DNA of 64,000 nt from Patescibacteria group bacterium (lineage in GTDB: Bacteria > Patescibacteriota > Minisyncoccia > Phycocordibacterales > Phycocordibacteraceae). Within the stretch, counting starts at the first letter, position 1, and the number at the start of each line of letters is the position of its first letter. Of this stretch, positions 1 through 64,000 are shown one piece after another. The notes beneath the pieces are model-generated. The model saw only the letters and a list, made by a program, of their open reading frames with translations. It searched no databases and was not told the origin of the DNA. The position numbers were made by a program, and so were the translations under genes. The stretch is from positions 340,026 through 404,025 of the forward strand of contig JAZKIU010000001.1 of the NCBI GenBank assembly GCA_040384705.1. Reading direction: 5' to 3'.

Positions 1-282
1 GTAGGACGCATTAGCGGGAAGCGCATCACACTCACGCTCGCTCCTGAGGTGCGCGCGTGGCTCGCCGAAGTCGGGTACAACCCGCAGTACGGCGCGCGTC
101 CGCTCCGCCGTGCCATCCAGGACAAGATACTCACCCCGATAGCGTCGCTTATGGTGGAGCAAGGGGTCATGGAGGGCGGCTCGGTTTCAGTCACCATGAA
201 GAACGGCGCACCGCACTTCGAGGTGCATAAGACGGCGCGCAGGGCGGCAAAGTCCAAGGCGAAAGCGGCGGTTGCCTCATAA
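1..282 (+). CDS. C-terminal fragment of a Clp/Hsp100 AAA+ chaperone (ClpB/ClpC-like); 5' end lies outside the window
   Basis: Translation ...GYNPQYGARPLRRAIQDKILTPIASLMVEQG... matches the conserved C-terminal D2-small domain signature (GYDPxYGARPLKRxIQ) of ClpA/B/C family; frame is open to position 1. Confidence 0.6.
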   Translation, partial: VGRISGKRITLTLAPEVRAWLAEVGYNPQYGARPLRRAIQDKILTPIASLMVEQGVMEGGSVSVTMKNGAPHFEVHKTARRAAKSKAKAAVAS

Positions 283-310
283 CCTGGGCCCTGGTATAGT
301 CCACCTACAT

Positions 311-466
311 ATGTCACAGGATCGCCTCATAAAGCTTCGCTCCACCAAGTCGGACCACGTCTATTGGTCGCGCAAGAACAAGAAGAAAGTCGAGCGTAAG
401 ATCGAGCTCAAGAAGTTCGACCCCACGCTCCGTGAACACGTTATCTATAAGGAAGCGAAGAAATAA
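311..466 (+). CDS. rpmG: 50S ribosomal protein L33 (cysteine-less, zinc-independent form)
   Basis: 51 aa MSQDRLIKLRSTKSDHVYWSRKNKKKVERKIELKKFDPTLREHVIYKEAKK; length and the ...RLELKKFDPxxRKHVxxKE(T/A)K tail are the L33 family signature; no CxxC pairs. Confidence 0.65.
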   Translation: MSQDRLIKLRSTKSDHVYWSRKNKKKVERKIELKKFDPTLREHVIYKEAKK

Positions 467-494
467 AGGAACAACCGCCCTCTGGGCGGATTTC
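465..494 (+). terminator. Rho-independent terminator after rpmG
   Basis: Hairpin ccgccc-tct-gggcgg followed by tttcttttgtttt. Confidence 0.55.
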
Positions 495-585
495 TTTTGT
501 TTTCCAGAAAGTGTGTTATGGTGCTTTGGGGCCGGCGTTTTAGCGCCGGTAGCCTATTGTCCCAACACAAAAGGAGTTCACCCTG

Positions 586-1254
586 ATGATACGTAAGGCT
601 TTGCTCGGCTGCGTGGCCGTAGCCGCTGTGTCGCTCGCTCTTCCCGTCCAGGCCGCCACCAACTTGGTCCTGAACGGGGACTTCGAGCTCGGCAACACCG
701 CCTTCAGCAGCGATTACGCCTACTCCGTCGACACCACGCCGCCGGCCGTCTACGACGTCGACGACGACCCGAATGACGGGCATCCGGCGTTCACCAGCTT
801 CGGCGACCACACGTCCGGGGCTGGCAAGATGATGATCGTCAACGGCTCGGAAGTGCCGGGTCAGCGGGTCTGGTACCAGAACAACGTCAGCGTCACGGCC
901 AACACAACCTATTTCTTCTGGGCCTGGATCGCCTCGGCGCACCCGACCAGCCCCGCCCAGTTGAAGTTCAGCATCAACGGCACCGAGATCGGCTCCACCT
1001 TCATGGCGCCGGCCACGACCGGCAACTGGCAGAAGTTCTATACCCCCTGGAATTCGGGAGCGAACACCACGGCCGACATCGCCCTGGTGAACCAGAACAC
1101 CGACTTCAGCGGCAACGACTTCGCGCTCGATGATCTGGGCCTCTCGACCTCGGTCCCGGAACCCGCCACGTGGGCGATGATGATCATCGGCTTCGGCGGC
1201 GTGGGCTCGGTGCTGCGGCGCCAGCGCCGCAGCCACCTGCTCCAGGTCGCCTAA
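586..1254 (+). CDS. Secreted surface protein with PEP-CTERM-type C-terminal sorting signal (PEPxxWA variant); N-terminal NGDFE carbohydrate-binding-like module
   Basis: Signal peptide MIRKALLGCVAVAAVSLALPVQA; C-terminus VPEPATWAMMIIGFGGVGSVLRRQRR (PEP motif + TM helix + Arg cluster); strong RBS aaaggag 8 nt upstream; extended -10 TGtTATGGT upstream. Confidence 0.75.
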   Translation: MIRKALLGCVAVAAVSLALPVQAATNLVLNGDFELGNTAFSSDYAYSVDTTPPAVYDVDDDPNDGHPAFTSFGDHTSGAGKMMIVNGSEVPGQRVWYQNNVSVTANTTYFFWAWIASAHPTSPAQLKFSINGTEIGSTFMAPATTGNWQKFYTPWNSGANTTADIALVNQNTDFSGNDFALDDLGLSTSVPEPATWAMMIIGFGGVGSVLRRQRRSHLLQVA

Positions 1255-1280
1255 CGACCTGGCCAACCCAAAAATCTATC

Positions 1281-1312
1281 GGCCCCGGCGGAAACGCTGG
1301 GGCCTTTCTCTG
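1281..1312 (+). terminator. Rho-independent terminator (GAAA tetraloop hairpin)
   Basis: ggccccggcg-gaaa-cgctggggcc then tttctctg. Confidence 0.55.
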
Positions 1313-1455
1313 TCCCGACTCGCACAAGAAATGATTAGAATCTTCACACATTTATCATAAAGTCGTGTTATAGTGCGGCGGGGCTGTCGCATCCACTCTA
1401 TGGCTAGGCGCCGGCAACCTGTTTTTTCATCAATCCAAAGCAAGTGAGGTAAGTA

Positions 1456-2151
1456 ATGACACGCAAGTGGTCATTTGGATGCGTTCTCGCGGCGGCTGTC
1501 ATGGCTGCGGCCAGCTCGCTTCCTGTCGGTGCGGCCAACGCTGCGATCTACGTCAGTGCGACGTCGGGACCCCAAGCGGCTGTGCCGGCTGGGGGCATCC
1601 TCGTCAATTTCGACGACCCGCTTCCCTGGGGTGTCACCCTCAGCGGCAGCTACAGCATCGCTTCGGGCTCCGTCCACAACGTCAACGCCGAGCCCTGGCT
1701 CGACAAGACGAAGTATCTCTTCGCGCCGACGGCCGGGGACTCCTCGGGCAATGCGACCATCATGTTCGCCGACGCGCTGGGCTACAACGGCCTGGACAGC
1801 CTGACCTTCTACTGGGGTTCGGTCGATCAGTACAATACGCTCACGTTCTTGGACCGCCTCGGCGCCCCGATCGCTTCCATCACCGGCGCGGTCTTCCCGC
1901 CGGCGAACGGGACGCAGACCGGAGGGGCCACGAACATCAACTTCACGGCAACCTTCACCAACGAGAGCCGGGGCCTGATCGGCGGCGTGAACTTCGGTTC
2001 TGCTCGTCCCGCGTACGAGCTCGACGACTTCCACCTGGCGACCGGCTCCGTCCCCGAGCCCACCACCTGGGCGATGATGATCATCGGCTTCGGCGGCGCG
2101 GGCGCGATGCTCCGGCGCCAGCGTCGGCGCAATCTGCTTCAGGTCGCCTAG
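1456..2151 (+). CDS. Second PEP-CTERM-type (PEPxxWA) surface protein, unrelated N-terminal domain
   Basis: Signal peptide MTRKWSFGCVLAAAVMAAASSLPVGAANA; C-terminus VPEPTTWAMMIIGFGGAGAMLRRQRRRNLLQVA nearly identical to the first gene at protein and DNA level; extended -10 TGtTATAGT upstream. Confidence 0.75.
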   Translation: MTRKWSFGCVLAAAVMAAASSLPVGAANAAIYVSATSGPQAAVPAGGILVNFDDPLPWGVTLSGSYSIASGSVHNVNAEPWLDKTKYLFAPTAGDSSGNATIMFADALGYNGLDSLTFYWGSVDQYNTLTFLDRLGAPIASITGAVFPPANGTQTGGATNINFTATFTNESRGLIGGVNFGSARPAYELDDFHLATGSVPEPTTWAMMIIGFGGAGAMLRRQRRRNLLQVA

Positions 2152-2173
2152 CGGCCTGAACAAACGACCTCTT

Positions 2174-2206
2174 GGGCTCCGGCGGAAACGCCGGGGCCTT
2201 TTCTAT
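2174..2206 (+). terminator. Rho-independent terminator (same hairpin family as 1281-1312)
   Basis: gggctccggcg-gaaa-cgccggggcc then ttttct. Confidence 0.55.
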
Positions 2207-2212
2207 ACTTTT

Positions 2213-2244
2213 AGCGGGCCCACTGGGACCTTATTCGAACAGAA
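2213..2244 (+). repeat. 32 nt direct repeat copy 1 (tRNA-Trp 3'-end-like, att-like)
   Basis: agcgggcccactgggaccttattcgaacagaa; the preceding 5 nt plus first 10 nt (cttttagcgggccca, 2208-2222) are identical to 3951-3965, which is the 3' end of tRNA-Trp plus its 3' flank. Confidence 0.7.
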
Positions 2245-2317
2245 CTTTTTAGAAATATATAAAGAAAACCGCCCACCAAGTGCGACCCCGATGGGCAGCT
2301 TTCTTAGTGGGCGGGTG

Positions 2318-2863
2318 TTAGACCGCGCCGGGGTGTTCCCAGTCGAAGAAGACGCGCTTTTCGCGGTCGGTCACATTGCTGTCCAGTTCCCCGACATCTT
2401 TGCCAGGATAGATGGAGTGAACGACAGCGACAGCCTCGCCACCTTCAGACTTGAGCTCGAAGACAAGAGTGAGTTCATTCGTCTTCGGCACGAGCAGGTC
2501 GGTACGACCGGGCTTCACGCGAAGTCCCCAGCTCCTGCGGTTCAGATGGAACTCTTCGAGATCATCATTCGCGTAGTTCTGGAGCGCGCCGGTGCTCTCC
2601 CAGCCGACAGGCATCGAGTGAACGATGCTGACACTGCTGGTGCCGAACTCCTGCTTCGACCACAGCTCATCGAGCTCGGTCAGGAAGTGCTCCACCACCT
2701 CGCAGTCACTGAACAGCTGGTCGGCCGAGCACCACCGCAGGAAGTTCCCCGCGAGTGGCAGGGCGGTGCCGCGAAAGCATTTGGTCCACAACCGCTCTTC
2801 AGTGGTGCGCCGAACGACAATAGCGACACGAATACCGCTATTCAAGGTCTTGTAAATGAACAT
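2318..2863 (-). CDS. Hypothetical protein (181 aa), cargo of the first repeat-bounded cassette
   Basis: Clean ORF with non-shadow amino-acid composition, bounded by the two 32 nt repeats; a hairpin with T-run on the minus strand (2262-2300) downstream; AT-rich cassette ends. Confidence 0.5.
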   Translation of the reverse strand: MFIYKTLNSGIRVAIVVRRTTEERLWTKCFRGTALPLAGNFLRWCSADQLFSDCEVVEHFLTELDELWSKQEFGTSSVSIVHSMPVGWESTGALQNYANDDLEEFHLNRRSWGLRVKPGRTDLLVPKTNELTLVFELKSEGGEAVAVVHSIYPGKDVGELDSNVTDREKRVFFDWEHPGAV

Positions 2864-2970
2864 TTTTCCTCCTGCCAGGCTTCCTGGTTCAGGTCCGTGT
2901 ATGGCACGGATACCACATCAGAACGGGGTGTTCGGATGAATGTAAAATACTATCTAAATATAAAAAGTCA

Positions 2971-3002
2971 AGCGGGCCCACTGGAACCTTATTCGAACAG
3001 AA
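2971..3002 (+). repeat. 32 nt direct repeat copy 2 (1 mismatch to copy 1)
   Basis: agcgggcccactggaaccttattcgaacagaa. Confidence 0.7.
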
Positions 3003-3093
3003 TTGCTAAACAAGGGCGCAAGCGTATAGTCATGGCGGGATCCTGTCCCTTGCATAGGCGCTCCGATAAGCGGGGCTTAGAAGGAATATCCAA

Positions 3094-3906
3094 ATGACCG
3101 AATCGGTTTACGGGATTACCATCCCCACTGATTTAGAGTGGAATATCCCGTTCCAAAGCTGGATTGATCGGTGGAACTCGGTACAGGACGTACCGACGGC
3201 TATCGGGCTACTGCATAGTATCTATGAGGCGAACAAGGATGAGGAAAGGTCCGGGCGTAAATATGATGACCATCGCGCACTTTTTCTCCTCAAGCTGGCT
3301 GATGGCCATCGGAGGAACAGTCGCTCGGGTCTCGCGACCAAAGCATTCAATGTTCTCGGGCATTACCTATTCCGAAACGCGCACCGCCCTCGCCTCCATG
3401 ATCTTTCGGCGGAGATGAAGCGCGCGCTCCTCGCTTTCTTCGCAGGCGGGGACAGGGATGCTCTTTATGGGAACGTCCGTTGGAACGATGCTGGCACGAC
3501 ACAGTCCGAGCAGGTGACTCACGCGGACCGGCTGGCATCCGCATTTATGCGCGAGCTCTGCGATGTTGTGTGGTGCTCGGGAAGCGATGAGGAGCGGGTG
3601 CAGCTCATCGATATCTTGCATGAACAGGACGCGCTCAGAACGATAATCCCTCGGAACTACTACACTGGCTGGGATAGGTTCACGGAACCGGTCATGCAGA
3701 AGCTCGAGGAAGTCGTGAGGTCGACGGGTGATGCTAGGCTCGGGACCGATACTCCGACGCCGGAGGAGCTCATTTATAACGGCTCTGAGGCGGCCCAGGT
3801 TCTGCTTGTGAGCCGTGCTGGCAGTGAGGGCAAGGCTCGGGTCGAGCGTCGCAAGGCGCTCAAGGAGCAGATGCAACAAAATGCTTCAGAACTGGCGCAG
3901 CTCTGA
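3094..3906 (+). CDS. Hypothetical protein (270 aa), cargo of the second cassette, between repeat copy 2 and tRNA-Trp
   Basis: ORF MTESVYGITIPTDLEWNIPFQSW...; no recognisable motif; followed by terminator hairpin. Confidence 0.5.
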   Translation: MTESVYGITIPTDLEWNIPFQSWIDRWNSVQDVPTAIGLLHSIYEANKDEERSGRKYDDHRALFLLKLADGHRRNSRSGLATKAFNVLGHYLFRNAHRPRLHDLSAEMKRALLAFFAGGDRDALYGNVRWNDAGTTQSEQVTHADRLASAFMRELCDVVWCSGSDEERVQLIDILHEQDALRTIIPRNYYTGWDRFTEPVMQKLEEVVRSTGDARLGTDTPTPEELIYNGSEAAQVLLVSRAGSEGKARVERRKALKEQMQQNASELAQL

Positions 3907-3926
3907 GTACTCAGCGTCCATACCGA

Positions 3927-3955
3927 CCCCGGAGAAATCCGGGGTCACTTCTTTT
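3927..3955 (+). terminator. Terminator hairpin for the 3094-3906 gene, abutting the tRNA 3' end
   Basis: ccccgg-agaaat-ccgggg then tcacttctttt. Confidence 0.45.
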
Positions 3956-3957
3956 AG

Positions 3958-4028
3958 CGGGCCCAGTAGGAATCGAACCTACGCCATCGGATTTGGAGGC
4001 CGAAGTTCTACCATTAAACTATAGGCCC
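3958..4028 (-). tRNA. tRNA-Trp (anticodon CCA), no encoded CCA tail
   Basis: Reverse complement GGGCCTATAGTTTAATGGTAGAACTTCGGCCTCCAAATCCGATGGCGTAGGTTCGATTCCTACTGGGCCCG: 7 bp acceptor (one G-U), D arm GTTT/GAAC, anticodon loop CTCCAAA, T arm GTAGG-TTCGATT-CCTAC. Confidence 0.8.
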
Positions 4029-4153
4029 TAAGCGAGATCACGCAGCGTAGCCTTGTGCGCCAAGAAATTCTCGGCTCTCGTCCTGTCAGATTAGCAGAAA
4101 CCATCTTGTGGGCAAAGGAGCCGCGCCCTGCGCTTTGCGGGTACAATAGCTCT

Positions 4154-5233
4154 ATGCACCCGTTCCGGGCCTTTCTCCTCATTGCGCTCGCGTTCTGCGT
4201 ATTCATGCCGCAGCCGCTTATCGCTGCCGAGCTGCCGCTCCTCGATCCGGGTTGGTCCATCGTCCCAGACCCGAGCGAGCTCGATTCCTCCTGCAGGCCA
4301 ACCGACCCGCTCGGTATGGGCGGAATACTCGTGCTCGTGCAGAACCTCATGAATGCCGCCGTCTCGCTTACGGTCATCGTGATGGTGATCGTCATCGCGT
4401 ACGCAGGATTCCTCTTTCTCACCTCGCCCTTCAATAGCGAGAACCGCAGCAAGGCGAAGAGCACGCTCGCCGGCACCTTCATGGGCGTCATCATCGTGCT
4501 CGCTGGGTGGCTCCTCGTCGACTTCGTCATGAAAGTCGTCTATGACCCCGATGCGGTCTTCGCCGGCAAGCAGATAGGTCCTTGGAGTCAGATAATCACA
4601 GGGGGCGATGCCTGCATCAAGGCCCGCGACACAAAGCCACTCTTCGGTAGCCTTCCCTTCTCGCCAGGAGGAGGACCGAGCGTGAATGCGGAGCTCGGTG
4701 CCGGCGGCGGATACGCAGGTCCCGGCCAACCCGCATCGCTCGGTACCGCTGACTGCTCGCCGAGCCGCATTGCGACTGCAGCAGCCGCCGGCGGGTACCG
4801 GCTCACGGACGCGCAGGCGAATACGTTCTCGTGCCTCGCTAAGTCGGAGAGCTCGTGCGGACAGAATATCAGCGGTGCTAAGACGAAAGACGGAAAGAGC
4901 ACGACGGCACACGGCATGTTCCAGGTGGTGATGGGATACGATGATCAGTGCCATAATCTCAATATTCCTGTGTGCAGTGCAGCTGCGAAGAGGGCGGGGT
5001 GGACGGGGTCCGGCAACCTGAATTGCTCCACGGCGTTCAGCGGTGGAAAGCCGAAGAAAGGGATGGAAGCGCTTGCGAACGTATGCAAGGCGGCCTCCGC
5101 GAGCATCGATTGCAATGCATCGGCTGCTGCTTGCTTGGTTAAAGAGAGTCCAAGCTTCCGTGATTGGACGGGCACCGGTGACGGGCACACCCATGCCGCG
5201 CAGAAAGCCTGCGTCGCGAAGTATGCTAAGTAA
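4154..5233 (+). CDS. TrbC/VirB2-like pilin domain fused to a lytic-transglycosylase-like (SLT/lysozyme-like) C-terminal domain
   Basis: Signal peptide MHPFRAFLLIALAFCVFMPQPLIAAE; two TM helices flanking SPFNSENRSKAKSTL (pilin-like SxxNPExxxxAK core); C-terminal LAKSESSCGQNISGAKTKDGKSTTAHGMFQVVMGY fits the SLT motif ES...GA...G(L/M)(M/F)Q; Cys-rich tail; -10 TACAAT 8 nt before the ATG. Confidence 0.55.
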   Translation: MHPFRAFLLIALAFCVFMPQPLIAAELPLLDPGWSIVPDPSELDSSCRPTDPLGMGGILVLVQNLMNAAVSLTVIVMVIVIAYAGFLFLTSPFNSENRSKAKSTLAGTFMGVIIVLAGWLLVDFVMKVVYDPDAVFAGKQIGPWSQIITGGDACIKARDTKPLFGSLPFSPGGGPSVNAELGAGGGYAGPGQPASLGTADCSPSRIATAAAAGGYRLTDAQANTFSCLAKSESSCGQNISGAKTKDGKSTTAHGMFQVVMGYDDQCHNLNIPVCSAAAKRAGWTGSGNLNCSTAFSGGKPKKGMEALANVCKAASASIDCNASAAACLVKESPSFRDWTGTGDGHTHAAQKACVAKYAK

Positions 5234-5242
5234 CATGCACCT

Positions 5243-5812
5243 ATGAACAAGAAACTCCTGATACTCATCGCGTCCATCGTCCTCCTTGCGCTCGCTGCGG
5301 TAGCATTCCTGCTGCTCCGTACACCTAGCACGGGCGAACCAGAGCAGCCTGATGGCGGCACGTTGTTCCCGGGTGGTGGGAATATCCTTCCGGGCACGCC
5401 GGTAACCGGCAGGATGATGATCTACGGACGCGGCGATACCGAGTTCGAGGTCAATGATTTCATGCACGACCAGGTCACCGTCGCCGATGTCGTGAACCCT
5501 GGCAATTATGTGCTCGCGGGCGAGCTCGGGTATTGCCTTGCGGACGGCACCTGCCCGAGGGGGGCGGATACTCCCACGTTCTCCATCTCCTTCAATGACG
5601 AAGACGATACATTTAACATCGTGCTGCTTGCCGAGCCACTCGGAGAGGTACGCCGCGCGGCAGAGACCCATCTCCAGAGCCGTCTCGGCCTCTCCAACGA
5701 GGTGATGTGCGAGCTTAACTACTACGTCGGGACCCCATCGTTCGTGAACGCTTCGTACAGCAACGGGAACATGGGATTCAGCTATTGCTCGGGCGCGGTT
5801 AAGCTCCCCTAA
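5243..5812 (+). CDS. Small N-terminally membrane-anchored hypothetical protein between the two pilin-fusion genes
   Basis: MNKKLLILIASIVLLALAAVAFLLL TM anchor; 10 nt from the upstream gene and 4 nt from the downstream gene, so likely co-transcribed. Confidence 0.5.
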   Translation: MNKKLLILIASIVLLALAAVAFLLLRTPSTGEPEQPDGGTLFPGGGNILPGTPVTGRMMIYGRGDTEFEVNDFMHDQVTVADVVNPGNYVLAGELGYCLADGTCPRGADTPTFSISFNDEDDTFNIVLLAEPLGEVRRAAETHLQSRLGLSNEVMCELNYYVGTPSFVNASYSNGNMGFSYCSGAVKLP

Positions 5813-5816
5813 TCAT

Positions 5817-6749
5817 ATGAAGGGCACTCTCATCGCAATAGTCATCTTTCTCGGCGTGTTCCTCATCGCCTCGCCCGCGGCGTACGCAGCGGAATCGACG
5901 TTCTTCGGTCCCATCGTCCCAACCGAATGCCAGAGCTGTCCCTGCGGATATGCTGGGGTGCTTGAGATAATCCGGCACCTCATGAACTTCGCGGTGTCGT
6001 TCGGCGTCATCGTCGTGACCATCATGCTCGCATGGGGCGGCTTCATGTATATCGTTTCGGTCGCGAATCCCGAGAATCGGCGTCAGGCGAATAGCCTCAT
6101 CAGCGGTGCTGTCATCGGGCTCTTCCTGGTGCTCGGCTCGTGGCTCATCATCGATTTCATAATGCGTGCGGCATATAGTGGGCCGGACGGTACGGAAGGG
6201 AAGTTCGGTCCCTGGAACAGCATCCTCGCCGAGAGTGCGGACTTCTGCATCGTTGCGAAGCAGACGAAGCCGCTATTCAGCGACCTGGACTTCAGCGGCC
6301 CGAGTACGAATCCGACGGATGCCGATCCGAACACGAATCCGGTCGATCCGAGTATGCCAGTTGATCCGAAGGCGGATGGCAAGTTCTCGTACCAGGGAGG
6401 CATAAGCGCGCAGGCTGGACACGCAGCACCGGTGCTCAATTCGCTCCTCTCCTGCATGGCTGCTCGCGTCCCTGCGAACGTCGGCCAGATATCATCTATC
6501 TCCGATAGCCGGATCGTGAACGGCGATAAGACATTCGTGCAGTGCAATCAAGGCGGTTGCGCCCATTCCGCGGGCTCATGCCACTACGGAGGCAATCAAT
6601 GTACCGGCAAATCCTACGCCGTCGACTTCGGTGATGAGGTGAACAAAGTCGTGCTCATGAAAGCGGCGCGTGCGTGCGGCGCGAACTTCGTGAAAGACGA
6701 AGGCGATCACGTCCACGTGAGCGTGGGAGCGAGCTGCGGCTGCAACTAA
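5817..6749 (+). CDS. Second TrbC/VirB2-like pilin domain fused to a Cys/His-rich C-terminal domain (possibly LAS/M15-like metallopeptidase)
   Basis: Signal peptide plus two TM helices around VSVANPENRRQANSLI; Pro/Asp-rich linker; C-terminal CAHSAGSCHYGG...AVDFGDE...GDHVHVSV with His/Asp spacing reminiscent of Zn-dependent cell-wall peptidases; the peptidase call is weak. Confidence 0.5.
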   Translation: MKGTLIAIVIFLGVFLIASPAAYAAESTFFGPIVPTECQSCPCGYAGVLEIIRHLMNFAVSFGVIVVTIMLAWGGFMYIVSVANPENRRQANSLISGAVIGLFLVLGSWLIIDFIMRAAYSGPDGTEGKFGPWNSILAESADFCIVAKQTKPLFSDLDFSGPSTNPTDADPNTNPVDPSMPVDPKADGKFSYQGGISAQAGHAAPVLNSLLSCMAARVPANVGQISSISDSRIVNGDKTFVQCNQGGCAHSAGSCHYGGNQCTGKSYAVDFGDEVNKVVLMKAARACGANFVKDEGDHVHVSVGASCGCN

Positions 6750-7579
6750 GAAGCTTTCGTCAGCTTACGTAGCCATGCCTTCTGATGGCGCGCATAGTGC
6801 CAGAGCTTTGCGGATAGGGCAGGGAGGAGCGATTCCTGGTCGCGCTCACCGCGTAGGAACTCACCAACCATTCTATACTCGAGCCCTAGCTCATTGAGCC
6901 GGTCATCTCCCACGTATGCCCGCACTCGCTCCACCTCTTCGATGAGGCCGTTCTCGAATGCTTTCTCGAGTCTGCTATCTATTCGTGCCCTGAGCTCATC
7001 GCGCTCAATATCGAGAACAATCCATTCAACCCGATAGCGGGGGATTGCGTCGTCACGAACAGGCACCTGCCCATGCTCCGCGATTATCTCAAGCGCACGC
7101 ACGAGCCTCCGCTTGTTATTCGGATCTATCTTCGAGGCTCTCCTCGGATCGAGTTCGCGTATCTCGCTCATGAGGCTCTCCGCGCTCCTTGCTTCAAGCT
7201 CCGTGCGAAGCAGGGGATCAGGCGTCGTTCCTATGGGCAGTCCGTACAAGAGCGCGTCGAAATAGAAGTGGGTGCCGCCTGCGAGGATAGGTTCTTTACC
7301 GCGCGCTCGGATAGACGAGATGAGGGAAGTCGCGTCTTTCATGAAGTCGCCAGCGCTATAGGCATCCTTGGGATCTCTGATATCGATGAGGTGGTGGGGA
7401 ATGCCCTCCATCTCCTCTGGGCTTGTCTTCTCCGTACCGATATCGAGCATGCGATAGACCTGCCGGGAATCGACCGATATGACTTCCCCACCGCATTCCT
7501 TCGCGAGCGCTACCGCACGCGCAGATTTGCCCGACGCCGTCGGGCCCACAACGCACTTCAGGGGCAATTCATCATTCAT
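6746..7579 (-). CDS. miaA: tRNA dimethylallyltransferase
   Basis: VVGPTASGKSARAVALAKECGGEVISVDSRQVYRMLDIGTEK... P-loop and DSRQVYRxxDIGT motif. Confidence 0.85.
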   Translation of the reverse strand: MNDELPLKCVVGPTASGKSARAVALAKECGGEVISVDSRQVYRMLDIGTEKTSPEEMEGIPHHLIDIRDPKDAYSAGDFMKDATSLISSIRARGKEPILAGGTHFYFDALLYGLPIGTTPDPLLRTELEARSAESLMSEIRELDPRRASKIDPNNKRRLVRALEIIAEHGQVPVRDDAIPRYRVEWIVLDIERDELRARIDSRLEKAFENGLIEEVERVRAYVGDDRLNELGLEYRMVGEFLRGERDQESLLPALSAKLWHYARHQKAWLRKLTKAS

Positions 7580-7630
7580 GGGTAAGGATTGGTCAAAATG
7601 CTATCATGGTCAGGCTAATCGAGAATACCT

Positions 7631-8293
7631 ATGGCTAAAGAACAGAAAAGTAATTATTGCGAGTACTGCGGGGACTTCCATGACCCGTTCCGTGAATACA
7701 TGACATCGGTGCGCATCGGAGAGACCATTCCGGACTACGAATTCGAGGCGTTCCAGAGCGATGAGGCGAAGACGATGAAGTTCTCGGACTTCCGCGGCAA
7801 GTGGCTCGTCGTCATGTTCTATCCTGGCGACTTCACTTTCGTGTGCCCTACCGAGCTCGAGGAGATGGCGGGTCTGTATCCGCAGATGCAGGGAATAAAC
7901 GCGGAGGTGCTTTCCTTCTCGACCGATACGGTGCATGTCCACAAGGCGTGGCATGACACCTCTCCCGCGGTGAAGAAGATCAACTTCCCTATGGGCGCCG
8001 ACCCGACCGGAAAGATTGCGAGCGCGTTCGGCGTGCTCATCGAAGGGGGTGACCTAGGGTTCGTTGCTGACGAAGGTCTAGCGCTCCGCGGTACATTCAT
8101 CGTCGATCCAAACGGCACGCTTCGTACCATGGAGGTGCATGACAATTCAGTCGGTCGTGCGGCAACGGAAACGCTTCGTAAGCTCAAGGCTGCCCAGTTC
8201 GTAGAGGCTAATCCAGGAATGGTATGTCCGGCAGCGTGGGACGAAGGAGACGCAGGTATGCAGCCGGGGATGGATAAGGTGGGGAAGATTTAA
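7631..8293 (+). CDS. Peroxiredoxin (AhpC/TSA family)
   Basis: FTFVCPTE peroxidatic-Cys motif; WLVVMFYPGDFTFVCPTELEEM. Confidence 0.85.
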   Translation: MAKEQKSNYCEYCGDFHDPFREYMTSVRIGETIPDYEFEAFQSDEAKTMKFSDFRGKWLVVMFYPGDFTFVCPTELEEMAGLYPQMQGINAEVLSFSTDTVHVHKAWHDTSPAVKKINFPMGADPTGKIASAFGVLIEGGDLGFVADEGLALRGTFIVDPNGTLRTMEVHDNSVGRAATETLRKLKAAQFVEANPGMVCPAAWDEGDAGMQPGMDKVGKI

Positions 8294-8320
8294 ACGAGAG
8301 CTGTTCATATAAAAGATCAA

Positions 8321-8366
8321 GGGTGCCGCGCAATTCTTCGCGCGGCACCCTTCGGCCGTATTCTTC
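8321..8366 (+). terminator. Terminator after the peroxiredoxin gene
   Basis: gggtgccgcgc-aattcttc-gcgcggcaccc then T-rich. Confidence 0.5.
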
Positions 8367-8651
8367 GGCTCAAATCCGTCTCGGACGGCTCGTTCTACGA
8401 GCCGCGTACGCCTGCATCATCTCCGGAGTCGCATGCGGGCTTGGTCCAGCATCGTGAGCTAACGCCCACCGGAAGAAACTAACGCAGGCGGAAAAGATCG
8501 AAATCCCTTGCTTGGGATTTTTATTCTGCATATAACGCCCCTATCGCTAATGAACGGGGTAAGTATGACAGCTGTAGGTCTAATGTCAATCGCACATTCG
8601 CATATATATGTGGTACGGTGCGCGAGGACTCAATCAGCATGGAGATACGGC

Positions 8652-9284
8652 ATGAGCCGGTATAGGAATCTACTCGTCGAATCAGGAGCCATCGTCGAGG
8701 ATCATTTCGTCTATAACTCCGGGCAGCATGGGCGGCTGTATGTGAACAAGACCGCCGGCTTCGTCCCGGTCTCGCACGCCAAGGCGTTCGCGCGCGCGAT
8801 TGCCGACGAGTTCGATAATGTCGAAGCGGTCGTCGGCCCGGAGCTCGGAGCCATCGCGTTGATGGCCCATGTGGCGGCGTACCTGCTCGACACCAGGCCC
8901 TCGGCCGAGGTGTACGAGGTCATGGCGACCAAGATCCCGGGGATCAATCCCCAGGAATTCGAGATCGCACGTGACCAGGCCAGGTTCCTCGTGGGTAAGC
9001 GGGTCCTATTGGTCGAGGACATCTTGACCCAGGGCATCAATGCGCGGGGATCGGTCGCAGCGATCCAGAAGGCGGGCGGGATCATCATCGGCGCCGGCGT
9101 GCTGTGGAATCGCGGCAGCGTTACCGCCGAAACCATCGGCGTGCCCAAGCTCTTCAGCCTCATCGACGAACCCCTCCAAAGCTACGACGAGGATGACTGC
9201 CCCATGTGCAGGATGGGCGTCCCCGTCAATACGGAACTCGGGAAGGGCAAGCAATTCCTCGAACGGAAGCACCGCCCCCACTGA
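8652..9284 (+). CDS. pyrE: Type I phosphoribosyltransferase, most likely orotate phosphoribosyltransferase
   Basis: PRPP-binding motif VLLVEDILTQG; N-terminal FVYNSGQHGRLYVN resembles the PyrE signature (L.SGr.SpyYvn); directly upstream of pyrF. Confidence 0.6.
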   Translation: MSRYRNLLVESGAIVEDHFVYNSGQHGRLYVNKTAGFVPVSHAKAFARAIADEFDNVEAVVGPELGAIALMAHVAAYLLDTRPSAEVYEVMATKIPGINPQEFEIARDQARFLVGKRVLLVEDILTQGINARGSVAAIQKAGGIIIGAGVLWNRGSVTAETIGVPKLFSLIDEPLQSYDEDDCPMCRMGVPVNTELGKGKQFLERKHRPH

Positions 9285-9409
9285 GAGCACTCCTTGCGTG
9301 CGAAGACGAAGCAGAAAGCTCAAGCCCTGGCAGGAAACTGCCGGGGCTTTCTTCTAGGGTAGGAATGTGCCAGTATCACCCCGGACCAAGAACAACAGGA
9401 GGACCAGAG

Positions 9410-10249
9410 ATGGCCCAGACATTCGAACGGCTGAAAGCCCATAACGAGAGCGGGCGCTATCTTTGCGTCGGCCTCGATCCCGATCCGGCGCATGTGGCGA
9501 AGGTCTACAAGCGTACCCATCCCAGCTTAGTGGAGGGGACGGACCTCGAAACCTATTGCCATAGCATCTTCCGGGAGACCCGTCCTTTTGCCGCGACCTA
9601 TAAGGCGCAGTACGCCTGCTGGGCGAAGCATCCCGAGGCGCTTCGCTCGCTCTTCCGCGAGATGCGGCACGATCCTTCCATCCCCCGCATTCTCGATGGG
9701 AAGTTCGGCGATATCGGTAACTCCATGAAGTACTGGGCGGACTTCGCCCTGTACGTCGGCGCCGATGCCGTTACGGTGAGCCCTTACATGGGCGTCACCG
9801 ACGTGACCGAGGAGCTGGTCAAGGCCGGTGTCGATGTCTTCGTCCTGGCGAGCACCTCGAACGAGGGCAGCAAGGATATCCAGCAGCAGCCTCTGCGCGC
9901 CAGCGTGAACGTGGACGAGCTCGTCGCGCAGATGATCCAGCACAGCGCGAAGGTCCTCGGACCGATGTACGGCATGGTCGTCGGCGCCACGCGGCCGGAA
10001 GATATGGGCCGCATGCTGGCGAGCGCGCCGGGTATCCCGGTCCTTTCTCCGGGTGTCGGAGCGCAGGGCGGCGATGTCGAGGCGGTGGTCGGGTTGCTCA
10101 GCCGCCACGACGCGCCTTGGACGATCAACGTGTCGCGCGGCATCGCCGAAGCGCTGAAGTCTCCGCAAGGAGACGAACATTGGCTCCGGGAAGTTCGGGC
10201 AGCGGCGCAAGGCTACGCGTCGCAGTTCCGCGACCTAGCGGCAACCTGA
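9410..10249 (+). CDS. pyrF: Orotidine-5'-phosphate decarboxylase (type 2)
   Basis: LCVGLDP and DGKFGDIGNS motifs; RBS aggagg 8 nt upstream of the ATG at 9410. Confidence 0.8.
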   Translation: MAQTFERLKAHNESGRYLCVGLDPDPAHVAKVYKRTHPSLVEGTDLETYCHSIFRETRPFAATYKAQYACWAKHPEALRSLFREMRHDPSIPRILDGKFGDIGNSMKYWADFALYVGADAVTVSPYMGVTDVTEELVKAGVDVFVLASTSNEGSKDIQQQPLRASVNVDELVAQMIQHSAKVLGPMYGMVVGATRPEDMGRMLASAPGIPVLSPGVGAQGGDVEAVVGLLSRHDAPWTINVSRGIAEALKSPQGDEHWLREVRAAAQGYASQFRDLAAT

Positions 10250-10266
10250 TCTCTTCGAGATCGAAC

Positions 10267-10297
10267 CCTGGCGGGAAATCGCCGGGGTTCACTTTTT
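10267..10297 (+). terminator. Terminator after pyrF (GAAA-loop family)
   Basis: ccctggcggg-aaat-cgccggggtt then cactttttg. Confidence 0.5.
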
Positions 10298-10349
10298 GTA
10301 ATCATGCCCCACGAAGAATGCACCCCCTTCCAAGTGCGCACGAATCTGT

Positions 10350-10430
10350 GCCGGGGGAGAGACTCGAACTCTCAAGCCTTGCGGCAATGGGTTTTGAATC
10401 CATCGTGTATACCATTCCACCACCCCGGCG
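10350..10430 (-). tRNA. tRNA-Leu (anticodon CAA), type II with long variable arm, no encoded CCA
   Basis: Reverse complement GCCGGGGTGGTGGAATGGTATACACGATGGATTCAAAACCCATTGCCGCAAGGCTTGAGAGTTCGAGTCTCTCCCCCGGCA: 7 bp acceptor, 3 bp D stem, anticodon loop TTCAAAA, variable stem-loop GCC-GCAA-GGC, T arm GAGAG-TTCGAGT-CTCTC, discriminator A. Confidence 0.75.
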
Positions 10431-10494
10431 TTATCGTCATCCTACTTCACACCCGCCGAGGTCGCAAAGCGAAGCCGAATGTTACAATACCCGC

Positions 10495-11529
10495 ATGAAT
10501 TTCTTCGGAGGTGCGGAGGATGAGAAAAAGCCGGCGGGATATACCGAACCCACTCGGTACGACTCCGTGTATTGGGTGGCGGTGGATAAGATAGAGCCGA
10601 ACCCGTACCAGCCACGTAAGGAATTCGATGAGAGCGCGCTCAAGTCGCTCGCTGAATCCATTCGCCAGTACGGCATCCTCCAGCCACTCACGGTGACGCG
10701 CAAAGAGGTTGAGAAGCCTGATGGCGGTCTCCAGAGCCAGTATGAGCTCATCGCAGGAGAGCGCCGCCTCCGTGCCTCTAAGCTCATCGGCCTCAAGGAA
10801 GTGCCGGTCGTCATCCGTGTGGGCGAGCAGTCCGACAAGATGAAGCTCGAGCTCGCCATCATCGAGAACCTCCAGCGCGAGGATCTTAACGCGATAGACC
10901 GCGCGAAGGCGCTCCATCAGCTCGTGGACTCGTTCGGGCTCTCGCACGCGGAGGTCGGCGCGAAGATAGGACGCAGTCGCGAGTTCGTCAGCAACTCCAT
11001 TCGCCTTCTCGGCCTTCCTGATGCCATCCAGCAAGCGGTCATAGATAAGGAGCTCACCGAGGGCCATGCCCGTGCGCTCCTCATGCTCACCGATAGGCCG
11101 CTCGAGCGCGATACGCTCTTCAAGGAAATCCTGCTCAAGAAGACCTCGGTGCGCATCGTCGAGCAGATGGCGCGCCGCATAGCGACCGACAAGATACGCA
11201 AGCACGACAAGACGCCGGAGCTCATGGAAATGGAGAAGAGTCTCACGGAATCGCTCGGTACGCGCGTCGTCATCGAGAACCGTCCGAAGGGTGGCCGTGT
11301 GCTCATCGAATTCTTCTCTCCCGAGGACCTTTCCCATATCATCGCTGCGCTCGCGGCCCAGCAGGAGAGTAAGACCGTTATGGTCGCGGAGTCAGCAAAC
11401 CTTTCTGATGAGGAGATAGCGCAGACGGATTCCGTCACATATCCCAATACAACGCAGCTCGAGAATACGACTCCGGTAGAAAAGGCTTCGGAGGATGAAC
11501 TCTATTCCGTGCGCAACTTCTCCGTTTGA
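10495..11529 (+). CDS. parB: Chromosome partitioning protein ParB/Spo0J
   Basis: ParB box LIAGERRLRASKLIGLKEVPVVIR, HTH region, KIEPNPYQPRK N-terminal motif. Confidence 0.8.
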   Translation: MNFFGGAEDEKKPAGYTEPTRYDSVYWVAVDKIEPNPYQPRKEFDESALKSLAESIRQYGILQPLTVTRKEVEKPDGGLQSQYELIAGERRLRASKLIGLKEVPVVIRVGEQSDKMKLELAIIENLQREDLNAIDRAKALHQLVDSFGLSHAEVGAKIGRSREFVSNSIRLLGLPDAIQQAVIDKELTEGHARALLMLTDRPLERDTLFKEILLKKTSVRIVEQMARRIATDKIRKHDKTPELMEMEKSLTESLGTRVVIENRPKGGRVLIEFFSPEDLSHIIAALAAQQESKTVMVAESANLSDEEIAQTDSVTYPNTTQLENTTPVEKASEDELYSVRNFSV

Positions 11530-11544
11530 CCTCGCTCCATCTAC

Positions 11545-11892
11545 GTGGTTTCCTCTCCAGGGATTCGCACGAGAGGAGAGGCTGTGAAAAAACGTTCGCT
11601 TTCACTAAACGATGTATTCAGACCCGTTCACGACGGCTGGGTCATGGACTCGCGTTTGAGCGCTGATGACCGAAAGAAGTATGATGCGCGCAGTCTACTG
11701 AGCATGCTCGGCGAGCTCGAGCTTCTGGTCAGCTTCGATCGAAAGGTCAATGAGATGCAGGGAGAGTGCGTAAAGCGCAGCCTGACCCTTCTCTGCGGCC
11801 AAGCGCGCAACGAAAACCTCTGTGAGAATGAGGTGAGCTCCAGACTGTTTCGTCTCGCTGCGGATATCAAGGTCCTTTCATCCGCTTTCTGA
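11545..11892 (+). CDS. Hypothetical protein (115 aa)
   Basis: ORF only; no motif recognised. Confidence 0.3.
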   Translation: MVSSPGIRTRGEAVKKRSLSLNDVFRPVHDGWVMDSRLSADDRKKYDARSLLSMLGELELLVSFDRKVNEMQGECVKRSLTLLCGQARNENLCENEVSSRLFRLAADIKVLSSAF

Positions 11893-11921
11893 GCGAACGC
11901 CCGGCTCCGGCCGGGCGTTCC

Positions 11922-13613
11922 CTATTTCCCCTTCTTCTTTTTCTGCGCCTTCTTTACGTTCTTCTTCTCGAGCTTACGCTCTTCCTTCCTACGCTCCTTC
12001 TTCTCTACCTTCACCGGATCACGCACGGGAGGCCGTTCATGCTCCTCGAGCGCTGCGCGTATGTGCTTGCGCGCGACGGAGGTCTTCACTAGGTCGAGCC
12101 ACTTAGCGGTAGGGTGCGCCGACTCCCTTCGGATTATCTCCACGATATCCCCGTTACGCAGCTTGGTATCGAACGACACGAGCTTTCCGTTCACCTTCGC
12201 TCCCTGCATATGGTCACCCAGGTCGCTATGTATGGCGTACGCGAAGTCCGCAGGAGTCGATTCGACCGGAAGGTCGATGACATCGCCGCGTGGCGTGAAT
12301 ACGAATACGCGATGCGAGAAGAAGTCGCTCTTGAGCCCTTCGACGAAATCATTCGTCTCGGCGACGGACGCGTGCGCGTCAGCGAGCTCGGTGAGCCAGC
12401 GCGGTATATCCTGTGCCTTCTTCGGGTCGGGGGGTGCGAGGGGTACCTGCACGGCAGGACCTTTCTTGAAGTTCAGGAGCGTTGGGATGAGATCGCGTAC
12501 CCAGGGGAACGAGAGCCTACGGAATGCGGCTTTGGGCGCCGCCTTCCCGAGCTCCTTGTATGACATATGGGAAGCGATACCGAACTGCGCTCGCTTATGC
12601 ATGTCCTTGCTACGTACCTGCATCTCGACGATGCCTGCTTCCGGCGTGATGACGGTCGTATGGAGCGATTGGTATCCGTTGGGTTTAGGGAAGGAGATGT
12701 AGTCCTTGAACTCGCCTGGGAGCGGCTTCCAGAGGGCGTGTATGACGCCGAGTGCGGCATAGCAATCATCGATGGAGGGCACGACGACGCGCAGCGCGGC
12801 GATGTCATGGATGCGGGTGATATCGTCGCCCTTGCGCTTCAATTTCTGGTGCAGGCTCCAGAGCCCTTTCATGCGGATGGCGGTGGAGAAGTCCTTGATA
12901 TCCTTGCGAACGAGCGCGTGCTGCAGGTCCTTCTGCACGCGGGCGAGCCCGGCCTCCGTCTCCTTCGTCTTGAGCTTCCGGACTTCCACGGCATGGTGGT
13001 ATGCATCGGCATCAACTGCGGGGAACGCGAGGTCCTCAAGCTCGCTCTTCATGCGCCCCATACCTAATCGGTCGGCGATCGGTGCATATATCTCGAGCGT
13101 CTCGACCGCGATGCGCTTGCGCTTATGCTCGGGCACGTGCTCGAGCGTCGTCATGTTGTGGTACCTATCGGCGAGCTTGATGATGAGCACGCGCACGTCG
13201 GCCGAGGTCGCTACCAGGAGGCGACGGAGCGACTCGGCATGGCGCTCGCCTCCCTGGTACTTGTGCTTGCCGAGCTTGGTGACGCCCTCGACCAGGAAGA
13301 GGACCTCCGGACCGAACTCGGTCGCTACCTCTTCAGGAGTCGCTTTCGCGTCCTCGATAGCGTCGTGGAGGAGCGCGGCCGCGATGGTCTCCGCATCCAT
13401 GCCGAGCTCGGCGAGATGCTTCGCAACGGCGGAGGGGTGTATGAAGTATGGCTCCCCGGAATACCGGGTGTGGCCTTCATGCGCTTTGCGGGCGAAGTCG
13501 TATGCCTTCTGGATGAGCGCTTCGTCTCCTGCGCTCGGACTGGTCATTTGGGCGATGATTTCCTTGACCGTCGTCATACTGTTCAAGCATACTGGTAACT
13601 TGCGCTTGCGCAA
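11922..13613 (-). CDS. rel: Bifunctional (p)ppGpp synthetase/hydrolase Rel/SpoT (HD + synthetase + TGS)
   Basis: HD motif HDAIEDA near the N-terminus, RelA/SpoT synthetase core, C-terminal TGS KVNGKLVSFDTKLRNGDIVEII; start may be the internal MTTVKE. Confidence 0.85.
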   Translation of the reverse strand: MRKRKLPVCLNSMTTVKEIIAQMTSPSAGDEALIQKAYDFARKAHEGHTRYSGEPYFIHPSAVAKHLAELGMDAETIAAALLHDAIEDAKATPEEVATEFGPEVLFLVEGVTKLGKHKYQGGERHAESLRRLLVATSADVRVLIIKLADRYHNMTTLEHVPEHKRKRIAVETLEIYAPIADRLGMGRMKSELEDLAFPAVDADAYHHAVEVRKLKTKETEAGLARVQKDLQHALVRKDIKDFSTAIRMKGLWSLHQKLKRKGDDITRIHDIAALRVVVPSIDDCYAALGVIHALWKPLPGEFKDYISFPKPNGYQSLHTTVITPEAGIVEMQVRSKDMHKRAQFGIASHMSYKELGKAAPKAAFRRLSFPWVRDLIPTLLNFKKGPAVQVPLAPPDPKKAQDIPRWLTELADAHASVAETNDFVEGLKSDFFSHRVFVFTPRGDVIDLPVESTPADFAYAIHSDLGDHMQGAKVNGKLVSFDTKLRNGDIVEIIRRESAHPTAKWLDLVKTSVARKHIRAALEEHERPPVRDPVKVEKKERRKEERKLEKKNVKKAQKKKKGK

Positions 13614-13886
13614 TGTAGTTAGAGAAAGCGTGCAGCAATACGAGGGGATACGATGCTATGTTCTTTGTGCCATTTTGCCGAGAAGCCGTGCGAGGCAGCG
13701 AAAGAAGGGACTCGGGTGATGTGCGAATGGGCGCGTGAGCGCACCGACGCGATACATGCCGCGGCCCAGGCGCGGCGAGTGCCAGTTCCTCCGGAAGGAA
13801 CGTTGGGGGACCTCGAGCGCCGTTTCGGCTAGTAGCGGCTTCGGCCCACAAAAGAAGACCCCATGGCTTGCGCCGTGGGGTTCCTT

Positions 13887-16295
13887 TTATTTCAAGTATT
13901 CAGCGGCCTCTTCCGGCGTGAACGTATCGGTATCAAGGCTCTCGGGCAGATAAATGCGCCGCAAGCCTTTCTTCAGGAAGAATCCCTGCTTTGATTTATA
14001 GAGCGTGAGCAGCTTGCCGGTCTTGGGGTGCTTGCCGATATCCTTCACGAGCGTGACGCCCTTAGGTGGCTGCTTCGGTATGGCGAGGAGCTCGACCGCG
14101 CGCTCGAACGATACCGTGTACGGATCGTCAGCGCCCTTGAGCGATCGGAACTCGCCGTTATGCGCGATATAGGGACCGAATCGTCCGGTGTTCGCGAGCA
14201 CGGGCTCGTTCGTGTCGGGATGAGACCCTAGCTCGCGCGGGAGCGAGAGATACTTCACCGCGTCAGCGAGCGTGAGCGAAGAAAGGTCGGTGCCCGCGGG
14301 AATGCTTGCGCGCCGCGCATTTATTTTCTTCTTCTTGGGTTTCTTCGCGACACGCTTCTTCGCCCCGGCTTTCTTTGCTGGCTTCTTCGGTTCCTCGACT
14401 ACCTCCGCCTCGGGCTCTTCATCCTCGAGCGGCATCTCGACGTACGGACCGAAGCGCCCGGTGCGTATGAAAATAGGGCGACCGGTATCGGGATGGATGC
14501 CGATAGGTTCATCGTTCTTCACTTCTGTTCCGTCCTCCTGGCGCGCGCCTTCGCACTCGGGGTACCGTGTGCAGCTCATGAACACGCCGCCGCGTCCGAG
14601 CTTGAATTCCATAGGGGCACCGCATACGGGGCACGGGAATTCAGCAGGAGCCGCGCCAAGCGAGGTCGCTTTCGGAAGCTTGTCCTTCGCGAGCACCGCC
14701 TTATTGAAAGGTCCGTAGAATTCCGTAAGCGTCGCTTCATAGCCGCGTTCACCGCGCGCTATCTCATCGAGCTCGTCCTCCATCTCAGCGGTGAAGGAGT
14801 CGCTGATATATTCCGGGAAATGCTCCTCGAGCCAGCCGGACACCACCATGCCGGTCGCGGTTGGCGTGAGCGTCCGTCCAGTTTTCTCGACGTAGCCGCG
14901 GTCCTGGATGGTCTTCATCGTGGAGGCATAGGTCGAAGGGCGTCCGATGCCGCGCTTCTCGAGCTCCTTGATGAGTCCGGCTTCGGTGTATCGGTTAGGC
15001 GGCTCGGTCTGCTTCTCGGTAGCGTCGAGGGAGACGAGGTCGAGCTTTTCTCCTTCGGTGAGCTTCGGAAGTTCCACATCCTCGCCGCGCGCACGGGTGT
15101 CGCAGGCAAGCCAGCCGGGGAATATAACTCTCGACCCGTTCGCGGAGAAGAGCGGTATATCCGCATCAGCCTGTGCTTTCACTCCGGTCTTCTGGAGCTT
15201 CGCTGCCGCCATCTGGGACGCGAGCGTGCGTACGCGGATGAGCTCATAGAGATGCTGCTCGTCGCCGGGCGCGCCTGCGCTGTGCTTGCTCGGATCCGTA
15301 GGACGCACCGCTTCGTGCGCCTCCTGCGCATTCTTGCTCTTCGTCTTGTAGGCACGTGTCTCGACGTATTCCTTCCCGAACTCCGCATCGACTATCTCTG
15401 CGATCTTGGTTATCGCATCCGCACCCAGGTTCACGGAGTCCGTACGCATATACGTAATGTGCCCTGCCTCATACAGCTTCTGTGCCGCGCGCATGGTGCG
15501 GCTCGGCGAGAATCCGAGACGCGTGGACGCGACCTGCTGGAGCGTGGAGGTCGTGAATGGGGGACGCGGGTTACGCTCCTCCGCACGCTCGGTGACGCTC
15601 CCAACCTTCCACGCAGCCTTCTTGCCGAGCGTGAGTATGCGCTCCGCTTCTTCAGCTGTCTTAGGCTGCTCGACGCAGACGGCAGGGAACTTGCCGCCGT
15701 TAGCGGCGAATACGGCATCGAGCGTGAAGTATGTCTCGGGGATGAATGCCTGTATCTCGCGCTCGCGCTCGGCGAGTATGCGTAGCGCAGGGGACTGCAC
15801 ACGCCCGGCGGAGAGGCCGTACCGTACCTTCTTCCAGATGAGGCCGGAGAGGTCGTATCCCACGATGCGGTCGAGCACGCGACGTGCCTCCTGCGCGTAG
15901 CGGAGGTCCTGGTCGATGGCGCGCGGGTGGGTGAGCGCCTCCTCGACGGCTGCCTTGGTTATCTCATGGAACACGACGCGCTGCGGTTTCTTGAGGCCCA
16001 CTGCTTCCTGGACATGCCATGCGATGGCTTCCCCCTCGCGGTCGGGGTCTGTCGCGAGGTATATCTCGTCGGCCTTCGCGGCTGCGATGCGTATGCGCTC
16101 GATGACATCGTGCTTGCCTGCCGATATGACGTAGCGGGGCTTGAACCCGTTCTCGATATCGACGGCATCCTTGTTCGATTTCGGAAGGTCACGGACGTGG
16201 CCCACGGAAGCGAGCACCTCGTATTCCTTTCCGAGGTATTGCTGTATCGTCCTCGCTTTCGCGGGCGACTCGACTATGAGCAATCGTTTAGCCAT
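13887..16295 (-). CDS. topA: DNA topoisomerase I
   Basis: MAKRLLIVESPAKARTIQQYLGKEYEVLASVGHVRDLP Toprim N-terminus; C-terminal Zn-ribbon Cys pairs; 802 aa. Confidence 0.9.
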   Translation of the reverse strand: MAKRLLIVESPAKARTIQQYLGKEYEVLASVGHVRDLPKSNKDAVDIENGFKPRYVISAGKHDVIERIRIAAAKADEIYLATDPDREGEAIAWHVQEAVGLKKPQRVVFHEITKAAVEEALTHPRAIDQDLRYAQEARRVLDRIVGYDLSGLIWKKVRYGLSAGRVQSPALRILAEREREIQAFIPETYFTLDAVFAANGGKFPAVCVEQPKTAEEAERILTLGKKAAWKVGSVTERAEERNPRPPFTTSTLQQVASTRLGFSPSRTMRAAQKLYEAGHITYMRTDSVNLGADAITKIAEIVDAEFGKEYVETRAYKTKSKNAQEAHEAVRPTDPSKHSAGAPGDEQHLYELIRVRTLASQMAAAKLQKTGVKAQADADIPLFSANGSRVIFPGWLACDTRARGEDVELPKLTEGEKLDLVSLDATEKQTEPPNRYTEAGLIKELEKRGIGRPSTYASTMKTIQDRGYVEKTGRTLTPTATGMVVSGWLEEHFPEYISDSFTAEMEDELDEIARGERGYEATLTEFYGPFNKAVLAKDKLPKATSLGAAPAEFPCPVCGAPMEFKLGRGGVFMSCTRYPECEGARQEDGTEVKNDEPIGIHPDTGRPIFIRTGRFGPYVEMPLEDEEPEAEVVEEPKKPAKKAGAKKRVAKKPKKKKINARRASIPAGTDLSSLTLADAVKYLSLPRELGSHPDTNEPVLANTGRFGPYIAHNGEFRSLKGADDPYTVSFERAVELLAIPKQPPKGVTLVKDIGKHPKTGKLLTLYKSKQGFFLKKGLRRIYLPESLDTDTFTPEEAAEYLK

Positions 16296-16329
16296 TAGTA
16301 GAAGGCATACCGCGATGTAGTACGTATGG

Positions 16330-17199
16330 TCAAGTGACGGTCATGCGCGAAGTGCGTCGCCACGCACCGAATGCCTCACGCGCATAGCCTTTCAGTTCGA
16401 GCGTAACGAGCGCGGTTATCGCTATCGCAGGAGCGAGGTTCGACCTTCTGATGAGTTCGCTCCGAGCGAGCGGCTCCGCCAAGAGTGCGTACATGGTTTC
16501 TTCCTCCGGGGATAGGTTCTCGGGCTCGCGGACCTCCTCCTCTCGAGCTGGGATGCCAAGCGCTTCTAATATATGTATGGGCTCTGAAACGGGGGTTGCG
16601 CCAAGCCGCAGGAATAGATGGGCGCCGAATCCATGCAGGTCGCCTATGCGGTGCGGCACGCACAGAAGCTCCCGATTGTATTCAGCCGCGAGCCGGGCCG
16701 TGATGAGCGTCCCAGAGCGCTCCCCAGCTTCTATCATAAGAACGGCCTGAGAGATGCCCACCATAAGGCGGTTCCGCTGCGGGAACATCCAGGGCGCAGG
16801 ATGCGCGTCGGGCTTGTATTCAGAAATAAGCGCCCCACCAGCCTGGAGTATTTCCCTGGCGAGTCCGGCATTCGTGCGAGGGGCGATGACGTTATCGGCA
16901 AGTCCAGAACCTGGAAAGGCAATGGTGTGGAGCCCTGCACTAAGCGCGGCTCTGTGCGCTACGGCGTCAACACCGAGCGCAAGTCCGGAAGCGATAGTGA
17001 TAGGATAGCCGGCAAGTTCTGCGATGAGTTTTTCGCATGCTTGCTTTCCGTATGGAGTGAGCGCGCGGGACCCCACGACGGTCAGAAGTTCATTCCTGAT
17101 GGGCGGGAGTGCGCCGCGAATCCAGAGCTGCTCCGGCACTTGGGGTATCTCTCGCAACTGTACTGGGTAGTCGTTTGGAGCAATAGTTCGTATTTCCAT
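16330..17199 (-). CDS. dprA: DNA processing protein DprA (Smf)
   Basis: Rossmann-like SRALTPYGKQACEKLIAELAG...GLALGVDAVAHRAAL, DprA family. Confidence 0.85.
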   Translation of the reverse strand: MEIRTIAPNDYPVQLREIPQVPEQLWIRGALPPIRNELLTVVGSRALTPYGKQACEKLIAELAGYPITIASGLALGVDAVAHRAALSAGLHTIAFPGSGLADNVIAPRTNAGLAREILQAGGALISEYKPDAHPAPWMFPQRNRLMVGISQAVLMIEAGERSGTLITARLAAEYNRELLCVPHRIGDLHGFGAHLFLRLGATPVSEPIHILEALGIPAREEEVREPENLSPEEETMYALLAEPLARSELIRRSNLAPAIAITALVTLELKGYAREAFGAWRRTSRMTVT

Positions 17200-17292
17200 C
17201 CGGACAGTATGCGAACTAAATATGATGGAAAGATAAAAACCTCGCGCCGGCAGATGCCGGCGCGCTTCATTGCCCTCTTGTCGATAATCGCC

Positions 17293-17646
17293 TTAGGCGA
17301 GTTCCTTGAGCCCGAGTATCTTCCGATATTCCGGGTTGGCGAGTGTTTTCCTCGCGTATAGTTCGCACGTCCCGCAGTAGCGCAGCACCATGTAGGTAAT
17401 GCTCTCTTTCGAGAAGATGCCATGCGATGGGGTATTCCTGTGGACCCGGAGCCGTCTCATCACGAACCAGACCTTGTCCCCATACCGGTCCACGAGCTTC
17501 TGCTCGGAATCGAACGCATGGAACGTTTCCCCATCGGTCCGTCGATAGAGCGCCTTCCGCTTCTTCGGAAGGATATCGAAGGCCTGTACTCCTAGTCGAA
17601 CGAGCTCTTCGAGCGAAAGATCTTCCTGTATAGCTACGCTTCCCAT
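17293..17646 (-). CDS. Hypothetical protein (117 aa)
   Basis: ORF in the divergent dprA/serS intergenic region; plausible composition; no motif. Confidence 0.35.
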   Translation of the reverse strand: MGSVAIQEDLSLEELVRLGVQAFDILPKKRKALYRRTDGETFHAFDSEQKLVDRYGDKVWFVMRRLRVHRNTPSHGIFSKESITYMVLRYCGTCELYARKTLANPEYRKILGLKELA

Positions 17647-17732
17647 TATTCCCTCCTTTGGGCCGAGCTTACCTGCAATCTACCACCCCGCAGCTTTTCG
17701 GCTAAGCTCCGCTGCCGTACAATAGGTGGACA

Positions 17733-19001
17733 ATGCTGGATATCCATTTCATCCGGGAGCACGCGGACCTCGTGAAGGCCGGCGCAGCGAAGAAGCGCAT
17801 AGAGGTCGATATCGACCGTCTTCTCGCGGTCGATGACGAGCGTAAGAGTTACCGCCAGGAGCTCGACGAGAAGCGTGCGGAGCAGAACCGGGCGAGCAAC
17901 ATCATCTCCCGCGCGGACGGCGAGGAGAAGCAGAAGCTGCTCGAGGCTATGCGGCACCTTAAAGAAGGAATGGCAGCGACCGAAGAGAAGTACAAGGCGG
18001 CCATGGAGGAGTGGCAGAAGCTCATGCTCATGGTACCGAACATCCCTGATATGTCCGTGCCCGAAGGGGAGAGCGATGCTGATAATAAGGAGGTGAAGGT
18101 GTGGGGAACTGTTCCGGAATTCTCCTTTGCACCGAAAGGGCACGCGGAACTGATGACCGCTGCAGGCATGGCGGACTTCGAGCGAGGCGCAAAGGTCGCG
18201 GGCTTCCGCGGATACTTCCTCAAGGGCGACGGCGTGCTTCTCGCCAACGCGGTCTCGCAGCTCGCGCTCAAGCATTTCTCGAGCAAGGGCCTCGAGCTCA
18301 TGATCGCGCCATCGCTCGTGCGTCGCGAAACCTTCATGGGTACCGGGTATCTCCCGCAAGGCGAGGACGACCTATATAGGACGCAGGATAGCGAATACTT
18401 GGCCGGCACCGCGGAAGTCGCGACCATGGGGTACTACATGGACGAGACGCTCGAGGCGAGCCAACTCCCCCTCAAGTTCCTCTCGTACTCCCAGTGCTTC
18501 CGCAGGGAAGCCGGCGCCCACAGCAAGGACACCAAGGGCCTCATACGCGTGCACGAGTTCTTCAAGTGGGAGCAGGTCGTGCTCGCGGAGGCCTCGCACG
18601 CTACCTCGGTCGAGCTGCATGAATGGATAAACCGCAATACCGAAGAGTTCATGGAGCTACTCAATATCCCGTACCACACGGTGGTGAACTGCGGGGGCGA
18701 CCTCGGACTCGGCCAGGTGAAGAAGTACGACATCGAGCTATGGGTCCCCGCCGAGAAGACGTATAGGGAAATAAGTTCGGCGTCATATTTCCATGACTTC
18801 CAGACCCGGAGGCTCAACATCAGGTATAGGGACACGGAAGGGAAGATGCAATTCGCGCATTCCTTGAACTCGACCGCGGTCCCCTTCCCACGCATCCTCG
18901 TTTCCATCGTCGAGAACTACCAGCAGGAGGATGGTTCGATAAAGGTACCTGAAGCGTTAATTCCGTATGTCGGCAAGGAAATCCTGGGACGTAGAGCGTA
19001 A
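17733..19001 (+). CDS. serS: Seryl-tRNA synthetase
   Basis: N-terminal coiled-coil MLDIHFIREHADLV, class II motifs FRREAGAHSKDTKGLIRVHEF.KWEQV. Confidence 0.9.
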   Translation: MLDIHFIREHADLVKAGAAKKRIEVDIDRLLAVDDERKSYRQELDEKRAEQNRASNIISRADGEEKQKLLEAMRHLKEGMAATEEKYKAAMEEWQKLMLMVPNIPDMSVPEGESDADNKEVKVWGTVPEFSFAPKGHAELMTAAGMADFERGAKVAGFRGYFLKGDGVLLANAVSQLALKHFSSKGLELMIAPSLVRRETFMGTGYLPQGEDDLYRTQDSEYLAGTAEVATMGYYMDETLEASQLPLKFLSYSQCFRREAGAHSKDTKGLIRVHEFFKWEQVVLAEASHATSVELHEWINRNTEEFMELLNIPYHTVVNCGGDLGLGQVKKYDIELWVPAEKTYREISSASYFHDFQTRRLNIRYRDTEGKMQFAHSLNSTAVPFPRILVSIVENYQQEDGSIKVPEALIPYVGKEILGRRA

Positions 19002-19041
19002 GCCGGCAGGGCGCGCATCTGCGCCATCCCGCAATGTCGAG

Positions 19042-19992
19042 ATGACGCGCCGGGCGCCCGCACGCGCTACTGCCGGACGGCAGGCGACGCGTGCGGCAGC
19101 ACCCAAAGCACGACGCGAACGAGCGTCGCCCTTACGTACCAAGCGCAAAGAAAAGCGGAAGCTCCTCTGGATACTTCTCGCTGCCCTCTTCGTCGTACTC
19201 ATTTCCATCGTCATATACGTGCTCTGGCTGCCCGCATTCCGCGTGCAGGCGGTAGACGCGGAAGGTCCCGACCCTGAAGGCATCGCAGTAGCTGCCAAGC
19301 AAGCGCTCGAAGGGAATCAGTACCTCGTGCTTCCCCGTAATTCCATATTCTTCATACCTGAGCGCGATATACGTGCGCGCGTGCTCGAGGCCCATCCGAG
19401 CGTGCAGGCGGTATCAATCTCGGCTACCGGACTGAACTCGCTTCATATAAAGGCACTCACGCGCATAAGCTCGTTCACGTGGTGCGGGGAGTCCGTCGAC
19501 GCTCCGACCGATACCTGTTACGAAGCGGATGCGGAAGGATTGGTATTCGCGCAGCAAGCGTTCGTCGCGACGTCCTCCGAGTCGTTAGCTACTACGACGA
19601 TCATCGCAGCCAAGAAGGCGGCCCCAAGCGCAGAGAGCCAGCTCCTGGTGTACGGACCGCTTGAGCGCGACCCGTCGGCGAGCGAAGGGTCTATGATACG
19701 CGCGCATGTGACGTACGCGTCCGCGCTCCCGGGCGCACTCAAGTTCGTGAAGGCGATGCGCGGGCTCGGTGCAGATATCAGGTCGGTCACGCTCCGTGGC
19801 GATGAGATAGACCTCCATACCAAGGCCGGTACGCGCATTACGTACGTCATCGGCAAGGAAGGGGAAGCGGCGATACTCGCGGCCACCTCGTTCCCCGGCC
19901 TCAAGCTCAACGACGGTTCCATCGAATACGTGGACCTGCGCTTTCAGAACAAGATCTACGTGAAGAGGGTGGGACAGGGCGCAGCCGAATAA
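19042..19992 (+). CDS. FtsQ/DivIB-like cell-division protein (basic N-terminal tail, TM, POTRA-like domain)
   Basis: Arg/Lys-rich N-terminus, TM LLWILLAALFVVLISIVIYVLWL, then a POTRA-like region; the domain call is an inference. Confidence 0.5.
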   Translation: MTRRAPARATAGRQATRAAAPKARRERASPLRTKRKEKRKLLWILLAALFVVLISIVIYVLWLPAFRVQAVDAEGPDPEGIAVAAKQALEGNQYLVLPRNSIFFIPERDIRARVLEAHPSVQAVSISATGLNSLHIKALTRISSFTWCGESVDAPTDTCYEADAEGLVFAQQAFVATSSESLATTTIIAAKKAAPSAESQLLVYGPLERDPSASEGSMIRAHVTYASALPGALKFVKAMRGLGADIRSVTLRGDEIDLHTKAGTRITYVIGKEGEAAILAATSFPGLKLNDGSIEYVDLRFQNKIYVKRVGQGAAE

Positions 19993-20038
19993 GGAAGCGT
20001 CGCTTGTGACGGTACAGGGTATTGGGTAAGGTGCGTAT

Positions 20039-21013
20039 ATGACCTCCTTCTGGAAGGAATTACCAAAGCCGCTCTTCGTACTCGCGCCTATGGCGGACGT
20101 AACCGACCCTGCCTATCGCAGGCTCATCGCGGAGTATGGTGCGCCTGACGTAATGTGGACGGAGTTCGTCTCCGCTGATGGGCTGTATGCGACGCGCGAG
20201 AAGAAGGGGATGAAGGACGAGGAGAACCCGCTCATGCGTGACTTGCAGTTCTCAGCTGGCGAGCATCCCATCGTCGCGCAGCTCTTCTCGAGCAATCCCG
20301 AGATGATGGCGTATGCAGCGAAGCTCTGCGCGAAGCTCGGGTTCGATGGCATCGATATCAATATGGGCTGCCCGGATAAGTCCATCGAGAAGCAGGGGGC
20401 GGGCGCCGCTATGATAAAGGACCCGGAGCGCGCCAAGGAAGTGTTCCGTGCAGCGAGGAGCGCTGGGCTCCCGACGTCGGTAAAGACACGTATCGGGTAC
20501 AACACGGAAACGATGGATGAGTGGCTGTCAGCTATCCTCGAAGAGAAGCCCGACGCGCTCACCGTGCACCTGCGCACCCGCAAGGAGATGTCGAAGGTGC
20601 CCGCGCATTGGGAGCTCATGGAACGTGCCGTCGCTATTCGCGACCGCCTCTCGCCTGAAACAATCATCCTCGGTAACGGGGATGTCATGAACCTTGATGA
20701 TGCGAAGCGAAAGGCAGCGGAGACGGGCGCGGACGGCATAATGCTCGGGCGCGGCATCTTCGGGAATCCGTGGCTCTTCACGGACAAGTCGTTCGAGGCG
20801 ATCACTCCGACGGAGAAGCTCGAGGCACTTCGAGCGCTCGCGCAGTACTTCAGCGAGCTCAAGCCAGCGAAGCATTTCCATATATTGAAGAAGCACTTCA
20901 AGGCGTTCGTGAACGGATGGAGCGGGGCAGCGGAACTGCGCGCAAAACTGATGGAGACCAATACCTATGACGAGCTCGCCCGGGTATTGAAGAAAGCGGG
21001 GGAAGGTATATAG
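20039..21013 (+). CDS. dus: tRNA-dihydrouridine synthase
   Basis: LAPMADVTDPAYRRL...GIDINMGCPDKSIEKQGAGAAM Dus family FMN-binding signature. Confidence 0.85.
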   Translation: MTSFWKELPKPLFVLAPMADVTDPAYRRLIAEYGAPDVMWTEFVSADGLYATREKKGMKDEENPLMRDLQFSAGEHPIVAQLFSSNPEMMAYAAKLCAKLGFDGIDINMGCPDKSIEKQGAGAAMIKDPERAKEVFRAARSAGLPTSVKTRIGYNTETMDEWLSAILEEKPDALTVHLRTRKEMSKVPAHWELMERAVAIRDRLSPETIILGNGDVMNLDDAKRKAAETGADGIMLGRGIFGNPWLFTDKSFEAITPTEKLEALRALAQYFSELKPAKHFHILKKHFKAFVNGWSGAAELRAKLMETNTYDELARVLKKAGEGI

Positions 21014-21034
21014 TCCAGCCAGAGGAGACCGCAA

Positions 21035-21241
21035 ATGAGCACAACCCTTCCGATGACGGGCCAGGATCCTCTGGGTGACCTGGTAAAGCTGATGCAGCGC
21101 TGGTATGACGACGGCATGCCGACCGACATGATAGTCACGCGCATACGGGCCGAAGGCAAGATGTACAAGGAGATGGGCGTTCCTGCGCCCGAGCTCGAAC
21201 GGCTCGAGCAGAATCTGGTGGAGAACGGGCATCCGCACTAA
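21035..21241 (+). CDS. Small hypothetical protein (68 aa)
   Basis: ORF with RBS-like aggagac upstream; no motif. Confidence 0.3.
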   Translation: MSTTLPMTGQDPLGDLVKLMQRWYDDGMPTDMIVTRIRAEGKMYKEMGVPAPELERLEQNLVENGHPH

Positions 21242-21330
21242 TCCCCGCCGTGCGCACTAGACCCGGTCGCTCTGGCGGCCGGGTTCTTCGTATCTGGGCT
21301 GGCTCAAGACCCCGCGGTATACTCCAGGGA

Positions 21331-22377
21331 ATGGCGCACCAGTCCCTCTATCGCACCTACCGGCCGAAACGATTCGAGGATATCGTCGGGCAGGACCAAG
21401 TGGTGGCTCCGCTCATCGAGCAGATAAAGGTGGAGAAGGTCGGGCACGCATTCCTGTTCGCAGGCTCCCGTGGGCTCGGCAAGACCTCTATCGCGCGCAT
21501 ATTCGCTCGCGAGCTCGGTACGAGCGATCGCGACCTGTATGAGATAGACGCAGCGTCGCATAACGGCGTCGACTACATCCGCGAGCTCACGGAGAATATC
21601 TATACGCTCCCGTTCGAATCGAAGTACAAGGTATACATCCTCGACGAGGCGCACATGCTCTCGAAGGGCGCTTGGAACGCGTTCCTTAAGACGCTCGAGG
21701 AACCACCTGCGCACGCCATTTTCATACTTGCTACGACCGAGCGGGAGAAAGTTCCTGAGACCGTCGAGTCACGCTGCCAGGTATATGACTTCAAGAAGCC
21801 AACGCGTTCCATTCTCGCCAAGACCGTCGTCGATATCGCGAAGAAGGAAGGATATGCGCTCGAAGCCGCAGGAGCGGAGCTCATCGCGCTCTTGGGAGAT
21901 GGATCGTACCGGGATGCGCTTTCGGTACTGGAGAAAGTGCTTGCGTCGGTGACGGACAAGAAGGTCTCGCGCGAGGATGTGGAGCGCGCGACAGGTGCGC
22001 CCAAGCATTCGCTTGTACTCACCCTACTGAAATCTCTTGCTGAAGGGAACCAGGGCGACGCTCTGATGGCTATTCGCACTGCGGATAGCGCAGGAGTCGA
22101 CATGCAGCTATACCTCACGCTGCTCCTCGAGGCGCTCCGTCACGTGCTGCTCATCCGACATGCGCCCGAACTGAAAACGGAACTCGCTACCGAGCTGGGC
22201 TCCGACGCGTACGGGGAATTGGAAACGCTCGCTAAAGCTGCTGGATCCCGGATATCGCACGCGACGCTCCATACATTCCTCGATGCTGCGTCGCGCATAC
22301 GCTTCTCTCCGGTGCCAGCCCTTCCGCTCGAACTCGCCGTGCTCGAGCTCATGAACCATGCAGCCGACAACGCGTGA
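21331..22377 (+). CDS. dnaX: DNA polymerase III gamma/tau subunit, short form (347 aa)
   Basis: YRPKRFEDIVGQD...FLFAGSRGLGKTSIARIFAREL Walker A; ILDEAHML; SRCQ. Confidence 0.8.
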   Translation: MAHQSLYRTYRPKRFEDIVGQDQVVAPLIEQIKVEKVGHAFLFAGSRGLGKTSIARIFARELGTSDRDLYEIDAASHNGVDYIRELTENIYTLPFESKYKVYILDEAHMLSKGAWNAFLKTLEEPPAHAIFILATTEREKVPETVESRCQVYDFKKPTRSILAKTVVDIAKKEGYALEAAGAELIALLGDGSYRDALSVLEKVLASVTDKKVSREDVERATGAPKHSLVLTLLKSLAEGNQGDALMAIRTADSAGVDMQLYLTLLLEALRHVLLIRHAPELKTELATELGSDAYGELETLAKAAGSRISHATLHTFLDAASRIRFSPVPALPLELAVLELMNHAADNA

Positions 22378-23299
22378 GCAGGTATTTAAATACGGTCTTC
22401 CGATTGCCGTAGTCGGTCTTGTTGCAGCTGGTGCCGCTGCGTTCGGGCAGGGAATCGATGTATCCAAGCTCGATGTCAGGACGCTCTTCGAACCTGCGTG
22501 CGAGCACCCTATCCAGTACACGCTCGGAGCGTTCGACGAGCGGTTCGGCATAACGCGCACGGAGTTCGAATCCGCGCTTGCGGAAGCGGCTTCACTTTGG
22601 AACGCAGCAGCCGGCAAGGTGGTCGTAGAGAGAGGCGAAACGAATGCAGTCGTGGTGAATCTCGCATATGGCGAGCATCAGCAGAACGCGCAGCTGGGGC
22701 AAGCGATCGATGCCGAGCAGAACGCGTACGCGGCGAAGCGAGCGGAAGTCGAAGCCACGCGAAGTAAATACCTCACGCTACGTACTCGCTTCGAAGCGAG
22801 CGAGGCTGCGTTCAAGCGGGACAATGAGAAGTACGATGAGTCGGTAGCGTATTGGAACGCGCGTGGAGGTGCGCCCCCGGACGAGTACGAGAAGCTCCAG
22901 GAGGAACAGCGCTCCCTCGAACGGAAGCAGCGCGCGCTCAATGCGCTCGTGGATGAGGTGAACACGCTCGCTAAAAGATTGGGAACGGAAGTCGATGAGC
23001 TCAACGAGCTGGTGCGAGCGACGAACGCGAAGGTGAATGTCTATAACGAGGACGCGGGCAGCGACTTCAACCAGGGAACATATATTTCAGACGAAAACGG
23101 TGAGCGCATCAATATCTACGAGTTCACGAACAAGCGGGAGCTCAAACGTGTGCTCGCGCATGAGTTCGGCCATGCGCTCGGTATCGATGGGCATGTGGAG
23201 AATCCGGAATCCATCATGTATTCGTACAATATCGATTCGACGCTTGAGCTTACTGGCGAAGACATCGCAGCGCTAAAGATAACGTGCGAGTTGGAATAG
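22358..23299 (+). CDS. Membrane-anchored metzincin-like zinc metallopeptidase with coiled-coil region
   Basis: N-terminal TM; HEFGHALGIDGH fits HExxHxxGxxH; overlaps the dnaX 3' end by 20 nt. Confidence 0.6.
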   Translation: MQPTTREQVFKYGLPIAVVGLVAAGAAAFGQGIDVSKLDVRTLFEPACEHPIQYTLGAFDERFGITRTEFESALAEAASLWNAAAGKVVVERGETNAVVVNLAYGEHQQNAQLGQAIDAEQNAYAAKRAEVEATRSKYLTLRTRFEASEAAFKRDNEKYDESVAYWNARGGAPPDEYEKLQEEQRSLERKQRALNALVDEVNTLAKRLGTEVDELNELVRATNAKVNVYNEDAGSDFNQGTYISDENGERINIYEFTNKRELKRVLAHEFGHALGIDGHVENPESIMYSYNIDSTLELTGEDIAALKITCELE

Positions 23300-23412
23300 T
23301 ATTCAGCAATCATGCGCAAGCTTGTATCATGGCTTACTACGCATTAAAGTGAGGTCAAGCACGACTCTTAACCGCAAGATAAGCGGTTGGATTGCGGGAA
23401 TCGTCGCCCATT

Positions 23413-23485
23413 TGGGGAGTGGTGTAACTGGTAACACGTCTGCCTTTGAAGCAGAAGACTCTAGGATCGTACCCTAGCTCCCCAG
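23413..23485 (+). tRNA. tRNA-Gln (anticodon TTG)
   Basis: TGGGGAGTGGTGTAACTGGTAACACGTCTGCCTTTGAAGCAGAAGACTCTAGGATCGTACCCTAGCTCCCCAG: acceptor TGGGGAG/CTCCCCA, D stem GTGT/ACAC, anticodon stem TCTGC/GCAGA with loop CTTTGAA, T stem CTAGG/CCTAG; T loop ATCGTAC is slightly atypical. Confidence 0.7.
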
Positions 23486-24184
23486 CAAAAGTGCTTCATC
23501 TCGAGTGACCCGCGTGCCACTTGCGGCAATACAGGCAGCGATACGCATGTGCACCACTACGCAAACGCCTCGCCTCGCGAGCAGCACTGGCTTCATTCCG
23601 GTGTGCGACCTTTCTCCAGCATCCTCTATACCGGCGCCAGAAGAAGCGGAAAATAGCTCGTATGGTGCTCATGATACGTGATCCATAACAGGACACAGTA
23701 TACCGGCTGCAAGTACTCCCATGCGCAAAGAGAAACGCCACCCCGAAGGGTGACGCCTAGAACATCTAACTCGTTTAGATAATCCTTCTTCCGCGACTGA
23801 GCGCATAGCCCGAGCCGCGGTGCTCTCTAAGCGGCAAGGGGAAGCGCGCCTGCTGCTCCGAACTCAAAAGGCCTCGAAGCAGTCCAGCAGTCGACCAATA
23901 CCGGGCTCGATACTGGCTGTAGCGGCTGGCATAGCGTTCAAGGTTCAGAAGAAGGACCGACACCTGCCTCCACTTCTTCTGCCGTCGAATCGTCTTTCTC
24001 CGCGTTCGTTGAGCATTCCGGCGCGATCGCTCCGCGTCTTGCTTGCGCATGTGCACCTCCAAAAATCTGCTTGGACTATATACCAGCCGAGGAATGCAGC
24101 AAACATGGAATGGCCGGAAGGGATGAGTGTTGTTTTTTATAAAACTTATGATATAATCAGTGCACTAACACCAACTATCTACTC

Positions 24185-24694
24185 ATGAGTGAATTCAAGA
24201 AGGGAGGCAATTTCAGCAAGGGACCACGTTCCGGTGGCTTCAATAAGGGAGGATTCAGCCGCCCGAGCTTCGGCGGAGGGAGTCGTCCCGGTGGCCGCGA
24301 CCAGGGCGAACGCACCGAGACCTTCAAGGCTACCTGCAGCAAGTGTCGCGCTGCCTGCGATGTGCCCTTCCGTCCCAACGGAAAGAAGCCCGTGTACTGC
24401 AAGGACTGCTTCGTCCGCGATGACGCGCGTCCAACCTCGAACTCATTCGAGAAGCGCAGCTATGGTCCCGAGCGCCCGATGTCGCGCCCAGCAGTACCTG
24501 TCGAGGATCCTCGCATCGGCGCCATGCAGAAGGAGCTTGCTGCTGTGCACGCTAAGCTCGACACCCTCATACTGACGCTCGAAGGTGCCGCGTACTCCTC
24601 CATTCTCGCAGGCTCGGTCGCGAAGGCGGAAAAGACCAAGAAGGAAGAGAAGGCAGCTCCCGCAAAGAAAGTAGCAAAGAAAAAGGCTGCGTAG
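24185..24694 (+). CDS. Gly/Arg-rich protein with CxxC...CxxC zinc ribbon and Lys-rich tail
   Basis: KGGNFSKGPRSGGFNKGGFSRPSFGGGSRPGGRDQ; CSKCRAACDV...YCKDCFV; C-terminal KKEEKAAPAKKVAKKKAA. Confidence 0.5.
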   Translation: MSEFKKGGNFSKGPRSGGFNKGGFSRPSFGGGSRPGGRDQGERTETFKATCSKCRAACDVPFRPNGKKPVYCKDCFVRDDARPTSNSFEKRSYGPERPMSRPAVPVEDPRIGAMQKELAAVHAKLDTLILTLEGAAYSSILAGSVAKAEKTKKEEKAAPAKKVAKKKAA

Positions 24695-24744
24695 ATTCAA
24701 GAATGAAAAGAGGCGGTCCGAACGGACCGCCTCTTTTCATTTAT

Positions 24745-25086
24745 CTATACATCCTTCCCGTTGAACGGTGCGGGGGTAAGCGACTCGATATCCACCTCAT
24801 CGAGGCATCGCACGTTGACCATCATCTTCGGGAATGTCACTCCCTCGGCGTACGACTGCGTACCGCAGATCCGGCAGAAGAGATGGCGAATGGCCTTCTT
24901 ATTGAAGAGATACTCCGTGAGCTCGCTCTCTCCGCTCAGAAGCTTGAATTTTTCTTTATCTACCGCACCCAGGATAAAGCCTTTCTTGTGGCAGTGGGAG
25001 CAATTGCACACGATGAGCTTCTCGAGGTCCATCTCGACCTCGTAGCGCACCGCACCGCAATGGCATCCGCCGGAATAGGTAGTCAT
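24745..25086 (-). CDS. GFA/CENP-V family zinc-binding protein
   Basis: CHCGAVRYEV...CNCSHCHKKG...FCRICGT Cys pattern of the GFA fold. Confidence 0.7.
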   Translation of the reverse strand: MTTYSGGCHCGAVRYEVEMDLEKLIVCNCSHCHKKGFILGAVDKEKFKLLSGESELTEYLFNKKAIRHLFCRICGTQSYAEGVTFPKMMVNVRCLDEVDIESLTPAPFNGKDV

Positions 25087-25140
25087 GAGGGTCAGTGTAG
25101 GTCACTCGGCACGCGCTCGCAATCGGGCTATCATGAACCG

Positions 25141-25401
25141 ATGCAGGAAGATCCCTACTACGTATACATGCTGAAGTGCGCGGACGGCACGCTCTATACC
25201 GGCATAACCAACGACGTAGAGAAGCGCTTGGAGACGCACAACACCTCCAAGCAAGGAGCGCGCTACACCAAGTCACGCCGCCCCGTCACACTCTGCTACG
25301 AGGAGAAGTGCTTGGATAAGAGCGCCGCGCTCAAGCGGGAGTACGAGGTACGGCAGCTGACCCGGGTACAGAAGCTCGAGCTCATCGCAGTAGCTCCATA
25401 A
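25141..25401 (+). CDS. GIY-YIG nuclease superfamily protein (UPF0213/YhbQ-like)
   Basis: YYVYMLKCADGTLYTGITNDVEKRLETHN...GARYTKSRRPVTLCYEE. Confidence 0.7.
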   Translation: MQEDPYYVYMLKCADGTLYTGITNDVEKRLETHNTSKQGARYTKSRRPVTLCYEEKCLDKSAALKREYEVRQLTRVQKLELIAVAP

Positions 25402-25425
25402 GCCGGACTCGGTATACTAGAGGAT

Positions 25426-26013
25426 ATGAACAAGCCACTTCGCAGCCTCATCCTCATAGTGCTCGCAATCGCTATCGTGGGCGCCGGAGCCTACGCGCTC
25501 TATACGAAAAAAGCCCTGTCACCTACCGGACCTGCTCCCGCGGCAGTGTCAGGCAAGCAGTACATGGACGCGGAACGCGGTTTCTCGTTCCAGTACCCGA
25601 CCTTCTATGAGCTCTTCGAGCGCGAGGCAGGGACCGCAGAGCGCGAGCGTCACACGATCACGCTCATACGTGAAAGCGATACCGTTCCAGTAGAGGGCGG
25701 CGAAGGCCCGACCGCCATAAGCATCGATATCATCCAGAACGATATCGACAAGCAGTCGATCATGGATTGGATGACAAATAGAACGGAGGAATCGAACTTT
25801 AACCTCGGTGATGGAAACTATACGAGCACGACAGTCGGTGGCGCGGACGCGCTCGTCTACAACTGGTCAGGCCTCTATGAAGGGAAGACGACCGTCTTCG
25901 CGCACGGCGACGATATCATCGCAGTCTCCGTCACCTGGCTGACTCCCACCGACGGCATGCTTGCCGACTATGACCGTCTCCTTAAGTCGTTCGCGTTCGA
26001 TCCAAAGGGATAG
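25426..26013 (+). CDS. Membrane-anchored hypothetical protein
   Basis: N-terminal TM LILIVLAIAIVGAGAYALY; no motif. Confidence 0.45.
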   Translation: MNKPLRSLILIVLAIAIVGAGAYALYTKKALSPTGPAPAAVSGKQYMDAERGFSFQYPTFYELFEREAGTAERERHTITLIRESDTVPVEGGEGPTAISIDIIQNDIDKQSIMDWMTNRTEESNFNLGDGNYTSTTVGGADALVYNWSGLYEGKTTVFAHGDDIIAVSVTWLTPTDGMLADYDRLLKSFAFDPKG

Positions 26014-26331
26014 ATGCAGAGCCCGTTCACGCTGAAGATATACGAGATCGCACGCCGAATCCCCAAGGGGAAGGTAGCGACGTACGGTCAGCTAGCGGCG
26101 CTCGCAGGGAATGCGAAAGCTGCGAGAGCGGTCGGTATGGCGATGCGCCACAATCCCGATGTTCCGAAGACACCGTGCCATCGTGTGGTGGGCGCGGGCG
26201 GCGCGCTCGGAGGGTACAGCGCCGGTATGGGCATCCACACCAAACGGAAGATGCTCGAAGCGGAAGGAGTCGTCTTCAAGGGTATCCGCGTGGATCTCTT
26301 GAAGTCGCAGTGGCGACCTAATCGAGCTTGA
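26014..26331 (+). CDS. Methylated-DNA-protein-cysteine methyltransferase, DNA-binding/catalytic domain only
   Basis: PCHRVV active-site motif; 105 aa single-domain form. Confidence 0.7.
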   Translation: MQSPFTLKIYEIARRIPKGKVATYGQLAALAGNAKAARAVGMAMRHNPDVPKTPCHRVVGAGGALGGYSAGMGIHTKRKMLEAEGVVFKGIRVDLLKSQWRPNRA

Positions 26332-27103
26332 GGGAAGCGAGGAGGGTGGCGAGCTCTTTCCCTTCGAGTCTACGGTACGCGCCCGGCTTGAGCGGCTCCA
26401 CCGGGATATTCATGATACGGACACGCTTGAGGTCAGCTACCTCATTGAAGAGCGCAACCACCATGCGACGCACCTGGTGCGACTTCCCTTCGGTAATGGC
26501 GATGCGGAAGCGGTTCTCACCGAGCACCGTGACTTTGGCGGGCTTGGTGATGTATCCCTCGATATCCACGCCGTTCTCCATCTTCTCCTTGAAGCTCTCG
26601 CGGAGCGGCTTCTTCGTGGTGACTTCGTATACCTTCTCATGCTCGTATTCAGGGTTCAGAAGGCGGTCGGTGATACGGCCGTCGTTCGTGAGCAGAATGA
26701 GGCCGCGCGATGGCTTATCGAGCCTACCGACCGGGAAGAGCTTTAGGCGCTTGAGGTCGCCGGGGAGCGAGCTGATGACGTCATCGGTCCCGGTACCCTC
26801 CTTGTGCGTGTCCATCCCCTTAGGCTTATTGAACGCGAGGTATACGTAGTTCTGCGGCTTGCGGAAGCGTACATCCACGGTGTCCGTCTCGTTCACCTTG
26901 TCACCGAGCTGCGCCCGCTTCCCGTTGATGAGGACGACGCCTTTCTCAATGAGCTCATCGGCGCCGCGGCGCGTCGAATGGCCCTTGAGAGCAAGGTACT
27001 GGTTGATGCGCATTGGATAGGTCGGTGCTGTAGCTGCCGGCTGTACCTTGCGGACGGTCTTCTTAGGAGCGGCTTTCTTCTTCATAGCAGTACCATAGCG
27101 CAC
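26318..27103 (-). CDS. Pseudouridine synthase, RsuA/RluB family, with S4 domain
   Basis: MRINQYLALKGHSTRRGADELI S4; PVGRLDKPSRGLILLTNDG catalytic motif. Confidence 0.8.
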   Translation of the reverse strand: MRYGTAMKKKAAPKKTVRKVQPAATAPTYPMRINQYLALKGHSTRRGADELIEKGVVLINGKRAQLGDKVNETDTVDVRFRKPQNYVYLAFNKPKGMDTHKEGTGTDDVISSLPGDLKRLKLFPVGRLDKPSRGLILLTNDGRITDRLLNPEYEHEKVYEVTTKKPLRESFKEKMENGVDIEGYITKPAKVTVLGENRFRIAITEGKSHQVRRMVVALFNEVADLKRVRIMNIPVEPLKPGAYRRLEGKELATLLASLKLD

Positions 27104-27128
27104 CCCAGCTCATTGGTATACTTGCCGC

Positions 27129-27692
27129 ATGCGAGAAATAGAAGTTAAGGCCCGGGTCTCGGAGCCAGCCAAGCTGATAGAGAAGCTCGAGGCGCTAGGC
27201 TGCGTATTCACCGATCCGGTAAGCCAGGAAGATATCATCTTCGTTCGAGAGCCTGGTTCGTCGGTGGATGAGTATCTTGAGAATCATCACTTCCTCCGGT
27301 TGCGCACCTTAGGCGATGGTCGAACTATCTTTACCGCCAAGCACAATCCAAGCCGGAAGCATTTCGGCGATACCGTAACGACCGAGCATGAGACCGAGAT
27401 CGCCTCCCGCGACATCATGGCGGATATCATCTTGATGCTCGGCTTCACCGAAGCGGTGCGGGTTACAAAGCATAGGCGCACCGCCAAGCTGGATGAGTTC
27501 GAGATTTGCTTGGACGAGCTCCCTGGCATCGGCTCCTTCATCGAGGTGGAGCGGTGCGTAGCAGATGACTCCGAACACGATGCAATCGTCGCGTCCATGC
27601 ATGCGCTCCTTTCGGAGCTCGGGATTGCGGAGGAGGATAAGAAAGTGAAGCGATACGATATACAGATGCTTGACCTACACTATGGAAATTAA
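27129..27692 (+). CDS. CYTH-domain protein (class IV adenylate cyclase / triphosphatase fold)
   Basis: MREIEVKARV N-terminal ExExK signature. Confidence 0.6.
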   Translation: MREIEVKARVSEPAKLIEKLEALGCVFTDPVSQEDIIFVREPGSSVDEYLENHHFLRLRTLGDGRTIFTAKHNPSRKHFGDTVTTEHETEIASRDIMADIILMLGFTEAVRVTKHRRTAKLDEFEICLDELPGIGSFIEVERCVADDSEHDAIVASMHALLSELGIAEEDKKVKRYDIQMLDLHYGN

Positions 27693-27918
27693 ACCTGGCA
27701 TATACCACCACTTCAAAGACAGCGAGAAGCTGTATGAAGTTATGGGTATCGCCTTCCACACGGAAACCGAAGAAGACATGGTCCTGTATCGTCCGCTGTA
27801 CGAGGATGCGATCGCGCAGTTCGTCGTGCGACCCAAAGCGATGTTCATGGAAGAGGTAGACAAGCCTGAGCTCGGATACAAGGGTCCCCGCTTCATCTTC
27901 GTGCGGGACTCGCTCTAG
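27682..27918 (+). CDS. DUF1653-like small protein
   Basis: GIYHHFKDSEKLYEVMGIAFHTETEEDMVLYRPLY pattern; start ambiguous, alternative ATG at 27670. Confidence 0.5.
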   Translation: MEIKPGIYHHFKDSEKLYEVMGIAFHTETEEDMVLYRPLYEDAIAQFVVRPKAMFMEEVDKPELGYKGPRFIFVRDSL

Positions 27919-28083
27919 AAAGGCGTGATAGTCTAGGAGGGCCTTCATGCCACCTGTCATGAAGGCTTCACATGGCGCGTGCGACGGTACGCTCCTATGC
28001 ATACCGTCACCGCAGCGCGACCGATTAACAGGAACCTGTCAAGAACGCCCGGTAAGTTACGGGGCGTTCGGGCGTCATCATCA

Positions 28084-28587
28084 ATGGACCAAGAAGACTC
28101 ACAAGCATACTTCCTCGAGACGTACGACGCGTACGGAAGCGATATATTCCGCTTCTGCCTATTGAAGGTGTCCAGGCGGGAAGTTGCCGAGGATATAACG
28201 CAGGAGGTCTTCATGCGTTTCTGGCAGGCGCTGCGTGAGGGGACGGAGCTCCGCAACGCACGGGCCCTCCTCTATACGATGGCGCGCAACCTGGTCATCG
28301 ATTGGTACCGCAAGAAGAAGGAGTCATCGCTCGATGTCCTCCAGGACCTGGGCCTCGACTTCGCGAACGACGACTACAAGAAGATAACGCAGAACGCAGA
28401 GCATCAGGAGGTGCTCCGGGCCATCAATGAGCTCGATGCGCCATCGCGCGAGGCGCTCCTGCTCCGGTTCGTCGACGGGCTCTCGCCCCGCGACATAGCG
28501 GAGATAACGGGGGAGTCGGCAAACGCCATCTCGGTGCGCATCAATAGGGGTGTAAAGAAGGTGCAAGACATCATACGTGTTCAATGA
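28084..28587 (+). CDS. ECF-type RNA polymerase sigma-70 factor
   Basis: Region 2 DIFRFCLLKVSRREVAEDITQEVFMRFWQ; region 4 LLLRFVDGLSPRDIAEITGESANAISVRINRG; an upstream in-frame ATG at 27979 is also possible. Confidence 0.75.
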   Translation: MDQEDSQAYFLETYDAYGSDIFRFCLLKVSRREVAEDITQEVFMRFWQALREGTELRNARALLYTMARNLVIDWYRKKKESSLDVLQDLGLDFANDDYKKITQNAEHQEVLRAINELDAPSREALLLRFVDGLSPRDIAEITGESANAISVRINRGVKKVQDIIRVQ

Positions 28588-29594
28588 ACCACTACTTCAA
28601 CAATTTCATACGCGGTGTACGCGACCTTAAGCTATCCGATACCAGCTTCGCTCGTATCCGGACTACGCTTGCAAGCTACGCCGACCTCCACGCGATCCCT
28701 GAGCGCGGCCTTTCGGCTGCCCGCCCCTCGCCCTTCATGGTCTTCATCACCGCACGCCGCACCTCGTACGCGGGAGCGCTCCTCCTTTTCATATTTGTGA
28801 CGGGCGGCGGTGCTGCGCTTGGTGCGGAAGGCGCGGTCCCTGGCGACGCGCTCTATGGCCTCAAGACGAAGGTAAACGAGAAGGTCATCACCTCGTTCGC
28901 CAACAGCAATGAAGAGCGTGCCCGCGTATCGGCGCAGCTCGCCACCCGCAGGGCCGACGAAGCCATCGTCCTCCTGAAGGATGGTCGCCTCGATGAGGAG
29001 ACCGCCCTCTATCTCGGCCAGGAGCTTGCGACCCATGTGGAGCAGGCATCGGAGGAGGCGGACGCGCTCGAGGCGGAGGGGGACGTGAGCGCCTCGCTCC
29101 GCGTGCGCACCGAGCTCGAGGGTCAGCTCACCGCACGCGCGTATGCGCTTACCCCGCCTGAGCCACAGGAACCTGAAGCCGCAACAATGATGATGGCAGC
29201 CGACACGAATGTGCGTCAGTTCGCGAAGACCGCAGCATTCGCTCCAAGCCATGAGATGGAGCTCGCCGAGAGCTTCAGGGCGCAGGCGGGGAAGATAGCG
29301 GAAGCACGCCTGCACACGGAGATATCGCTCCTTCCGGGCATTGCCGCTACCGCCGATGTCGATCTCTCGCAGTTCGGGGGAGCCGATGAGAACGAAGTGA
29401 CCGCGGTCACTGCAGTGGCAGCATCTGATGCCGATAGTGCCGCGGTGATGCTCACCACTGATGCGAACGCGACGTCGACGATTGAACAGGCACCCATGCG
29501 TGCGAAGACGCGATACGAGGCGCCTAATAACGCATGGCCGAGCGGAGGAGCTGGGAGTGAAGTAAAGCCGCTCTGGCTCAATAAGGGTTATTAA
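28584..29594 (+). CDS. Putative anti-sigma factor / membrane-anchored partner of the ECF sigma
   Basis: ATGA start/stop overlap with the sigma gene; single TM YAGALLLFIFVTGGGAALGA then a helical acidic extracytoplasmic domain. Confidence 0.5.
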   Translation: MNHYFNNFIRGVRDLKLSDTSFARIRTTLASYADLHAIPERGLSAARPSPFMVFITARRTSYAGALLLFIFVTGGGAALGAEGAVPGDALYGLKTKVNEKVITSFANSNEERARVSAQLATRRADEAIVLLKDGRLDEETALYLGQELATHVEQASEEADALEAEGDVSASLRVRTELEGQLTARAYALTPPEPQEPEAATMMMAADTNVRQFAKTAAFAPSHEMELAESFRAQAGKIAEARLHTEISLLPGIAATADVDLSQFGGADENEVTAVTAVAASDADSAAVMLTTDANATSTIEQAPMRAKTRYEAPNNAWPSGGAGSEVKPLWLNKGY

Positions 29595-29624
29595 TCCTAC
29601 GCGTGCGCGTGGTAGGATTCGGGC

Positions 29625-31202
29625 ATGTTCTGGGCCGATCGCATAGCGAAAGAGATACAAGATACGAAAGGAGAACGCGCGCAGGCGAAGCCGCTTTTGA
29701 TACGTGACGAGAAGACCCTCTCCGGGCGCGTGCACATCGGCTCGATGCGTGGTGTCGCGATACACGGCGTCATTGCCGAAGTACTTACCGAATACGGTGT
29801 GGCGAACGAATACCAGTACGAGCTGAACGATTTCGATGATTTCGATTCGATACCCGGGTATCTCGATGAGGAGAAGTACCGGGAGCACCTCGGGAAGCCG
29901 CTCTACGCGGTACCGTCGCCCGAGCCTGACTTCGATAGCTATGCCGACTACTATGGCGATGAGTTCATGCGCGTGCACAAGAAAGCGGGATTCAATCCCA
30001 GCTACTACACCGCCCGCGAACTGTATGCGTCGGGCAGGATGGATGCCCTCATCAAGACGGCGCTCGAGCACGCGGCCGACATACGCCGTATACAGAAGGA
30101 GGTTTCGGGCTCGCAGAAGGAGGATAGCTGGCTCCCTATATCCGTCGTGTGCGAGCAGTGCGGGAAGATAAAGACGACCCGTGCGTTCGACTTCGACGGC
30201 ACGACCGTTGCGTATGTGTGCGATCAGAGCCCGTATGGCGCGGCGCCGTGCGGCAAGGAGGCACGCATATCGCCATATGGCGGTACCTCGAAGCTATTCT
30301 GGAAAGCGGACTGGGCCGCCAAGTGGGTCGCGGTCGGCGTCGATATCGAAGGCGCAGGCAAGGATCACTCGACCAAAGGAGGGTCGCGCGACGTGGCGAA
30401 CCATATCGTGCGCGAGGTCTTCGGGAATGAACCCCCGTTCGATATACCGTACGAGTTCTTCCTGGTGGGAGGGAAGAAGATGTCGTCGTCGAAAGGAAAG
30501 GGTTCGACCGCAAAAGAGATGAGCGATCTCTTCCCTGCTCCTGTGCTCCGGCTCGTCCTCATCGGCAAAGACATCAATCAGCAGATAGACGTCGACCCTT
30601 CCGGCGACTCAGTCCCACGCATGTACGATTGGTACGACGATCTCGCTGAAAAGGTGCGCCAGGGCGTCGCCGACGACTTCACCCGTCTTTATGCCCTCGC
30701 GCAGCTTCCGGAGAACCGTGCGGAGCTCACTGCTCCTTGGCAGTTCCGTTTCTCGCAAGTGGCGTTCGTCGTGCAGATGCCGCACCTCTCTCTCCTTGCG
30801 GAAGCCGAAGCAGTGAAAGGGGAGGCGCTTACGAACGAGGAGCAGGTGCTGCTCGAAGAACGTGCGGAATACGCGCGCTTCTGGTTGTCGACGTATGCTC
30901 CCGAGAGCTATCGCTATGAGATCCATGCGGAGATGCCGGAGATTGAATTCTCGGGGGCGCAGAAGCAAGCGCTCTCCCTCCTCGCCTCATTCGTGGAGAC
31001 TCCTCGTACAGGAGAAGAACTCCATCATCGTCTGCATGAGCTCAAGACCGAGGTCCCGATAGAGCCAAAGGAGCTGTTCGGCGCGCTCTATCAGCTCTTC
31101 CTCGGCCGCACGTCGGGCCCCAAAGCCGGCTGGTTCCTCTCCGTGCTTCCGCAGGATCTCGTACGCGAGCGGCTTCTCGCTGCTTCCGAGCAGAAAGGAT
31201 AG
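29625..31202 (+). CDS. lysK: Lysyl-tRNA synthetase, class I
   Basis: HIGSMRG (HIGH-like) and KKMSSSKGKG (KMSKS-like), the diagnostic class-I LysRS signatures; Zn-binding Cys cluster CEQCGK...C. Confidence 0.8.
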   Translation: MFWADRIAKEIQDTKGERAQAKPLLIRDEKTLSGRVHIGSMRGVAIHGVIAEVLTEYGVANEYQYELNDFDDFDSIPGYLDEEKYREHLGKPLYAVPSPEPDFDSYADYYGDEFMRVHKKAGFNPSYYTARELYASGRMDALIKTALEHAADIRRIQKEVSGSQKEDSWLPISVVCEQCGKIKTTRAFDFDGTTVAYVCDQSPYGAAPCGKEARISPYGGTSKLFWKADWAAKWVAVGVDIEGAGKDHSTKGGSRDVANHIVREVFGNEPPFDIPYEFFLVGGKKMSSSKGKGSTAKEMSDLFPAPVLRLVLIGKDINQQIDVDPSGDSVPRMYDWYDDLAEKVRQGVADDFTRLYALAQLPENRAELTAPWQFRFSQVAFVVQMPHLSLLAEAEAVKGEALTNEEQVLLEERAEYARFWLSTYAPESYRYEIHAEMPEIEFSGAQKQALSLLASFVETPRTGEELHHRLHELKTEVPIEPKELFGALYQLFLGRTSGPKAGWFLSVLPQDLVRERLLAASEQKG

Positions 31203-31265
31203 CCACTCCTGTCCGTCACACCGTGTTCATCATTTCCCTAACCGCTTCCACGTATCGTTCTGTTC

Positions 31266-31679
31266 ATGGGAGCGCTCGCTAAGCTCGGAGGCGCGATACT
31301 TATCGTCATCGCGCTCATCCTTTATATACGTACGCATGGGGGAGTCCCGAAGGCGACAGAGGTCGCGCAAGCGCCTTTGCTGGCTGCTGCGGTTGTTGCG
31401 CCCGCGAACCTGCCAGTCGCGATAGAAGGGAGCATCGTCACCGATGATGGCCCCTCATCGAACAGCGTGCCGTACCTCCTGTATAGCGAGGAGGGTACGA
31501 GGGTTGTAACGAAGCGGCTCGTGCTGACGGACGGCTACGCCTGCTACGCGGGAGATATCCCGTGCACGCCCGGAAGCGGGAACCCTGAACCGCTCCAGGC
31601 GGGCACGCGAGTCCGGGTGGAGGGACGCATAGAGGCGGATGTTATATACGTCTCACGCCTCGACGTCCTCGGCGGGTAG
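31266..31679 (+). CDS. Membrane-anchored hypothetical protein
   Basis: TM LGGAILIVIALILYI; no motif. Confidence 0.4.
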   Translation: MGALAKLGGAILIVIALILYIRTHGGVPKATEVAQAPLLAAAVVAPANLPVAIEGSIVTDDGPSSNSVPYLLYSEEGTRVVTKRLVLTDGYACYAGDIPCTPGSGNPEPLQAGTRVRVEGRIEADVIYVSRLDVLGG

Positions 31680-31698
31680 AATGGTATAGTAGGGCGTT

Positions 31699-32382
31699 AT
31701 GAGGTGGCACCATCATCGTATCTGGATACTCGCCGTGCTCGCGGTAAGCGGCATCGTGCTCGCATGGCTCATCACCATGACCCCCGTCCCCCCGGTAGTT
31801 GTCGCTCCTCAGCCGGTCGCGACCACGACCCCCGACCTTTCCGGTCGCGCTATCTATGCGAGCGGCGAGCACGGGTTCGCCATAAGCTACCCGGAGACTG
31901 CTCTGCTCGAGGAAATGTTCTCCCCGACTTATCATCTCGCTTCCTCGTGGAGGGCGAATGCACTTGCAGGCTCCGAAGGCACTCCTATCGTCGCGATAAT
32001 CGCATACAGCACCGAGAGCGATAGCTCGTATCCCCGCTACTACAACGCGCAGGTGCGCATCGGTAAGAGCGCGGACGCGAAGGAGGTAACGAACTGCCTG
32101 AAGCCAACGACGGAGCAGGGGGAAGTAGTCCTTGAGGACGTAACGATAGGCGGTATCGTCTGGAAAGCATTCTCCTTCCAGAACGCTGGCATGCAGCAGT
32201 ATGTTAAGGGCGTCAGCTATCGCAGCCTCCATGAGGGTTCCTGCTTCGCGCTCGAGAAGATAGCGGCGGGCTCAAGCTATCGCGATGACCCGGATAGTCC
32301 CGAGGACATAGCGGACGAGGCACTCGAGGCAAGGTACAAGGGCCTCGATAGCATCGTCGAGACCTTCTCCTTCGCTCGATAG
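31699..32382 (+). CDS. Membrane-anchored/secreted hypothetical protein
   Basis: TM IWILAVLAVSGIVLAWLI; no motif. Confidence 0.45.
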   Translation: MRWHHHRIWILAVLAVSGIVLAWLITMTPVPPVVVAPQPVATTTPDLSGRAIYASGEHGFAISYPETALLEEMFSPTYHLASSWRANALAGSEGTPIVAIIAYSTESDSSYPRYYNAQVRIGKSADAKEVTNCLKPTTEQGEVVLEDVTIGGIVWKAFSFQNAGMQQYVKGVSYRSLHEGSCFALEKIAAGSSYRDDPDSPEDIADEALEARYKGLDSIVETFSFAR

Positions 32383-32385
32383 CCC

Positions 32386-32886
32386 ATGTCGCCCTTGAGA
32401 CGCAACTCGCTCTTCGTACGGAATACCATCTTCGGTATCGAAGACAGCCTGGCCGCTACGGTCGGGCTTCTCTCAGGCCTTGCGGCCGAGAATATCTCTC
32501 ATGAGGTGCTGCTCCTCACCGGTTTCGTGTACATCTCCGTCGAAGCGTTCTCTATGGGCATCGGTAGCTTCCTCTCCGAGGAGTCGGCGCAGGAATACGA
32601 GGGAGTGCCAACGACGAACCTCCACACCTTGCTCGGCAGTCTTGCTATGTTCGCCTCCTGCATCATAGCGGGCTTGGTTCCGATCGTGCCCTACTTCTTC
32701 CTTGAGGATGAGCAAGCCCTTTTCGGTTCGATAGCGCTGTCGCTCATCGTGCTCGCAGCGCTTGGCGTTGTGCAGGCTCGCCTATCAGGGCGTTCCGTCC
32801 TCCCGCGCGTCCTCCGTATGGTCCTGCTTGGGGGCGCTGCTATCTTCGTGGGCGTCCTGGTTGGCAAGGCGTTCGGGCTATCCTAG
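32386..32886 (+). CDS. VIT1/CCC1-family membrane protein (short form)
   Basis: GIEDSLAATVGLLSGLAAE matches the VIT-family G.nDG...s.lv.Gvaaa motif; 4-5 TM helices. Confidence 0.5.
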   Translation: MSPLRRNSLFVRNTIFGIEDSLAATVGLLSGLAAENISHEVLLLTGFVYISVEAFSMGIGSFLSEESAQEYEGVPTTNLHTLLGSLAMFASCIIAGLVPIVPYFFLEDEQALFGSIALSLIVLAALGVVQARLSGRSVLPRVLRMVLLGGAAIFVGVLVGKAFGLS

Positions 32887-32949
32887 CGCCTTCATGGATA
32901 TTTTATATTCCAGCGCTATGCTGGATGAGTTAGCCACTAACCCCGCTCT

Positions 32950-33285
32950 ATGACCATAGTCCATTGGATCGTTTCCGCTCTTGCTATCGGTATCGCCGCG
33001 TATCTTATCCCTGGCATCGATGTGACCCTCGTGGGTGCGCTCGTGCTCGCCGTGGTGCTCGGCCTCATCAATGTGTTCCTGAAGCCGCTCATCGGGCTCA
33101 TCACGCTCCCGATAAACATCGTTACCCTCGGGCTCTTCTCGCTCGTCGTGAACGCGCTCCTCATCATGCTCGCGGGCATGGTGGTGCCGGGCTTCGCCGT
33201 CGATGGATTCTGGCCAGCATTCTTCTTCTCGATCGTCGTGTCGCTCATCAACGCGCTGTTTGGCGGGTTGGGCAAGCGAGCCTAG
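32950..33285 (+). CDS. DUF360 / holin-superfamily-4-like small membrane protein
   Basis: Four TM segments, VPGFAVDGFWPAFFFSIVVSLINALFGG motif typical of the YvlD/Mgra family. Confidence 0.5.
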   Translation: MTIVHWIVSALAIGIAAYLIPGIDVTLVGALVLAVVLGLINVFLKPLIGLITLPINIVTLGLFSLVVNALLIMLAGMVVPGFAVDGFWPAFFFSIVVSLINALFGGLGKRA

Positions 33286-33365
33286 ACTCATTTCGCGTCG
33301 GAACGCGCGCTGGTTATTACCAGCGCGCGTTCTCGTGTTAGCCACGTGCCGTATACTGGAGCGTA

Positions 33366-36095
33366 ATGGAGGGACCCATACGACCTATAGCCTCGCCCGA
33401 GGCCGAGCTTGCGTATCTTCGCGAGCAGATAGCCGCGAAGGAGGCGGAGCTCGCGCAGCTGCAGGAGAGCCGGCCGCGTGAAGAGATCGCGCATGAACGC
33501 ATACTGCATCATGCGCAGAATACGCAGGCGGAACACTATGCTCCTGGATATCAGCTACCTGCGGAATCAGTCGAGGCACTGACGCTTTCGCTCGACCCGG
33601 AACAGAACGATGAGACCATGGCCGAACTACGCACCCTCATCGAGACGAAAGGAGTGCGCAACGCGTTCGCGGTGCTCGAGAAGCTCAAGAGCCCGCACCT
33701 CGAGGATGATTTCCACCGGTTCCTCGTGCAGTACGTAGTGGCAGGCATGCAGGTGCAAGGCCTTCGTGAGAACGAGCCCGAGTGGAAGGCGCTACACATG
33801 AGCTTGTATGAGATAGCGCTGCCGGAGATGGCAGGAGGAGATGATAAAGATAGGGCACGGCCGCTGAAAGAGCTCCTCTCCTCCATGGAGCAGTTCTACG
33901 CCGGCATGCTCTCGCTCGAGCACGCGCATAAGGGTGAGCACCCGTACTTCTCGCTTGAGCTCGCGATAGCGGTCGATGCCCCCCACCTCATGTTCTATGC
34001 CGCGGTGCCCAATACCCGCCGTGACCTCTTCGAGAAGCAGCTTCTCGCCATATTCCCGAATGCAGTGGTGAAGATGCAGCCCAACGACTACAACATCTTC
34101 GTCGAGGATGGGACGAGCGTGGGCTCCTATGCGCTCCAGAAGGATAATCCGCTCCTTCCGCTCAAGGACTACACGGACTTCGACTACGACCCGCTCAACA
34201 CGCTCCTGAACGCATTCGCGAAGATATCGTCCGAAGGGGAAGGCGCTTCGCTCCAGATACTGCTCAAGCCCCGCGGCAACCACTACATCGAGCATTATAA
34301 GAAAGTGCTGCATGCGCTGCGCGAGGGGCAGTCACGCGCCAAGGCATTTTCCATACCGGAGACGTTCGTCGGCGATCTCGCCAAGGAGGCAGTGAACATA
34401 TTCACCTCGAGCAAGAAGATACCGCACGACCCTACCAAAGCCGACCAAGCAGCTATCGAGGCGCTCGAGAAGAAGATAGCGGCGCCGATAATAAATACGA
34501 ACATGCGCCTCGTGGTCTCTTCGAGGGATCCGCATAGGGCAGAGCAGATACTCACCGAGCTCGAGTCCGCCTTCAATCAGTTCGAGAATACGAAAGGGAA
34601 CCGGCTCGAATGGAAGCGTGCGAGCGGAGGTGACGCGAAGAAGCTCTTCCGCAATTTCTCGTACCGCTTGTTCGGCACACCATCGCTTCCGCTGTCGCTT
34701 CGCGAGGTGTCGACGATGTACCACTTCCCGCCCAAAGGCATCGAGTCATCGCCGCACCTCACCCAATCCCGCTTCACGAGCGCTGCGGCTCCTGTGGGCC
34801 TCCCGCAGGACGGGGTGCTGCTCGGTACGAACACGTTCCGCGGTTCGGCCACCGAGGTCAGGCTTGCGAACGAGGACCGTCTTCGCCATCTCTATGTCAT
34901 CGGGCAGACCGGTACGGGTAAGACATCGTTCATGAAGACGCTCATCGAGCAGGACATCAAGGCCGGGAACGGCGTCTGCTTCATCGACCCGCACGGCAAC
35001 GATATCCTCGACGTTCTCGCATCCATCCCGCCCGAGCGGTACGAAGACGTCATATACTTCGACCCGGCATACATCGATAGGCCGTTCGGTCTCAACTTGC
35101 TGGAATACGATGCCTCGCGCCCTGAGCAGAAGACATTCATCGTGAACGAGCTTCTCGCTATCTTCCGCAGGCTATATGGGGACGTGCCGGAGTCGATGGG
35201 CCCCGCCTTCGAGCAGTACTTCCGCAATGCGACCCTGCTCGTGATGGAGGACCCGGCATCGGGCTCCACCCTCATGGATATCGGCCGCGTGCTCTCGAAC
35301 AAGGCGTTCCGGGACATGAAGCTCGCAAAGTCCATGAACCCCATCGTGAACCAGTTCTGGAACGAGATAGCAACGCAGGCGGATGGGGAGGCATCACTCG
35401 CGAACATCGTGCCGTATATCACGAACAAGTTCGATGACTTCACTGCCAACGACTTCATGCGCCCTATCATCGGCCAGCAGGAGTCCTCCTTCAAGTTCCG
35501 CGACGTCATCGATGGGAAGAAGATACTGCTCGTGAACCTCTCGAAGGGACGGCTCGGCGAGCGCAACGCGAACCTGCTCGGGCTCATCCTCGTCGGGAAG
35601 CTCTTCATGGCAGCGCTCTCGCGGGCCGACGACCCCCGTGCCGACTTCCCGCCGTTCTATCTATACATAGACGAGTTCCAGAACATCACCACGGACTCCA
35701 TTCCGAGCATTCTTTCCGAGGCTCGCAAATACAAGCTTTCCCTCACCATCGCGCACCAGTTCCTGGCTCAAGTGGATGAGAAGGTGCGGGATGCGGTGTT
35801 CGGTAACGTTGGAAGCATGGCGGTGTTCCGGGTGGGCGAGGCGGACGGGGAATTTTTCGCCAAGCAGTTCGCTCCCGTGTTCGGAGCGCTCGATTTCGTG
35901 AACATCGAGAACTACAACGCCTACATACGCATGCTTTCGAAGGGAGTGCCGCAGAAGCCGTTCAACTTTAAATCAGTGCCGCCATCCACAGGCAACCTCG
36001 CGCAGGTGGACGATCTCCGCGAACTTTCCTACCTCACCTACGGGCGGGAACGTGCTACTGTTGAGAGCACTATAAGAAGCCGCTATCTTTCCTGA
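33366..36095 (+). CDS. Large P-loop ATPase of the VirB4/TraC/HerA superfamily (909 aa)
   Basis: Walker A YVIGQTGTGKTS followed by FIDPHGN; Walker B FYLYIDEFQN; ARKYKLSLTIAHQF; roughly 480 aa N-terminal domain without recognisable motif. Confidence 0.6.
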   Translation: MEGPIRPIASPEAELAYLREQIAAKEAELAQLQESRPREEIAHERILHHAQNTQAEHYAPGYQLPAESVEALTLSLDPEQNDETMAELRTLIETKGVRNAFAVLEKLKSPHLEDDFHRFLVQYVVAGMQVQGLRENEPEWKALHMSLYEIALPEMAGGDDKDRARPLKELLSSMEQFYAGMLSLEHAHKGEHPYFSLELAIAVDAPHLMFYAAVPNTRRDLFEKQLLAIFPNAVVKMQPNDYNIFVEDGTSVGSYALQKDNPLLPLKDYTDFDYDPLNTLLNAFAKISSEGEGASLQILLKPRGNHYIEHYKKVLHALREGQSRAKAFSIPETFVGDLAKEAVNIFTSSKKIPHDPTKADQAAIEALEKKIAAPIINTNMRLVVSSRDPHRAEQILTELESAFNQFENTKGNRLEWKRASGGDAKKLFRNFSYRLFGTPSLPLSLREVSTMYHFPPKGIESSPHLTQSRFTSAAAPVGLPQDGVLLGTNTFRGSATEVRLANEDRLRHLYVIGQTGTGKTSFMKTLIEQDIKAGNGVCFIDPHGNDILDVLASIPPERYEDVIYFDPAYIDRPFGLNLLEYDASRPEQKTFIVNELLAIFRRLYGDVPESMGPAFEQYFRNATLLVMEDPASGSTLMDIGRVLSNKAFRDMKLAKSMNPIVNQFWNEIATQADGEASLANIVPYITNKFDDFTANDFMRPIIGQQESSFKFRDVIDGKKILLVNLSKGRLGERNANLLGLILVGKLFMAALSRADDPRADFPPFYLYIDEFQNITTDSIPSILSEARKYKLSLTIAHQFLAQVDEKVRDAVFGNVGSMAVFRVGEADGEFFAKQFAPVFGALDFVNIENYNAYIRMLSKGVPQKPFNFKSVPPSTGNLAQVDDLRELSYLTYGRERATVESTIRSRYLS

Positions 36096-36100
36096 TACGT

Positions 36101-37879
36101 ATGTCTAGAGAAGGGGGACCTCCGCAGAAGCAAGCACGGGAAGCGTCATTCGAAGGCGGCTTGTCTTCGGTGTTGGAAACGCTCGAAGCAGAATCCAAGA
36201 CCACAGGAATGGTGAGCGAGGGGACGCGTGAAGCGATCGAGGCCGAGCTCGTGAGGATGGAAAGCGAGGCGGATGCGGAAGCCAAGAGGATTAAGGCTGA
36301 TGTGGAGCGCACATCCGAGGAGAAGACGAGCGACCTGGCCGACATCAAGAAGCTGCGGACAGTCATCACCCAGTACCGTAAATATTCTTCCACATCGATA
36401 GAACCGATTTCCCGCGTCATCAAGGTCGTGAAGGAGGTCGGGCAAGCATACGGTGTCATGAAGGGGCAGTCTGTAGAGAAGGTAGAGGACGCTCCTCGTG
36501 AAGAAGTTAAAGATGAGCCTGTCGTCGTTTCGGTTGAGGAAGAACCTACGGTCGAACCGTCAGGAGACGATGATGATGCGCTGGAACCCGTCCTTGCTCC
36601 GGACGCACCACCGATCGCCGAAGTCCCTCTGAAGAAGGATAAAGCTGAGCGCGGCCCAACACCTGCGGAAACAGCTGCAGCAAAGAGGCAGAAGATCGAA
36701 GCCGAGGTGAAGGCGAAGCAGGAAGCGCTTAGCGAGATCTACTTTGCGCTCGCTGATGAAATACACGAGGCGGGATTGAAAGTGCAGGATATACAAACGG
36801 AATGGAATCGTGTCATAGAAGTTCGCGAAAGGCTGAACGCTCACTGCGAGAAGTACAAGGGTACCGCGACTCGCAAGCTTCTCGATAAAGAGAGTGAGGA
36901 GTTATTCGACGAGTTCACGGGTCCGGTAAGCGAGGGGGTCAGGCACGCGATAGCTCGGGTCCTGCTTGAGCGTAGCAAGTTCGCGGCTAATCCGGACGCG
37001 GACTCTCGCGCGGAAAAAGAGGATGTGCTCGAGGACGTAGTCACGAAGCTTGCGGCGACCGAGGACCAGCCGATAGTGATGGTGAATACCGTGCTCACGC
37101 GTATGGCTATGGGCGGAAAGAGCTCTAAGAAGCTACCCCCGACCGCATTCCCCGCATTCCAACCGGACAAAGTACAAAAGCTCGAGCCCGAAAAACTTAA
37201 AACATTTGCTCAAAAGGCCGCTCGGCACCGTGAGGACAGGCTCGATACGAGACGGCGGATACATGGCATACGTGGGTTCTTACAGGTCGCGGGCAACGCA
37301 GGGTTCGCAGGATTCTTGGGCCTTCTTGCGTTCGGTCATAACCATGACTCAAAGGATGTGATGAAGCCGAAGGCACAACCTGCTGCAGGAAGCCCGCTTA
37401 ATCAGACGGCTGCTGCGACTGAGAAGCCAACGCACTCCACCGACAAACCGCCTGCTCAACAGGTCCAGAGACCCACGACGGAAACCGTTAGCGCGGCACA
37501 GCCGGAAGTCGTGAAGATAATGACTGCTCCAGAAGTTAAGAAGTATAGGGCTATGCCTAAGGACGAGATGGAAGCCTGGAAGCGACGCTTCAGTCTTTGG
37601 ACGCGCGCGAAGTACCCGAAGGGATATGTAGAAGCGGATACGGAGAAGGTACGGAAGGAAATGCTCACGGAACTCAAATATCCAGCCAACTATCCTGCAA
37701 AGAAGCGGGACGTGGCTAAGAAGCCACGGAGCCCCAAGGAATCCGTTATGACTGCCTCGATTGAGTCAGCAGGCAGCTTCGGGCCTCCGTTACCTGCTCC
37801 TCCCGCGCCATCACGCGAGGAACCCCGTATCATGTCTCTTGAGGAGTATGTGCAGAGCGAAGCGGGCAAGAAGCCCTAA
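36101..37879 (+). CDS. Large acidic, coiled-coil-rich hypothetical protein (592 aa), 6 nt downstream of the ATPase
   Basis: Glu/Lys/Ala-rich low-complexity N half, Pro-rich middle, basic C-terminal part; same strand and tight spacing imply co-transcription. Confidence 0.5.
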   Translation: MSREGGPPQKQAREASFEGGLSSVLETLEAESKTTGMVSEGTREAIEAELVRMESEADAEAKRIKADVERTSEEKTSDLADIKKLRTVITQYRKYSSTSIEPISRVIKVVKEVGQAYGVMKGQSVEKVEDAPREEVKDEPVVVSVEEEPTVEPSGDDDDALEPVLAPDAPPIAEVPLKKDKAERGPTPAETAAAKRQKIEAEVKAKQEALSEIYFALADEIHEAGLKVQDIQTEWNRVIEVRERLNAHCEKYKGTATRKLLDKESEELFDEFTGPVSEGVRHAIARVLLERSKFAANPDADSRAEKEDVLEDVVTKLAATEDQPIVMVNTVLTRMAMGGKSSKKLPPTAFPAFQPDKVQKLEPEKLKTFAQKAARHREDRLDTRRRIHGIRGFLQVAGNAGFAGFLGLLAFGHNHDSKDVMKPKAQPAAGSPLNQTAAATEKPTHSTDKPPAQQVQRPTTETVSAAQPEVVKIMTAPEVKKYRAMPKDEMEAWKRRFSLWTRAKYPKGYVEADTEKVRKEMLTELKYPANYPAKKRDVAKKPRSPKESVMTASIESAGSFGPPLPAPPAPSREEPRIMSLEEYVQSEAGKKP

Positions 37880-37948
37880 ATTAGGAATGGTATACTCCAG
37901 GGGACAACGCCCCAGGCTACTGTCGATTAAAAACTCATATATCAGGCT

Positions 37949-38449
37949 ATGAATGTCACGGGTACGGGTATAGCGGTAGGGCTTGCGGTCGTCATCGCGC
38001 TCGGGTTCCTCTATTTCGGTCCAGTGCTCTTCACTCCGTTCACGGAGGAGGCACCGGTGGCTCTTGATCAGACTGCATCTACAACTATGGAAAATATGAT
38101 TCAACCAGGCCAGCCGCTTCCGACCGAACTCACGGTATCCGACTCGGTCGTCGGCACCGGAGCGGAAGCTACTCCAGGAAGCACGGTGAGCGTCCAGTAC
38201 GTCGGCATGCTGCCGGACGGTACGGTCTTCGATGCATCCGCTAACCATGGCGGTGCACCGTTCACGTTCCAGCTCGGAGCGGGGCAGGTCATCAAGGGAT
38301 GGGATCAGGGCGTCGCTGGCATGAAAGTTGGTGGTAAGCGCCAGCTCATCATCCCAGCGGACCTCGCGTATGGGAACCAGGCTGTTGGTGGGGTAATCCC
38401 TGCAAACGCGACGCTCATCTTCGAGGTTGATCTCGTCGGGGTGCAGTAG
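37949..38449 (+). CDS. FKBP-type peptidyl-prolyl cis-trans isomerase, membrane anchored
   Basis: [16 protein letters not shown]...[38 protein letters not shown]. Confidence 0.8.
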
Positions 38450-38528
38450 AGTCTTAAGGAAATAGATAAATGGAAACGCCGGACCTTGTTGAAGGGTCCG
38501 GCGTCGCCGTTACGCTTGTGGTGAACTC

Positions 38529-39269
38529 CTACCAGCTCTTCCGGGGGGTCTCGACTCGCGTCGAGGTTCCAGCGGAGGAATAGTTCGAAGAAGTGGTCGA
38601 GGAACCGATAGTCACATCGACGTGCTGCAAGAGGCAGTAGTCGTTGATCATACCGGCCCAGCCGATCGACATCTCCATATTCATCACGCTCATGTCGAGC
38701 TGAAGCTGGGATTGATCGGAGTTCAGCAGGCTTTGACGCCTGTTGAGCTTCGACTGCTTCGTATAGGCAGAGCCGGTCGCTTCGTTGCCGAGACCGGCAG
38801 CGACAGCGCCGCCGCAGTACCAGCCGCCGCTCACCGTGCAGAGGGCGGCCGTCGTGAAGACGTTCGCACCCCGCCTGAGCCAGGAAGCGCGGTTGATGTC
38901 GCTGCCGAGCTTGACGAGCTTGTTGCGGATGATCTGATTCTCCGCGCTCAGCACCCCGGCTCGCTCGATGAAGCCGATAGAGCGACGAATCCATTCACCG
39001 CTCTGAGCGCACGCGCTTCGGTTCTCGTTCTGGATGAGGCGGAATCCCGCTTCACCCTTCGTCGGATACCGGCTCATGTACTCATCGAGGCCCATGACAC
39101 CGATGTCGTTGTCGCCTTGCCGGGGAGCGCGCACGCCGCCCGTCAGTCCGCTTCCGGTCACGATGATGCGTTCATCGCCGACGGCGACTTGCGCCGTTGC
39201 GGGAAGAGCGAACGCGGACGTGATCAGCGCGAGGGCAGCCCCCGCGCCCAGATATCTGGTCTTGGACAT
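38529..39269 (-). CDS. Secreted hypothetical protein
   Basis: Signal peptide MSKTRYLGAGAALALITSAFALPATAQ; Cys pairs; the ORF extends to 39308 but the signal peptide places the start at 39269. Confidence 0.45.
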   Translation of the reverse strand: MSKTRYLGAGAALALITSAFALPATAQVAVGDERIIVTGSGLTGGVRAPRQGDNDIGVMGLDEYMSRYPTKGEAGFRLIQNENRSACAQSGEWIRRSIGFIERAGVLSAENQIIRNKLVKLGSDINRASWLRRGANVFTTAALCTVSGGWYCGGAVAAGLGNEATGSAYTKQSKLNRRQSLLNSDQSQLQLDMSVMNMEMSIGWAGMINDYCLLQHVDVTIGSSTTSSNYSSAGTSTRVETPRKSW

Positions 39270-39448
39270 GGGTTTCCCCTCCAAAATGGTTGCTGTTGCA
39301 GAGTTCACTTATTAGCGTAATGGCAGAGAACTCCTACCTGACTGTATACACTTATAACATGCGTTTGTCAATACCCTGGAAGAAGTTTGACATTCCGCCT
39401 ATCCATTAGCCTTGCGAGCCAGCAGGATCGCGGCTACCTTAAAGAAAC

Positions 39449-40663
39449 ATGCGGCCTATCACCTTCAGCATAGAGAAAAGGAGCGAACGCGCTCGGGTGG
39501 GCACTATCTCGACCCCTCACGGAACCCTCCAGACCCCGGCCTTCGTGCCGGTCGCGACCAAGGCGAACGTGAAGGGCATCCTCCCGTCCACGCTCGAGTC
39601 GCTTGGCGCCCAGGTGACGCTCGCCAACACGTACCATCTGTACCTGCGGCCGGGAGAGCAGATAGTGAAGGATGCGGGCGGCTTGAATACGTTCATGGAC
39701 TGGAAGAAGCCGACCATGACCGACTCGGGCGGGTTCCAGGTGTTCTCGCTCGGCGCTGCGTTCGGGAAGACCATTACGAAGATAGCGAAGGGGGAGGAGA
39801 ATGCGCTCGCCCAAGGCGTCTCGGTATATGATGAAGGCGTGCAGAGCCAGCACGGGCAGCTCGCCATCATCGACGAGGAGGGTGTGACCTTCACCTCGCA
39901 CCTCGATGGCTCTCTTCATCGCTTCACTCCCGAGCGCTCGATCGAGATACAGCATGCGCTCGGCGCTGATATGTTCTTCGCCTTCGATGAGTGCACCTCG
40001 CCCACCGCTGACTACGAGTACCAGCGCGATGCCATGCGCCGCACGCACAAGTGGGCGGACCGTTCGCTCAAGGCCCATCGCAGGAATATCGATGCGAATA
40101 AGAAGCAGGGTATCTTCGGCATCATCCAGGGCGGTCGCCACACCGACCTGCGCGAAGAGTCCGCGAAGGAGATAGCGTCCATGGACTTCGATGGATTCGG
40201 CATCGGTGGTTCGTTCAGCAAGGAGGACATGATGGGCGCGGTGCAGGCTGCGGTGAGGCATTTGCCGGAAGAGAAGCCGCGGCATTTCCTTGGGATAGGG
40301 GAGCCGGGAGATTTATTGCTTGGAATCGAGGAGGGTATGGATACCTTCGATTGCGTTGCAGCTACAAGGCTCGGCCGTCACGGGACTATATATACGAAAA
40401 GAGGACCTATCACCCTGACCAATGAGAAGTTCAGGAGTGAATACTCTCCACTTGATCCGGAGTGCATAGTACCGGGCACCGAAGGATTCACGCGTGCATA
40501 CGTCTCGCATCTCCTGCGCTCCGGCGAGATGCTCGGGCAGATGATAGCGTCGATGCATAACCTCGGGTTCATCATCAGGCTGGTGGACGGGGCGAGGGAG
40601 GCGCTTCTGGAGGATAGGTTCAGTGAATATCGCGAGGAGTTCGTGCGGGGATATTACGCATAA
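39449..40663 (+). CDS. tgt: Queuine tRNA-ribosyltransferase
   Basis: TPHGTLQTPAFVPVAT, MTDSGGFQVFSLG, Zn site CxCxxC...H. Confidence 0.85.
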   Translation: MRPITFSIEKRSERARVGTISTPHGTLQTPAFVPVATKANVKGILPSTLESLGAQVTLANTYHLYLRPGEQIVKDAGGLNTFMDWKKPTMTDSGGFQVFSLGAAFGKTITKIAKGEENALAQGVSVYDEGVQSQHGQLAIIDEEGVTFTSHLDGSLHRFTPERSIEIQHALGADMFFAFDECTSPTADYEYQRDAMRRTHKWADRSLKAHRRNIDANKKQGIFGIIQGGRHTDLREESAKEIASMDFDGFGIGGSFSKEDMMGAVQAAVRHLPEEKPRHFLGIGEPGDLLLGIEEGMDTFDCVAATRLGRHGTIYTKRGPITLTNEKFRSEYSPLDPECIVPGTEGFTRAYVSHLLRSGEMLGQMIASMHNLGFIIRLVDGAREALLEDRFSEYREEFVRGYYA

Positions 40664-40702
40664 GGACGAAAGACGGGCCGGATCAGTGATCCGGCCCGCA
40701 CC

Positions 40703-41089
40703 TTAATTCAGCAAATTATACTCGCGAAGAATCGAAACATACTGCAGGTCAGCAAATGCAGCGAGGTCGTCTACGAGGTTTATGGCTTTCCCACTCCAAT
40801 TCTCAAGGCAGAGCAGGTCATCCTTGGAATATCGCGTAGTGCGAAGACCTTCTGCGATGAGCATCATTTCATTCCAGAGAACGAACTCATCATCCACGTC
40901 ATCCGCGTGTATGAAACGAGGACTGTCTAAGTCTCCGCCGTAGAGCTCGCCGGTCTTGGTTATGAAAAAAGGAGCGTTTGCAACTAGAACAAACCCCGCC
41001 TGCTCCGTAAAGGCTTTTAGGAGTCGATTACATAAGGCCGCAAGGTTTGGTGTTCGCGCAAAAGCGGCGCGATAGTCGATCGCAGTCAT
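40703..41089 (-). CDS. Hypothetical protein (128 aa)
   Basis: ORF convergent with tgt; no motif. Confidence 0.35.
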   Translation of the reverse strand: MTAIDYRAAFARTPNLAALCNRLLKAFTEQAGFVLVANAPFFITKTGELYGGDLDSPRFIHADDVDDEFVLWNEMMLIAEGLRTTRYSKDDLLCLENWSGKAINLVDDLAAFADLQYVSILREYNLLN

Positions 41090-41173
41090 CTGCGCCTCCT
41101 TTCCTGTAGCATCTGCTTATTTTGATAACACGAAATTCATGCGCCGCAAACGAATATGGTATCGTCTTAACGC

Positions 41174-43234
<2,061 letters not shown>

Positions 43235-43254
43235 CAGCATGCTAGGATAGCTGC

Positions 43255-44346
43255 ATGAGTCTACGGACGCTCATCTTCTTCCTTATCCTCGGTGCGCTGT
43301 TCCTCTCCATCGGCTCGATGTTCGTCGCGTTCGCGTTCGTGAAGCAGCAGCTCTTCGTACTTTTCCCTGACGCATATACCGGGGACGCCGTGGCGGCGCT
43401 CCAGCTGCTCCTCATCCAGTACTCGGCCATCATCCTCGCGTTCACCACGCTCATCATCGGCATCTCATTCTTCGTGCTCTCCCGGTATATCGTGCGGCCG
43501 CTCCGCGACATGGTCGCCGCCATCGCCGCGTTCTCGGAGCGGAGCGAACGCATCGTGCTCGATAACTTCGCTAATGCGCCGGCGGAGATAAAGCAGCTCG
43601 CGCTGGTGTTCAATGACTTCACGATAAAGGTGGATGAGGCGCATGCGCGCGACGTGGAAGTCTCGAGGGTGAAGTCCGACTTCATCTCGACCGCAGCGCA
43701 CCAGTTCCGTACCCCGCTCACCGGCATACGCTGGGCGCTCGAGGCGCTCGAGAAGGAGCAGCTCACGGAGTCGCAGATAGCGCTGGTGTCGAGCGCGAAG
43801 GACAAGAGCCATCAGCTGGTGAATATCGTGGGCACGCTCCTCGATATCTCCGCCATCGAGTCGGGCAAGAACAAGTACACGTTCGCACCGACCGACCTCG
43901 ACGAGCTCGCGCATGAGATAGCGCAGGAGTTCGCGGAGCTCGCTGCGCGTACCGAGGTCTCCCTCTACTACGTCCCTTCCGAGGATCCGCTCCCGCTCGC
44001 TAAGGCGGACCGCGTGCGCGTCAAATGGATACTGAACAACATCATCGAGAATGCCATCCGCTATACGCCGAAGGGGGGTAGCGTCCGCATCTCGGTCGCA
44101 GGATCGCAGGACAGGGTATACGTGCATGTGCGCGATACGGGCATCGGCATAAAGGCCGAGGACCGGGGCAACATCTTCGAGCGCTTCTATCGTGCCGATA
44201 ACGCGGTCGCCAAGGAGAACGCAGGCAATGGCCTCGGGCTCTATATCGCCCGCACCATCGCGACCGACCACGGCGGGGACCTTAATTTCAGCCCCAATAC
44301 CGACGGTCCTGGCACCACTTTCTCCCTTTCCTTGCCGCTAGCATAG
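43255..44346 (+). CDS. Sensor histidine kinase (2 TM, HisKA, HATPase_c)
   Basis: H-box SRVKSDFISTAAHQFRTPLTGI; N, G1, G2 boxes. Confidence 0.8.
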   Translation: MSLRTLIFFLILGALFLSIGSMFVAFAFVKQQLFVLFPDAYTGDAVAALQLLLIQYSAIILAFTTLIIGISFFVLSRYIVRPLRDMVAAIAAFSERSERIVLDNFANAPAEIKQLALVFNDFTIKVDEAHARDVEVSRVKSDFISTAAHQFRTPLTGIRWALEALEKEQLTESQIALVSSAKDKSHQLVNIVGTLLDISAIESGKNKYTFAPTDLDELAHEIAQEFAELAARTEVSLYYVPSEDPLPLAKADRVRVKWILNNIIENAIRYTPKGGSVRISVAGSQDRVYVHVRDTGIGIKAEDRGNIFERFYRADNAVAKENAGNGLGLYIARTIATDHGGDLNFSPNTDGPGTTFSLSLPLA

Positions 44347-44375
44347 CTTCGTAGCTGCTGTGCTACACTTTTTCC

Positions 44376-44771
44376 ATGTCCGACACTAAATTCATCCTCG
44401 TCGTCGAAGACGATCCCGTGCTCAAGAACCTGCTCGGCCACACCTTCGCCGGCAAGTACCAGACGCTCTATGCGTCGGACGGGAACGAGGCCCTTTCTTT
44501 GTTCGAGAACAATAAGCCATCCATCGTCCTACTTGACCTCATGCTCCCGACCATGGACGGGTTCGCGGTGCTCGAGAGCATCCGGAGCCGCACCGATGAG
44601 CTCAAGAACGTACCTATCATCGTCGTATCGAACCTCGGTCAGCAGAAGGATATTGATAGGGTGAAGGCGCTCGGCGCGAACGAGTACCTCATCAAGGCGG
44701 AGGTCTCAATAGAAGAGATAGTCGCGAAGATGGAAGCGGTGCTAGCCGGTGCCACGCCTCCTGCGGCCTAG
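44376..44771 (+). CDS. Single-domain response regulator (REC only)
   Basis: ILVVEDDP...[12 protein letters not shown]...VSNLGQQKD...[10 protein letters not shown]. Confidence 0.8.
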
Positions 44772-44844
44772 CTTCACCACTTCTTCCTCGAAAGTGGTAT
44801 ATTGATACCGTACCTGTCCCGCCACGGACAGGCCATGACTATAT

Positions 44845-47493
44845 ATGGCGAAGGCGAAGAAAACAGAACACGACCAGGCGCGCGGCGAGGATTGGATCCG
44901 CGTGAAGGGCGCGCGTACCCATAACCTGAAGAACATAAGCACCGAGTTCCCGCGCGGCGCCATGACCGTGGTCACGGGGCTCTCGGGCTCCGGGAAGTCC
45001 TCGTTTGCGTTCGATACCATCTTCGCCGAAGGCCAGCGCCGGTATGTCGAGTCCCTCTCTGCGTACGCCCGCCAGTTCCTCAACCAGATGCAGAAGCCGG
45101 ACGTGGAGGAGATAACCGGCCTCTCGCCAGCAATTTCAATAGACCAGAAGTCGCGTTCCAATAACCCTCGTTCTACGGTGGCTACCGTCACCGAGATATA
45201 TGACTACCTCCGCGTGCTGTATGCCCGCGCCGGGCAGCCGTACTGCGTGAACCATGACATTCCCATCTCCAAGCTCTCCAAGGAGGAGATGATCCATCTC
45301 ATCATGGGCAGGGTCGCAAGTCGCACGGGGAAGCCCGATGGAAAGGTGATGGGAGTGGCAGTCGACCGCACTCAGGTCATCATCTATGCGCCCGTAGTGG
45401 TCGGCCGCAAGGGCGAGTACTACCAGCTCCTCTACGACCTTCTCGGGAAGGGCTTCGAGCGCGTCGTCATCGACGGCAAAGTGCATGCGCTCCGCGAGAA
45501 GGTGGTGCTCGATCGCAACAAGCGCCATGATATTGATGCGATAGTGGATAGCATCTTCGTGTCCGAGTTCCAGAAGAACCCGGATGCGGCCCGTGAGCGC
45601 CTTTCTGAGGCGCTGGAGATAGCACTCAAGGAGTCCGATGGACTGGTTAAGATAGCGCACGCTGACGGTTCGAATGAGACGCTGTCGTCGAAGTTCATCT
45701 GCCCTGACGACGGGACCTCGTTCCCTGAGGTAGAGCCCCGTCTCTTCTCCTTCAACAGCCCGTACGGCGCGTGTCCGAACTGTAACGGTCTTGGAACTAA
45801 GTCCCTCTTCTCCGAAGAGGCGTGTCCGGTGTGCGAAGGGAAGCGCCTGCGCCCGGAATCGCTGCGCGTGTATCTGTCTGGTAAGAAGAATCCGAAGATA
45901 AACAACGGGCTCGGGATAAACATCGTCGACTTCACGAACTTCTCCATCCAGGAGGCGAAGGACTTCATGGACCATCTGGAGCTTTCGGAGATGCGCATGG
46001 AGATAGCGCGTCCCATCATTCGTGAGATAACCGCACGCCTTGAGTTCATGCTGAACGTCGGTCTCGACTATCTCACCCTGAACCGTTCAGCAGCGACCTT
46101 GTCCGGCGGAGAGGCGCAGCGTATCCGTCTGGCGTCCCAGCTCGGTACAGGACTCGTAGGTGCCCTCTATGTGCTCGATGAGCCGACCATCGGCCTCCAT
46201 CAGCGTGATAACGATCGGCTTATCCAGACATTGCTTTCGCTCAAAGAGCTCGGCAACACCATCCTCGTGGTGGAGCATGACGAGGACACTATCTACGCCG
46301 CTGACTACATCATCGATATAGGTCCGGGAGCTGGAACCCACGGCGGCAACGTCATGGTGAACGGCTGGCTTGATGACCTCCTGACGGCTCCCAAGAACGA
46401 CTCGGGTTCTCTCACCCTTTCATACCTGCGCGACGAGACGCGCATCGAGATACCGGAAGAGCGTCGCACGAGCGAGAAGGGCAGTATCAAGGTGCGGGGA
46501 GCGACGTTGCATAACCTGGTTAACCAGAATATCGACGTGCCGCTCGGGAAGCTGGTGTGCATCACAGGCGTGTCAGGCTCCGGTAAGTCCACCTTCCTCT
46601 ACGACATCCTGCACAAGAACGTGGCGGCACGCTTCGCGAAGCGCGAGGCTAAGCTCGAGCACGTGAGCTCCATGACAGGGACTGAATACGTCGGCCGCGT
46701 CGTGCTCATCGATCAGTCCGCTATCGGCCGCACTCCACGTTCGAACCCGGCAACGTATACGGGTGCATGGACCCACATCCGTGACCTCTTCTCCGCGACT
46801 TCGGAAGCTCGAGCCCGTGGCTGGAAGCCAGGACGCTTCTCCTTCAATGTGGCGGGCGGGCGTTGCGAGGCGTGCCAGGGTAACGGCATGATAGCGGTGG
46901 AGATGCACTTCCTTCCGACGGTATACGTGACTTGTGACGTCTGCAATGGCACGCGCTTCATGAAAGAGACGCTCGAGGTCACCTTCCGGGGCAAGACCAT
47001 ATACGACATTCTCCAGATGACGGTCGAAGAGGCGGAGGTGTTCTTCAAGGATATCCCTGCCATCAATGACCGTCTCGAAAGCCTCAACTCAACAGGGCTC
47101 CAGTACCTCACGCTCGGCCAGTCAGCGACCACGCTCTCGGGCGGCGAAGCGCAGCGCGTGAAGATAGCGTCAGAGCTCTATCGTCCTATCACGATGAAGA
47201 CGCTCTATCTCCTCGATGAGCCCACCGTGGGTCTCCACTATGAGGACGTGCGCAAGCTCATCGAGATACTCCAGGAGCTCGTGCGACGTGGGAATACGGT
47301 TGTAGTCATCGAGCACAACCTCGATGTCATTAAGTCTTCGGACCATCTCATCGACTTCGGCCCTGAGGGCGGCACAGGAGGCGGCAAGATAGTCGCGAAG
47401 GGAACGCCGGAGGAAGTGGCGGAGACGGAGGGCTCGTTCACCGGGGAATACCTCGCGAAGCTTTTGAAGAAGCACAAGAAAAAGAGCGCCTAA
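44845..47493 (+). CDS. uvrA: Excinuclease ABC subunit A
   Basis: [36 protein letters not shown]; two ABC modules with LSGGEAQR signatures; Zn-finger Cys. Confidence 0.9.
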
Positions 47494-47553
47494 CCACGCG
47501 TGCTACCATTAATGCTTTAGAGGGCATCTCGCACCTTATAGGGAGGTAGATCA

Positions 47554-48060
47554 GTGCAAAAGGACTATTCGAAGCCTGGTCGGTACGCCTCCGCGGCACC
47601 GGCACGGAATAGGGATGATGGGCATTATGTTCTGAAGCACAAGGACGGTATGGATCATCTCGTTCTGGAGCAACCGAGCGTGCGCGGCATGTGCGCACCG
47701 CTCATGGGCGCGAGCGTGTGGAATGGCGAACGCTGGCGCGCGAAGTATCTTCCGCTTTCGAGCAGCATAAGCATCTACGAGCGAGCGATGCGGGTGCTCG
47801 CGAAATGGAACAATCGTGATGACATCTTCTGCGTGGCGTTCTATCGACGGCAGGTAGCGTATGAGACCGATGTCGTCGTCGATATCCAAGCCGATGTCCT
47901 GTTCCTCATATGCGCCCTCCAAGCACAGCCTCCGCTCACTCGATATGAATGGGGGCTGCTCAAAGAACGAATGCCTGATGGTTCGTGGATACGAAGGCAG
48001 TGCGTCCTGCGCACCATCGATCATGAAGCGGCCAGCGAGGTTCTCCTCGCTGCGGAGTAG
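47554..48060 (+). CDS. Hypothetical protein between uvrA and uvrC
   Basis: ORF with protein-like composition; the competing 333 aa minus-strand ORF is a shadow overlapping uvrC. Confidence 0.35.
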   Translation: MQKDYSKPGRYASAAPARNRDDGHYVLKHKDGMDHLVLEQPSVRGMCAPLMGASVWNGERWRAKYLPLSSSISIYERAMRVLAKWNNRDDIFCVAFYRRQVAYETDVVVDIQADVLFLICALQAQPPLTRYEWGLLKERMPDGSWIRRQCVLRTIDHEAASEVLLAAE

Positions 48061-48130
48061 CGTACGTGGCCCGTCCAAGGACGGGCCACGCTCTATTTGC
48101 AGGTATGCGTCCTGCCGGTAGGATGGCTCT

Positions 48131-49390
48131 ATGCAACGCGAAGCGCTCAAGAAATTCGACCTGCCCGACTGCCCTGGCGTGTACCTGTTCACGCTCGGTA
48201 AGGGGAAGGCGAAGAAGGTGCTGTACGTAGGGAAGGCGACGAGCCTGCGTGATCGCGTGCGCTCGTATTTCGATATAGACCTCATTGCTACGCGCGGGCC
48301 GCGCATCGTGGATATGGTGACGCGTGCGGACGGCCTCATGCATGAGACCACACCCACCGTGCTCGAAGCGCTCGTGCGCGAGGCTGCGCTCATACGCCAG
48401 TATGACCCTCCTGCGAACTCCATGGGGAAGGACGATAAGACCTTCCTGTATGCCGTCATCACGGACGAGCCAATACCGCGCGTGCTCGCGATACGGGGCG
48501 CTGAGCTCGATTTCGAAGGCATGAAGGTCATCGCGAGTGGCCTGAAGCTCAAGGCTATTCATGGCCCGTTCCCATCCGGGTATCAGCTACGTGAGGGGCT
48601 CCGCCTCATACGCCGCATATTCCCTTTCTTCGATACGCCGAAGCCGGTGGGCGAGGGCAGTAAGTACGCAAAAGGGAAGATAGAGTTCAATCGGCAGATA
48701 GGGCAGTACCCTCGTGATATGAGCCGAAGCGCATACATGCGCTCCATCCGTAACGTGTCGCTCTTCCTCTCGGGACGCGTGAAGACGCTCCGCGCCACGC
48801 TCGCACGCGATATGAAGCAGGCGGCCAAGGAAGAGCGCTTTGAGGATGCGGACGTGATAAAGCGGCAGCTATTCGCCCTCGACCATATCCAGGATGTATC
48901 GCTCATCAAGGAGGATAGGGGCCAGGACAAGCAGGGGCCACGCATAGAGGCGTACGACACGGCGCATATCTCAGGAACGAACGCGATAGGGGTCATGACC
49001 GTCATAGAGAACGGCGTGCCCGTAAAGTCCGACTATCGTTCCTTCCGTATCAAAGGATCAGGCGGGAAGTTGCTGAACGACGACATCGCATCGCTCAAGG
49101 AGATACTCTCTCGCCGCCTAGGACACCCTGAGTGGTTCCTGCCGCGTGCAATCGTGGTTGATGGCGGGAAGACGCATAAGAAGGCGGCGGAAGCAGTGCT
49201 TGCTGAGGTGGGCGTCATGATACCGGTGGTCGCGGTGGTAAAGGACGAGAAGCATCGCCCACGAGAGGTGCTCGGGAGCCTTCGTGCGGGGATATCTGAT
49301 GCTGATGCAGTCCTCGTGAATTCCGAGGCGCATAGGTTTTCCATAACGCTGCATAGGAAGGCGCGGTCGCGCGCTCTTCGTAGTTCTTGA
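48131..49390 (+). CDS. uvrC: Excinuclease ABC subunit C, short form (GIY-YIG + UvrBC + RNase-H-like endonuclease domain, no HhH tail)
   Basis: PGVYLFTLGKGKAKKVLYVGKATSLRDRVRSYF GIY-YIG; 419 aa. Confidence 0.75.
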   Translation: MQREALKKFDLPDCPGVYLFTLGKGKAKKVLYVGKATSLRDRVRSYFDIDLIATRGPRIVDMVTRADGLMHETTPTVLEALVREAALIRQYDPPANSMGKDDKTFLYAVITDEPIPRVLAIRGAELDFEGMKVIASGLKLKAIHGPFPSGYQLREGLRLIRRIFPFFDTPKPVGEGSKYAKGKIEFNRQIGQYPRDMSRSAYMRSIRNVSLFLSGRVKTLRATLARDMKQAAKEERFEDADVIKRQLFALDHIQDVSLIKEDRGQDKQGPRIEAYDTAHISGTNAIGVMTVIENGVPVKSDYRSFRIKGSGGKLLNDDIASLKEILSRRLGHPEWFLPRAIVVDGGKTHKKAAEAVLAEVGVMIPVVAVVKDEKHRPREVLGSLRAGISDADAVLVNSEAHRFSITLHRKARSRALRSS

Positions 49391-49415
49391 CAAATATAGT
49401 TAAACATGCTACGTT
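49387..49415 (+). promoter_or_regulatory. Sigma-70-type promoter: -35 TTGACA, 17 nt spacer, extended -10 TGcTACGTT
   Basis: ttgaca-N17-tacgtt with TG two nt upstream of the -10; overlaps the uvrC stop codon; drives a non-coding region. Confidence 0.4.
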
Positions 49416-49692
49416 GTGAGCGTGGGCCCAGAAACGCCCTATTGATCCTCGAAAGAAACCATTCGCCACAGGGAGACCGCCCATGTACCGCATCCGATTG
49501 CGAAGCTCCTCGTAGAATGAAAACGCTCTGGCGGACGTGACGTCCGCATGCGAAACAAAGGCCACTTAGGGGTTTACGACCGATAGCTACCAGACGCTTC
49601 TGTCCGAGGGGTTCGCCCCAAAGAAGTAAGCAGACGAGCTTGACGGCAATGCCCACTCAAATAATGGCCGCCTGCAACGATGCAGCAAAGTG

Positions 49693-49752
49693 CCCATCCG
49701 GCCATGCCGGATGGGAGAAGGACCCAAGCTCACGCGCGGGTCCTTTTACTTT
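49693..49752 (+). terminator. Tandem hairpins plus T-run ending the promoter-driven non-coding unit, just upstream of ddl
   Basis: cccatccggc-cat-gccggatggg (perfect 10 bp stem) then ggaccc-N12-gggtcc then ttttactttatc. Confidence 0.5.
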
Positions 49753-49795
49753 ATCTATACTTAGTTCTTGCTTGTGCTTGCTATACTTCACCCAT

Positions 49796-50770
49796 ATGAG
49801 AGGCACGGTAGTGGGTGTTCTTCGGGGCGGGCCTTCGAGCGAGCACGAGGTGTCGCTGCGGAGCGGTCACACCATGCTCCGTAATCTGCCCGAGGACGCG
49901 TACACCGCGCGCGATATCTATATAGACAAGAAGGGTGTGTGGCACGAGCGCGGTGTCGCTACCACGCCCGACCGCATTCTTCCTACGCTCGATGTAGCGC
50001 TCATCGCGCTCCATGGGAACTATGGCCAGGACGGGGAAGTGCAGAAGCTCCTGGAGAAGTTCGGAGTGCCGTACACAGGTGCCGACCCGTGGGGCTCGTT
50101 CCTCTCGGGCCACAAGATGATGGCGAAGAATCATGCGATAGAGGCCGGGCTCATGACACCGGCCTACCGGTTCGTGGAGCGAGTGGAATCTATCGATGAC
50201 ATCGTGCTTGAGGTGACGCGCTCCTTCCATCAGCCGGTGGTGGTGAAGCCGGTGGATTCGGGATCATCGGTGGGCGTATCGGTGGTGGGCGGATACGCAC
50301 CGGTGCATCTGGCGGTCACGAACCTCTTCCTCGCAGGCACCAAGGGAGTGCTCATCGAGGAGCTCATAAGGGGCACGGAGGCTACCGTGGGTGTCGTCGA
50401 AGGTATGCGAGGCGAGGGGCTGTATGCGCTTCCTCCGGTGGAGATAGTGCCACCCTCTACTGCTGGATTCTTTTCATACGACGCGAAGTATTCGGGCGAG
50501 AGCCAGGAGATATGCCCGGGACGGTTCTCACGGCCGGTCTCCCAAGCGCTTATGGAAGCCGCGTGCATCGCGCACGCATCTCTCGGGCTTCGGCATTACT
50601 CCCGTTCCGACTTCATCGTCTCCACGAAAGGTATCTATTATCTCGAGACCAATAACGCAGCTGCGGTCGGTATGACGGATGCGTCCTTGTTCCCTAAGGC
50701 GCTCGATTCGGTCGGTATCTCGCTTCCGGAGTTTCTCTCGCACGTTGTTGAGCTCGCTATACGGAAATAG
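49796..50770 (+). CDS. ddl: D-alanine--D-alanine ligase
   Basis: VGVLRGGPSSEHEVSLRSG N-terminus; ATP-grasp; the in-frame upstream extension to 49640 crosses the terminator hairpins so is not coding. Confidence 0.8.
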   Translation: MRGTVVGVLRGGPSSEHEVSLRSGHTMLRNLPEDAYTARDIYIDKKGVWHERGVATTPDRILPTLDVALIALHGNYGQDGEVQKLLEKFGVPYTGADPWGSFLSGHKMMAKNHAIEAGLMTPAYRFVERVESIDDIVLEVTRSFHQPVVVKPVDSGSSVGVSVVGGYAPVHLAVTNLFLAGTKGVLIEELIRGTEATVGVVEGMRGEGLYALPPVEIVPPSTAGFFSYDAKYSGESQEICPGRFSRPVSQALMEAACIAHASLGLRHYSRSDFIVSTKGIYYLETNNAAAVGMTDASLFPKALDSVGISLPEFLSHVVELAIRK

Positions 50771-50772
50771 CT

Positions 50773-51111
50773 ATGGACGAACTGGCCAAGAAGAAGTGCA
50801 AGCCGTGCGAGGATGACGGGTTCCCCGCATACACACCGGAGCAGGCGGCGGATATGATGGCGCATATACCGGAGTGGAAGCTTTCTGTCGATGCCCGCAC
50901 TATCACCCGCAGCTTTCCCTTCAAGGATTTCAAGGGCGCACTTGAGTTCGCGAATAGGATAGGGAAGTTGGCGGATGAGGAGTGGCATCACCCCGACCTC
51001 ATCGTTGCCTGGGGGCGGGTTGAGGCCCTCCTCACCACCCATTCAATAAAGGGGCTTTCGGAGAACGACTTCATCATGGCGGCGAAGATAGACTTGTTGC
51101 TCGAAGAGTAG
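50773..51111 (+). CDS. Pterin-4a-carbinolamine dehydratase
   Basis: EEWHHPDLIVAWGRV matches the PCD signature [EDKH]x3H[HN]Px5-6[YW]. Confidence 0.75.
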   Translation: MDELAKKKCKPCEDDGFPAYTPEQAADMMAHIPEWKLSVDARTITRSFPFKDFKGALEFANRIGKLADEEWHHPDLIVAWGRVEALLTTHSIKGLSENDFIMAAKIDLLLEE

Positions 51112-51154
51112 GTATGGTATAAAAGGGCGACGGGGAAACCCGCGTTTTACGTTC

Positions 51155-51227
51155 GGGCCGTTAGCTCAGTTGGTAGAGCATCTCATTTGCAATGAGAGGG
51201 TCGCAGGTTCGAATCCTGTACGGTCCA
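51155..51227 (+). tRNA. tRNA-Ala (anticodon TGC) with the G3:U70 identity pair
   Basis: GGGCCGTTAGCTCAGTTGGTAGAGCATCTCATTTGCAATGAGAGGGTCGCAGGTTCGAATCCTGTACGGTCCA. Confidence 0.85.
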
Positions 51228-51384
51228 CCGTTTCTATTAGTTCGAACCTCCCGCAAGCCTCTCGATTCCGCGAGAGGCTTGCCCATTACATTAATACAGA
51301 AAACGATAGCTCCTGTACGAGCACTAAATTAGTGATATAGTCCCTCCGGGCAAGAACGCCGCAATTCAATTATGGGAGGCTGTC

Positions 51385-51921
51385 GTGATTCGCGAGATTA
51401 TCCACGACGATATCACCAACCCGCGTAACAGGTCGGATATCATCATCGGCATGAATTCGAGTCTGGCCGACGTCACTGGTATCGGACTGCCGTTCGTCAA
51501 GAACTCGATTCCTTCCCAGGCGCTTCAGCTCGGGTCGGTCATCACCTACGACTTCGACGGCAAGCGCCGGCTGCACATGATCATCTGCCATGACTTGGGT
51601 GACGGTGGCTGGGAATGCTCCGAGCGATACGTCCGCTTCGGCATGGACTACCTAGAGCATGTGGATCGCATTGACACCTACGGCGAAGGACATCGTAGCT
51701 ACTCGATCGTCCGCGTCGGCACGGGCCGCGTCGGTTCACGCGACGGCGCCGATCACATCGCGATCAATCGCGCGATGGCCGACAGTTTCCTCATCGTCGA
51801 CCTCTACGTCTGGAAGCGGGAAGAACTCATGGCTGACGTCCGTGCCATGCGTGCGCCTCTCAAGCCCTATCGGGCCTGGAGTAGCAGCGTGGGCGAAGTG
51901 CCACTCCTGCTCGCGGCTTAG
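51385..51921 (+). CDS. Hypothetical protein (178 aa) flanked by tRNA genes; weak macro-domain-like pattern
   Basis: IIIGMNSSLADVTGIGL loosely resembles the macro-domain AAN.sL..GgGV motif; very tentative. Confidence 0.35.
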   Translation: MIREIIHDDITNPRNRSDIIIGMNSSLADVTGIGLPFVKNSIPSQALQLGSVITYDFDGKRRLHMIICHDLGDGGWECSERYVRFGMDYLEHVDRIDTYGEGHRSYSIVRVGTGRVGSRDGADHIAINRAMADSFLIVDLYVWKREELMADVRAMRAPLKPYRAWSSSVGEVPLLLAA

Positions 51922-51945
51922 TCACGAAGTACAAGAGGCGTATGC

Positions 51946-52011
51946 TGCCGGGTCCGCGAGGGTCCGGCAGTTTCTATTACGGACTGAGGCTCGCATACGC
52001 GAGCCTCAGTC
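51946..52011. terminator. Two stacked hairpins forming a bidirectional terminator between the 51385 ORF (+) and the tRNA-Pro/Val unit (-)
   Basis: ctgccgg-N12-ccggcag+tttc, then perfect palindrome gactgaggctcgc-atac-gcgagcctcagtc (13 bp stem) ending 3 nt from the tRNA-Pro 3' end. Confidence 0.5.
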
Positions 52012-52014
52012 TTC

Positions 52015-52088
52015 TGGTCGGACCGCCGGGAATCGAACCCGGTCTATACGCACCCGAAGCGTATGTACTACCGGTATACTACGGTCCG
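52015..52088 (-). tRNA. tRNA-Pro (anticodon CGG) with encoded CCA
   Basis: Reverse complement CGGACCGTAGTATACCGGTAGTACATACGCTTCGGGTGCGTATAGACCGGGTTCGATTCCCGGCGGTCCGACCA. Confidence 0.8.
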
Positions 52089-52104
52089 TTCGGCACCACT
52101 CTTG

Positions 52105-52178
52105 TGCACCCTGTAGGATTCGAACCTACGGCCTTTCGCGTGTGAAGCGAACGCTCTAACCAACTGAGCTAAGGGTGC
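52105..52178 (-). tRNA. tRNA-Val (anticodon CAC)
   Basis: Reverse complement GCACCCTTAGCTCAGTTGGTTAGAGCGTTCGCTTCACACGCGAAAGGCCGTAGGTTCGAATCCTACAGGGTGCA. Confidence 0.85.
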
Positions 52179-52233
52179 GTAATCCGCACGATACCAGATG
52201 GGGTAGCTGCATGTCACGCTATAATCAGAGCAT

Positions 52234-52653
52234 ATGCATAGAGATACGATATCCATCCTCAAGCTCGTGGTGCTCATATTCCCCACGCTCGTCCTCATCG
52301 ATCTCATCTGGATAGGTGTCGTAGCGCAGGGGATATACCAGGACCAGATAGGATACCTTCTGAATGCTGACATCGGCTGGATACCGGCCATGCTCTTCTA
52401 TCTCCTCTACTCGGTAGCGGTCGCGTACTTCATAGTGCTCCCAGCAATACGCACCGGAGGCCCGCTCCAGGCGCTGTATCGCGGACTCTTCTTCGGACTC
52501 GTCGCGTATGCGACCTACGACCTCACTAACCTCGCGACGATCAGGGAGTGGCCGCTCACCATCACACTCATAGATATGCTGTATGGAATGGTGGTCACGG
52601 GTATCGCGTCGGCAATGGCATATATGCTCGGAAAAGGCCTGGTGTCTAAATAG
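52234..52653 (+). CDS. DUF2177-like 4-TM membrane protein
   Basis: Four hydrophobic helices, YATYDLTN motif. Confidence 0.5.
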   Translation: MHRDTISILKLVVLIFPTLVLIDLIWIGVVAQGIYQDQIGYLLNADIGWIPAMLFYLLYSVAVAYFIVLPAIRTGGPLQALYRGLFFGLVAYATYDLTNLATIREWPLTITLIDMLYGMVVTGIASAMAYMLGKGLVSK

Positions 52654-52656
52654 CTC

Positions 52657-53118
52657 ATGACGCTTCTCCCGTACCTATTCTTTATCTGCGCATCGCTTCT
52701 CGCTGGGATCATTGGCGCCGTGTTTACCCTCGATCAAATCCCGACATGGTATGCCTCTCTAACGAAGCCGTCATGGACTCCGCCGGACTTCCTCTTCGGT
52801 CCGGTTTGGAACGTGCTCTACGTCATGATGGGCATCGCTGCAGGCCTTGTATGGACGCGCGGCACATTCGGACGATTCTTCGTCATATGGTTCTTCCTTG
52901 CGCACCTGATGGTGAACGCTCTTTGGTCCGTTGCATTCTTCGGCCTGCATGAGCTCCTGCTCTCGCTCTGGATAATCGGGCTTCTATGGGTGCTCATTGT
53001 CATCCTCATCGGCCTGTTCGCGCGCCACTCCAAGCTCGCTGCGTGGCTGATGGTCCCGTACCTGCTCTGGGTGAGCTATGCGATGACGCTTAATGTAGGC
53101 ATTCTCTTCCTGAATTAA
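52657..53118 (+). CDS. TspO/MBR family tryptophan-rich sensory protein
   Basis: Five TM helices, W-rich, PxWxPP and WNxLY motifs (SWTPPDFLFGPVWNVLYVMMG). Confidence 0.7.
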   Translation: MTLLPYLFFICASLLAGIIGAVFTLDQIPTWYASLTKPSWTPPDFLFGPVWNVLYVMMGIAAGLVWTRGTFGRFFVIWFFLAHLMVNALWSVAFFGLHELLLSLWIIGLLWVLIVILIGLFARHSKLAAWLMVPYLLWVSYAMTLNVGILFLN

Positions 53119-53159
53119 AGAAACGCGGCCCCGAGGGACCGCGAAGTTGAAAGTGCTAT

Positions 53160-53501
53160 TTAGATTCTTGCAGCAAGAAGGGTGGTCATATTCTCGACCA
53201 TATCCTTCCTTAGCTGAATACGCGTAGGCATCTGAACGCCATTCAGCCACTGCTGGAGCTCCATCGAACTCACACCCAGCTCCATCTGGAAGTCGGTCGC
53301 GGTTATCCCGAAACGATGGAAGAGCCGGATGAGGCGTGTCCAGGCGACGAGGTTATCGGTATCCGACATATCCTCGGGACAGTAGAGGTGCGCCCTGAGC
53401 GTTCGGAGGAAGTTCCGCGCCGACTGCGGGTTAATCTCCGGCCTTTTCTCGAGGATAACGAGTTCGTTACCCAGAACATTCTGCATAGTGCTTCTCCCCA
53501 C
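53160..53501 (-). CDS. Small HTH-type DNA-binding protein
   Basis: RFGITATDFQMELGVSSMELQQWLNG resembles a Cro/C1-type HTH. Confidence 0.4.
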   Translation of the reverse strand: MGRSTMQNVLGNELVILEKRPEINPQSARNFLRTLRAHLYCPEDMSDTDNLVAWTRLIRLFHRFGITATDFQMELGVSSMELQQWLNGVQMPTRIQLRKDMVENMTTLLAARI

Positions 53502-53553
53502 AGGTTGTACAAAACTCCTGTTTCTATACCACAGAAACAGAAAACAGTGAAGC

Positions 53554-54609
53554 CTACTTTCCCTGCCCGTAGCTCTTCTTGAGCATCCTCACGTGGCCTT
53601 CGTAATCAGGGGAGCAGTGGAACTTGCCGTACTTATCATGGAAATAGAAGAGGCAGTCGGTCTCTCGGGGATTGAGCGCTGCTATGACCGCCTCGATTGA
53701 AGGGTTGGATATGGGACCTGGAGGAAGCCCTTTGTTCTTATAGGTGTTATACGAGGACTTTATGTACTTGTCGTTCGGGACGACTTTCGGCCACCACGAC
53801 TTCGTGCCTCCTGCGTTCGCCTTCGCGTACTGCAGCGTTGCGTCTATCTGCAGGTTCATGCCGACGAACAGACGATTCCAAATGATGCCCGATATCATAC
53901 GCATCTCAGCGGGGTCCCTGGTCTCGCGCTCAAGCATGGACGCGATGGTGAGCGCATCGTCGAGTGGCACTATCTCCGCAGTCGTGGTGCTGTAGCGGGC
54001 GAGGATGTCGTTCGAGAACCGCTCGTTCAGGAGCGCCTGTACATCCTCCTCATCCGCGTTGGTAGGAAGCGCATAGGTTCCGGGCACGAGCTCGCCCTCA
54101 CCGAGCGTCGGCGGTGTCGAGTGTATGTGCTTGATGAAGGTCGCGCGCTCGGCTGCGGTCCACCCAAGACTCTTACCGAAGGCGGCAGCAACCTCTTCCT
54201 CACGATACCCAGGAAGGATAGTGACGAAAGTGGTGTCAGCACCCACCGCTCCCGCTATCGAACGGTATGCGCCCGTATTCGCGACGGTTTCAGCGAGCCA
54301 GGTGAATATATAACCCGCCATGCCGACCGCTGCGGTGAGCTCAGGATTGTCTTCGGCGAGAAGTGCTTCGACTTCCGGGTCCTCGGTGATGGTGCGTGCG
54401 AGCGGATTAACGGTGACGGGGAAGGCGGCTTTGGGTTCCGACATCTCGGCGACATGGAGGTCGAGCGCGAGCACGGACGGAAGGGAGAAGAACCCGAGCG
54501 CGAGAATGAGGGTAGAGGCTGCGACCGGTCCGATGGCGAGCGCCTTCACGCGCAGCTTCTTAAGGACGCTCGGAGGCGCTTTCTTATTGGGTGACGCCGG
54601 GTGCGGCAT
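53554..54609 (-). CDS. mltG: Endolytic murein transglycosylase MltG/YceG
   Basis: GLPPGPISNPS and LFYF motifs of the YceG family; N-terminal TM; start placed at MPHPASPNKK. Confidence 0.75.
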   Translation of the reverse strand: MPHPASPNKKAPPSVLKKLRVKALAIGPVAASTLILALGFFSLPSVLALDLHVAEMSEPKAAFPVTVNPLARTITEDPEVEALLAEDNPELTAAVGMAGYIFTWLAETVANTGAYRSIAGAVGADTTFVTILPGYREEEVAAAFGKSLGWTAAERATFIKHIHSTPPTLGEGELVPGTYALPTNADEEDVQALLNERFSNDILARYSTTTAEIVPLDDALTIASMLERETRDPAEMRMISGIIWNRLFVGMNLQIDATLQYAKANAGGTKSWWPKVVPNDKYIKSSYNTYKNKGLPPGPISNPSIEAVIAALNPRETDCLFYFHDKYGKFHCSPDYEGHVRMLKKSYGQGK

Positions 54610-54736
54610 CAGGGATTTGGGCGGTGTGCCAGGCACTACCAATAGTCTAGCGACATTTCTTTCATTAGGGAACCGTGCATTTGTATAAGTGCACAACGGT
54701 GGCGGGAGCGATGATGAATATGCTAGGGTCAAACCA

Positions 54737-55264
54737 ATGCCTCCGGTAAAAGCGCATCAGAAGGAAACCGGTATCGATAAGATGGTTGCGTCCATCGGCT
54801 CGCTCCATTCCCTTATCATCCACTCGCTCATCTTCGCGAGCTTCTTCGTGATACCTACGCTCGGACTCGTCTCCTGGGAAATAATGCTGCTTGTGCTCAC
54901 CACCCTCGTCTCACTCGAAGCTATATATCTCGCCATCTTCATCCAGATAACGGTGAACCGGCACACGAAGTCCCTTAAGGAAGTCGAGGAGGACATCGAC
55001 GAGATCCAGGAGGATGTGGAGGAGCTCGGCGAGGACCTTGAGGACATCCAGGAGGATATCGAGGAGATCTCCGAGGACATCGATGAGATCCAGGAAGACG
55101 TCGAGGAAATGAACGAGGAGGAGCTTGGCGCGCACATGGTGAAAGAGGAGAAGAAGCGGAGCGATAAGAAGGCGGCCAAGACCAAGGAGGAGATGCTCGA
55201 GAAGCTGTCGAGGGATGTATCGAAAGTACTTGCGGATCTTGAGGCGCTTAAGGCGGGGAAGTAA
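54737..55264 (+). CDS. DUF1003-like membrane protein with acidic heptad-repeat tail
   Basis: Two TM helices then (E/D)DI(D/E)EIQEDVEE repeats and a Lys-rich end. Confidence 0.5.
   Translation: MPPVKAHQKETGIDKMVASIGSLHSLIIHSLIFASFFVIPTLGLVSWEIMLLVLTTLVSLEAIYLAIFIQITVNRHTKSLKEVEEDIDEIQEDVEELGEDLEDIQEDIEEISEDIDEIQEDVEEMNEEELGAHMVKEEKKRSDKKAAKTKEEMLEKLSRDVSKVLADLEALKAGK
54985..55125 (+). repeat. In-frame tandem approx 21 nt repeats encoding an acidic EDIDEIQ heptad array
   Basis: gaggacatcgacgagatccag / gaggatatcgaggagatctcc / gaggacatcgatgagatccag ... Confidence 0.6.
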
Positions 55265-55306
55265 TAACGTAAGGGCCCCGGTCGAAACCGGGGCCCTGGT
55301 GAAGGT

Positions 55307-55735
55307 TCAAGTCGAGCGCAGAGGATGCGGAAGCGGTGTAATCTTCACCGGAGCGTCTGTGGTCTCTTGCGCAATGGCCGTTGCGGCGAGCAGAAGGAAG
55401 ACGCGATCGAGGATGGGTTCCCGGCAGTAGACGGGCGGCAAGCGCTTTGACTCGGTCCAGTCCTTGATGAGGTCAGGTGTGGCTCCTTCGAGCAGGCTGG
55501 AGAGCGAGGCGCGAAGGACTCCATAGACGTTCACTGCGAGCGCAATGAACGCGGTGAACGACTCGTCCTCCTTCACAGCTTCCCGAAGTTGGGGACTCTG
55601 AAGCAGAACACAGAACTCCTGTATCTTATCCGTCCGGATATTTGACCAGCTCGTGCCGGTTTCCGGCGATTCAGCTAATGACATTCCTTCGTCTCCCTGT
55701 TGAATAGGTCGTGCTGTGGGCACATCTTGCAGCAC
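55307..55735 (-). CDS. Hypothetical protein
   Basis: ORF only. Confidence 0.3.
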   Translation of the reverse strand: MLQDVPTARPIQQGDEGMSLAESPETGTSWSNIRTDKIQEFCVLLQSPQLREAVKEDESFTAFIALAVNVYGVLRASLSSLLEGATPDLIKDWTESKRLPPVYCREPILDRVFLLLAATAIAQETTDAPVKITPLPHPLRST

Positions 55736-55822
55736 ATTATCATGATTTGGCCTACTTCCTACCCTCTGCTACACTGACCTCTATATGGTAGGGGTATCGA
55801 CCCAGCAGGGTCTTTTTTCAAT

Positions 55823-56961
<1,139 letters not shown>

Positions 56962-57017
56962 AGGAGTATTGCGGCGGTTCTTACCTGAATCGCTGCGCTC
57001 CTAAGAAAACCTAAGAC

Positions 57018-57461
57018 ATGGAACCACTTCTCGACGCATTCGGCATAGATTGGAAGCTCCTCCTCATGCAGGCGGTCAACTTCGGCGTGCTCTTCGTTGC
57101 GCTTACGTATCTCTTGTACAAGCCGACCCTCAAGACGCTCGATGAGCGCCGCGCGAAGGTCGCCAAGGGAGTGACCGACGCGGAAGAGGCGGAGAAGAAG
57201 CTTGCTGAAGCTGACGTGGAGGTCGCAAAGACGCTGAAGAGCGCAGAAGGAGAGGCGGAGGGTATCGTCGCGTCCGCTCGCGAAGCCGCAGGCGGCGAGA
57301 AGGCTCGCATCGTTAAGGAAGCCGAGACCCGTGCAGCCGCAATAGACGCAGATGCAGAGGCGCGCGCCAAGGAAACGGCAGCCAAGACCATCCGCGAAAG
57401 CGAGAAGGAAATCGCTCGCCTTGCGATACTCGCCGCAGAGAAGGCGATGCGCGCTAAATAG
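57018..57461 (+). CDS. atpF: F0F1 ATP synthase subunit b
   Basis: N-terminal TM then long Ala/Glu/Lys helix. Confidence 0.75.
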   Translation: MEPLLDAFGIDWKLLLMQAVNFGVLFVALTYLLYKPTLKTLDERRAKVAKGVTDAEEAEKKLAEADVEVAKTLKSAEGEAEGIVASAREAAGGEKARIVKEAETRAAAIDADAEARAKETAAKTIRESEKEIARLAILAAEKAMRAK

Positions 57462-57463
57462 CT

Positions 57464-57835
57464 ATGGAGAAGGTATACGCAGCCGCGCTCGCTAGTGCCG
57501 CATCGAAGGATGGGGCCGATGAGGTGAAGCTCGTATCCGGACTCGTGAAGCATTTGGAGAGCGTTGGCCGCATGAAGCTCCTTCCGGGGATACTTCGTGA
57601 GCTGAAGAGCAAGGAAGCTCGTGCTCAGGCGCTCGCACCCATTCTTGAAGTCGCAAGCGACGGAGAGAAGGCTGCGGCGGTAACTGCCGCGAAAGCTGAA
57701 GGCATCGAGACTAAGGACGTGCGCGTGAACGACAGCCTCATAAGCGGTTGGAGGGTGCGCAGCGGAGCGAAGCTCATAGACCGTTCAGGCAAGCAGGCAC
57801 TAGTAGAACTTTATAGGAACATCGTTACCAAATAA
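57464..57835 (+). CDS. atpH: F0F1 ATP synthase subunit delta (short, 123 aa)
   Basis: Position between atpF and atpA; C-terminal OSCP-like [22 protein letters not shown]. Confidence 0.6.
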
Positions 57836-57837
57836 GT

Positions 57838-59385
57838 ATGGAGAGCATCATCAAGCGCATAGAGAACGAGATCGCATCCTTCGCCCCCAAGGGGAATACG
57901 GAGGAGTCAGGCATCGTGCGAGCGACCGGAGACGGTATCGCTGAGATCGATGGCCTCGACAACGCCATCATGACGGAGATGGTGCTCTTCGATCCAACCT
58001 TCGACCGCACCCTCGAGGAAGCGCTCAAGGACTCAGCTCCAGTCTACGGCCTCGTGCTCAACCTGGAGGAGGACGGCGTTCGCGCCGTTATCCTCGGTGA
58101 TGCCTCCAAGGTGTTCGAAGGCATGCTCGTGCGCCGTGTGGGTCGCCTCCTATCCATCCCGGTAGGTGACTCGCTCATCGGTCGTGTCGTGAACCCGCTC
58201 GGTGAAGCTGTCGACGGTAAGGGTCCGACTGGCGCTTCCACCTATCGCCCCATCGAGAGCGAAGCGTATGGCGTTATGGACCGCTCGCCGGTGAACACGC
58301 CGCTCCATACCGGTATCAAGGCAATCGATGCCATGACCCCAATCGGTCGCGGGCAGCGTCAGCTCATCATCGGTGACCGCGGTACGGGCAAGACCACCAT
58401 CGCTATCGATACCATCCTCAACCAGAAGTCGGAGAACGCCGACACCCGCCCTATCTGCGTGTACGTCGCTATCGGCCAGAAGGAGTCCAAGACCGCGAAG
58501 CTCGTTGCGCAGCTCACCGAAGCAGGCGCGATGGAATACACCATCGTCATCACGGCTCCGGCGTCGAGCCCAGCTGCCTTCCAGTTCCTCGCACCGTTCG
58601 CAGGAGCTGCTATTGCCGAGCACTTCATGGAAGCGGGCAAGGACGCGCTCGTGGTGTACGACGACCTTTCGAAGCAGGCGGTCGCATACCGCCAGATGTC
58701 GCTCCTCCTCAGGCGTCCTCCGGGCCGCGAAGCGTACCCAGGAGACGTCTTCTATCTTCACTCGCGTCTCCTTGAGCGCGCAGCGAAGCTCTCGAAAGAA
58801 AAGGGAGGTGGGTCAATAACCGCGCTCCCTATCATCGAGACGCAGGAGAACGATATCTCTGCATACATCCCGACCAACGTCATTTCTATTACCGACGGTC
58901 AGATCTTCCTCGAAGCCGACCTCTTCAACAAAGGTCTCCGTCCGGCTATGAACGTGGGCGTCTCGGTGTCACGTGTGGGTTCGGCAGCGCAGACCAAGGC
59001 CATGAAGAAGGTGTCCGGGAAGATAAAGCTCGAACTCGCGCAGTTCCGCGAACTCGAAGCCTTCATGCAGTTCTCGTCCGACCTCGATGCCGACACCAAG
59101 GCACGTATCGACTCCGGTCAGCGCATGACGGAAATGCTCAAGCAGCCTAACGGCAAGCCGCTTCCGTTCGAGATGCAGGCTGCGGTCATCTTCGCCGCGA
59201 CCAACGGATACTTCGACACATTCTCGCCGCTCGAGACGTCGGCCGCCGAGCAGCGTCTCCAGGACTTCCTCGGTCGCGAGGGTACGGGCGTGCTCGCAGC
59301 CATTCGTACGAGCCGCGAGATATCGGAGTCAACGGAGAAGGATCTTCGCGGGCTTCTCGATAAGTTCGTGGAGCGGTCTGCATAA
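57838..59385 (+). CDS. atpA: F0F1 ATP synthase subunit alpha
   Basis: [18 protein letters not shown] Walker A. Confidence 0.9.
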
Positions 59386-59391
59386 TCACGT

Positions 59392-59916
59392 ATGAAGGTC
59401 ACGGTCGGTTCAACCAATCCAGCGAAAGTCGAAGCGGTACGCGAGATACTGCAGGACTATCCGCATCTCATGGATGCGGAGGTTGTTGGCGTTGAGGCCG
59501 ATTCGGGCGTGGGAGACCAGCCCAAGACACTTGCCGACGTCATCACGGGTTCCATCAACCGCGCGAAGGCGGCATATACGGATGCCACCTATTCGATCGG
59601 ATTGGAATCAGGACTGATGGAGGTGCCGTTCACGAAGAGCGGGTATATGGATGTATGTGCCTGCGCCATCTTCGATGGAACGGAGCATCATCTCGGCCTC
59701 TCATCGGGTTGGGAATTTCCTGACAAGGAGATCAATCGACTCATTCTCGAGGAGGGCCTGGATATGTCCCAGGCGATAAACAAGGTTGGACTCACTGCGG
59801 ACCCTGCGATTGGTGCCGGTCAGGGTGCGATAGGTATTCTCACGAAGGGACGTCTCGATAGGAAGGCGTATACCAAAGAGGCGCTTCGCACCGCCCTCAT
59901 CCATATCGACGCATAA
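59392..59916 (+). CDS. YjjX-family non-canonical NTP pyrophosphatase (inosine/xanthosine triphosphatase, DUF84)
   Basis: MKVTVGSTNPAKVEAVREIL...EADSGVGDQPKT matches the YjjX N-terminal signature (VxSTNPAKxxAV...GVxxQP); 174 aa. Confidence 0.65.
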   Translation: MKVTVGSTNPAKVEAVREILQDYPHLMDAEVVGVEADSGVGDQPKTLADVITGSINRAKAAYTDATYSIGLESGLMEVPFTKSGYMDVCACAIFDGTEHHLGLSSGWEFPDKEINRLILEEGLDMSQAINKVGLTADPAIGAGQGAIGILTKGRLDRKAYTKEALRTALIHIDA

Positions 59917-59920
59917 ACAT

Positions 59921-60829
59921 ATGGCACTCAAGGACATCAAGACCAAGATCAAGGCGACCGAGCGCATGCACAAAGTGACGCGCGCTATGGAAGCCGTGTC
60001 CGCTGTGAAGATGCGCAAGACGCAGACTGCGGCCCTTCTGGGACGCCCGTACGCTCGGTCTGCGGTCTCCATCCTTTCTCGCCTTTCTGCCACCCGTCAC
60101 ATCACCGGCCATCCGCTCGCGGAGCACCGTGACGTGAAGAAGGTCGCCCTTGTCATCATCACGAGTGATAAGGGGCTTGCGGGCGCGCTCAACTCGGGAG
60201 TGCTCAAGAAGGCGGTCGAGGCGCTTGAGGGTCGTAGTAAGGAAGAAGTCATCGTATACGCATATGGCCGCAAGGGCGAAGAGTTCTTCGGTCGCCGTGG
60301 ATACGAGATACGCAAAGCATTCGAGAACAAGCGCGATGACGTGCCACTCTCCGTCATGGAAGAGCTATCAGCTGAAGTGACCGATGGGTTCCTCGCGGGC
60401 GACTTCGATAAGGTGGTCGCGGTGTATAGCGCGTTCAAATCCACCTTCGAGCAGATTCCGACGTGGCGCCGCATACTGCCGCTCTCGCTTGGCGCATTGT
60501 CGGAGATAGTGGAAGATATCACTCCTGTGAAGGGTAAGTGGAGCGAACCGCCACCGATCGCTCCGCCGGCATCGTACGAGGTAGAACCATCGGAGGAAGA
60601 GGTGCTCGGCATCCTCATCCCGCGCCTCGTCGCCGTCGCGCTGTATCACATGCTTCTCGAGTCGAAGGCTTCCGAGCATTCGGCCCGGATGGTAGCGATG
60701 AAGAACGCGTCGGATAACTCGAAGGAGGTGACGCACGACCTGACGCGTCTGTATAACAAGATCCGTCAGGCGGCGATCACCCGCGAGGTGTCGGAGATCG
60801 TGAGCGGCCGTGAGGCTTTATCAACATAG
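59921..60829 (+). CDS. atpG: F0F1 ATP synthase subunit gamma
   Basis: MALKDIKTKIKATERMHKVTRAMEAVSAVKMRK...ITREVSEIVSG. Confidence 0.85.
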   Translation: MALKDIKTKIKATERMHKVTRAMEAVSAVKMRKTQTAALLGRPYARSAVSILSRLSATRHITGHPLAEHRDVKKVALVIITSDKGLAGALNSGVLKKAVEALEGRSKEEVIVYAYGRKGEEFFGRRGYEIRKAFENKRDDVPLSVMEELSAEVTDGFLAGDFDKVVAVYSAFKSTFEQIPTWRRILPLSLGALSEIVEDITPVKGKWSEPPPIAPPASYEVEPSEEEVLGILIPRLVAVALYHMLLESKASEHSARMVAMKNASDNSKEVTHDLTRLYNKIRQAAITREVSEIVSGREALST

Positions 60830-60846
60830 ATTTTAGTACTAACTAA

Positions 60847-62229
<1,383 letters not shown>

Positions 62230-62230
62230 G

Positions 62231-62476
62231 ATGGCAAAGACCTTCCATCTCACTATCGCGAAAGTAGGCGAGAACCTCTATGAAGGAGAGGCGCTCATGG
62301 TCACGCTCCCGGGCGCTGACGGCGACTTCACAGTGCTTGCGGACCACGAGGCGTTCGTGACCCCGCTTCGTGCAGGCACGGCGCGCGTCAAGAACGCCCA
62401 GGGCGAGGAAAGCACCATCGATATCGAAAGCGGGGTGGCTGAAATCTCCACGAATCAGGTGACGGTGCTTCTCTGA
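62231..62476 (+). CDS. atpC: F0F1 ATP synthase subunit epsilon (beta-sandwich domain only, 81 aa)
   Basis: Position and LTIAKVGENLYEGEALMVTLPGADGDFTVLADH pattern. Confidence 0.7.
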   Translation: MAKTFHLTIAKVGENLYEGEALMVTLPGADGDFTVLADHEAFVTPLRAGTARVKNAQGEESTIDIESGVAEISTNQVTVLL

Positions 62477-62560
62477 TCCCTCGTTATCCCCGCCAGGAAC
62501 TGGTGGGGAATCTTGCCTGGAGTACAGTACAGAAGGAAACAGACAGGGAGGGTTAGCGTG

Positions 62561-62956
62561 ATGTCATATATTACCGAGCCTCGCTTCAGTGAGAAGGAAG
62601 CCGCTGACCTAGGCAGGGTGCGCGAGAAGCGCTTCTTCGACGCTGTTCACTGCCATCCCATCAATCTCCCTTTCGGAGTCCATAAGTTCGATCATGCGAC
62701 TCCGCAAGAGGATAGGGACGGCTATGACGCCTGGGCTGTCACGAAATACGGTCGGCTTGGCATTCAGATCAAGTCCTCTCGCGATGGTGTTCAGAAGTAT
62801 CGCAAGAATCGACCTGGCCAGCACGTGATCTTTCTCGTGGTCTATGAATCGGAGACCTGGCAGCAGATACAAAGGAATATCTGCGAGAAGCTCCAGCGTG
62901 AGATGGAGATCCTGAGGCAAAGAGAAGAAAAACGAAGGAGAACGGCCCGCTGGTAG
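62561..62956 (+). CDS. Hypothetical protein downstream of the atp operon
   Basis: ORF; start ambiguous between 62513 and 62561; Arg/Glu-rich tail. Confidence 0.35.
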   Translation: MSYITEPRFSEKEAADLGRVREKRFFDAVHCHPINLPFGVHKFDHATPQEDRDGYDAWAVTKYGRLGIQIKSSRDGVQKYRKNRPGQHVIFLVVYESETWQQIQRNICEKLQREMEILRQREEKRRRTARW

Positions 62957-62994
62957 CGGGCCAACCCTTTTGTCTTTTGGTATACTGTCCGTAT

Positions 62995-63225
62995 ATGGGT
63001 ATGCAAGATTTCCTGCTCAGGCAGGCCATGAAGTGGAAGATGAAGGACGTGCCGGAAGCGCAGCGCGAGCAGATAATGACGCTCGTGCAGAAGGACCCGG
63101 AACTCTTCAAGAAGATAGGCGAGGAGGTGGAGCGCCGCACCAAGGGCGGGGAGCCTCAGATGAAGGCCACTATGGAGGTAATGAAGAAGTACCGGAAGGA
63201 GCTCCAGGCGCTCACGCAGAAATAA
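62995..63225 (+). CDS. Small hypothetical Lys/Glu-rich protein
   Basis: ORF; start ambiguous, alternative at 62977. Confidence 0.3.
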   Translation: MGMQDFLLRQAMKWKMKDVPEAQREQIMTLVQKDPELFKKIGEEVERRTKGGEPQMKATMEVMKKYRKELQALTQK

Positions 63226-63268
63226 GTAGTCCACACGAGCGCTCACACGCTCGTGCTACTTTATACGC

Positions 63269-63853
63269 ATGCGTAAGAAACGTATCTTCATTCTCCTCGG
63301 GCACCCGGATAACGGGCCGGAGCCGTTGTCGCGTCAGCTCGCTGATACATACGAAGCCGCTGCCAGAGCAGCGGGCCACGACGTCCGCCGCACGAATATC
63401 TTCGACCTCTCCTTCGACCCCATCCTCCACAAGGGATATCGCGCCATACAGGAGCTCGAACCCGACCTGAAGGCCGTCCAGGAGCACATCACCTGGAGCG
63501 AGCATTTCGTGCTCGTGTACCCGAACTGGTGGGGCGGTATGCCCGGGCAGCTGAAGGGGATGTGGGACCGCATGTTCCTTCCGCGCTTCGCCTTCCGCAT
63601 GTGGAAGAATCGTTTTGGATGGGATGCGCTCCTCAAGGGACGTACTGCACGCGTGCTCGTCATGTGCGGCAATCCAGCCATCCTCGACTATCTCGCGTTC
63701 GGCGACTACACCGCTTCGATCAAGCGCTCGCTTCTGGACTTCGCAGGGTTCCGTACATCGGTAACGTCGTTCGGGCACTCCGAGCACGCATCTGAGTCTA
63801 GGAAGGCCGCGTGGAGGCGTCAGGTGGAGGTGCTTGCAAAAGGAGGGCGGTAG
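63269..63853 (+). CDS. Flavodoxin-fold NAD(P)H dehydrogenase (quinone)-like protein
   Basis: RIFILLGHPDNG...YPNWWGGMPGQLKGMWDRMF pattern of the Flavodoxin_2 / NQO1-like family. Confidence 0.65.
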   Translation: MRKKRIFILLGHPDNGPEPLSRQLADTYEAAARAAGHDVRRTNIFDLSFDPILHKGYRAIQELEPDLKAVQEHITWSEHFVLVYPNWWGGMPGQLKGMWDRMFLPRFAFRMWKNRFGWDALLKGRTARVLVMCGNPAILDYLAFGDYTASIKRSLLDFAGFRTSVTSFGHSEHASESRKAAWRRQVEVLAKGGR

Positions 63854-64000
63854 TGGTAGAGTCTCAAGGTCATTGGAGTTCGACCAATCCTGGTTATCCC
63901 GCCCCGGACTTCCAAGTGCCCTTCGAACTCCTCTGACGCCCCCAAGGTCCACCCACTCGCGGCGGGCCTTTTCTTTTTCTTCATCTTCGAGCGTTTATAC

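Follow-up and report, generated by a model that had tools for sequence, protein, structure and literature searches.

Sorting of surface proteins by means of a PEP-CTERM tail has hitherto been regarded as characteristic of diderm bacteria that produce EPS. In its classical form, the system occurs only in bacteria with an outer membrane and with EPS loci; as a rule, these bacteria encode at least four substrates together with an exosortase (PMC1569441). In sequenced genomes, PEP-CTERM proteins and EpsH homologues co-occur almost perfectly, the median number of substrates in the genomes bearing the system is eight, and the tails have long been known to be more alike within than between genomes (Haft 2006, PMC1569441). 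CPR bacteria, on the other hand, have been proposed to be devoid of an outer membrane (PMC6744442). In this work, we describe a CPR locus with two neighbouring PEPxxWA-CTERM genes, which as a whole is best explained (with a probability of roughly 0.5) by the transfer of lectin-like PEPxxWA genes into a variable slot and by the surface display of their products through tail anchoring. The claim is a modest one, since the protein families are known and it is the host that is unexpected.

The window, i.e., the whole 64-kb stretch of DNA analysed, belongs to a 640,007-bp Patescibacteria contig, in line with the earlier note on this DNA, which took the genome to be reduced. The host can be placed among CPR bacteria of the Paceibacteria type; the closest relatives of its ClpB are those of Candidatus Paceibacterota/Parcubacteria, and PF18895 (T4SS-pilin-like) genes adjoin the locus. 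The window ORFs that were scanned yielded neither outer-membrane nor EPS genes. Both ORFs described previously are present on the plus strand, gene 1 at 586..1254 (222 aa, MES2994797.1) and gene 2 at 1456..2151 (231 aa; 216 aa in the PGAP version, MES2994798.1), and they end in SVPEPATWAMMIIGFGGVGSVLRRQRRSHLLQVA and SVPEPTTWAMMIIGFGGAGAMLRRQRRRNLLQVA, respectively. Their assignment to the PEPxxWA-type PEP-CTERM proteins, for which the earlier note had proposed a comparison with HMMs, is clearly upheld: with NF035944 (PEPxxWA-CTERM, curated cut-off 35 bits) gene 1 scored 49.3 bits (E 3e-13) and gene 2 45.1 bits (E 6.5e-12), and TIGR02595 and PF07589 were above their cut-offs as well. The NF035944 match spans residues 190-213 of 222 in gene 1 and 199-222 of 231 in gene 2, that is, the extreme C-terminus. 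The putative signal peptides (about 586-654 and about 1456-1542), judged by inspection, are hydrophobic N-termini ending in AxA (LALPVQA/AT and PVGAANA/AI); they are followed by the passenger (about 655-1146 in gene 1) and by the sorting tail (1153-1254 and 2050-2151). The tail of gene 1 comprises the VPEP motif, a TM helix and RRQRR; in both proteins the C-terminal helix was predicted by AF2, and the RRQRR clusters were read from the sequence. Both proteins already carry PEPxxWA-CTERM names at NCBI and are ordinary members of known families, correctly named there beforehand. The best explanation of the gene arrangement is two independent single-gene transcription units, each encoding a small secreted lectin-like protein.

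The two passengers share no sequence relationship, just as had been described, and the BLASTP alignment of the two proteins is confined to the tails (22/32 residues). The model of gene 1 (pLDDT 88.7) matched the CBM22/16/4 fold in Foldseek (E 3e-7, TM about 0.66 on the target). A Pfam search gave no significant CBM match for gene 1 itself, and PF02018 is present in several of its homologues; the earlier reading of this passenger as a carbohydrate-binding-like module therefore agrees with both the fold and the homologues. Gene 2 had been described as a Gly/Ser/Thr-rich beta-rich domain, and it turned out to be more than that: residues 47-191 matched NF050191, the Npun_F0296 family, with 46.7 bits (cut-off 29 bits), and the model (pLDDT 84) resembled CBM6/29/35-like folds (E about 1e-3), a CBM-like beta-sandwich. 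Both passengers are thus modelled as CBM-like beta-sandwiches, which suggests that they may bind glycans.

The genes lie in a slot whose conserved left border is rpmG (ribosomal protein L33; 311..466, plus strand; assigned from its translation and from PF00471 on the relatives' orthologue), with its terminator at 475-489. On its right, the PEP-CTERM pair is delimited by the outermost repeat resembling the tRNA-Trp 3′ end (2208..2244, plus strand); a second copy, 97% identical over 32 nt, is found at 2966..3002 (plus strand), and the variable region as a whole is bordered on the right by tRNA-Trp(cca) (3957..4028, minus strand), the 3′ end of which represents a third, partial copy. In the relatives, the flanking synteny is kept (ClpB, rpmG, ORF181, tRNA-Trp, T4SS pilins, MiaA, AhpC), and the slot has various contents: genes 1 and 2 in the window, genes gA and gB in L001, a single PEPxxWA gene with a fourth passenger together with an S8 peptidase in L104, and none in L100, where the outermost tRNA-Trp-like repeat lies directly 3′ of the rpmG terminator. 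With 0, 1 or 2 PEPxxWA genes in three related genomes and four passenger types in all, the cassette-like turnover suspected earlier is borne out. All five slot genes from three genomes passed NF035944 (scores of the relatives' genes 50.1, 39.0 and 45.7), and each of them retains VPEPxTWA in full.

Genes 1 and 2 and the two genes of L001 could be aligned with one another through their upstream, start and terminator parts, and they have in common a nearly identical 22-24-nt terminator stem-loop and the start ATGA(T/C)ACG(N)AAG. In the proteobacterial homologues L004 and L019, the upstream region, the start of the signal peptide and the terminator are all different, so that neither the GGCCCCGGCGGAAACGCCGGGGCC-type terminator nor the MxRK start is present in these homologues, both being features of the CPR copies. 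The idea that the PEP genes are tRNA-site cassettes, with 5′UTRs derived from degenerate tRNA-Trp-like repeats, was rejected because the local alignments were no better than those of shuffles (p about 0.1 to 1).

As to the mode of action, the proteins would be exported by Sec with subsequent removal of the signal peptide, and the C-terminal TM helix with its Arg cluster would retain them in the cytoplasmic membrane. Since an outer membrane is presumably absent from cells of this type, anchoring alone would suffice to display the glycan-binding domain on the surface; in other words, the tail by itself could serve as a display device in such a cell, and the displayed domain may be an adhesin for a host or a matrix polysaccharide. 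Cleavage at the PEP motif would take place only if the rest of the genome (about 90%, outside the window) encodes an exosortase. We lean slightly towards a system that works without a cognate exosortase. The main competitor is a complete, functional PEP-CTERM/exosortase system in which the genome's own enzyme, encoded elsewhere and perhaps co-transferred from the same alphaproteobacterial donors, cuts both proteins at the PEP motif and, as in classical systems, either attaches or releases them; we regard it as possible but somewhat less likely. It would account for the intact VPEPxTWA motif, above the curated cut-off in 5/5 CPR genes of three genomes; such conservation hints that a sorting enzyme, and not a mere anchor function, has exerted the selection. 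Moreover, it agrees with the almost perfect co-occurrence of PEP-CTERM proteins with EpsH (PMC1569441) and with the fact that the lineage kept or re-acquired four different passengers, all bearing this tail. However, no more than one or two PEP-CTERM genes can be seen in each genome instead of the classical median of eight, one close relative has no PEP-CTERM gene at the slot at all, and CPR bacteria presumably have no outer membrane, a structure found in all classical PEP-CTERM organisms.

Within the 64-kb window and around the locus in the relatives, the search for the enzyme points in the same direction. The absence of an exosortase from the window, noted earlier, was confirmed: only five window ORFs have at least four TM segments, and none of them fits (VIT1, a histidine kinase, TspO, a T4SS-pilin-like protein and ATP synthase a). 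A six-frame scan of the 64 kb revealed no other PEP-CTERM-like tail, PF09721 was not found within 10 kb on either side of ClpB in the relatives, and no further protein of the 640,007-bp contig appeared among the matches of either homologue search, in which candidates are pre-filtered. The neighbourhoods of homologues were scanned for an exosortase that could serve as a seed: the TM-rich ORFs in the Phenylobacterium loci, in a 40-kb stretch of a Sphingomonas megaplasmid that includes a PEPxxWA gene and in 80 metagenome loci are transporters or belong to other families, and no exosortase is among them. A literature search retrieved nothing relevant on exosortase or PEP-CTERM in CPR/Patescibacteria, nor on "PEPxxWA", and hence no link between exosortases and CPR bacteria.

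The common 3′ DNA of the two genes described in the earlier note was found again. The 31-mer TGGGCGATGATGATCATCGGCTTCGGCGGCG has exactly two copies in the window (at 1171 and 2068), a repeat finder aligned 1149-1266 with 2046-2163 (118 nt, 84% identity), and the likeness continues into the non-coding terminator sequence: the intrinsic terminators on the plus strand at 1281..1304 (GGCCCCGGCGGAAACGCTGGGGCC followed by a T run) and 2174..2199 (GGGCTCCGGCGGAAACGCCGGGGCCT followed by a T run) have a GAAA loop and were both called terminator-like, and the segments 1281-1307 and 2175-2201 are 93% identical. ORF 3094..3906 is also terminated by a GAAA-loop CCCCGG hairpin. Much of the DNA identity of the tails results from amino-acid conservation and codon bias; of the 25 degenerate codons encoding the same amino acid, 17 are identical vs. 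12.4 expected, an excess too small to prove gene conversion. The tail DNA of gene 1 is 81% identical to that of gene 2 vs. 73% to that of its orthologue, while the passengers of gene 1 and the orthologue are 79% identical, so that the 3′ ends are more alike within this genome than between orthologues. This likeness is best accounted for by tandem duplication, or by recombination of adjoining 3′ ends, acting atop the strong amino-acid and codon constraints.

The claim of near-identical promoters stands only in part. The motif AAAGTnGTGTTATRGTGC does precede both genes, at 507 and 1359 (3 matches vs. 0.07 expected), and includes the extended -10 boxes TGTTATGGT (514..522, plus strand) of gene 1 and TGTTATAGT (1366..1374, plus strand) of gene 2. 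Nevertheless, the same box, TGnTAT(A/G)GT, is also present upstream of rpmG (292), uvrA and other genes, with further copies of this type at 24149, 31682, 44795 and 51333, and the promoter likeness thus largely reflects the general consensus of the genome. Downstream of its promoter, gene 1 has a 5′UTR hairpin, GGCCGGCG-UUUUA-GCGCCGGU (528..551, plus strand; MFE -22.5 kcal/mol, z -2.5), and the RBS AAGGAG (571-576, plus strand). The L001 orthologue of gene 1 bears a hairpin at the same place with a different stem sequence, and in gene 2 and L001 gA the hairpin is weak or absent; its conservation across all four genes was therefore rejected in favour of gene 1 and its orthologue only. An Rfam search of 1-4200 gave no match in the 5′UTRs.

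These data bear on a second rival, according to which there was no cassette history: the genes would have arrived independently, and their likeness would reflect standard expression signals together with amino-acid and codon constraint on a 24-residue sorting domain. In its favour are the genome-wide occurrence of the extended -10 box, the modest excess of identical synonymous codons, the GAAA-loop hairpin behind ORF 3094..3906 and the distribution of the 31-mer, which among 185,579 genomes was found in 13 places (nine in Phenylobacterium records and four in other Proteobacteria), recurring in 13 unrelated genes purely via codon bias. Against it, the terminator stem-loop and the start are common to the four window/L001 genes and absent from proteobacterial homologues of the same passengers, the tail of gene 1 is nearer to its neighbour than to its own orthologue, and the L104 gene departs from the pattern, which is thus not one imposed by the genome. 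We therefore hold this rival to be quite improbable.

Returning to the reading by transfer and tail anchoring, we found that both genes belong to alphaproteobacterial (Caulobacterales/Sphingomonadales-type) families and were evidently acquired horizontally by this CPR lineage. Among the 120 of 529 gene 1 homologues listed, the query was the only named Patescibacteria, and the named matches were those of Phenylobacterium, Sandaracinobacteroides, Vicinamibacterales and Bacteroidetes. One homologue, 71% identical, adjoins YceI and PQQ-dehydrogenase genes on a contig with 69.5% GC. The 31-mer, too, points to this source, with nine of its 13 matches in Phenylobacterium records and the rest in other Proteobacteria. 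In an unrooted-style NJ tree of gene 1, the two CPR copies group as sisters and fall, nested, within the proteobacterial sequences, and GC3 is 0.90 for gene 1 and 0.85 for gene 2, the highest in the window, vs. 0.72 ± 0.055 for the other window genes; the probable direction of transfer rests on this nesting and on the composition. That alphaproteobacterial DNA was merely joined to a CPR contig by assembly or binning, as GC3 and the alphaproteobacterial nature of the closest named homologues might suggest, is largely refuted and highly improbable, given the same ClpB-rpmG-PEP junction in independent assemblies of different samples and studies (Logan SRR25434977/78 and Hainich ERZ1292623/43), the extended -10 box of the CPR genome in front of both genes, the terminator and start region common to CPR relatives and not to proteobacterial homologues, and the conserved flanking synteny. 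The earlier note had missed the horizontal origin from Alphaproteobacteria; the CPR host, the variable slot, the CBM-like folds of both passengers, and the CPR-specific terminator and MxRK start are likewise new.

A bolder version of the preferred reading can be put forward, which in its entirety we consider unlikely. An ultra-small, single-membrane CPR episymbiont would repeatedly capture Caulobacterales-type PEPxxWA lectin-like proteins in one hypervariable slot and display them by an exosortase-free anchor; the passengers would be adhesins for a host or matrix, and the slot a host-range locus fed by host DNA, the Caulobacterales-type Alphaproteobacteria that served as donors possibly being the hosts. 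In any case, intact subtype-specific tails in a CPR lineage open two possibilities: exosortase-type sorting may reach cells without an outer membrane, or the sorting signal may take on a new role as a plain anchor once it has been transferred. The locus provides a comparable example of surface-protein renewal in genome-reduced episymbionts, an example that rests on one variable slot, on four passenger types among near relatives and on Phenylobacterium-like donors. Donor signatures of this kind could help to guess the hosts of uncultivated CPR bacteria.

When compared with known systems, the locus resembles PEP-CTERM/exosortase (EpsH, XrtA/B, CrtB; PMC1569441; Nostoc CrtB, PMC12188702) in the tripartite tail (PEP motif, TM helix, Arg cluster), in the presumed Sec export and in tails that are more alike within a genome, but differs in a host thought to have no outer membrane, in the one or two substrates visible per genome and in the absence of the enzyme from the 64-kb window. 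The monoderm systems LPXTG/sortase and PGF-CTERM/archaeosortase A follow an analogous logic, a Sec-exported protein held on a single-membrane cell by a C-terminal TM helix and a basic tail, with a motif and enzyme family different from those of the PEPxxWA tail; sortases are common in CPR bacteria, and the window yielded neither a sortase nor an archaeosortase. As for the passengers, that of gene 1 is modelled with the same beta-jelly roll as CBM4/9, CBM16 and CBM22 modules but differs from them in having no glycoside hydrolase attached and no significant Pfam CBM match, whereas gene 2 shares the domain match and the beta-sandwich fold of the Npun_F0296 family (NF050191), being only 36% identical to any named member. 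The PEPxxWA-CTERM proteins of Alphaproteobacteria (NF035944; Phenylobacterium, Sphingomonas, Polymorphobacter) have the same tail, VPEPxTWAxMIxGFG plus a basic cluster, the same passenger families (63-71% identity for gene 1 and 36-48% for gene 2) and, in the Phenylobacterium genes, the identical 31-mer. Unlike these, the genes described here belong to a 640-kb Patescibacteria genome and not to a diderm proteobacterium, bear a promoter, start region and terminator of the CPR type, and are seen as two copies in a variable slot beside rpmG and tRNA-Trp, with no exosortase in the 64-kb window.

Gene 1 (586..1254, plus strand) and gene 2 (1456..2151, same strand) lie downstream of rpmG (311..466), which is preceded by the 3′ end of clpB. 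By ORF translation they encode proteins of 222 aa and 231 aa, each with an AxA-type signal peptide, a passenger (the N-terminal part ahead of the sorting tail) and the C-terminus SVPEP(A/T)TWAMMIIGFGG-G--LRRQRR--LLQVA with a predicted helix. In an NCBIfam profile search both passed NF035944 (“PEPxxWA-CTERM”; 49.3 bits for gene 1 and 45.1 bits for gene 2, curated cut-off 35 bits), and TIGR02595 and PF07589 were passed as well. The gene 2 passenger matched NF050191, the Npun_F0296 exosortase-dependent surface protein domain (46.7 bits vs. a cut-off of 29), and the BLASTP alignment between the two proteins was limited to the last ~32 residues. At the DNA level, a 118-nt 3′ block is 84% identical (1149-1266 vs. 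2046-2163), identity between the two GAAA-loop terminators is 93% across 27 nt, a shared 31-mer has its sole window positions at 1171 and 2068, and the box AAAGTnGTGTTATRGTGC stands upstream of both genes. These results confirm what an earlier note had observed from the sequence, namely, two PEPxxWA-type genes with shared tail DNA and terminator. The basic annotation is already known: NCBI holds both exact proteins, MES2994797.1 and MES2994798.1, on a 640,007-bp contig under the title [quoted passage not shown]. The PGAP model of gene 2 (MES2994798.1, 216 aa) begins 15 codons 3′ of the ATG at 1456 (region 1456..1500); since this ATG has GAGG 7 nt upstream and yields the MTRK... N-terminus common to the genes of a related metagenome locus, L001, the deposited model has probably lost part of the signal peptide.

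Not all of the shared DNA speaks for a module. The extended −10 box TGnTAT(A/G)GT is also found ahead of six further genes, among them rpmG and uvrA, and is the ordinary promoter type of this genome rather than a cassette-specific element. The looser box TGnTAT(A/G)(A/G/T)T has 11 copies on the plus strand of the window (which carries 52 of its 68 likely genes) and none on the minus strand, seven of the 11 lying just 5′ of genes (292, 514, 1366, 24149, 31682, 44795 and 51333). In the tails, codons are identical at 17 of the 25 degenerate positions with the same amino acid vs. 12.4 expected from the codon usage of the two genes, and much of the tail identity thus reflects amino-acid constraint and GC3 bias. 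The homology continues past the coding sequence into the non-coding terminator.

The AlphaFold models were confident (pLDDT 88.7 for gene 1 and 84.1 for gene 2). The modelled gene 1 passenger resembles the jelly rolls of CBM22, CBM16 and CBM4 (E 3e-7), and PF02018 is present in several of its homologues; the modelled gene 2 passenger is a beta-sandwich closest to CBM6, CBM29 and CBM35 (E about 1e-3). The reading that suits these folds best is that the products are small surface proteins binding glycans.

Between rpmG and tRNA-Trp lies a variable slot, as seen in near relatives whose ClpB shares at least 93% identity with the L001 protein. In the window it holds gene 1 (CBM-like) and gene 2 (Npun_F0296); in L001, gene A with a third passenger and gene B, the gene 1 orthologue; in L104, one gene with a fourth passenger and an 839-aa S8 peptidase; in L100, 0 PEP genes and a response regulator in their place. 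The L104 peptidase (13842..16361), which lies 3′ of the single PEPxxWA gene, is secreted, bears Big_7 and Laminin_G_3, has no PEP-CTERM tail and is not present in the window. All five PEP genes passed NF035944. Genes 1 and 2 and both L001 genes have in common an ATGA(T/C)ACGnAAG (MxRK) start and a GGCCCCGGCGGAAACGCCGGGGCC-type terminator with a compensatory change at one pair; the L104 gene fits this chassis more poorly, and proteobacterial homologues with the same passengers (L004, L019) differ in upstream regions, signal-peptide starts and terminators. The gene 1 passenger is 79% identical to its orthologue, and the gene 1 tail resembles that of the adjacent gene 2 (81%) more than that of its own orthologue (73%). 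This points to exchange between adjacent 3′ ends and supports the proposed cassette-like shuffling, in a small sample and with tail likeness within a genome being a known PEP-CTERM trait (PMC1569441).

Downstream of gene 2, a 32-nt direct repeat, AGCGGGCCCACTGG(G/A)ACCTTATTCGAACAGAA (97% identical; 2208-2244 and 2966-3002), has a third, partial copy (3951-3971) at the 3′ end of tRNA-Trp (3957..4028, minus strand), and the first ~14 nt of the full repeat match the tRNA acceptor end in reverse complement. The repeats bound two short segments with one ORF each (2318..2863, minus strand; 3094..3906, plus strand), both ORFs lacking a Pfam match. The cargo differs in relatives, being an unrelated 138-aa ORF in L001 and a response regulator in L100. 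The repeats resemble att-type scars left by successive insertions into the tRNA site, but no integrase is present.

Several lines of evidence concern the origin of the genes. Among 120 listed of 529 gene 1 homologues, the sole Patescibacteria-named one was the query itself, and the named relatives included Phenylobacterium (63% identity) and Sandaracinobacteroides; a homologue with 71% identity adjoins YceI and a PQQ-dehydrogenase, its contig having 69.5% GC. The passenger NJ tree groups gene 1 with the L001 copy as sisters, and the pair nests within these homologues. The best gene 2 homologues among the matches reached just 46-48% identity, and the one locus examined (L019) has a non-CPR-looking gene context. 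The 31-mer was found at 13 places in 185,579 species genomes (nine Phenylobacterium records and four other Proteobacteria), in genes with many different passengers. GC3 is 0.90 in gene 1 and 0.85 in gene 2 vs. 0.72 ± 0.055 in the other 66 window ORFs. We conclude that the genes were transferred into the CPR lineage from Caulobacterales- or Sphingomonadales-type Alphaproteobacteria, the direction being inferred, not proven. On the Sphingomonas paeninsulae plasmid NZ_CP032828.1 (L018, 18277..20180), a gene for a CPBP-family intramembrane metalloprotease sits immediately 5′ of a PEPxxWA-CTERM gene and points away from it, a pairing that is probably incidental.

As the earlier note stated, the window encodes no exosortase: its five ORFs with at least four TM segments, in any frame, are VIT1, a histidine kinase, TspO, a T4SS-pilin-like protein and ATP synthase subunit a. 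In relatives, the Pfam-labelled genes lying up to 10 kb from clpB in either direction likewise included no PF09721. We give a probability of about one half to the tails functioning as plain membrane anchors; on a single-membrane cell, anchoring would suffice for surface display. An exosortase encoded elsewhere in the genome is a less probable though serious alternative, favoured by the VPEPxTWA signature being intact in five genes, and lesser alternatives share the rest of the weight.

The window neighbours include two T4SS-pilin-like proteins (PF18895), MiaA, TopA, UvrABC and the F-type ATP synthase, and in a syntenic relative ClpB shares 81-93% identity with proteins that carry the label Candidatus Paceibacterota or Parcubacteria. 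Together with the Patescibacteria label of the contig, this identifies the suspected reduced genome as a CPR genome. A chimeric junction is rejected, because clpB-rpmG is followed by PEP-CTERM genes of 227 aa and 219 aa in L001 (Logan assembly, SRR25434977; the second 72% identical to gene 1) and by a 217-aa PEPxxWA gene in the Hainich groundwater contigs L104 and L105, and downstream synteny is preserved (ORF181 orthologue, 85% identity; tRNA-Trp, two T4SS-pilin genes, miaA, ahpC). The neighbourhood is rich in surface-protein genes, PF18895 genes flanking the slot (4055..5233 and 5817..6749) and five more standing in a row ~8 kb 5′ of clpB in relatives (L100/L104, 1-2300). A LAGLIDADG homing-endonuclease gene lies between alr and rbfA in L102 (5303..6097) and L104 (5407..6072), with none in L100. 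Elsewhere in the window, a 259-aa ORF (38529..39308, minus strand) with a clear signal peptide (…ALALITSAFALPATAQ) and no Pfam match may likewise encode a secreted or surface protein.

Taken together, the PEPxxWA-CTERM proteins of genes 1 and 2 are ordinary and their host is unusual; the genes were acquired horizontally and sit in a variable slot. In Haft’s original survey, every bacterium with PEP-CTERM had both an outer membrane and EPS genes (PMC1569441), whereas CPR bacteria, the host here among them, are thought to lack an outer membrane (PMC6744442).

What the first reader, a model, noticed from the sequence alone, without database searches (positions are those of the whole stretch)
4154..6749. 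Three-gene cassette: two VirB2/TrbC-like pilin domains fused to cell-wall-hydrolase-like domains, with a small membrane protein between
Both large ORFs begin with a signal peptide followed by the two-helix pilin-like core seen in TrbC/VirB2 proteins (...SPFNSENRSKAKSTL... and ...VANPENRRQANSLI... between two hydrophobic helices). Each then continues into a roughly 200 aa Cys-rich extracytoplasmic domain.

In the first ORF this domain has an SLT/lysozyme-like motif, ES...GA...GMFQV. In the second it has a His/Asp pattern that could be a LAS/M15-type peptidase.

Fusion of a T4SS-type pilin to peptidoglycan-cleaving domains, duplicated with different enzymatic heads, is not a textbook arrangement. 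VirB1-like hydrolases are normally separate proteins.

The cassette sits directly across tRNA-Trp from the att-like cassettes. That suggests it is part of the same accessory hotspot. It could be a surface appendage that locally opens cell wall, in this cell or in a host or partner cell.
Basis: partly seen in the sequence, partly recalled or inferred. Interest (0 to 1): 0.7.

Follow-up and report, generated by a model that had tools for sequence, protein, structure and literature searches.

The report
Pilin-anchored cell-wall-cutting enzyme pair
A small Patescibacteria genome carries a conserved three-gene set in which two secretion-system pilin-like membrane stalks each bear a different cell-wall-cutting enzyme, and these enzyme heads are swapped between close relatives, an arrangement I did not find described in the papers I could search and which may help explain how these tiny bacteria open cell walls.

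Summary
Three tightly packed same-strand genes lie at 4154-5233, 5243-5812 and 5817-6749.

ORF1 and ORF3 share a 41%-identical N-module. It consists of a signal peptide, a VirB2/TrbC-type two-helix pilin hairpin (Pfam T4SS_pilin) and a Cys-containing neck. A low-complexity linker then leads to unrelated disulfide-rich heads.
- The ORF1 head is lysozyme/lytic-transglycosylase-like, with an invariant catalytic Glu232.
- The ORF3 head is a LAS (Hedgehog/DD-peptidase) zinc-peptidase fold with invariant His/Asp/His. No Pfam model covers it.

ORF2 is a single-pass membrane protein. It follows the pilin-glycosidase gene in 60 of 61 species-level loci.

The "accessory hotspot" reading is wrong. The order tRNA-Trp, cassette, miaA, parB, relA, topA is conserved core synteny across Paceibacteria and Kaiserbacteria.

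The new point is modularity. Stalks up to 97% identical carry different peptidase heads (four main types), and glycosidase heads and stalks also have discordant histories.

Most likely this is a tethered glycan-cutter plus peptide-cutter that opens peptidoglycan locally. Whether the target is the cell's own wall or a host's wall is unresolved.

It is a new variant of known kinds (patescibacterial VirB2-like pilins; VirB1-type hydrolases). Databases call these proteins only "pilin", and I found no description of the fusion in the searchable papers.

The parts
3957..4028 (-). tRNA-Trp (CCA), the conserved left boundary of the cassette
   Evidence: ARAGORN. The same tRNA sits directly upstream of the cassette in 13 of 14 related loci. 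The variable island lies on its other (3') side.
4142..4147 (+). TACAAT -10-like hexamer ending 6 nt before the ORF1 ATG (possible leaderless transcript)
   Evidence: Sequence read. A similar hexamer at a similar distance is seen in L001, L003, L007 and L009. The consensus promoter scan found no full -35/-10 site.
4154..5233 (+). ORF1, pilin-stalk glycosidase (359 aa; NCBI MES2994801.1, named 'pilin')
   Evidence: There are 71 homologue clusters; the source names, where given, are Patescibacteria-group names.
4154..4228 (+). ORF1 signal peptide (aa 1-25, ...PLIA/AE)
   Evidence: Hydrophobic segment aa 6-24. It aligns with the N-termini of the homologues.
4319..4543 (+). ORF1 VirB2-type hairpin (aa 56-130): two helices joined by the basic loop NSENRSKAKS
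   Evidence: Pfam T4SS_pilin matches aa 61-125. AlphaFold2 predicts helices 55-90 and 95-130 at pLDDT about 76-87. NCBIfam Mbov_0395 pilin-like family matches at E 6e-6, below its curated cut-off.
4544..4738 (+). ORF1 neck (GPW..I...C154, invariant Cys) and low-complexity Gly/Pro linker (aa 131-195)
   Evidence: W144 and C154 are invariant. pLDDT is below 50 for aa 158-186. Linker identity is 35%, against 45-48% for the flanking modules.
4739..5230 (+). ORF1 lysozyme/lytic-transglycosylase-like head (aa 196-359); catalytic Glu232 is codon 4847-4849
5243..5812 (+). ORF2, single-pass membrane protein (189 aa; MES2994802.1): TM aa 5-27, Pro/Gly linker, then a roughly 124-aa outer domain with 4 invariant Cys (98, 104, 156, 182)
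   Evidence: There is no Pfam, NCBIfam, PHROG or PDB sequence match. It lies immediately downstream of the pilin-glycosidase gene in 60/61 loci.
5817..6749 (+). ORF3, pilin-stalk zinc peptidase (310 aa; MES2994803.1, named 'pilin')
   Evidence: There are 226 homologue clusters.
5817..5888 (+). ORF3 signal peptide (aa 1-24, ...AYA/AE)
   Evidence: Hydrophobic segment aa 4-22; alignment A2.
5949..6176 (+). ORF3 VirB2-type hairpin (aa 45-120), basic loop NPENRRQANS
   Evidence: Pfam T4SS_pilin matches aa 50-115 at 31.8 bits, above the cut-off. AlphaFold2 predicts helices 45-80 and 85-119 at pLDDT 84-95.
6177..6371 (+). ORF3 neck (GPWNSIL...C144) and Pro-rich linker (aa 121-185); this is the recombination zone where heads are exchanged
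   Evidence: Identity to P0090 is 80% up to aa 163 and then nil. pLDDT is below 50 for aa 161-169.
6372..6746 (+). ORF3 LAS-type (Hedgehog/DD-peptidase fold) head (aa 186-310); His256 is codon 6582-6584, Asp270 is 6624-6626, His300 is 6714-6716
6746..7579 (-). miaA (tRNA isopentenyltransferase), the convergent and conserved right boundary
   Evidence: Pfam IPPT E 6e-65. It is in the same position in L001, L003, L005, L007, L009 and L086.

Best explanation
The cassette encodes a tethered two-enzyme peptidoglycan cutter plus an obligate partner protein.

ORF1 and ORF3 are paralogous carriers. After Sec export and signal-peptide cleavage, a VirB2/TrbC-type hairpin sits in the membrane. Its short basic loop faces the cytoplasm, and both ends face outward. 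An invariant Cys just after helix 2 lies next to the Cys-containing N-terminal segment in the models, so a disulfide staple is possible.

A flexible 35-65-aa linker then holds a disulfide-rich catalytic head in or beyond the wall.
- The ORF1 head is a lysozyme-superfamily glycan cutter. It has a single catalytic Glu and no second Asp, which is the lytic-transglycosylase or goose-type pattern.
- The ORF3 head is a LAS zinc peptidase that would cut the peptide stems or cross-links.

Together they supply the same glycan-plus-peptide division of labour as the bifunctional VirB1-type hydrolases of Gram-positive type IV secretion systems (T4SS). Here the two activities are split over two proteins, each carried on a pilin-type module.

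The stalk is conserved much more strongly than an ordinary membrane anchor. I therefore infer that it docks to, or co-assembles with, the T4SS-pilin pathway rather than merely anchoring. ORF2 probably regulates, shields or escorts the glycosidase.

Heads are exchanged by recombination inside the linker, so substrate specificity is being varied.

What is shown: gene order, domain architecture, topology signals, folds, conserved catalytic residues, synteny and head swapping.

What is inferred: enzymatic activity, the disulfide staple, interaction with a T4SS or pilus, the role of ORF2, and the target. My rough split on the target is 45% own wall at a trans-envelope structure, 35% host or partner wall, and the rest both.
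For: Architecture and topology.

Glycosidase head:
- Invariant E232/G254/Q257.
- SLT_3 in 28/54 relatives.
- Profile match to c-type lysozyme at E 2.6e-4, with the catalytic Glu aligned and lysozyme Asp53 aligned to a conserved Ala.

Peptidase head:
- Invariant H250/H256/D270/H300, which align with Shh H135/H141/(D148)/H183 (zinc ligands as given in PMC6027127).

The heads are under purifying selection. Mean pairwise identity is 47.5% and 59.7% for the heads, against 28-35% for the linkers.

The stalk is more than an anchor. Hairpin identity is 44-45% and the N-terminal outer segment 65%. The ORF2 TM anchor is only 25% identical although its domain is 57% identical.

Conserved operon: 60/61 loci have ORF2 right after the pilin-glycosidase gene, and 37/62 also have a second pilin-peptidase.

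Functional equivalence of heads: the second stalk carries four main peptidase-like head types. By motif, two singleton heads look NlpC/P60-like and a third singleton is unassigned.

The genome makes its own peptidoglycan (Ddl and MltG/YceG are in the window).

T4SS pilins are among the highly expressed unknown-function genes in a Paceibacteria co-culture (PMC10936435). They are essential in a Saccharibacterium (PMC10633639).
Against: - No T4SS machine genes flank the cassette in any locus seen.
- The only T4SS-superfamily gene in the window is a soluble, weakly TraD/VirD4-like ATPase 27 kb away.
- Paceibacteria are reported to have separate VirB1 homologues next to virB4 (PMC12102498), so a VirB1 substitute is not obviously needed.
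- ORF1's T4SS_pilin score is just under Pfam's cut-off. Two-helix hydrophobic modules also attract spurious membrane-family hits at E 1e-2 to 1e-4.
- The His-to-Asp spacing in the LAS head is 13 residues instead of the canonical 6, because of a Cys-containing insert. The ligand assignment therefore rests on alignment and fold, not on coordinates.
- Foldseek against the PDB found nothing significant for ORF1.
- No activity, localisation or pilus has been demonstrated for any member.
Confidence: 0.55

Rival explanations
1. Lytic pilus or host-directed weapon. The stalks are true pilin subunits, extracted from the membrane by the T4SS and polymerised, alone or mixed with short pilins. The enzyme heads then decorate a filament that reaches the host or partner cell and digests its wall at the contact site. 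Head swapping would tune the peptidase to the host's stem-peptide chemistry.
For: - Stalks 88-97% identical carry different head types. Examples: P0075 vs P0124 at 97% (window-type vs VanY); L019 vs P0083 at 98%. Among pairs 90-99% identical, 32% differ in head type.
- Glycosidase heads and stalks have discordant identities. P0033 has stalk 74% and head about 30%; P0030 has stalk 38% and head 63%.
- The stalk is conserved far more than a plain anchor.
- The heads are disulfide-rich, as expected for exposed proteins.
- Patescibacteria are thought to be obligate epibionts, and their lytic transglycosylases have been proposed to compromise host envelopes (PMC11665869).
- From my own knowledge of conjugative pilus structures, both termini of VirB2-type pilins face the pilus exterior. 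A C-terminal head on a linker is therefore sterically conceivable.
Against: - No pilus has been seen for any Patescibacterium T4SS.
- The cassette is not next to virB4 or any assembly gene.
- A 125-165-aa head on every subunit is unprecedented for VirB2 pilins.
- Some Paceibacteria hosts are archaea without peptidoglycan (PMC10936435).
- No immunity gene follows the variable peptidase.
Confidence: 0.2
2. Housekeeping autolysins. The two proteins remodel the cell's own wall for growth, division or daughter-cell separation. The VirB2-like hairpin is simply an inherited membrane anchor with no link to secretion or pili.
For: - The locus is fixed amid housekeeping genes (clpB, rpmG, tRNA-Trp, miaA, parB, relA, topA) across relatives whose ORF1 identity ranges from about 28% to 90%.
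- Nothing similar was found in plasmid, phage or viral collections.
- No T4SS genes are adjacent.
- The genome synthesises peptidoglycan.
- Reduced genomes retain few hydrolases.
Against: - Frequent replacement of the peptidase head between near-identical stalks is unusual for an enzyme matched to one's own stable wall chemistry.
- The hairpin and N-terminal segment are conserved at 44-65%, against 25% for the genuine single-pass anchor of ORF2.
- A signal peptide plus two-helix hairpin is a needlessly elaborate anchor.
Confidence: 0.25
3. Polymorphic toxin and immunity system for competition between bacteria. The conserved N-module is a trafficking domain, the variable heads are toxins delivered to rivals, and ORF2 is the immunity protein.
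For: - A conserved N-module carries swapped C-terminal enzymatic heads.
- A small conserved gene immediately follows the glycosidase gene.
- The N-terminal half of the ORF2 domain, including one Cys pair, differs in loci whose glycosidase head is most divergent (L085, L086).
Against: - The most variable gene (ORF3) has no downstream partner; a convergent miaA follows it.
- ORF2 belongs to one family in all loci instead of switching with head type. Its identity does not track head identity cleanly.
- There is only one copy per genome, at a core locus, with no orphan head or immunity arrays.
- ORF2 shows no sequence match to any solved structure, including known lysozyme inhibitors.
Confidence: 0.1
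4. Non-catalytic adhesins. The heads are degenerate enzyme folds that only bind glycan or peptide, much as Hedgehog's LAS fold is used for signalling. They would serve to attach the cell or pilus to a wall.
For: - The top structural matches of the ORF3 head are Hedgehog ligand domains.
- The H-x13-D spacing is atypical.
- The ORF1 head lacks the second acidic residue of c-type lysozymes.
Against: - All residues equivalent to the Shh/DD-peptidase zinc ligands and the cleft histidines are invariant in 59 sequences. The Glu177-equivalent is mostly kept.
- The catalytic Glu and the GMFQ motif are invariant in 54 sequences. A single Glu is normal for lytic transglycosylases.
- Alternative heads at the same position include VanY with an intact SxHxxGxAxD motif.
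Confidence: 0.07

Closest known systems
VirB2-like pilin arrays of Patescibacteria (Pfam T4SS_pilin PF18895; Wang et al. 2023, PMC10633639; Quinonero-Coronel et al. 2025, PMC12102498)
   Same: The same Pfam family and the same phylum. [quoted passage not shown] NCBI names both large proteins 'pilin'.
   Different: - The described pilins are treated as small pilus subunits inside T4SS clusters.
- Here each carries a linker plus a 125-165-aa peptidoglycan-hydrolase head.
- The genes sit at a core locus away from virB4.
- The heads are shuffled.
- None of the passages or supplements I could search mention hydrolase fusions.
VirB1-type bifunctional hydrolases of Gram-positive T4SSs (PrgK of pCF10, TraG of pIP501, TcpG, CD419/TrsG profiles)
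   Same: Membrane-tethered enzymes that combine a lytic-transglycosylase or muramidase activity with a peptidase activity to open the wall locally for a trans-envelope machine (as summarised in PMC12102498).
   Different: - In those proteins both domains are in one polypeptide with a plain N-terminal anchor, and the gene lies in the T4SS operon.
- Their peptidase is CHAP, NlpC/P60 or M23.
- Here the activities are on two proteins, each anchored by a pilin-type hairpin. The peptidase is LAS-type and interchangeable, and no T4SS genes are adjacent.
Hh/DD-peptidase (MEROPS M15A-like LAS) zinc peptidases, e.g. Streptomyces albus G DD-carboxypeptidase, bacterial Hedgehog-like domains, VanX/VanY, phage L-Ala-D-Glu endolysins
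   Different: - H-x13-D instead of H-x6-D, owing to a Cys-containing insert.
- Eight Cys residues.
- No match to any Pfam peptidase model.
- Found almost only behind a pilin module: 124 of 137 new representatives, with most of the rest being fragments.
Family 1 lytic transglycosylases / SLT_3 (PF18896) and c-type lysozymes (GH22)
   Same: An E-S catalytic motif, a G-(L/M)-(F/M)-Q motif and an A-F-S-G-G motif reminiscent of AYNxG, on a lysozyme-like fold.
   Different: This protein scores below the Pfam cut-offs (14.8 vs 27 bits). It has ten Cys residues. It has an Ala where c-type lysozyme has its second catalytic Asp. It is fused behind a pilin hairpin.
Structural proteins fused to wall hydrolases for local penetration (flagellar FlgJ; phage virion-associated lysins such as tape-measure or internal-core proteins); named from my own knowledge, not tested here
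   Same: The same logic: an assembly or structural module carries a muralytic domain, so the wall is opened only where the structure passes.
   Different: The structural modules and machines are unrelated, and there is no evidence here of a filament or injection device.

Membership tests
VirB2/TrbC-type T4SS pilin (PF04956 / PF18895) | Profile match above the curated threshold | tested here: met
   ORF3 scores 31.8 bits against a cut-off of 26.6. ORF1 scores 26.0 bits, just under it. At family level, 51/54 and 57/59 members match T4SS_pilin at E <= 0.1, and 12/54 and 21/59 match TrbC at E <= 0.1, best E 8e-7.
VirB2/TrbC-type T4SS pilin (PF04956 / PF18895) | Signal peptide followed by two hydrophobic helices joined by a short positively charged loop | tested here: met
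   Hydropathy and sequence. AlphaFold2 helical hairpins at 55-90/95-130 and 45-80/85-119.
VirB2/TrbC-type T4SS pilin (PF04956 / PF18895) | Small protein consisting essentially of the hairpin alone | tested here: not met
   Both proteins continue for 180-230 aa into a linker plus an enzymatic head.
VirB2/TrbC-type T4SS pilin (PF04956 / PF18895) | Encoded within or next to a T4SS gene cluster (virB4, virB6 and others) | tested here: not met
   The neighbours are tRNA-Trp, miaA, ahpC, parB, relA and topA in all loci. The only T4SS-superfamily gene in 64 kb is a soluble TraD/VirD4-like ATPase 27 kb away. The rest of the 640-kb contig could not be inspected.
VirB2/TrbC-type T4SS pilin (PF04956 / PF18895) | Polymerises into an extracellular pilus | not testable with these tools
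   This needs microscopy or biochemistry. No pilus has yet been shown for any patescibacterial T4SS (PMC12857230).
Lysozyme-like superfamily / family 1 lytic transglycosylase (PF01464, PF18896) | Catalytic Glu in an E-S motif plus a G-L/M-x-Q motif | tested here: met
   E232-S233 and G254-M-F-Q257 are invariant or nearly invariant in 54 sequences. Glu232 aligns with Glu35 of human lysozyme.
Lysozyme-like superfamily / family 1 lytic transglycosylase (PF01464, PF18896) | Lysozyme-like fold | tested here: inconclusive
Lysozyme-like superfamily / family 1 lytic transglycosylase (PF01464, PF18896) | Profile match above the curated threshold | tested here: not met
   SLT_3 scores 14.8 bits against a cut-off of 27 for this protein. 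Relatives reach E 3.4e-5, and 28/54 match at E <= 0.1.
Lysozyme-like superfamily / family 1 lytic transglycosylase (PF01464, PF18896) | Cleaves MurNAc-GlcNAc bonds (1,6-anhydro product for a transglycosylase) | not testable with these tools
   This needs muropeptide analysis.
LAS zinc peptidases (M15 / Hedgehog-DD-peptidase fold) | Hedgehog/DD-peptidase fold | tested here: met
LAS zinc peptidases (M15 / Hedgehog-DD-peptidase fold) | H-x(3-6)-D and H-x-H zinc-binding motifs | tested here: inconclusive
   H298-x-H300 is present (H300 invariant). H256 and D270 are invariant but 13 residues apart because of an insert. Their equivalence to Shh H141/D148 rests on the profile alignment and the strand position, not on coordinates.
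LAS zinc peptidases (M15 / Hedgehog-DD-peptidase fold) | Match to a curated peptidase family model (VanY, Peptidase_M15_x, M23) | tested here: not met
   0 of 59 family members match any Pfam peptidase model. Orthologous stalks in relatives carry a true VanY domain instead (PF02557, E 1.3e-12).
VirB1-type T4SS-associated wall hydrolase | Membrane-tethered glycosidase plus peptidase encoded in a T4SS operon and needed for its assembly | tested here: not met
   Tethering and the two activities are present, but on two proteins, and the operon location is not met. Requirement for assembly is not testable here.
Polymorphic toxin / immunity module | Conserved N-terminal module with exchangeable C-terminal toxin, and a cognate immunity gene immediately downstream that switches with the toxin | tested here: inconclusive
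   Exchangeable heads are met. No gene follows the variable peptidase. ORF2 follows the glycosidase but stays one family, with only partial divergence in L085 and L086.

The most novel reading that the evidence does not exclude
These proteins are subunits or decorations of a T4SS-type 'lytic pilus'. In this reading the filament surface displays a glycan cutter and an interchangeable peptide cutter. Paceibacteria would use it to bore through the wall of the cell they live on, with heads swapped by recombination to match host wall chemistry and ORF2 keeping the glycosidase harmless to the producer. That would give the enigmatic, essential patescibacterial T4SS pilins a concrete function in host access.
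Probability: 0.18. Interest if true: 0.85.

Novelty: new variant of a known kind. Interest (0 to 1): 0.62.

Why it matters
Patescibacteria are a large, mostly uncultured part of bacterial diversity and are thought to live attached to other cells. How they breach or remodel walls, and what their unusual VirB2-like pilins do, are open questions.

In the one genetic study available, these pilins are essential. The published survey concluded that most genomes with such pilins lack a VirB1 wall hydrolase.

In a broad Paceibacteria/Kaiserbacteria clade, this cassette shows hydrolase activities physically fused to pilin-type modules. It is kept at a core locus with a dedicated partner protein, and the enzyme heads are shuffled between nearly identical stalks.

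That gives concrete, testable candidates for wall opening at the epibiont surface. It defines a large LAS-peptidase subfamily with no Pfam model (593 clusters at 50% identity). It also offers a natural system for studying domain swapping at a linker.

If the function turns out to be only self-directed, it is still a new way of tethering autolysins.

Tried and rejected
- PHROGs gave nothing useful.
- tblastn of the stalk against plasmids and of the LAS head against phages found nothing. A scan of IMG/VR found no relatives. A recent mobile-element or phage-lysin origin is therefore rejected.
- ORF2 has no Pfam, NCBIfam or PDB sequence match.
- The consensus promoter scan found no sigma-70 site. 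The two terminator-like hits equal the shuffled expectation.
- I looked for a T4SS cluster in the window. I found only a 909-aa soluble ATPase with weak TraD/VirD4/DUF87 matches, followed by an unassignable 592-aa protein. I rejected this pair as a recognisable T4SS.
- I considered the upstream GTG at 4055 as the ORF1 start. I rejected it because the homologues and the signal peptide begin at the ATG at 4154.
- I tested whether ORF2 divergence tracks the glycosidase head, as expected for an immunity protein. The result is ambiguous.

Full report
**What is there.** The window comes from a Patescibacteria metagenome-assembled genome. ORF1 is 100% identical to MES2994801.1, which lies on a 640-kb contig. 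The region holds three + strand genes:
- ORF1 at 4154-5233 (359 aa)
- ORF2 at 5243-5812 (189 aa)
- ORF3 at 5817-6749 (310 aa)

The gaps between them are 9 and 4 nt. tRNA-Trp (3957-4028, - strand) lies just upstream. miaA converges on the ORF3 stop codon.

**The shared N-module.** ORF1 and ORF3 are 41% identical over their first 175 residues (E 3e-32) and unrelated afterwards. Each begins with a hydrophobic signal segment ending in LIA/AE or AYA/AE. Next comes a short Cys-containing segment, then two hydrophobic helices joined by a basic loop (NSENRSKAKS; NPENRRQANS). A conserved neck (GPW-x-x-I ... Cys) follows.
- Pfam T4SS_pilin matches ORF3 above its cut-off and ORF1 0.6 bits below it.
- NCBIfam's Mbov_0395 pilin-like conjugal transfer family matches both weakly.
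- Across relatives, 51/54 and 57/59 match T4SS_pilin, and 12/54 and 21/59 match TrbC/VirB2 (best E 8e-7). That is well beyond the 1e-2 to 1e-4 noise these membrane segments give with unrelated families.
- AlphaFold2 models both as long helical hairpins.
- In both models an isolated beta-bridge pairs the N-terminal outer segment with the residue at the invariant Cys after helix 2 (53/154 in ORF1, 43/144 in ORF3). A disulfide staple is plausible, but this is inference.
- HMMs built from the two N-modules find no other copy in the 64-kb window.

**The heads.** After a low-confidence Gly/Pro-rich linker, each protein ends in a compact domain modelled at pLDDT above 90.

The ORF1 head (aa 196-359, ten Cys) looks like a lysozyme-superfamily glycosidase:
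- Glu232 (in KSESSCG), Gly254 and Gln257 (in HGMFQV) are invariant in 54 sequences.
- SLT_3 matches 28 of 54 relatives, best E 3.4e-5. A few relatives match the c-type lysozyme or SLT families.
- The family profile matches human lysozyme at E 2.6e-4. Glu35 aligns with Glu232, and lysozyme Asp53 aligns with a conserved Ala.
- A single catalytic Glu is the pattern of lytic transglycosylases and goose-type lysozymes (established knowledge).

The ORF3 head (aa 186-310, eight Cys) looks like a LAS zinc peptidase:
- His250, Ser254, His256, Asp270, Asp273 and His300 are invariant, and His298 nearly so.
- A weak profile match to Desert hedgehog lines up HxxxxxSxHYxG and HxHxSV. These include the Shh zinc ligands H141 and H183 named in PMC6027127, while Shh D148 was placed as an insertion.
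- The His-to-Asp spacing is 13 rather than 6, owing to a Cys-containing insert.
- No Pfam peptidase model matches any of the 59 relatives.

**ORF2.** It has one N-terminal transmembrane segment, a Pro/Gly linker and a roughly 124-aa domain with four invariant Cys. It has 26 homologue clusters, and all those with a source name carry Patescibacteria-group names. It matches nothing in Pfam, NCBIfam, PHROGs or PDB sequences.

**Context: core, not accessory.** In relatives whose ORF1 identity ranges from 89% down to about 30%, the order is:

clpB - rpmG - [variable genes] - tRNA-Trp(-) - pilin-glycosidase - ORF2 - (pilin-peptidase) - miaA(-) - (ahpC) - tRNA-Leu - parB - relA - topA

This order is kept, including in Kaiserbacteria. 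In Parcubacteria C7867-008 the pilin-peptidase gene comes first, but ORF2 still follows the glycosidase gene. Only the stretch beyond the 3' end of tRNA-Trp varies. In this window that stretch holds two PEP-CTERM proteins and two unassignable ORFs.

One pattern scan of GTDB species representatives gave 131 confirmed relatives and 75 loci.
- 62 loci have a pilin-glycosidase gene.
- 60 of the 61 loci with enough downstream sequence have ORF2 directly after it.
- 37 loci also have a second, non-glycosidase pilin gene.

Nothing similar was found in plasmid, phage or IMG/VR collections. The rest of the window is housekeeping and includes Ddl and MltG/YceG, so the organism makes peptidoglycan. No T4SS cluster is present. 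A 909-aa soluble ATPase at 33366-36095 has only weak TraD/VirD4/DUF87 similarity.

At the ORF3 position, relatives carry at least four head families behind the same stalk and Pro-rich linker:
- the window type
- VanY (PF02557, E 1.3e-12)
- a 'TGGxExGH...GYK(I/V)D...HWD' type
- a 'TEAYPP...CHxxGTC(V/I)D...H(I)TGxHFS' type

By motif, these last two types look LAS-like. Two of the three singleton heads look NlpC/P60-like by motif. Among 50 species-level second-pilin genes the counts are 13, 11, 11 and 10, plus the singletons.

The window's ORF3 and P0090 are 80% identical up to residue 163 and unrelated after that. P0090 comes from the contig that also encodes the 73%-identical ORF1 orthologue. 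Stalks 88-98% identical can carry different heads, for example P0075/P0124 at 97% and L019/P0083 at 98%. Among pairs 90-99% identical, 32% differ in head type.

The glycosidase gene is mosaic too. Stalk identity and head identity relative to the window are discordant: P0033 has 74% and about 30%, P0009 has 53% and 69%, and P0030 has 38% and 63%.

A profile of the window-type LAS head finds 593 clusters at 50% identity (353 at E <= 1e-10), always at the C-terminus. Of 137 new representatives, 124 have a detectable pilin module, and most of the rest are fragments.

**Constraint.** Mean pairwise identities are as follows:

| Region | ORF1 family | ORF3 family | ORF2 family |
|---|---|---|---|
| Head or domain | 47.5% | 59.7% | 57.5% |
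| Hairpin | 45% | 44% | - |
| N-terminal outer segment | 66% | 65% | - |
| Linker | 35% | 28% | - |
| Single-pass TM anchor | - | - | 25% |

The heads behave like working enzymes. The stalk behaves like something with specific partners, not a generic anchor.

**Interpretation.** The best-supported reading is a tethered two-enzyme wall cutter, a glycan cutter plus a peptide cutter, carried on pilin-type modules, with ORF2 as a dedicated partner of the glycosidase. It works like the SLT-plus-peptidase VirB1-type hydrolases of Gram-positive T4SSs, but it fails their membership test on operon location and on the single-polypeptide layout. It matches T4SS_pilin profiles and topology, but it fails the 'small, hairpin-only, T4SS-encoded' features of classical VirB2.

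Whether the stalks polymerise, and whether the target is the producer's own wall or a host's wall, cannot be decided here. Core-locus conservation and the lack of adjacent T4SS genes favour a self-directed or housekeeping role. Rapid head exchange, strong stalk conservation and the epibiotic lifestyle favour a host-directed role. A polymorphic toxin/immunity reading is weakened because the variable gene lacks a partner and because ORF2 stays one family.

**Novelty.**
[quoted passage not shown] It states that most pilin-bearing genomes lack VirB1 (PMC12102498; PMC10633639; PMC12857230).
- T4SS pilins are reported among the highly expressed genes in a Paceibacteria co-culture (PMC10936435).
- I found no mention of pilin-hydrolase fusions, of the head swapping or of the ORF2 partner in the searchable literature or the 2025 paper's supplements. 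The library is incomplete, so prior description cannot be excluded.
- Databases label the proteins 'pilin', 'hypothetical protein' or 'D-alanyl-D-alanine carboxypeptidase family protein'.

I rate it a new variant of known kinds, of real but not extraordinary interest.

Noticed in passing
window 586-1254 (+) and 1456-2151 (+): Two paralogous secreted proteins end in a PEP-CTERM sorting motif (PF07589, E about 3e-7). They lie in the variable stretch between rpmG and tRNA-Trp. PEP-CTERM/exosortase sorting is unexpected in a Patescibacterium. No exosortase was looked for.
   Followed up: no
window 2291-3906 (ORFs 2318-2863 -, 3094-3906 +): Two ORFs have no Pfam or NCBIfam match. They occupy the position that differs in every relative: a response regulator in L001, GH130/mannose genes in L007, small unknown genes elsewhere. 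The real variable island therefore lies on the 3' side of tRNA-Trp, not on the cassette side.
   Followed up: partly
window 33366-36095 (+) and 36101-37879 (+): A 909-aa soluble ATPase has no predicted TM segment. It shows weak DUF87/TraG-D_C/TrwB and TraD/VirD4-like matches far below the family cut-offs and no PDB sequence match. An acidic 592-aa protein with no match follows it. This is an isolated pair, not a recognisable T4SS cluster.
   Followed up: partly
window 4142-4147; L001, L003, L007, L009 upstream of the first cassette gene: A TACAAT/TATGAT-like hexamer ends about 6 nt before the ORF1 start codon and recurs in relatives. This suggests a leaderless transcript. No Shine-Dalgarno-like sequence is evident before ORF2 or ORF3.
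   Followed up: partly
L053 4862-5956, L054 4933-6077, L074 1-765: In some species the ORF2-family gene is duplicated in tandem between the two pilin genes.
   Followed up: no
L085 1686-2198, L086 1190-1708: Where the glycosidase head is of a divergent subtype (P0033, P0027), the ORF2 homologue keeps its C-terminal half. It has a different N-terminal half that lacks the first Cys pair. This is a possible sign that ORF2 contacts the head.
   Followed up: partly
L082 (JBLNCF010000017.1) / P0120; several CAY.../CAZ... loci: One carrier of the full cassette is labelled 'Bacillota bacterium', and many TPA assemblies are labelled 'uncultured Candidatus Saccharibacteria'. The synteny is the Paceibacteria one, so these labels may be unreliable. 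I did not verify this.
   Followed up: no
window 49640-50770 (+) and 53554-54732 (-): D-Ala-D-Ala ligase and an MltG/YceG-type transglycosylase are encoded in the same window. The organism therefore builds its own peptidoglycan with D-Ala-D-Ala termini, which are potential substrates of the cassette enzymes.
   Followed up: no

Follow-up and report, generated by a model that had tools for sequence, protein, structure and literature searches.

A coupling-protein-like ATPase lacking a transmembrane helix and its adjacent membrane protein in Patescibacteria

Introduction

What does a large translocase-like ATPase do on a Patescibacteria chromosome when no T4SS genes surround it, and does it act together with the product of the gene that follows? 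The question is raised by two plus-strand open reading frames, 33366..36095 (909 aa) and 36101..37879 (592 aa), in a 64-kb stretch of DNA that was analyzed as a whole (the window). The original prediction described both ORFs, which do exist, and placed the first product in the VirB4/HerA/FtsK-like translocase superfamily, a call that is correct. It also reported that the flanks hold no T4SS genes; neither T4SS genes nor a relaxase were found anywhere in the window, flanks included. Orphan homologs of type IV coupling proteins (T4CPs) are near-universal in Patescibacteria (PMC12102498), and the ATPase family is itself already catalogued: it is very large in Patescibacteria, where members match the ATPase over its full length at 70-97% identity, occurs across Patescibacteria classes, and is labelled DUF87 or VirD4-like in source annotations. 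The architecture of the ATPase, along with its partner, appears to be undescribed so far.

Domain architecture of the ATPase

Open reading frame, profile, and alignment evidence divides the 909-aa protein into three modules. All of the motifs quoted in the original prediction are present: Walker A, GQTGTGKTS (aa 513-521; 34902..34928, plus strand), the IDPHG element (aa 540-544), Walker B, LYIDEFQN (aa 766-773; 35661..35684, plus strand), and the segment ARKYKLSLTIAHQ (aa 786-798). Their key residues, including G513, T515, G516, G518, and K519 of Walker A and D769, E770, F771, and N773 of Walker B, do not vary across a family alignment of 28 sequences with identities down to 37%. The ATPase has no transmembrane (TM) helix, because its top-scoring hydrophobicity window (1.53) sits inside the motor core.

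The N-terminal half had been considered a novel domain without recognizable motifs, a description that has to be abandoned, since this half corresponds to Pfam PF26449 (DUF8128) in every homolog listed and in fact comprises two modules. Module 1 (aa 1-128; 33366..33749, plus strand) is helical, with AF2 placing helices at 11-126 and then a linker of low confidence at 129-136. Its counterpart in other Patescibacteria clades is a free ORF of 137-164 aa directly 5′ of the ATPase gene, seen in 6/6 distant loci and recovered in a pairwise match (E 5e-5); an HMM built from these free ORFs matches the long ATPases at aa ~20-150 only. Module 1 is joined to the ATPase by gene fusion here. Module 2 (aa ~140-465; 33783..34760, plus strand) is the DUF8128 domain, with a fold that matches the N-terminal domain (NTD) of TrwK/VirB4. 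In VirB4 (TrwK), the NTD serves for dimerization and as a docking platform for the cytoplasmic tails of VirB3 and VirB8 (PMC9259494).

Coupling protein or VirB4

Module 3 (aa ~480-909; 34803..36092, plus strand) is a P-loop motor with an all-alpha insertion, as indicated by Pfam, NCBIfam, PDB profile, and Foldseek comparisons. Two Pfam families score above their cut-offs, DUF87 (31.1 bits, cut-off 23.2) and TraG-D_C (26.9, cut-off 22), and TrwB_AAD_bind falls narrowly under its threshold (19.5 vs 20.5); a distant clade of the family additionally carries TrwB_AAD_bind and T4SS-DNA_transf. The best NCBIfam matches are TraD/VirD4-like, although the curated T4CP models all remain far under cut-off. 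When the family profile was compared with PDB sequences, TrwB (4.6e-5) and DotL (2e-4) were the best matches. The AF2 model of the motor (pLDDT 90.7) gave a similar ranking in Foldseek, with TrwB first (5e-13, TM 0.60-0.64), Cagbeta and DotL next, and HerA fifth at a nearly equal value (1.3e-12). By sequence and structure, the motor is closest to type IV coupling proteins.

Another reading makes the ATPase a true, though highly divergent, VirB4, that is, the assembly or energizing ATPase of a dispersed T4SS. An NTD-plus-motor layout and a size of ~800-900 aa are both VirB4-typical, the DUF8128 fold points the same way, and the VirB4 CTD is a significant structural match to the motor (2e-9, TMt 0.67). 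However, TIGR00929 reaches only 14.8 bits against a cut-off of 643, a Pfam scan (E <= 0.01) returned no VirB4-specific family, and T4CP signatures (TraG-D_C, TrwB_AAD_bind, T4SS-DNA_transf) and T4CP structures outscore VirB4. Furthermore, Patescibacteria possess a separate monophyletic VirB4 with VirB3/6/8 neighbors, and one Bacillus plasmid encodes both a member of the ATPase family and a TcpF-type VirB4. We consider a VirB4 identity quite improbable.

Genomic context and conservation

The ATPase gene is preceded by a gene for a 111-aa, 4-TM protein of the Phage_holin_4_2 family (32950..33285, plus strand), which occupies position -1 or -2 in 22 loci. Just 3′ of it lies a perfect 13-bp hairpin, GAACGCGCGCTGG-TTATTA-CCAGCGCGCGTTC (33301..33332, plus strand), read directly from the sequence, where a simple scan flagged only a shorter overlapping stem; it is likely the terminator of the holin-family gene, parting that gene from the ATPase operon. 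A -10-like hexamer, TATACT (33352..33357, plus strand), lies 8 nt 5′ of the ATPase ATG, a leaderless-type arrangement, and hexamers of the form TA[ATC][AT][AC]T precede the ATG in 46/60 related loci (scan window 5-12 nt upstream, observed distances 6-11 nt). The conserved downstream neighbor is a membrane-anchored FKBP-type PPIase gene (37949..38449, plus strand) with its own upstream TATACT and with homologs in the flank of 43/80 loci. The syntenic order is ATPase-partner-FKBP-tgt-uvrB. The median identity of the ATPase is 71%, vs 72% for Tgt, and its dN/dS is 0.04. In the ultra-small Patescibacteria, the ATPase gene behaves as a core gene of the chromosome: it is inherited vertically, is under strong constraint, and lies outside mobile or defense islands.

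These data bear on the proposal that the locus is a HerA-type defense module. HerA and the MADS protein mad8 share the FtsK/HerA-superfamily motor fold with the ATPase, and an anti-phage or DNA-processing ATPase of this kind, equipped with a new partner, would fit the PADLOC mad8 match (2e-13 over aa 507-855), the HerA model matches (3e-6), and the HerA structure found by Foldseek. Nevertheless, the HAS-barrel is absent, the N-domain is VirB4-like, and no nuclease, Sir2, methylase, or other MADS or defense genes lie nearby. The family is spread over Patescibacteria classes, and its housekeeping synteny, Tgt-like rate, and low dN/dS are unlike the patchy distribution of mobile defense islands. 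A defense role is unlikely, and the HerA/MADS-like reading as a whole is very hard to credit.

The downstream membrane protein

The 592-aa partner (36101..37879, plus strand) begins 5 nt past the ATPase stop codon. As predicted, it is rich in Glu, Lys, Ala, and Pro (E 12%, K 9.8%, A 11.7%, P 7.6%) and has a basic C-terminal part (net +9), against an acidic N part (net -14). The claim that it lacks a TM helix was mistaken. Residues 393-411 (FLQVAGNAGFAGFLGLLAF; 37277..37333, plus strand) form a hydrophobic segment directly after an Arg/Lys cluster, with an equivalent in 43/46 family members, and are predicted to be a TM helix (KD 1.54; 1.85 in the L001 ortholog). K+R per 20 aa averages 4.8 upstream of the segment vs 2.1 downstream, and upstream exceeds downstream in 41/46 members, a positive-inside bias. 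The Arg/Lys-rich N-side flank therefore predicts an N-in/C-out topology for this bitopic protein. A GGPP motif (aa 5-8; 36113..36124, plus strand) exemplifies a family-wide enrichment of Pro-Pro near the N-terminus: 25/46 members have a PP in their first 25 aa, vs 4.6 +/- 2.0 in random windows (maximum 13 over 2000 draws), an enrichment of about 5-fold. The partner evolves very fast, with 74% identity where the ATPase holds 96%, and its relatives reach up to 1,270 aa. Its dN/dS of 0.18 indicates a real gene under selection.

Pairing of the two genes

The spacer between the ORFs is 5 nt rather than the 6 nt first given. The proposed coupling of the two genes stands in part: the spacing is tight and the partner's position is conserved in 45/73 informative loci (median gap 5 nt over these 45 loci, <=14 nt in 40/45, overlapping in some), but the partner is clade-specific and is missing from that position in some close relatives. 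In the other 28/73 loci, no member of the partner family occupies the usual place directly 3′ of the ATPase gene. Six close relatives have FKBP directly after the ATPase, with no partner between. A compositional screen of 27/28 partner-less loci (all but L021, with L028 covered under the FKBP-directly set) revealed no partner-like gene within +/-10 kb, and in six loci examined from the ~800-aa clade, the partner was undetected downstream of the ATPase.

Because flanking synteny is conserved too, the fact that the two genes adjoin is by itself a weak sign of functional coupling. The 592-aa protein might be a lineage-specific envelope protein with no relation to the ATPase, merely neighboring it in a slowly rearranging syntenic block: the order of FKBP, tgt, and uvrB is likewise conserved, the partner is gone from its usual position in the six close relatives and in a clade at 52-55% identity, and the two proteins evolve at very different rates. 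Conversely, the short and sometimes overlapping gaps argue against simple proximity, as does the conserved promoter-like element before the ATPase gene, given that the 5-nt spacer in this window leaves little room for another. In addition, a distant locus (L087) encodes, just 5′ of the ATPase, an E/K/A-rich protein of similar composition that has a PP motif in its N-terminal part and TM segments in its C-terminal part; a DUF5663 gene also lies just upstream of that ATPase. On balance, mere neighborhood seems unlikely.

A possible mechanism

The reading that we prefer, and to which we give about even credence, is a T4CP-like motor without a TM domain (TMD), bearing a VirB4-type NTD and a fused helical module, with a co-transcribed bitopic membrane protein as its tether. 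The partner probably holds the ATPase at the membrane, by analogy with known systems. Coupling proteins "lacking TMD" are a recognized subfamily that works with small membrane proteins, as in TraJ of pIP501 with TraI (PMC7434980). The partner gene would be transcribed together with the ATPase gene, and its product would expose an acidic, PP-containing N part to the cytoplasm, span the membrane once, and place a Pro-rich, basic C part outside the cytoplasm, thereby supplying the anchor missing from the ATPase. The DUF8128 domain may dock the motor on the cytoplasmic part of the partner, in analogy to the VirB4 NTD and to TraJ/TraI. An ATP-driven, presumably hexameric ring would then deliver its substrate (either DNA or protein) to a channel in the membrane, which most simply would be the Patescibacteria T4SS encoded elsewhere. 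The minimal dispersed T4SS-like apparatus of the original prediction is a possible reading.

However, two points argue that the motor need not work with a T4SS: T4CP homologs are found in 2,918 genomes vs 2,417 for VirB4, and in Southlakia epibionticum ML1 the t4cp homolog is reported to be dispensable, in contrast to the essential T4SS genes (PMC12102498). Only 148/5,713 T4CP homologs lie near virB4, and exaptation was suggested by the authors themselves (PMC12102498). The motor could accordingly be a T4SS-independent nucleic-acid translocase, exapted from a conjugative coupling protein, for instance for DNA or RNA uptake, chromosome handling, or export, with the partner as its dedicated membrane component instead of a bridge to the T4SS. 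Housekeeping surroundings rich in DNA repair genes (uvrB, uvrA, uvrC), a distant locus in which the ATPase gene adjoins pilM-like, pilN-like, and rmuC genes, and weak NCBIfam matches to CedB and CedD, ATPases of archaeal DNA import, are consistent with such a role. Against it, the locus lacks a linked channel-forming partner (ComEC or a VirB6-like protein), the uvr neighborhood is possibly plain synteny, and a conjugation operon clearly houses the plasmid homolog. We view this T4SS-independent role as somewhat unlikely.

Comparison with known systems

TrwB, VirD4, DotL, and Cagbeta provide the top sequence-profile and structural matches to the motor, and the ATPase carries the TraG-D_C signature. 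Unlike the ATPase, these canonical T4CPs begin with a TMD of two helices, lack a VirB4-like domain, and are encoded alongside a relaxase or T4SS. VirB4 (TrwK of R388; PDB 7O42, 8RTD) resembles the ATPase in having an NTD followed by a RecA-like motor and no TM helix of its own. However, NTD identity is only 9-10%, VirB4 sequence models miss the ATPase, its motor is nearer to T4CPs, and it has no VirB3/B6/B8 neighbors.

The same TM-less combination of DUF8128 and motor occurs in an 885-aa DUF87 domain-containing protein of Bacillus plasmids (e.g., NZ_CP035190.1, WP_128472464.1), which aligns with the ATPase at hhalign probability 100 (E 9e-40, aa 175-874 of the window protein, 25-28% identity). 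This homolog is plasmid-borne and lacks both the N-terminal helical module and an E/K-rich bitopic partner. Its gene opens a conjugation operon, with a relaxase-family (replication-relaxation) gene next to it and T4SS genes following (TcpF-type VirB4, lytic transglycosylase), and its product is the sole non-VirB4 ATPase there.

TraJ/TraI of pIP501 likewise pairs a P-loop motor of the VirD4/TrwB kind, which has an all-alpha insertion and no N-terminal TMD, with an adjacent membrane-protein gene as a possible anchor. In contrast to TraJ, the ATPase is encoded on the chromosome, is inherited vertically, occurs near-universally in a phylum, has no relaxase or T4SS genes nearby, and bears a ~325-aa VirB4-type N-domain together with the fused helical module. 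Where TraI is small, the partner is acidic, hypervariable, and large, at 592 aa here and as much as 1,270 aa in relatives.

The ATPase Gene and Its Genomic Context

Both reading frames lie where the original prediction had placed them, the ATPase at 33366..36095 (+, 909 aa) and its partner directly 3′ at 36101..37879 (+, 592 aa), and all four quoted ATPase motifs were found in the translated ORF: Walker A GQTGTGKTS (aa 513-521), IDPHG (aa 540-544), Walker B LYIDEFQN (aa 766-773), and ARKYKLSLTIAHQ (aa 786-798). In a 28-sequence alignment extending down to 37% identity, G513, G516, G518, K519, D541, P542, and G544 are invariant or nearly so, as are D769, E770, R787, K788, Y789, H797, and Q798. 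Family-wide, K519, D769, and E770 do not vary, and a Walker A/B P-loop nucleotide-binding domain (NBD) of the FtsK/HerA/TrwB type is present. More than 3,500 relatives are detectable; the best 120 are full-length and 70-97% identical, and those among them that are named come nearly all from Patescibacteria/Paceibacterota MAGs. Their source annotations read “DUF87 domain-containing,” “TraM recognition domain-containing,” or “putative VirD4 component.”

The window is entirely housekeeping in character and encodes class-I lysS, VIT1, a PPIase of the FKBP type, tgt, uvrB, uvrA, and uvrC, along with topA, relA/spoT, parB, serS, and ATP synthase. Searches with Pfam and NCBIfam together with gene context revealed no relaxase or T4SS genes anywhere in the 64 kb, in agreement with the original prediction that none flank the ATPase; its neighbors are lysS, VIT1, a holin_4_2-family gene, FKBP, tgt, and uvrB, with no virB3/virB6/virB8-type gene among them. 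The gene order ATPase-(partner)-FKBP-tgt-uvrB was found again in 35-43 of 80 related genome loci, in which ATPase identity spans 52-96%. Median identities were 71% for the ATPase, 72% for Tgt, 80% for UvrB, and 59% for FKBP, and the ATPase dN/dS against its closest relative was 0.041 (0.018 for the motor alone). Given this conserved synteny, Tgt-like divergence, and low dN/dS, the ATPase has the behavior of a core gene passed on vertically, not of mobile- or defense-island cargo. A mobile-element origin was rejected, as synteny is kept and the rates are vertical.

Several neighboring genes merit description. The lysyl-tRNA synthetase (29625-31202) is of class I (archaeal-type; TIGR00467, 4e-91), consistent with a Patescibacteria origin. 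The real gene at 32950-33285 (+) encodes a 111-aa, four-TM protein of the Phage_holin_4_2 family (Pfam 3e-30), conserved at -1 or -2 in 22 loci; an overlapping 155-aa ORF on the opposite strand (32878-33345, -) would mislead longest-ORF calling. FKBP (37949-38449, +) is the most constant downstream neighbor (43/80 loci), comes straight after the ATPase in loci that lack the partner, and has an N-terminal hydrophobic anchor, so the protein is probably extracytoplasmic. A functional link, e.g., folding of the partner’s Pro-rich ectodomain, would be conjecture.

A Motor Close to Type IV Coupling Proteins

The third module of the ATPase (aa ~480-909) is its motor. In Pfam, the window protein matched DUF87 (31.1 bits vs. 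a cut-off of 23.2) and TraG-D_C above its gathering score (26.9 vs. 22), fell just below the cut-off for TrwB_AAD_bind (19.5 vs. 20.5), and had no T4SS-DNA_transf match reported at E <= 0.01. A distant clade of ~800-aa ATPases (38% identical) additionally carries TrwB_AAD_bind and T4SS-DNA_transf, the latter faint or weak in the few homologues for which its strength is stated. The three best NCBIfam matches of the motor were TraD and VirD4-like models, scoring 33-47 bits against cut-offs of 250-648; by these scores the motor lies outside every curated T4CP equivalog. When the family profile was compared with PDB sequences, TrwB (4.6e-5) and DotL (2e-4) ranked first.

Structural comparison gave a similar picture. 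Fold assignments were made on AlphaFold2 (AF2) models built from 82-sequence alignments, the motor model (aa 466-909) reaching a pLDDT of 90.7 and a pTM of 0.90. In it, helices (model residues 122 to 290) account for most of the sequence separating Walker A from Walker B. The best Foldseek match was TrwB (5e-13, TM 0.60-0.64, ~450 columns), followed by HerA (1.3e-12), Cagbeta, DotL, DndH-C, and the VirB4 C-terminal domain (2e-9); the NBD plus all-alpha domain fold of TrwB is present, and the HerA match is nearly equal. The superfamily named in the original prediction thus stands on Pfam, PDB-profile, and Foldseek matches, and since these and the NCBIfam matches converge, the motor is probably an FtsK/HerA-superfamily ring ATPase nearest to T4CPs. 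Membership in VirB4 itself found little in its favor: model TIGR00929 scored 14.8 bits against a cut-off of 643 (E 0.006), and no VirB4-specific Pfam family (e.g., CagE_TrbE_VirB) matched the window ATPase at E <= 0.01. An N-terminal transmembrane domain is missing; a Kyte-Doolittle scan detected no hydrophobic segment in the N-half, and the highest 19-residue window of the protein (1.53, at residue 734) falls within the motor.

The original prediction had offered a HerA-type defense module as an alternative. PADLOC mad8, component 8 of the MADS defense system, does match the motor at aa 507-855 (E 2e-13), above any HerA model, and given this match and the near-equal HerA score, the assignment of the motor to T4CPs or to a sister family is not decisive. 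The defense hypothesis was nevertheless rejected: a HAS-barrel and a nuclease or effector partner (NurA, Sir2, DUF4297, and the like) are absent, the N-terminal domain is VirB4-like, and both context and evolutionary rate are housekeeping-like. The mad8 match is also an observation in its own right, as it makes the MADS defense ATPase a close sequence relative of coupling-protein-like motors.

A VirB4-Like Domain and a Fused N-Terminal Module

The N-half had been described as novel and unrecognizable. Its homologues place it in a known Pfam family, PF26449, which is precomputed on P0001 (an ATPase homologue 97% identical to that of the window) and on all 240 listed homologues; a Pfam scan of the window protein itself, with a copy that may not include this model, gave no PF26449 match. 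The family is named DUF8128 in loci of the distant clade, and a DUF8128 N-half followed by a DUF87 P-loop domain is the architecture of the family. For this second module (aa ~140-465), the top 14 Foldseek matches were all TrwK/VirB4 chains (2e-5 to 1.5e-3). Because the query was free of the P-loop and no other P-loop protein matched, these matches must be to the VirB4 N-terminal domain, and on the predicted structure the ATPase carries a domain of that type.

The first module (aa 1-128) is a helical unit in the AF2 model, joined to DUF8128 by a low-confidence linker. In the distant clade, a free-standing ORF of 137-164 aa lies directly upstream of the ~800-aa ATPases and abuts or overlaps their start in 6/6 examined loci (L083, L085, L086, L087, L088, and L089). 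In pairwise comparison it matched aa 94-121 of the window ATPase (E 5e-5), and an HMM built from five such ORFs, run against all ORFs of the loci, matched only residues ~20-150 of the long ATPases. By these alignments, the free-standing ORF is homologous to window aa ~20-150, and the two clearly form a split/fused gene pair. Taken with the fold and sequence assignments of the modules, the upstream-ORF matches show the window ATPase to be a fusion product that joins a small partner to a VirB4-type N-domain and a T4CP-type motor, with no TM helix.

One distant-clade locus has a distinctive neighborhood. At L085:10539-12820, the gene after a DUF8128 ATPase encodes a 500-aa PilM-like protein (TIGR01175, 1.8e-17); two small proteins, whose size and lone TM segment make them possibly PilN/O-like, and rmuC come next, an arrangement that may reflect a connection with pilus or competence machinery in this clade.

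Plasmid Relatives

A tblastn search of the motor against 72,556 plasmids returned 312 records at 26-35% identity, from hosts including Streptomyces, Bacillus, Staphylococcus, haloarchaea, and Sulfolobus, with annotations as T4SS DNA-binding, TraM-recognition, or DUF87 proteins. A 27.6-kb plasmid of Bacillus licheniformis (L090, NZ_CP035190.1) encodes an 885-aa protein without a TM helix. Its hhalign match to the family profile (probability 100, E 9e-40) spans window aa 175-874, from which it follows that both DUF8128 and the motor are present. Its gene opens a Gram-positive conjugation operon (L090 1-12830), with a replication-relaxation (relaxase-family) gene, a TcpF-type VirB4, and conjugal transfer proteins downstream and a lytic transglycosylase/C40 peptidase also in the operon. 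Because it heads the operon, neighbors a relaxase-family gene, and is the sole non-VirB4 ATPase on the plasmid, the 885-aa protein therefore fills the coupling-protein slot, and no other finding points more strongly to a function for the family. The plasmid is typed “non-mobilizable” yet carries an apparently complete conjugation operon; mobility typing probably misses the system. VirD4 of pLS20, considered as a further member, was rejected because it has two TM helices.

The Partner Protein

The composition noted in the original prediction was recovered (E 12%, K 9.8%, A 11.7%, P 7.6%), as was a basic C-terminal part (aa 413-592, net charge +9, 12.8% Pro), which follows an N part (aa 1-392) with a net charge of -14. 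Two other details were revised. The spacer between the genes reads as 5 nt (TGA-tacgt-ATG), not 6, and the protein, described as having no TM helix, has a hydrophobic stretch at aa 393-411, FLQVAGNAGFAGFLGLLAF, which comes after RHREDRLDTRRRIHGIRG and scores 1.54 on the Kyte-Doolittle scale (closest orthologue, 1.85).

A single-sequence search of 5.8 billion proteins with the partner gave two matches, itself and one 72% relative, and BLAST against the 45 positional homologues gave a full-length match only in L001, which carries the closest orthologue. Pfam, NCBIfam, and PADLOC found no domain in the window partner, and Pfam found none in 10 homologues. By position the picture differs: a 490-1,270-aa, E/A/K/P-rich protein follows the ATPase in 45/73 informative loci (median gap 5 nt; <=14 nt in 40/45), and these proteins plus the window copy form one single-linkage BLAST cluster (n=46). 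On sequence comparison, then, the partner is a near-orphan by sequence and a family by position. Within the family, a Gly/Ala-rich hydrophobic segment occurs in 43/46 members, and K+R in the 20 flanking residues averages 4.8 before vs. 2.1 after it (higher upstream in 41/46), a bias from which an N-in/C-out topology is predicted for the partner. Pro-Pro occurs within the first 25 residues in 25/46 members, vs. 4.6 ± 2.0 in random windows. Most members also share a conserved C-terminal domain of ~100 aa, missing from the window copy, L001, and L002, whose profile had no match among PDB sequences. A VirB8/NTF2-like identity would be conjecture.

The partner evolves ~4.5 times faster than the ATPase, keeping 74-78% identity (BLAST 73.7%, MAFFT 77.6%) where the ATPase keeps 96%. 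With a dN/dS of 0.18, it is by this measure a real gene under selection. It is not universal: the expected co-occurrence of the pair held in the 45 loci, and no partner was seen at this position in the remaining informative ones. Six relatives at 65-74% ATPase identity have FKBP directly 3′ of the ATPase with no partner between, a clade at 52-55% identity has other genes downstream, and a compositional screen found no partner-like gene within ±10 kb in 27 of the partner-less loci.

In 29 loci (L006-L065), an acidic all-helical protein of ~100 aa lies between the partner and FKBP. A similar protein of ~100 aa occurs near the ATPase in one distant locus (L087:3597-3896), with only a faint Pfam match to DUF5663. 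The acidic protein, of which the window has no copy (sole tblastn match E 0.007), may belong to the module as an additional component.

Predicted Transcription Signals

Downstream of the holin_4_2-family gene that precedes the ATPase, a perfect 13-bp hairpin occupies 33301-33332, and TATACT stands at 33352-33357, 8 nt before the ATPase ATG. A TATACT/TATAAT-type hexamer, often cgTATACT, lies 6-11 nt before the ATPase ATG in 46/60 related loci. As this spacing leaves no room for a Shine-Dalgarno sequence, conserved leaderless transcripts are suggested in this lineage, and the arrangement suggests a conserved leaderless-type start of a bicistronic ATPase-partner message. A separate TATACT, at about 37893, precedes FKBP. 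A generic promoter/terminator scan of the region was uninformative, its output being at or below shuffled expectation.

Proposed Mechanism and Relationship to Known Systems

In the structure of the R388 T4SS, the VirB4 N-terminal domain mediates dimerization and binds VirB3, and it also binds the N-terminal cytoplasmic tails of bitopic VirB8 (PMC9259494). By analogy, DUF8128, possibly with the fused N-module, would dock the motor on the cytoplasmic part of the bitopic partner, which would stand in for the motor’s missing TMD, and the motor ring could then pass substrate to a membrane channel. A physical motor-partner interaction is suggested indirectly by the 5-nt spacing, the positional conservation (45/73), the N-in topology predicted for the partner, and the enrichment of Pro-Pro near its N terminus across the family.

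The main rival holds that the ATPase is a T4SS-independent translocase instead of a T4SS-linked motor. A survey of Patescibacteria counted 5,713 T4CP homologues in 2,918/3,035 genomes, only 148 of them near virB4, and found VirB4 in fewer genomes (2,417); in Southlakia the T4CP homologue is non-essential whereas T4SS genes are essential, and the authors raised exaptation of T4CP homologues (PMC12102498). These counts and the essentiality pattern are why T4SS independence is kept as the main rival.

The gene family is already known, as a Pfam DUF and in GenBank annotation, and the published “T4CP homologues” probably include it. We found no paper mentioning DUF8128 in the searchable literature, nor any description there of its VirB4 N-domain fold (and hence of a VirB4-like architecture in such “T4CPs”), of the N-terminal ~130 aa as a fused former upstream partner, of a hypervariable bitopic partner that is specific to one clade and bears a PP motif at its N terminus, or of the Bacillus plasmid member in the T4CP slot of a conjugation operon. 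The DUF8128 and motor results correct routine annotations such as “DUF87 domain-containing protein.”

Patescibacteria are host-dependent, and in the only species of the group amenable to genetics the T4SS is essential; that T4SS cluster lacks a recognizable coupling protein, and “orphan” T4CP homologues occur in almost every genome. The docking proposed here offers a testable model for how orphan motors reach the membrane, with a VirB4-type docking domain in place of a TM domain, a small upstream partner absorbed by fusion, and, in one large clade, probable co-transcription with a fast-evolving membrane protein. Type IV secretion uses two ATPase families, and the family described here is also a candidate for an evolutionary intermediate linking them. 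A broader reading, which we regard as rather unlikely, makes DUF8128 ATPases a deep-branching VirB4-VirD4 “missing link” (a VirB4 docking domain on a coupling-type motor), serving in Patescibacteria as a phylum-wide housekeeping translocase without relaxase or conjugation, with the partner as a lineage-specific surface-exposed adaptor; its cargo would be, for example, nucleic acid or protein moving between epibiont and host. Interest would rise if the hybrid architecture were truly an evolutionary intermediate or the motor a conjugation-independent core translocase.

Among known systems, T4CPs without a TMD are a recognized subfamily paired with separate small membrane proteins, as in TraJ/TraI of pIP501 (PMC7434980), and the window ATPase resembles this subfamily in missing the N-terminal TM domain. 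Unlike linked T4CPs, it has no relaxase or T4SS genes around it in the window, whereas its Bacillus plasmid homologue does have that linkage.

Follow-up and report, generated by a model that had tools for sequence, protein, structure and literature searches.

What occupies the space between uvrC and ddl in this genome? The window, by which we mean the whole 64-kb stretch analyzed here, comes from a groundwater member of the Patescibacteria (Candidate Phyla Radiation [CPR]). Its largest intergenic gap is the 405 nt between these two genes, where coding potential is absent in all six frames (best scores of -0.03 to -0.05, compared to 0.44 +/- 0.17 for genuine genes read in their own frame). A sequence-only reading had seen here about 400 bp of noncoding DNA between a promoter and a terminator, and had suggested that it is either a riboswitch or a stand-alone small RNA (sRNA). 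The noncoding stretch is as described. For its identity, the first suggestion fails and the second gains from sequence comparison: the unit most likely yields a partly structured candidate small RNA of ~330 nt from the plus strand. We consider it probable (at roughly 0.6) that this is an independent sRNA-type transcription unit, and one of several alternative cassettes in a uvrC-ddl hot spot of Kaiserbacteria-like Patescibacteria.

The unit begins within uvrC (419 amino acids [aa]; 48131 to 49390, plus strand), whose last ~5 codons and TGA stop form a cassette-specific left junction. The protein ends in ALRSS in the window, in ALRGA in the related loci L098 and L100, and in AMRKP in L001, a strain with a protein cassette. 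The stop codon (49388 to 49390) lies inside the -35 element, TTGACA (49387 to 49392), of the promoter that the sequence-only reading had placed there (49387 to 49415, plus strand); a 17-nt spacer follows, and then the extended -10 element TGcTACGTT (TGCTACGTT; 49407 to 49415). The pattern TTGACA-N16-18-TAnnnT has a single match in the 64-kb window, which is not significant by itself (0.43 expected; at least one match in 35 of 100 shuffles). Across the three known variants of the unit, the -35 element, the TG, and positions T1, A2, and T6 of the -10 element are kept and the spacer length is fixed at 17 nt, whereas the spacer sequence and the other -10 positions differ.

Downstream of the promoter, on the plus strand, lies a variable 5' leader (49416 to 49482), with a predicted transcript start at ~49421 to 49423. 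L100 has the same small hairpin, GGGC-CCAGAAAC-GCCC (49424 to 49439), whereas unrelated sequence takes its place in L098. A Shine-Dalgarno (SD)-like GGGAG (49471 to 49475) precedes a mini-ORF that runs from an ATG at 49483 to a TAG ending at 49515 and reads MYRIRLRSSS. Conserved block 1 (49531 to 49575) opens with the hairpin GCGGACG-UGA-CGUCCGC (49531 to 49547), which had already been picked out by eye, and continues with AUGCGAAACAAAGGCCA and GGGUUYACGAC. Helix 5 (49596 to 49631) is an irregular stem-loop capped by GGGG-UUCG-CCCC. Conserved block 3 (49642 to 49690) consists of GACGGCAAUGCCCAC..AAAUAAUGGCCGC and the hairpin CUGCA-ACGA-UGCAG (49672 to 49685). The conserved stretches of the unit include the blocks GCGGACGTGAYGTCCGCATGC and AATGCCCACNNAAATAATGGCCGC and the unpaired sequences AUGCGAAACAAA and CACUCAAAUAAU.

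The unit closes with the two hairpins and the T-run noted previously. 3' hairpin 1 (49693 to 49715) has 10 bp and the loop CAU. The intrinsic terminator (49718 to 49755) has the stem AAGGACCC/GGGUCCUU, with 8 G+C-rich base pairs and a 12-nt loop, followed by UUUUACUUUAUC; owing to that loop, a simple terminator scanner missed it. The hairpin itself (49718 to 49745) is followed by TTTTACTTTATC, and the U-tract can also be given as UUUUACUUU. The terminator is 93 to 98% conserved and has the style of other terminators in the window (~1280 to 1315 and ~2175 to 2215). From the end of the last hairpin it is ~44 nt to the ddl ATG (49796 to 49798). Outside the RNA unit, ddl has its own extended -10 element on the plus strand, TGCTATACT (TGcTATACT; 49779 to 49787), 8 nt before the ATG, and a TGnTATACT box occurs with the same spacing in the relatives shown, including those with an empty gap. 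The earlier impression of an almost leaderless ddl fits, and the ddl mRNA is predicted to be leaderless and to start from a separate promoter located past the terminator.

Searches for known RNA families gave no assignment. In Rfam 15, nothing in the unit reached a gathering score. No covariance model of the housekeeping RNAs (RNase P RNA, tmRNA, 6S, and signal recognition particle [SRP] RNA) matched even at an E value of <=10, and ARAGORN detected no tmRNA, either in the window or among the ten loci with noncoding cassettes, in agreement with the inspection by eye. A housekeeping identity was rejected on the lack of a model match and on the absence of the unit from sister strains. A faint likeness, by eye, to RNase P P4/J5-15 and to a tmRNA tag was dropped because no model matched and the unit is dispensable. 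Riboswitch families were likewise missing at the gathering score on the window, at an E value of <=10 on positions 49300 to 49900, and at an E value of <=1 on L098 and L100.

The distribution of the unit is narrow. Homologues were obtained via members of the 90% cluster of Ddl (none came from exact searches with the Ddl and UvrC of the window itself), and only 5 of 100 related loci have the unit upstream of ddl. In 41 of the 74 syntenic loci, the gap is <=110 nt. Sister strains, whose uvrC is 95 to 96% identical to that of unit carriers, have a gene for a protein of 133 to 137 aa in its place; the unit is thus dispensable. The 133-aa protein is Zn-ribbon-like, Pfam and PADLOC gave nothing useful on it, and its gene does not occur elsewhere in the window. 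We rejected the idea that the unit is a pseudogene of this cassette, as the two have no similarity (z ~0). In close relatives, the contents between uvrC and ddl comprise the 133-aa protein, HicAB, other small genes, and noncoding units, with junctions at the last uvrC codons and the terminator tail.

Other noncoding promoter-to-terminator cassettes share the hot spot, and one family (L020, L024, and L026) has a covarying stem and a conserved loop. A common origin with cassettes L006, L008, L015, L020, L024, L027, and L046 was rejected since pairwise alignments did not exceed shuffles; the exception is a 30-nt mini-ORF module in L026. A profile hidden Markov model and a covariance model, R1, found no relative of the core beyond the five carriers in 750 kb of related loci. 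Searches with the unit against 80 genome loci (blastn, nhmmer, and tblastx) and against phage sequences (blastn) found none. A metagenome scan with the pattern CGNATCCGATTGCGANGCTCC gave 5 chance matches, which lay within genes of unrelated organisms; five viral pattern scans gave chance matches or none. An origin as a transposon or miniature inverted-repeat transposable element (MITE) was also considered and rejected. The window has a 9-nt direct repeat, TAGTTCTTG, on either side of the unit (13/16 over 16 nt); this repeat is absent from L098 and L100 and hence is no transposon signature, and no second copy of the unit was found in the window or the loci.

Among close relatives, the unit exists in three divergent versions: that of the window, which recurs in L097 (a second, independent sample); that of L098 and L099, from Hainich H51 groundwater; and that of L100. 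The flanking genes differ at 35 to 40% of 4-fold degenerate sites, so unconstrained DNA is expected to be ~62% identical. Compared to L098, the whole unit is about neutral by this benchmark (66% identity) and the 5' leader falls below it (39%). Block limits were picked after the alignment had been viewed, and with limits so chosen, identity to L098 is 84% in block 49531 to 49575 (p ~1e-3), 85% in helix 5 (p ~3e-3), 80% in block 49642 to 49690 (p ~4e-3), where L098 and L100 are identical, and 93% in the terminator (p ~3e-6). The 5' third is mosaic, and the unit shows internal mosaic recombination.

Several changes in the 3' part preserve pairing. The hairpin at 49531 to 49547 has a G-C to G-U change in L098 and L100, helix 5 has compensatory double changes at 3 base pairs among the three variants, 3' hairpin 1 has compensatory changes at 2 pairs in L098 and L100, and the hairpin at 49672 to 49685 keeps its stem while its loop becomes GUAA. 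In the consensus structure of the 3' part, 95.8% of cells are paired and 5 pairs have changed on both sides, a count that comes from 3 distinct sequences, which puts formal significance out of reach, and that was attained by 11 of 500 shuffles and by 0 slid controls. Some 15 G-U cells favor the plus strand. The search for conservation and covariation had a divided outcome. The blocks and double-changed pairs stand out, the long-range helices 2 and 4 contain broken pairs, and the folding energy is at chance level. Folding of the window sequence does predict the gagcgt...aacgctc helix that had been proposed as an enclosing one, yet L100, which shares the 5' strand, has not kept the 3' partner. 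Nor does the wealth of stable hairpins that had been noted exceed chance: once the two 3' hairpins are removed, the folding energy of the body equals that of dinucleotide shuffles (z = -0.08), the conserved core has z values of -0.1 to -0.85 in the three variants, and the value of -2.6 for the whole unit is due to the terminator region. Because 1-nt indels between variants interrupt the conserved core and no frame has coding potential, neither strand encodes a long protein.

From these comparisons we infer that the unit is transcribed and works as an sRNA, either in trans or with a dual function. Transcription would begin a few bases past the TGcTACGTT box and end at the 49718 to 49755 terminator, which would give the plus-strand RNA of ~330 nt, and ddl would be transcribed apart, as a leaderless mRNA from the TGcTATACT box. 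The functional core would be the 3' two-thirds (~49531 to 49715), with local stem-loops and conserved unpaired stretches under selection, and the 5' third would be an exchangeable part carrying a ribosome binding site (RBS) and the 10-codon, Arg-rich mini-ORF, perhaps translated. The unit as a whole would be one of several alternative cassettes at a hot spot of recombination or insertion.

Three other explanations deserve consideration. The unit could be a cis-acting leader of ddl (a riboswitch or a leader-peptide attenuator) that acts through regulated read-through of the terminator. The same-strand order of promoter, ~300 nt, terminator, and then ddl 44 nt farther on is what such a leader would have, and the RLR-type sequence of the mini-ORF presumably recalls leader peptides. 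However, ddl has its own conserved extended -10 element 8 nt from the ATG and no SD sequence, so that a read-through transcript would supply it with none and would probably be translated poorly. Forty-one of the 74 syntenic relatives have no room for a leader, and in the sister strains the site is taken by a protein gene that has a terminator of its own. The stop codon of the mini-ORF lies 200 nt away from the terminator, no Rfam riboswitch family is present, and antiterminator complementarity is at chance level in all three variants (the best duplexes between body and terminator have -23.6 to -24.7 kcal/mol, which 77 to 83% of shuffled bodies equal or better). Pairing of the 5' end with the terminator was rejected as well, as the 14-nt complementarity between 49416 to 49429 and 49720 to 49733 does not exceed chance and is lost in L098. 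As few close relatives carry the unit and sister strains have a protein gene instead, it is not a riboswitch or leader of ddl; this explanation is largely refuted already and we regard it as very improbable. A different possibility is that the unit is chiefly an mRNA for the micro-peptide MYRIRLRSSS, or a dual-function RNA whose translation matters, with the structured 3' part as a stabilizing or regulatory 3' untranslated region. An ATG and a short ORF occur in all variants, with the counterparts MYRIRLRSSFR in L100, MFHFRSRSGLAR in L098 (after a frame-keeping 6-nt insertion), and MWRIRLRRS in L026, each followed by a stop. These share with the window the pattern M-aromatic-basic-hydrophobic-R-x-R-S/R and a purine-rich GGGAG, GGGGA, or AGGGG 7 to 8 nt 5' of the conserved ATG. 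The GGGAG of the window, 7 nt from the ATG, resembles genuine RBSs of the genome (e.g., CAGAGGAGACCGCAA-ATG at 21035). Changes in Arg codons 3 and 7 are synonymous (codon 7 is CGA/CGT/CGC/CGA), the module matches the otherwise unrelated and distant L026 cassette at 26 of 30 nt (z = 7), and plus-strand mini-ORFs with an SD and an ATG are enriched in noncoding cassettes (11 versus 4.5 +/- 2.1 in shuffles; p ~0.006). Yet few parts of the unit differ more between the window and L098 than the mini-ORF region, with a nucleotide identity of just 53 to 54% and mostly nonsynonymous changes, and the length and C terminus of the peptide vary. By chance alone, ~60% of ATGs would be followed by 10 open codons (estimated as (61/64)^10), SD sequences are rare in the genome (13 of 65 genes), and the strongest conservation lies downstream, where 1-nt indels make the sequence noncoding. 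We find this reading unlikely.

We hold about the same doubt about a unit that is nonfunctional filler in a permissive insertion site, where an older cassette or mobile element would be decaying and its promoter-like and terminator-like ends would be kept by chance or as insulation between uvrC and ddl. Its dispensability and narrow, orphan-like distribution, the near-neutral overall identity, the absence of a thermodynamic signal, and the many unrelated inserts of the hot spot are all consistent with decay. But the divergence is strongly uneven, with blocks well over the neutral benchmark; two hairpins have compensatory changes, and the promoter consensus positions are specifically kept. Moreover, the unit has neither similarity to the 133-aa cassette nor any coding remnant, and the 9-nt repeat of the window is confined to it. 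We prefer the independent sRNA-type unit. An extension of that reading, which we offer as a long shot, is that the site between uvrC and ddl may be dedicated to the exchange of small accessory modules. The unit would then be a modular RNA whose 3' scaffold is conserved while its 5' modules, among them the Arg-rich mini-ORF that also occurs in the distant L026 cassette, can be swapped, and it would be functionally interchangeable with the 133-aa cassette (e.g., as an RNA-based regulator, immunity factor, or host-interaction factor). If true, riboregulators that vary between strains would be seen here for the first time in ultra-small symbiotic bacteria.

At this locus a compact CPR genome has retained a recombination hot spot, where strains that are nearly identical carry either a putative RNA cassette or a protein cassette. 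With its clear promoter and terminator, its conserved blocks, and some compensatory changes, the candidate sRNA provides a concrete target for the mapping of metatranscriptomes, and R1 a seed model for wider searches; our literature search found no described sRNA of Patescibacteria or the Candidate Phyla Radiation, whose members cannot be grown alone. For annotation the outcome is negative, in that the unit should not be labeled a ddl riboswitch.

The unit overlaps only in part with each of the systems that it recalls. Like attenuation riboswitches and leader-peptide attenuators, it has on one strand a promoter, a structured or noncoding stretch (here with a mini-ORF), a terminator, and a gene. 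In contrast to them, it is followed by a gene that is predicted to be leaderless and to use a separate promoter beyond the terminator, there is no antiterminator and no known aptamer, and the unit is not tied to ddl across genomes. The variable cassettes at integration hot spots next to core genes likewise combine conserved flanks (here uvrC and ddl) with unrelated alternative contents; the cargo in this case is an RNA unit, and no integrase, att-like repeats, terminal inverted repeats, or target-site duplication could be shown. A match to a named sRNA, BjrC68 (RF02353) of the Bradyrhizobiaceae, lies at 49685 to 49753 and has 32.3 bits (E = 1.7e-6 for 601 nt searched), under the gathering score of 39. 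Both have two successive G+C-rich hairpins and a U-tract, but the match covers the terminator end only, the loop of the first stem has 1 nt rather than the 14 of the model, and the organism is unrelated; the match is a generic likeness between double-hairpin terminators.

Stand-alone bacterial sRNAs that combine a sigma-70-type promoter with an intrinsic terminator include the dual-function SgrS/SgrT, RNAIII/delta-haemolysin, and SR1/SR1P, in which the RNA is also the message for a short peptide. The unit has no sequence or structural relation to known sRNA families (none at threshold in Rfam 15). It resembles such sRNAs in being independent, intergenic, a few hundred nucleotides long, and without a long ORF. 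Further similarities are the conservation of stem-loops and of unpaired stretches, the hairpin and U-tract at the 3' end, and, optionally, an SD sequence and a short ORF. It differs from them in that its 5' part is variable and its 3' part conserved, and in its presence/absence polymorphism with a protein cassette. These features suggest a narrow-range candidate sRNA, possibly with a dual function.

We conclude that the gap between uvrC (48131-49390, + strand) and ddl (ATG at 49796, + strand) holds a strain-variable, self-contained unit whose most likely product is a small, partly structured RNA of about 330 nt. The host of the window belongs to the Patescibacteria (CPR), of the Paceibacteria/Kaiserbacteria kind, as do the metagenome-assembled genomes (MAGs) behind all 80 genome loci with a related Ddl; the Ddl of the window is 100% identical to NCBI MES2994846.1. 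At 405 nt, the gap is the largest intergenic one in the window. The sequence-only reading of its anatomy was correct in every statement. On the + strand, a -35 element TTGACA (49387-49392) overlapping the uvrC TGA is followed by a 17-nt spacer, a -10 region TGCTACGTT (49407-49415), a non-coding stretch, a 10-bp hairpin (hairpin 7, 49693-49715), a terminator hairpin with U-tract (49718-49755) and a box TGCTATACT (49779-49787) 8 nt upstream of the ddl ATG. Coding potential is absent in every frame of the approximately 300 nt between the promoter and the 3' hairpins.

The unit is outside every described RNA family. At gathering score, Rfam 15 recovers only six tRNAs in the whole window, and ARAGORN detects no tmRNA there, which bears out the view that the unit matches no housekeeping RNA. 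At E≤10 across 49300-49900, the sole notable match is BjrC68 on the double hairpin (32.3 bits, cut-off 39); two others fall far under their cut-offs (19.5 versus 114 bits and 14.4 versus 62 bits).

The unit is located in an insertion hot spot. Synteny of uvrC and ddl is kept in 74 of the 75 loci usable for the gap (the other five of the 80 start too near ddl). In 41 loci the gap is ≤110 nt, and the uvrC stop is followed nearly at once by the extended -10 box and ATG of ddl, so the ancestral ddl had a promoter of its own and no leader. In the remaining 33 loci the inserts measure 120-1155 nt and differ in what they contain, without relation to one another: a Cys-rich protein family, HicAB, several other small genes and about ten non-coding promoter-to-terminator units. 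The fast-evolving Cys-rich proteins (126-147 aa, CxC...CxxC motifs) occur in lineages from 97% to 50% Ddl identity (loci L001, at 3520-3921, L010, L044, L067 and L086-L091, including L086 at 2020-2421, L087 at 2053-2466 and L089 at 2027-2428), and Pfam and PADLOC give them no assignment. A gene of this family (133-137 aa), which in sister strains takes the place of the RNA unit and whose region has no similarity to the unit, fills the gap in the relatives closest by Ddl among cluster representatives (97, 85, 84 and 82% identity); at 79% and 76% the gap is empty, and in the 81% relative from Hainich well H51 (L002, 3530-3965) it is occupied by a HicB/HicA-like toxin-antitoxin pair, recognized by eye from translation. 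A second non-coding cassette family, without an Rfam match, lies in the uvrC-ddl gaps of other Kaiserbacteria-like MAGs (L020 3521-3990, L024 1418-1875, L026 3577-3985). It has a 5' hairpin ACGCCC...GGGCGU, a covarying stem (GGGAC/GUCCC, GGGGC/GCCCC, GGCCUC/GAGGCU) that encloses a conserved loop CGACAUNAGAA, and a conserved Shine-Dalgarno (SD) sequence with a 6-codon ORF (MTNKDN*, MANKDN*, VNKDN*; MGNKAY* in L008). L006 (3622-4001) has a tandem pair of short promoter-to-terminator units (about 110 and 70 nt), set apart by an apparent duplicate of the ddl promoter and ATG (CGCTATACTCCTCTACATG), a hint that insertions here duplicate the ddl start. Direct repeats CTnTnCnTAGTTCTTG flank the unit in the window (49374-49389 and 49755-49770), and a box CTATACTT at 49755-49762 recurs before ddl at 49781-49788; neither is repeated at L098 or L100, two other carriers of the unit, and they are therefore probably not insertion scars.

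Upstream, UvrC has 419 aa in the window and all relatives, with precomputed Pfam matches to the UVR and UvrC RNase H-like domains. A typical UvrC has about 600 aa and ends in an (HhH)2 domain; that domain seems to be absent here. Between uvrA and uvrC, a hypothetical 168-aa ORF (47554-48060) without a Pfam match diverges much faster than its neighbors (68-76% nucleotide identity to L001, versus 86-93% for uvrA and uvrC).

Searches with the unit sequence itself found nothing; further contigs were reached through members of the Ddl 90% cluster. L097, from another sample, equals the window in sequence. Versions of the unit that have diverged from it occur in L098 (identical to L099, Hainich groundwater) and in L100. 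Between these lineages and the window, 35-40% of 4-fold degenerate sites differ in uvrC, ddl and the pterin-4a gene, so unconstrained DNA is expected to be about 62% identical. The whole unit is 66% identical to L098, very unevenly spread: 39% in the 5' leader (49416-49482) and 54% in a mini-ORF region (49483-49515), versus 84% in block 1 (49531-49575), 85% in the helix 5 segment (49598-49631), 80% in block 3 (49642-49690) and 93% in the terminator segment (49717-49760). Across versions the promoter keeps its TTGACA, TG, T1/A2/T6 of the -10 and 17-nt spacing, and its remaining positions vary. Because single-base indels interrupt the conserved core, neither strand can carry a conserved ORF. L100 is a mosaic, matching the window in the 5' hairpin (26/26) and mini-ORF (91%) and identical to L098 in block 3 and hairpin 7. 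In uvrC, L098, L100 and L001 share 95-96.5% identity among themselves and 87-89% with the window. A single tight clade thus has either the RNA unit or the 133-aa gene at this site, and the unit occurs in at least two species-level lineages.

For the 3' two-thirds of the unit, RNAalifold gives 64 pairs in 8 helices, with 95.8% of cells paired. Pairing survived changes on both sides at five pairs: helix 5 (49596-49631) contributes three and hairpin 7 two. The real values were reached by only 11 of 500 column shuffles and by none of six slid controls. About fifteen G-U cells, which would read as A-C on the opposite strand, favor the + strand. In the hairpin at 49672-49685, a GUAA loop replaces ACGA on a preserved stem; the putative long-range helices 2 and 4 contain broken pairs. 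With three sequences, the evidence for this structure is suggestive and falls short of proof. The unusual hairpin richness once proposed is not borne out: the body folds no better than dinucleotide shuffles (z = -0.08), and the two 3' hairpins account for the whole-unit z of -2.6. The proposed enclosing helix gagcgt/acgctc is not preserved in L100. Within helix 5, the 3' side (49614-49625, CGCCCCAAAGAA) is complementary at 11 of 12 positions to ddl codons 8-12 (49818-49829), probably by chance.

The proposal of a riboswitch or leader for ddl fails on several counts. The promoter of ddl stands downstream of the terminator, a read-through transcript would find no SD at ddl, ddl and the unit do not form a linked pair among relatives, and body-terminator pairing of the antiterminator type is no better than in shuffles for all variants. 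The stand-alone sRNA also proposed fares better: conserved blocks and compensatory pairs speak for it, and the small number of versions and the ordinary folding energy of the conserved core against it. By crude calls of gene starts, a -10-like TAnnnT box ends 5-9 nt before the start codon in at least 18 of the 65 predicted genes of the window (e.g., 27114-27131, 31682-31701, 41157-41176, 43240-43257, 44361-44378 and 49779-49798, several with a preceding TG), and an SD-like motif is present at only 13 of the 65; the box position suggests leaderless mRNAs.

The candidate small RNA may in addition be translated, from a 10-codon ORF (MYRIRLRSSS*, ATG at 49483, + strand) with GGGAG 7 nt upstream. 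L100 encodes MYRIRLRSSFR*, L098 encodes MFHFRSRSGLAR* with a frame-keeping 6-nt insertion, and the distant L026 (Ddl 61%, cassette otherwise unrelated) encodes MWRIRLRRS* (26/30 nt identical); Arg codon 7 is CGA, CGT or CGC. The non-coding cassettes of this site have an excess of mini-ORFs with SD and ATG on their + strand (11 versus 4.5 ± 2.1), SD motifs being otherwise rare in the host genome. We consider the peptide a secondary possibility, as conservation of its segment is poor when the window is compared with L098.

The significance of the unit is tempered by its narrow range, its dispensability and the three sequences in support. It nevertheless offers a concrete, testable sRNA candidate for the Patescibacteria, a phylum for which our literature search found no described sRNA, and would, judged from sequence, belong to a known kind, the bacterial sRNAs.
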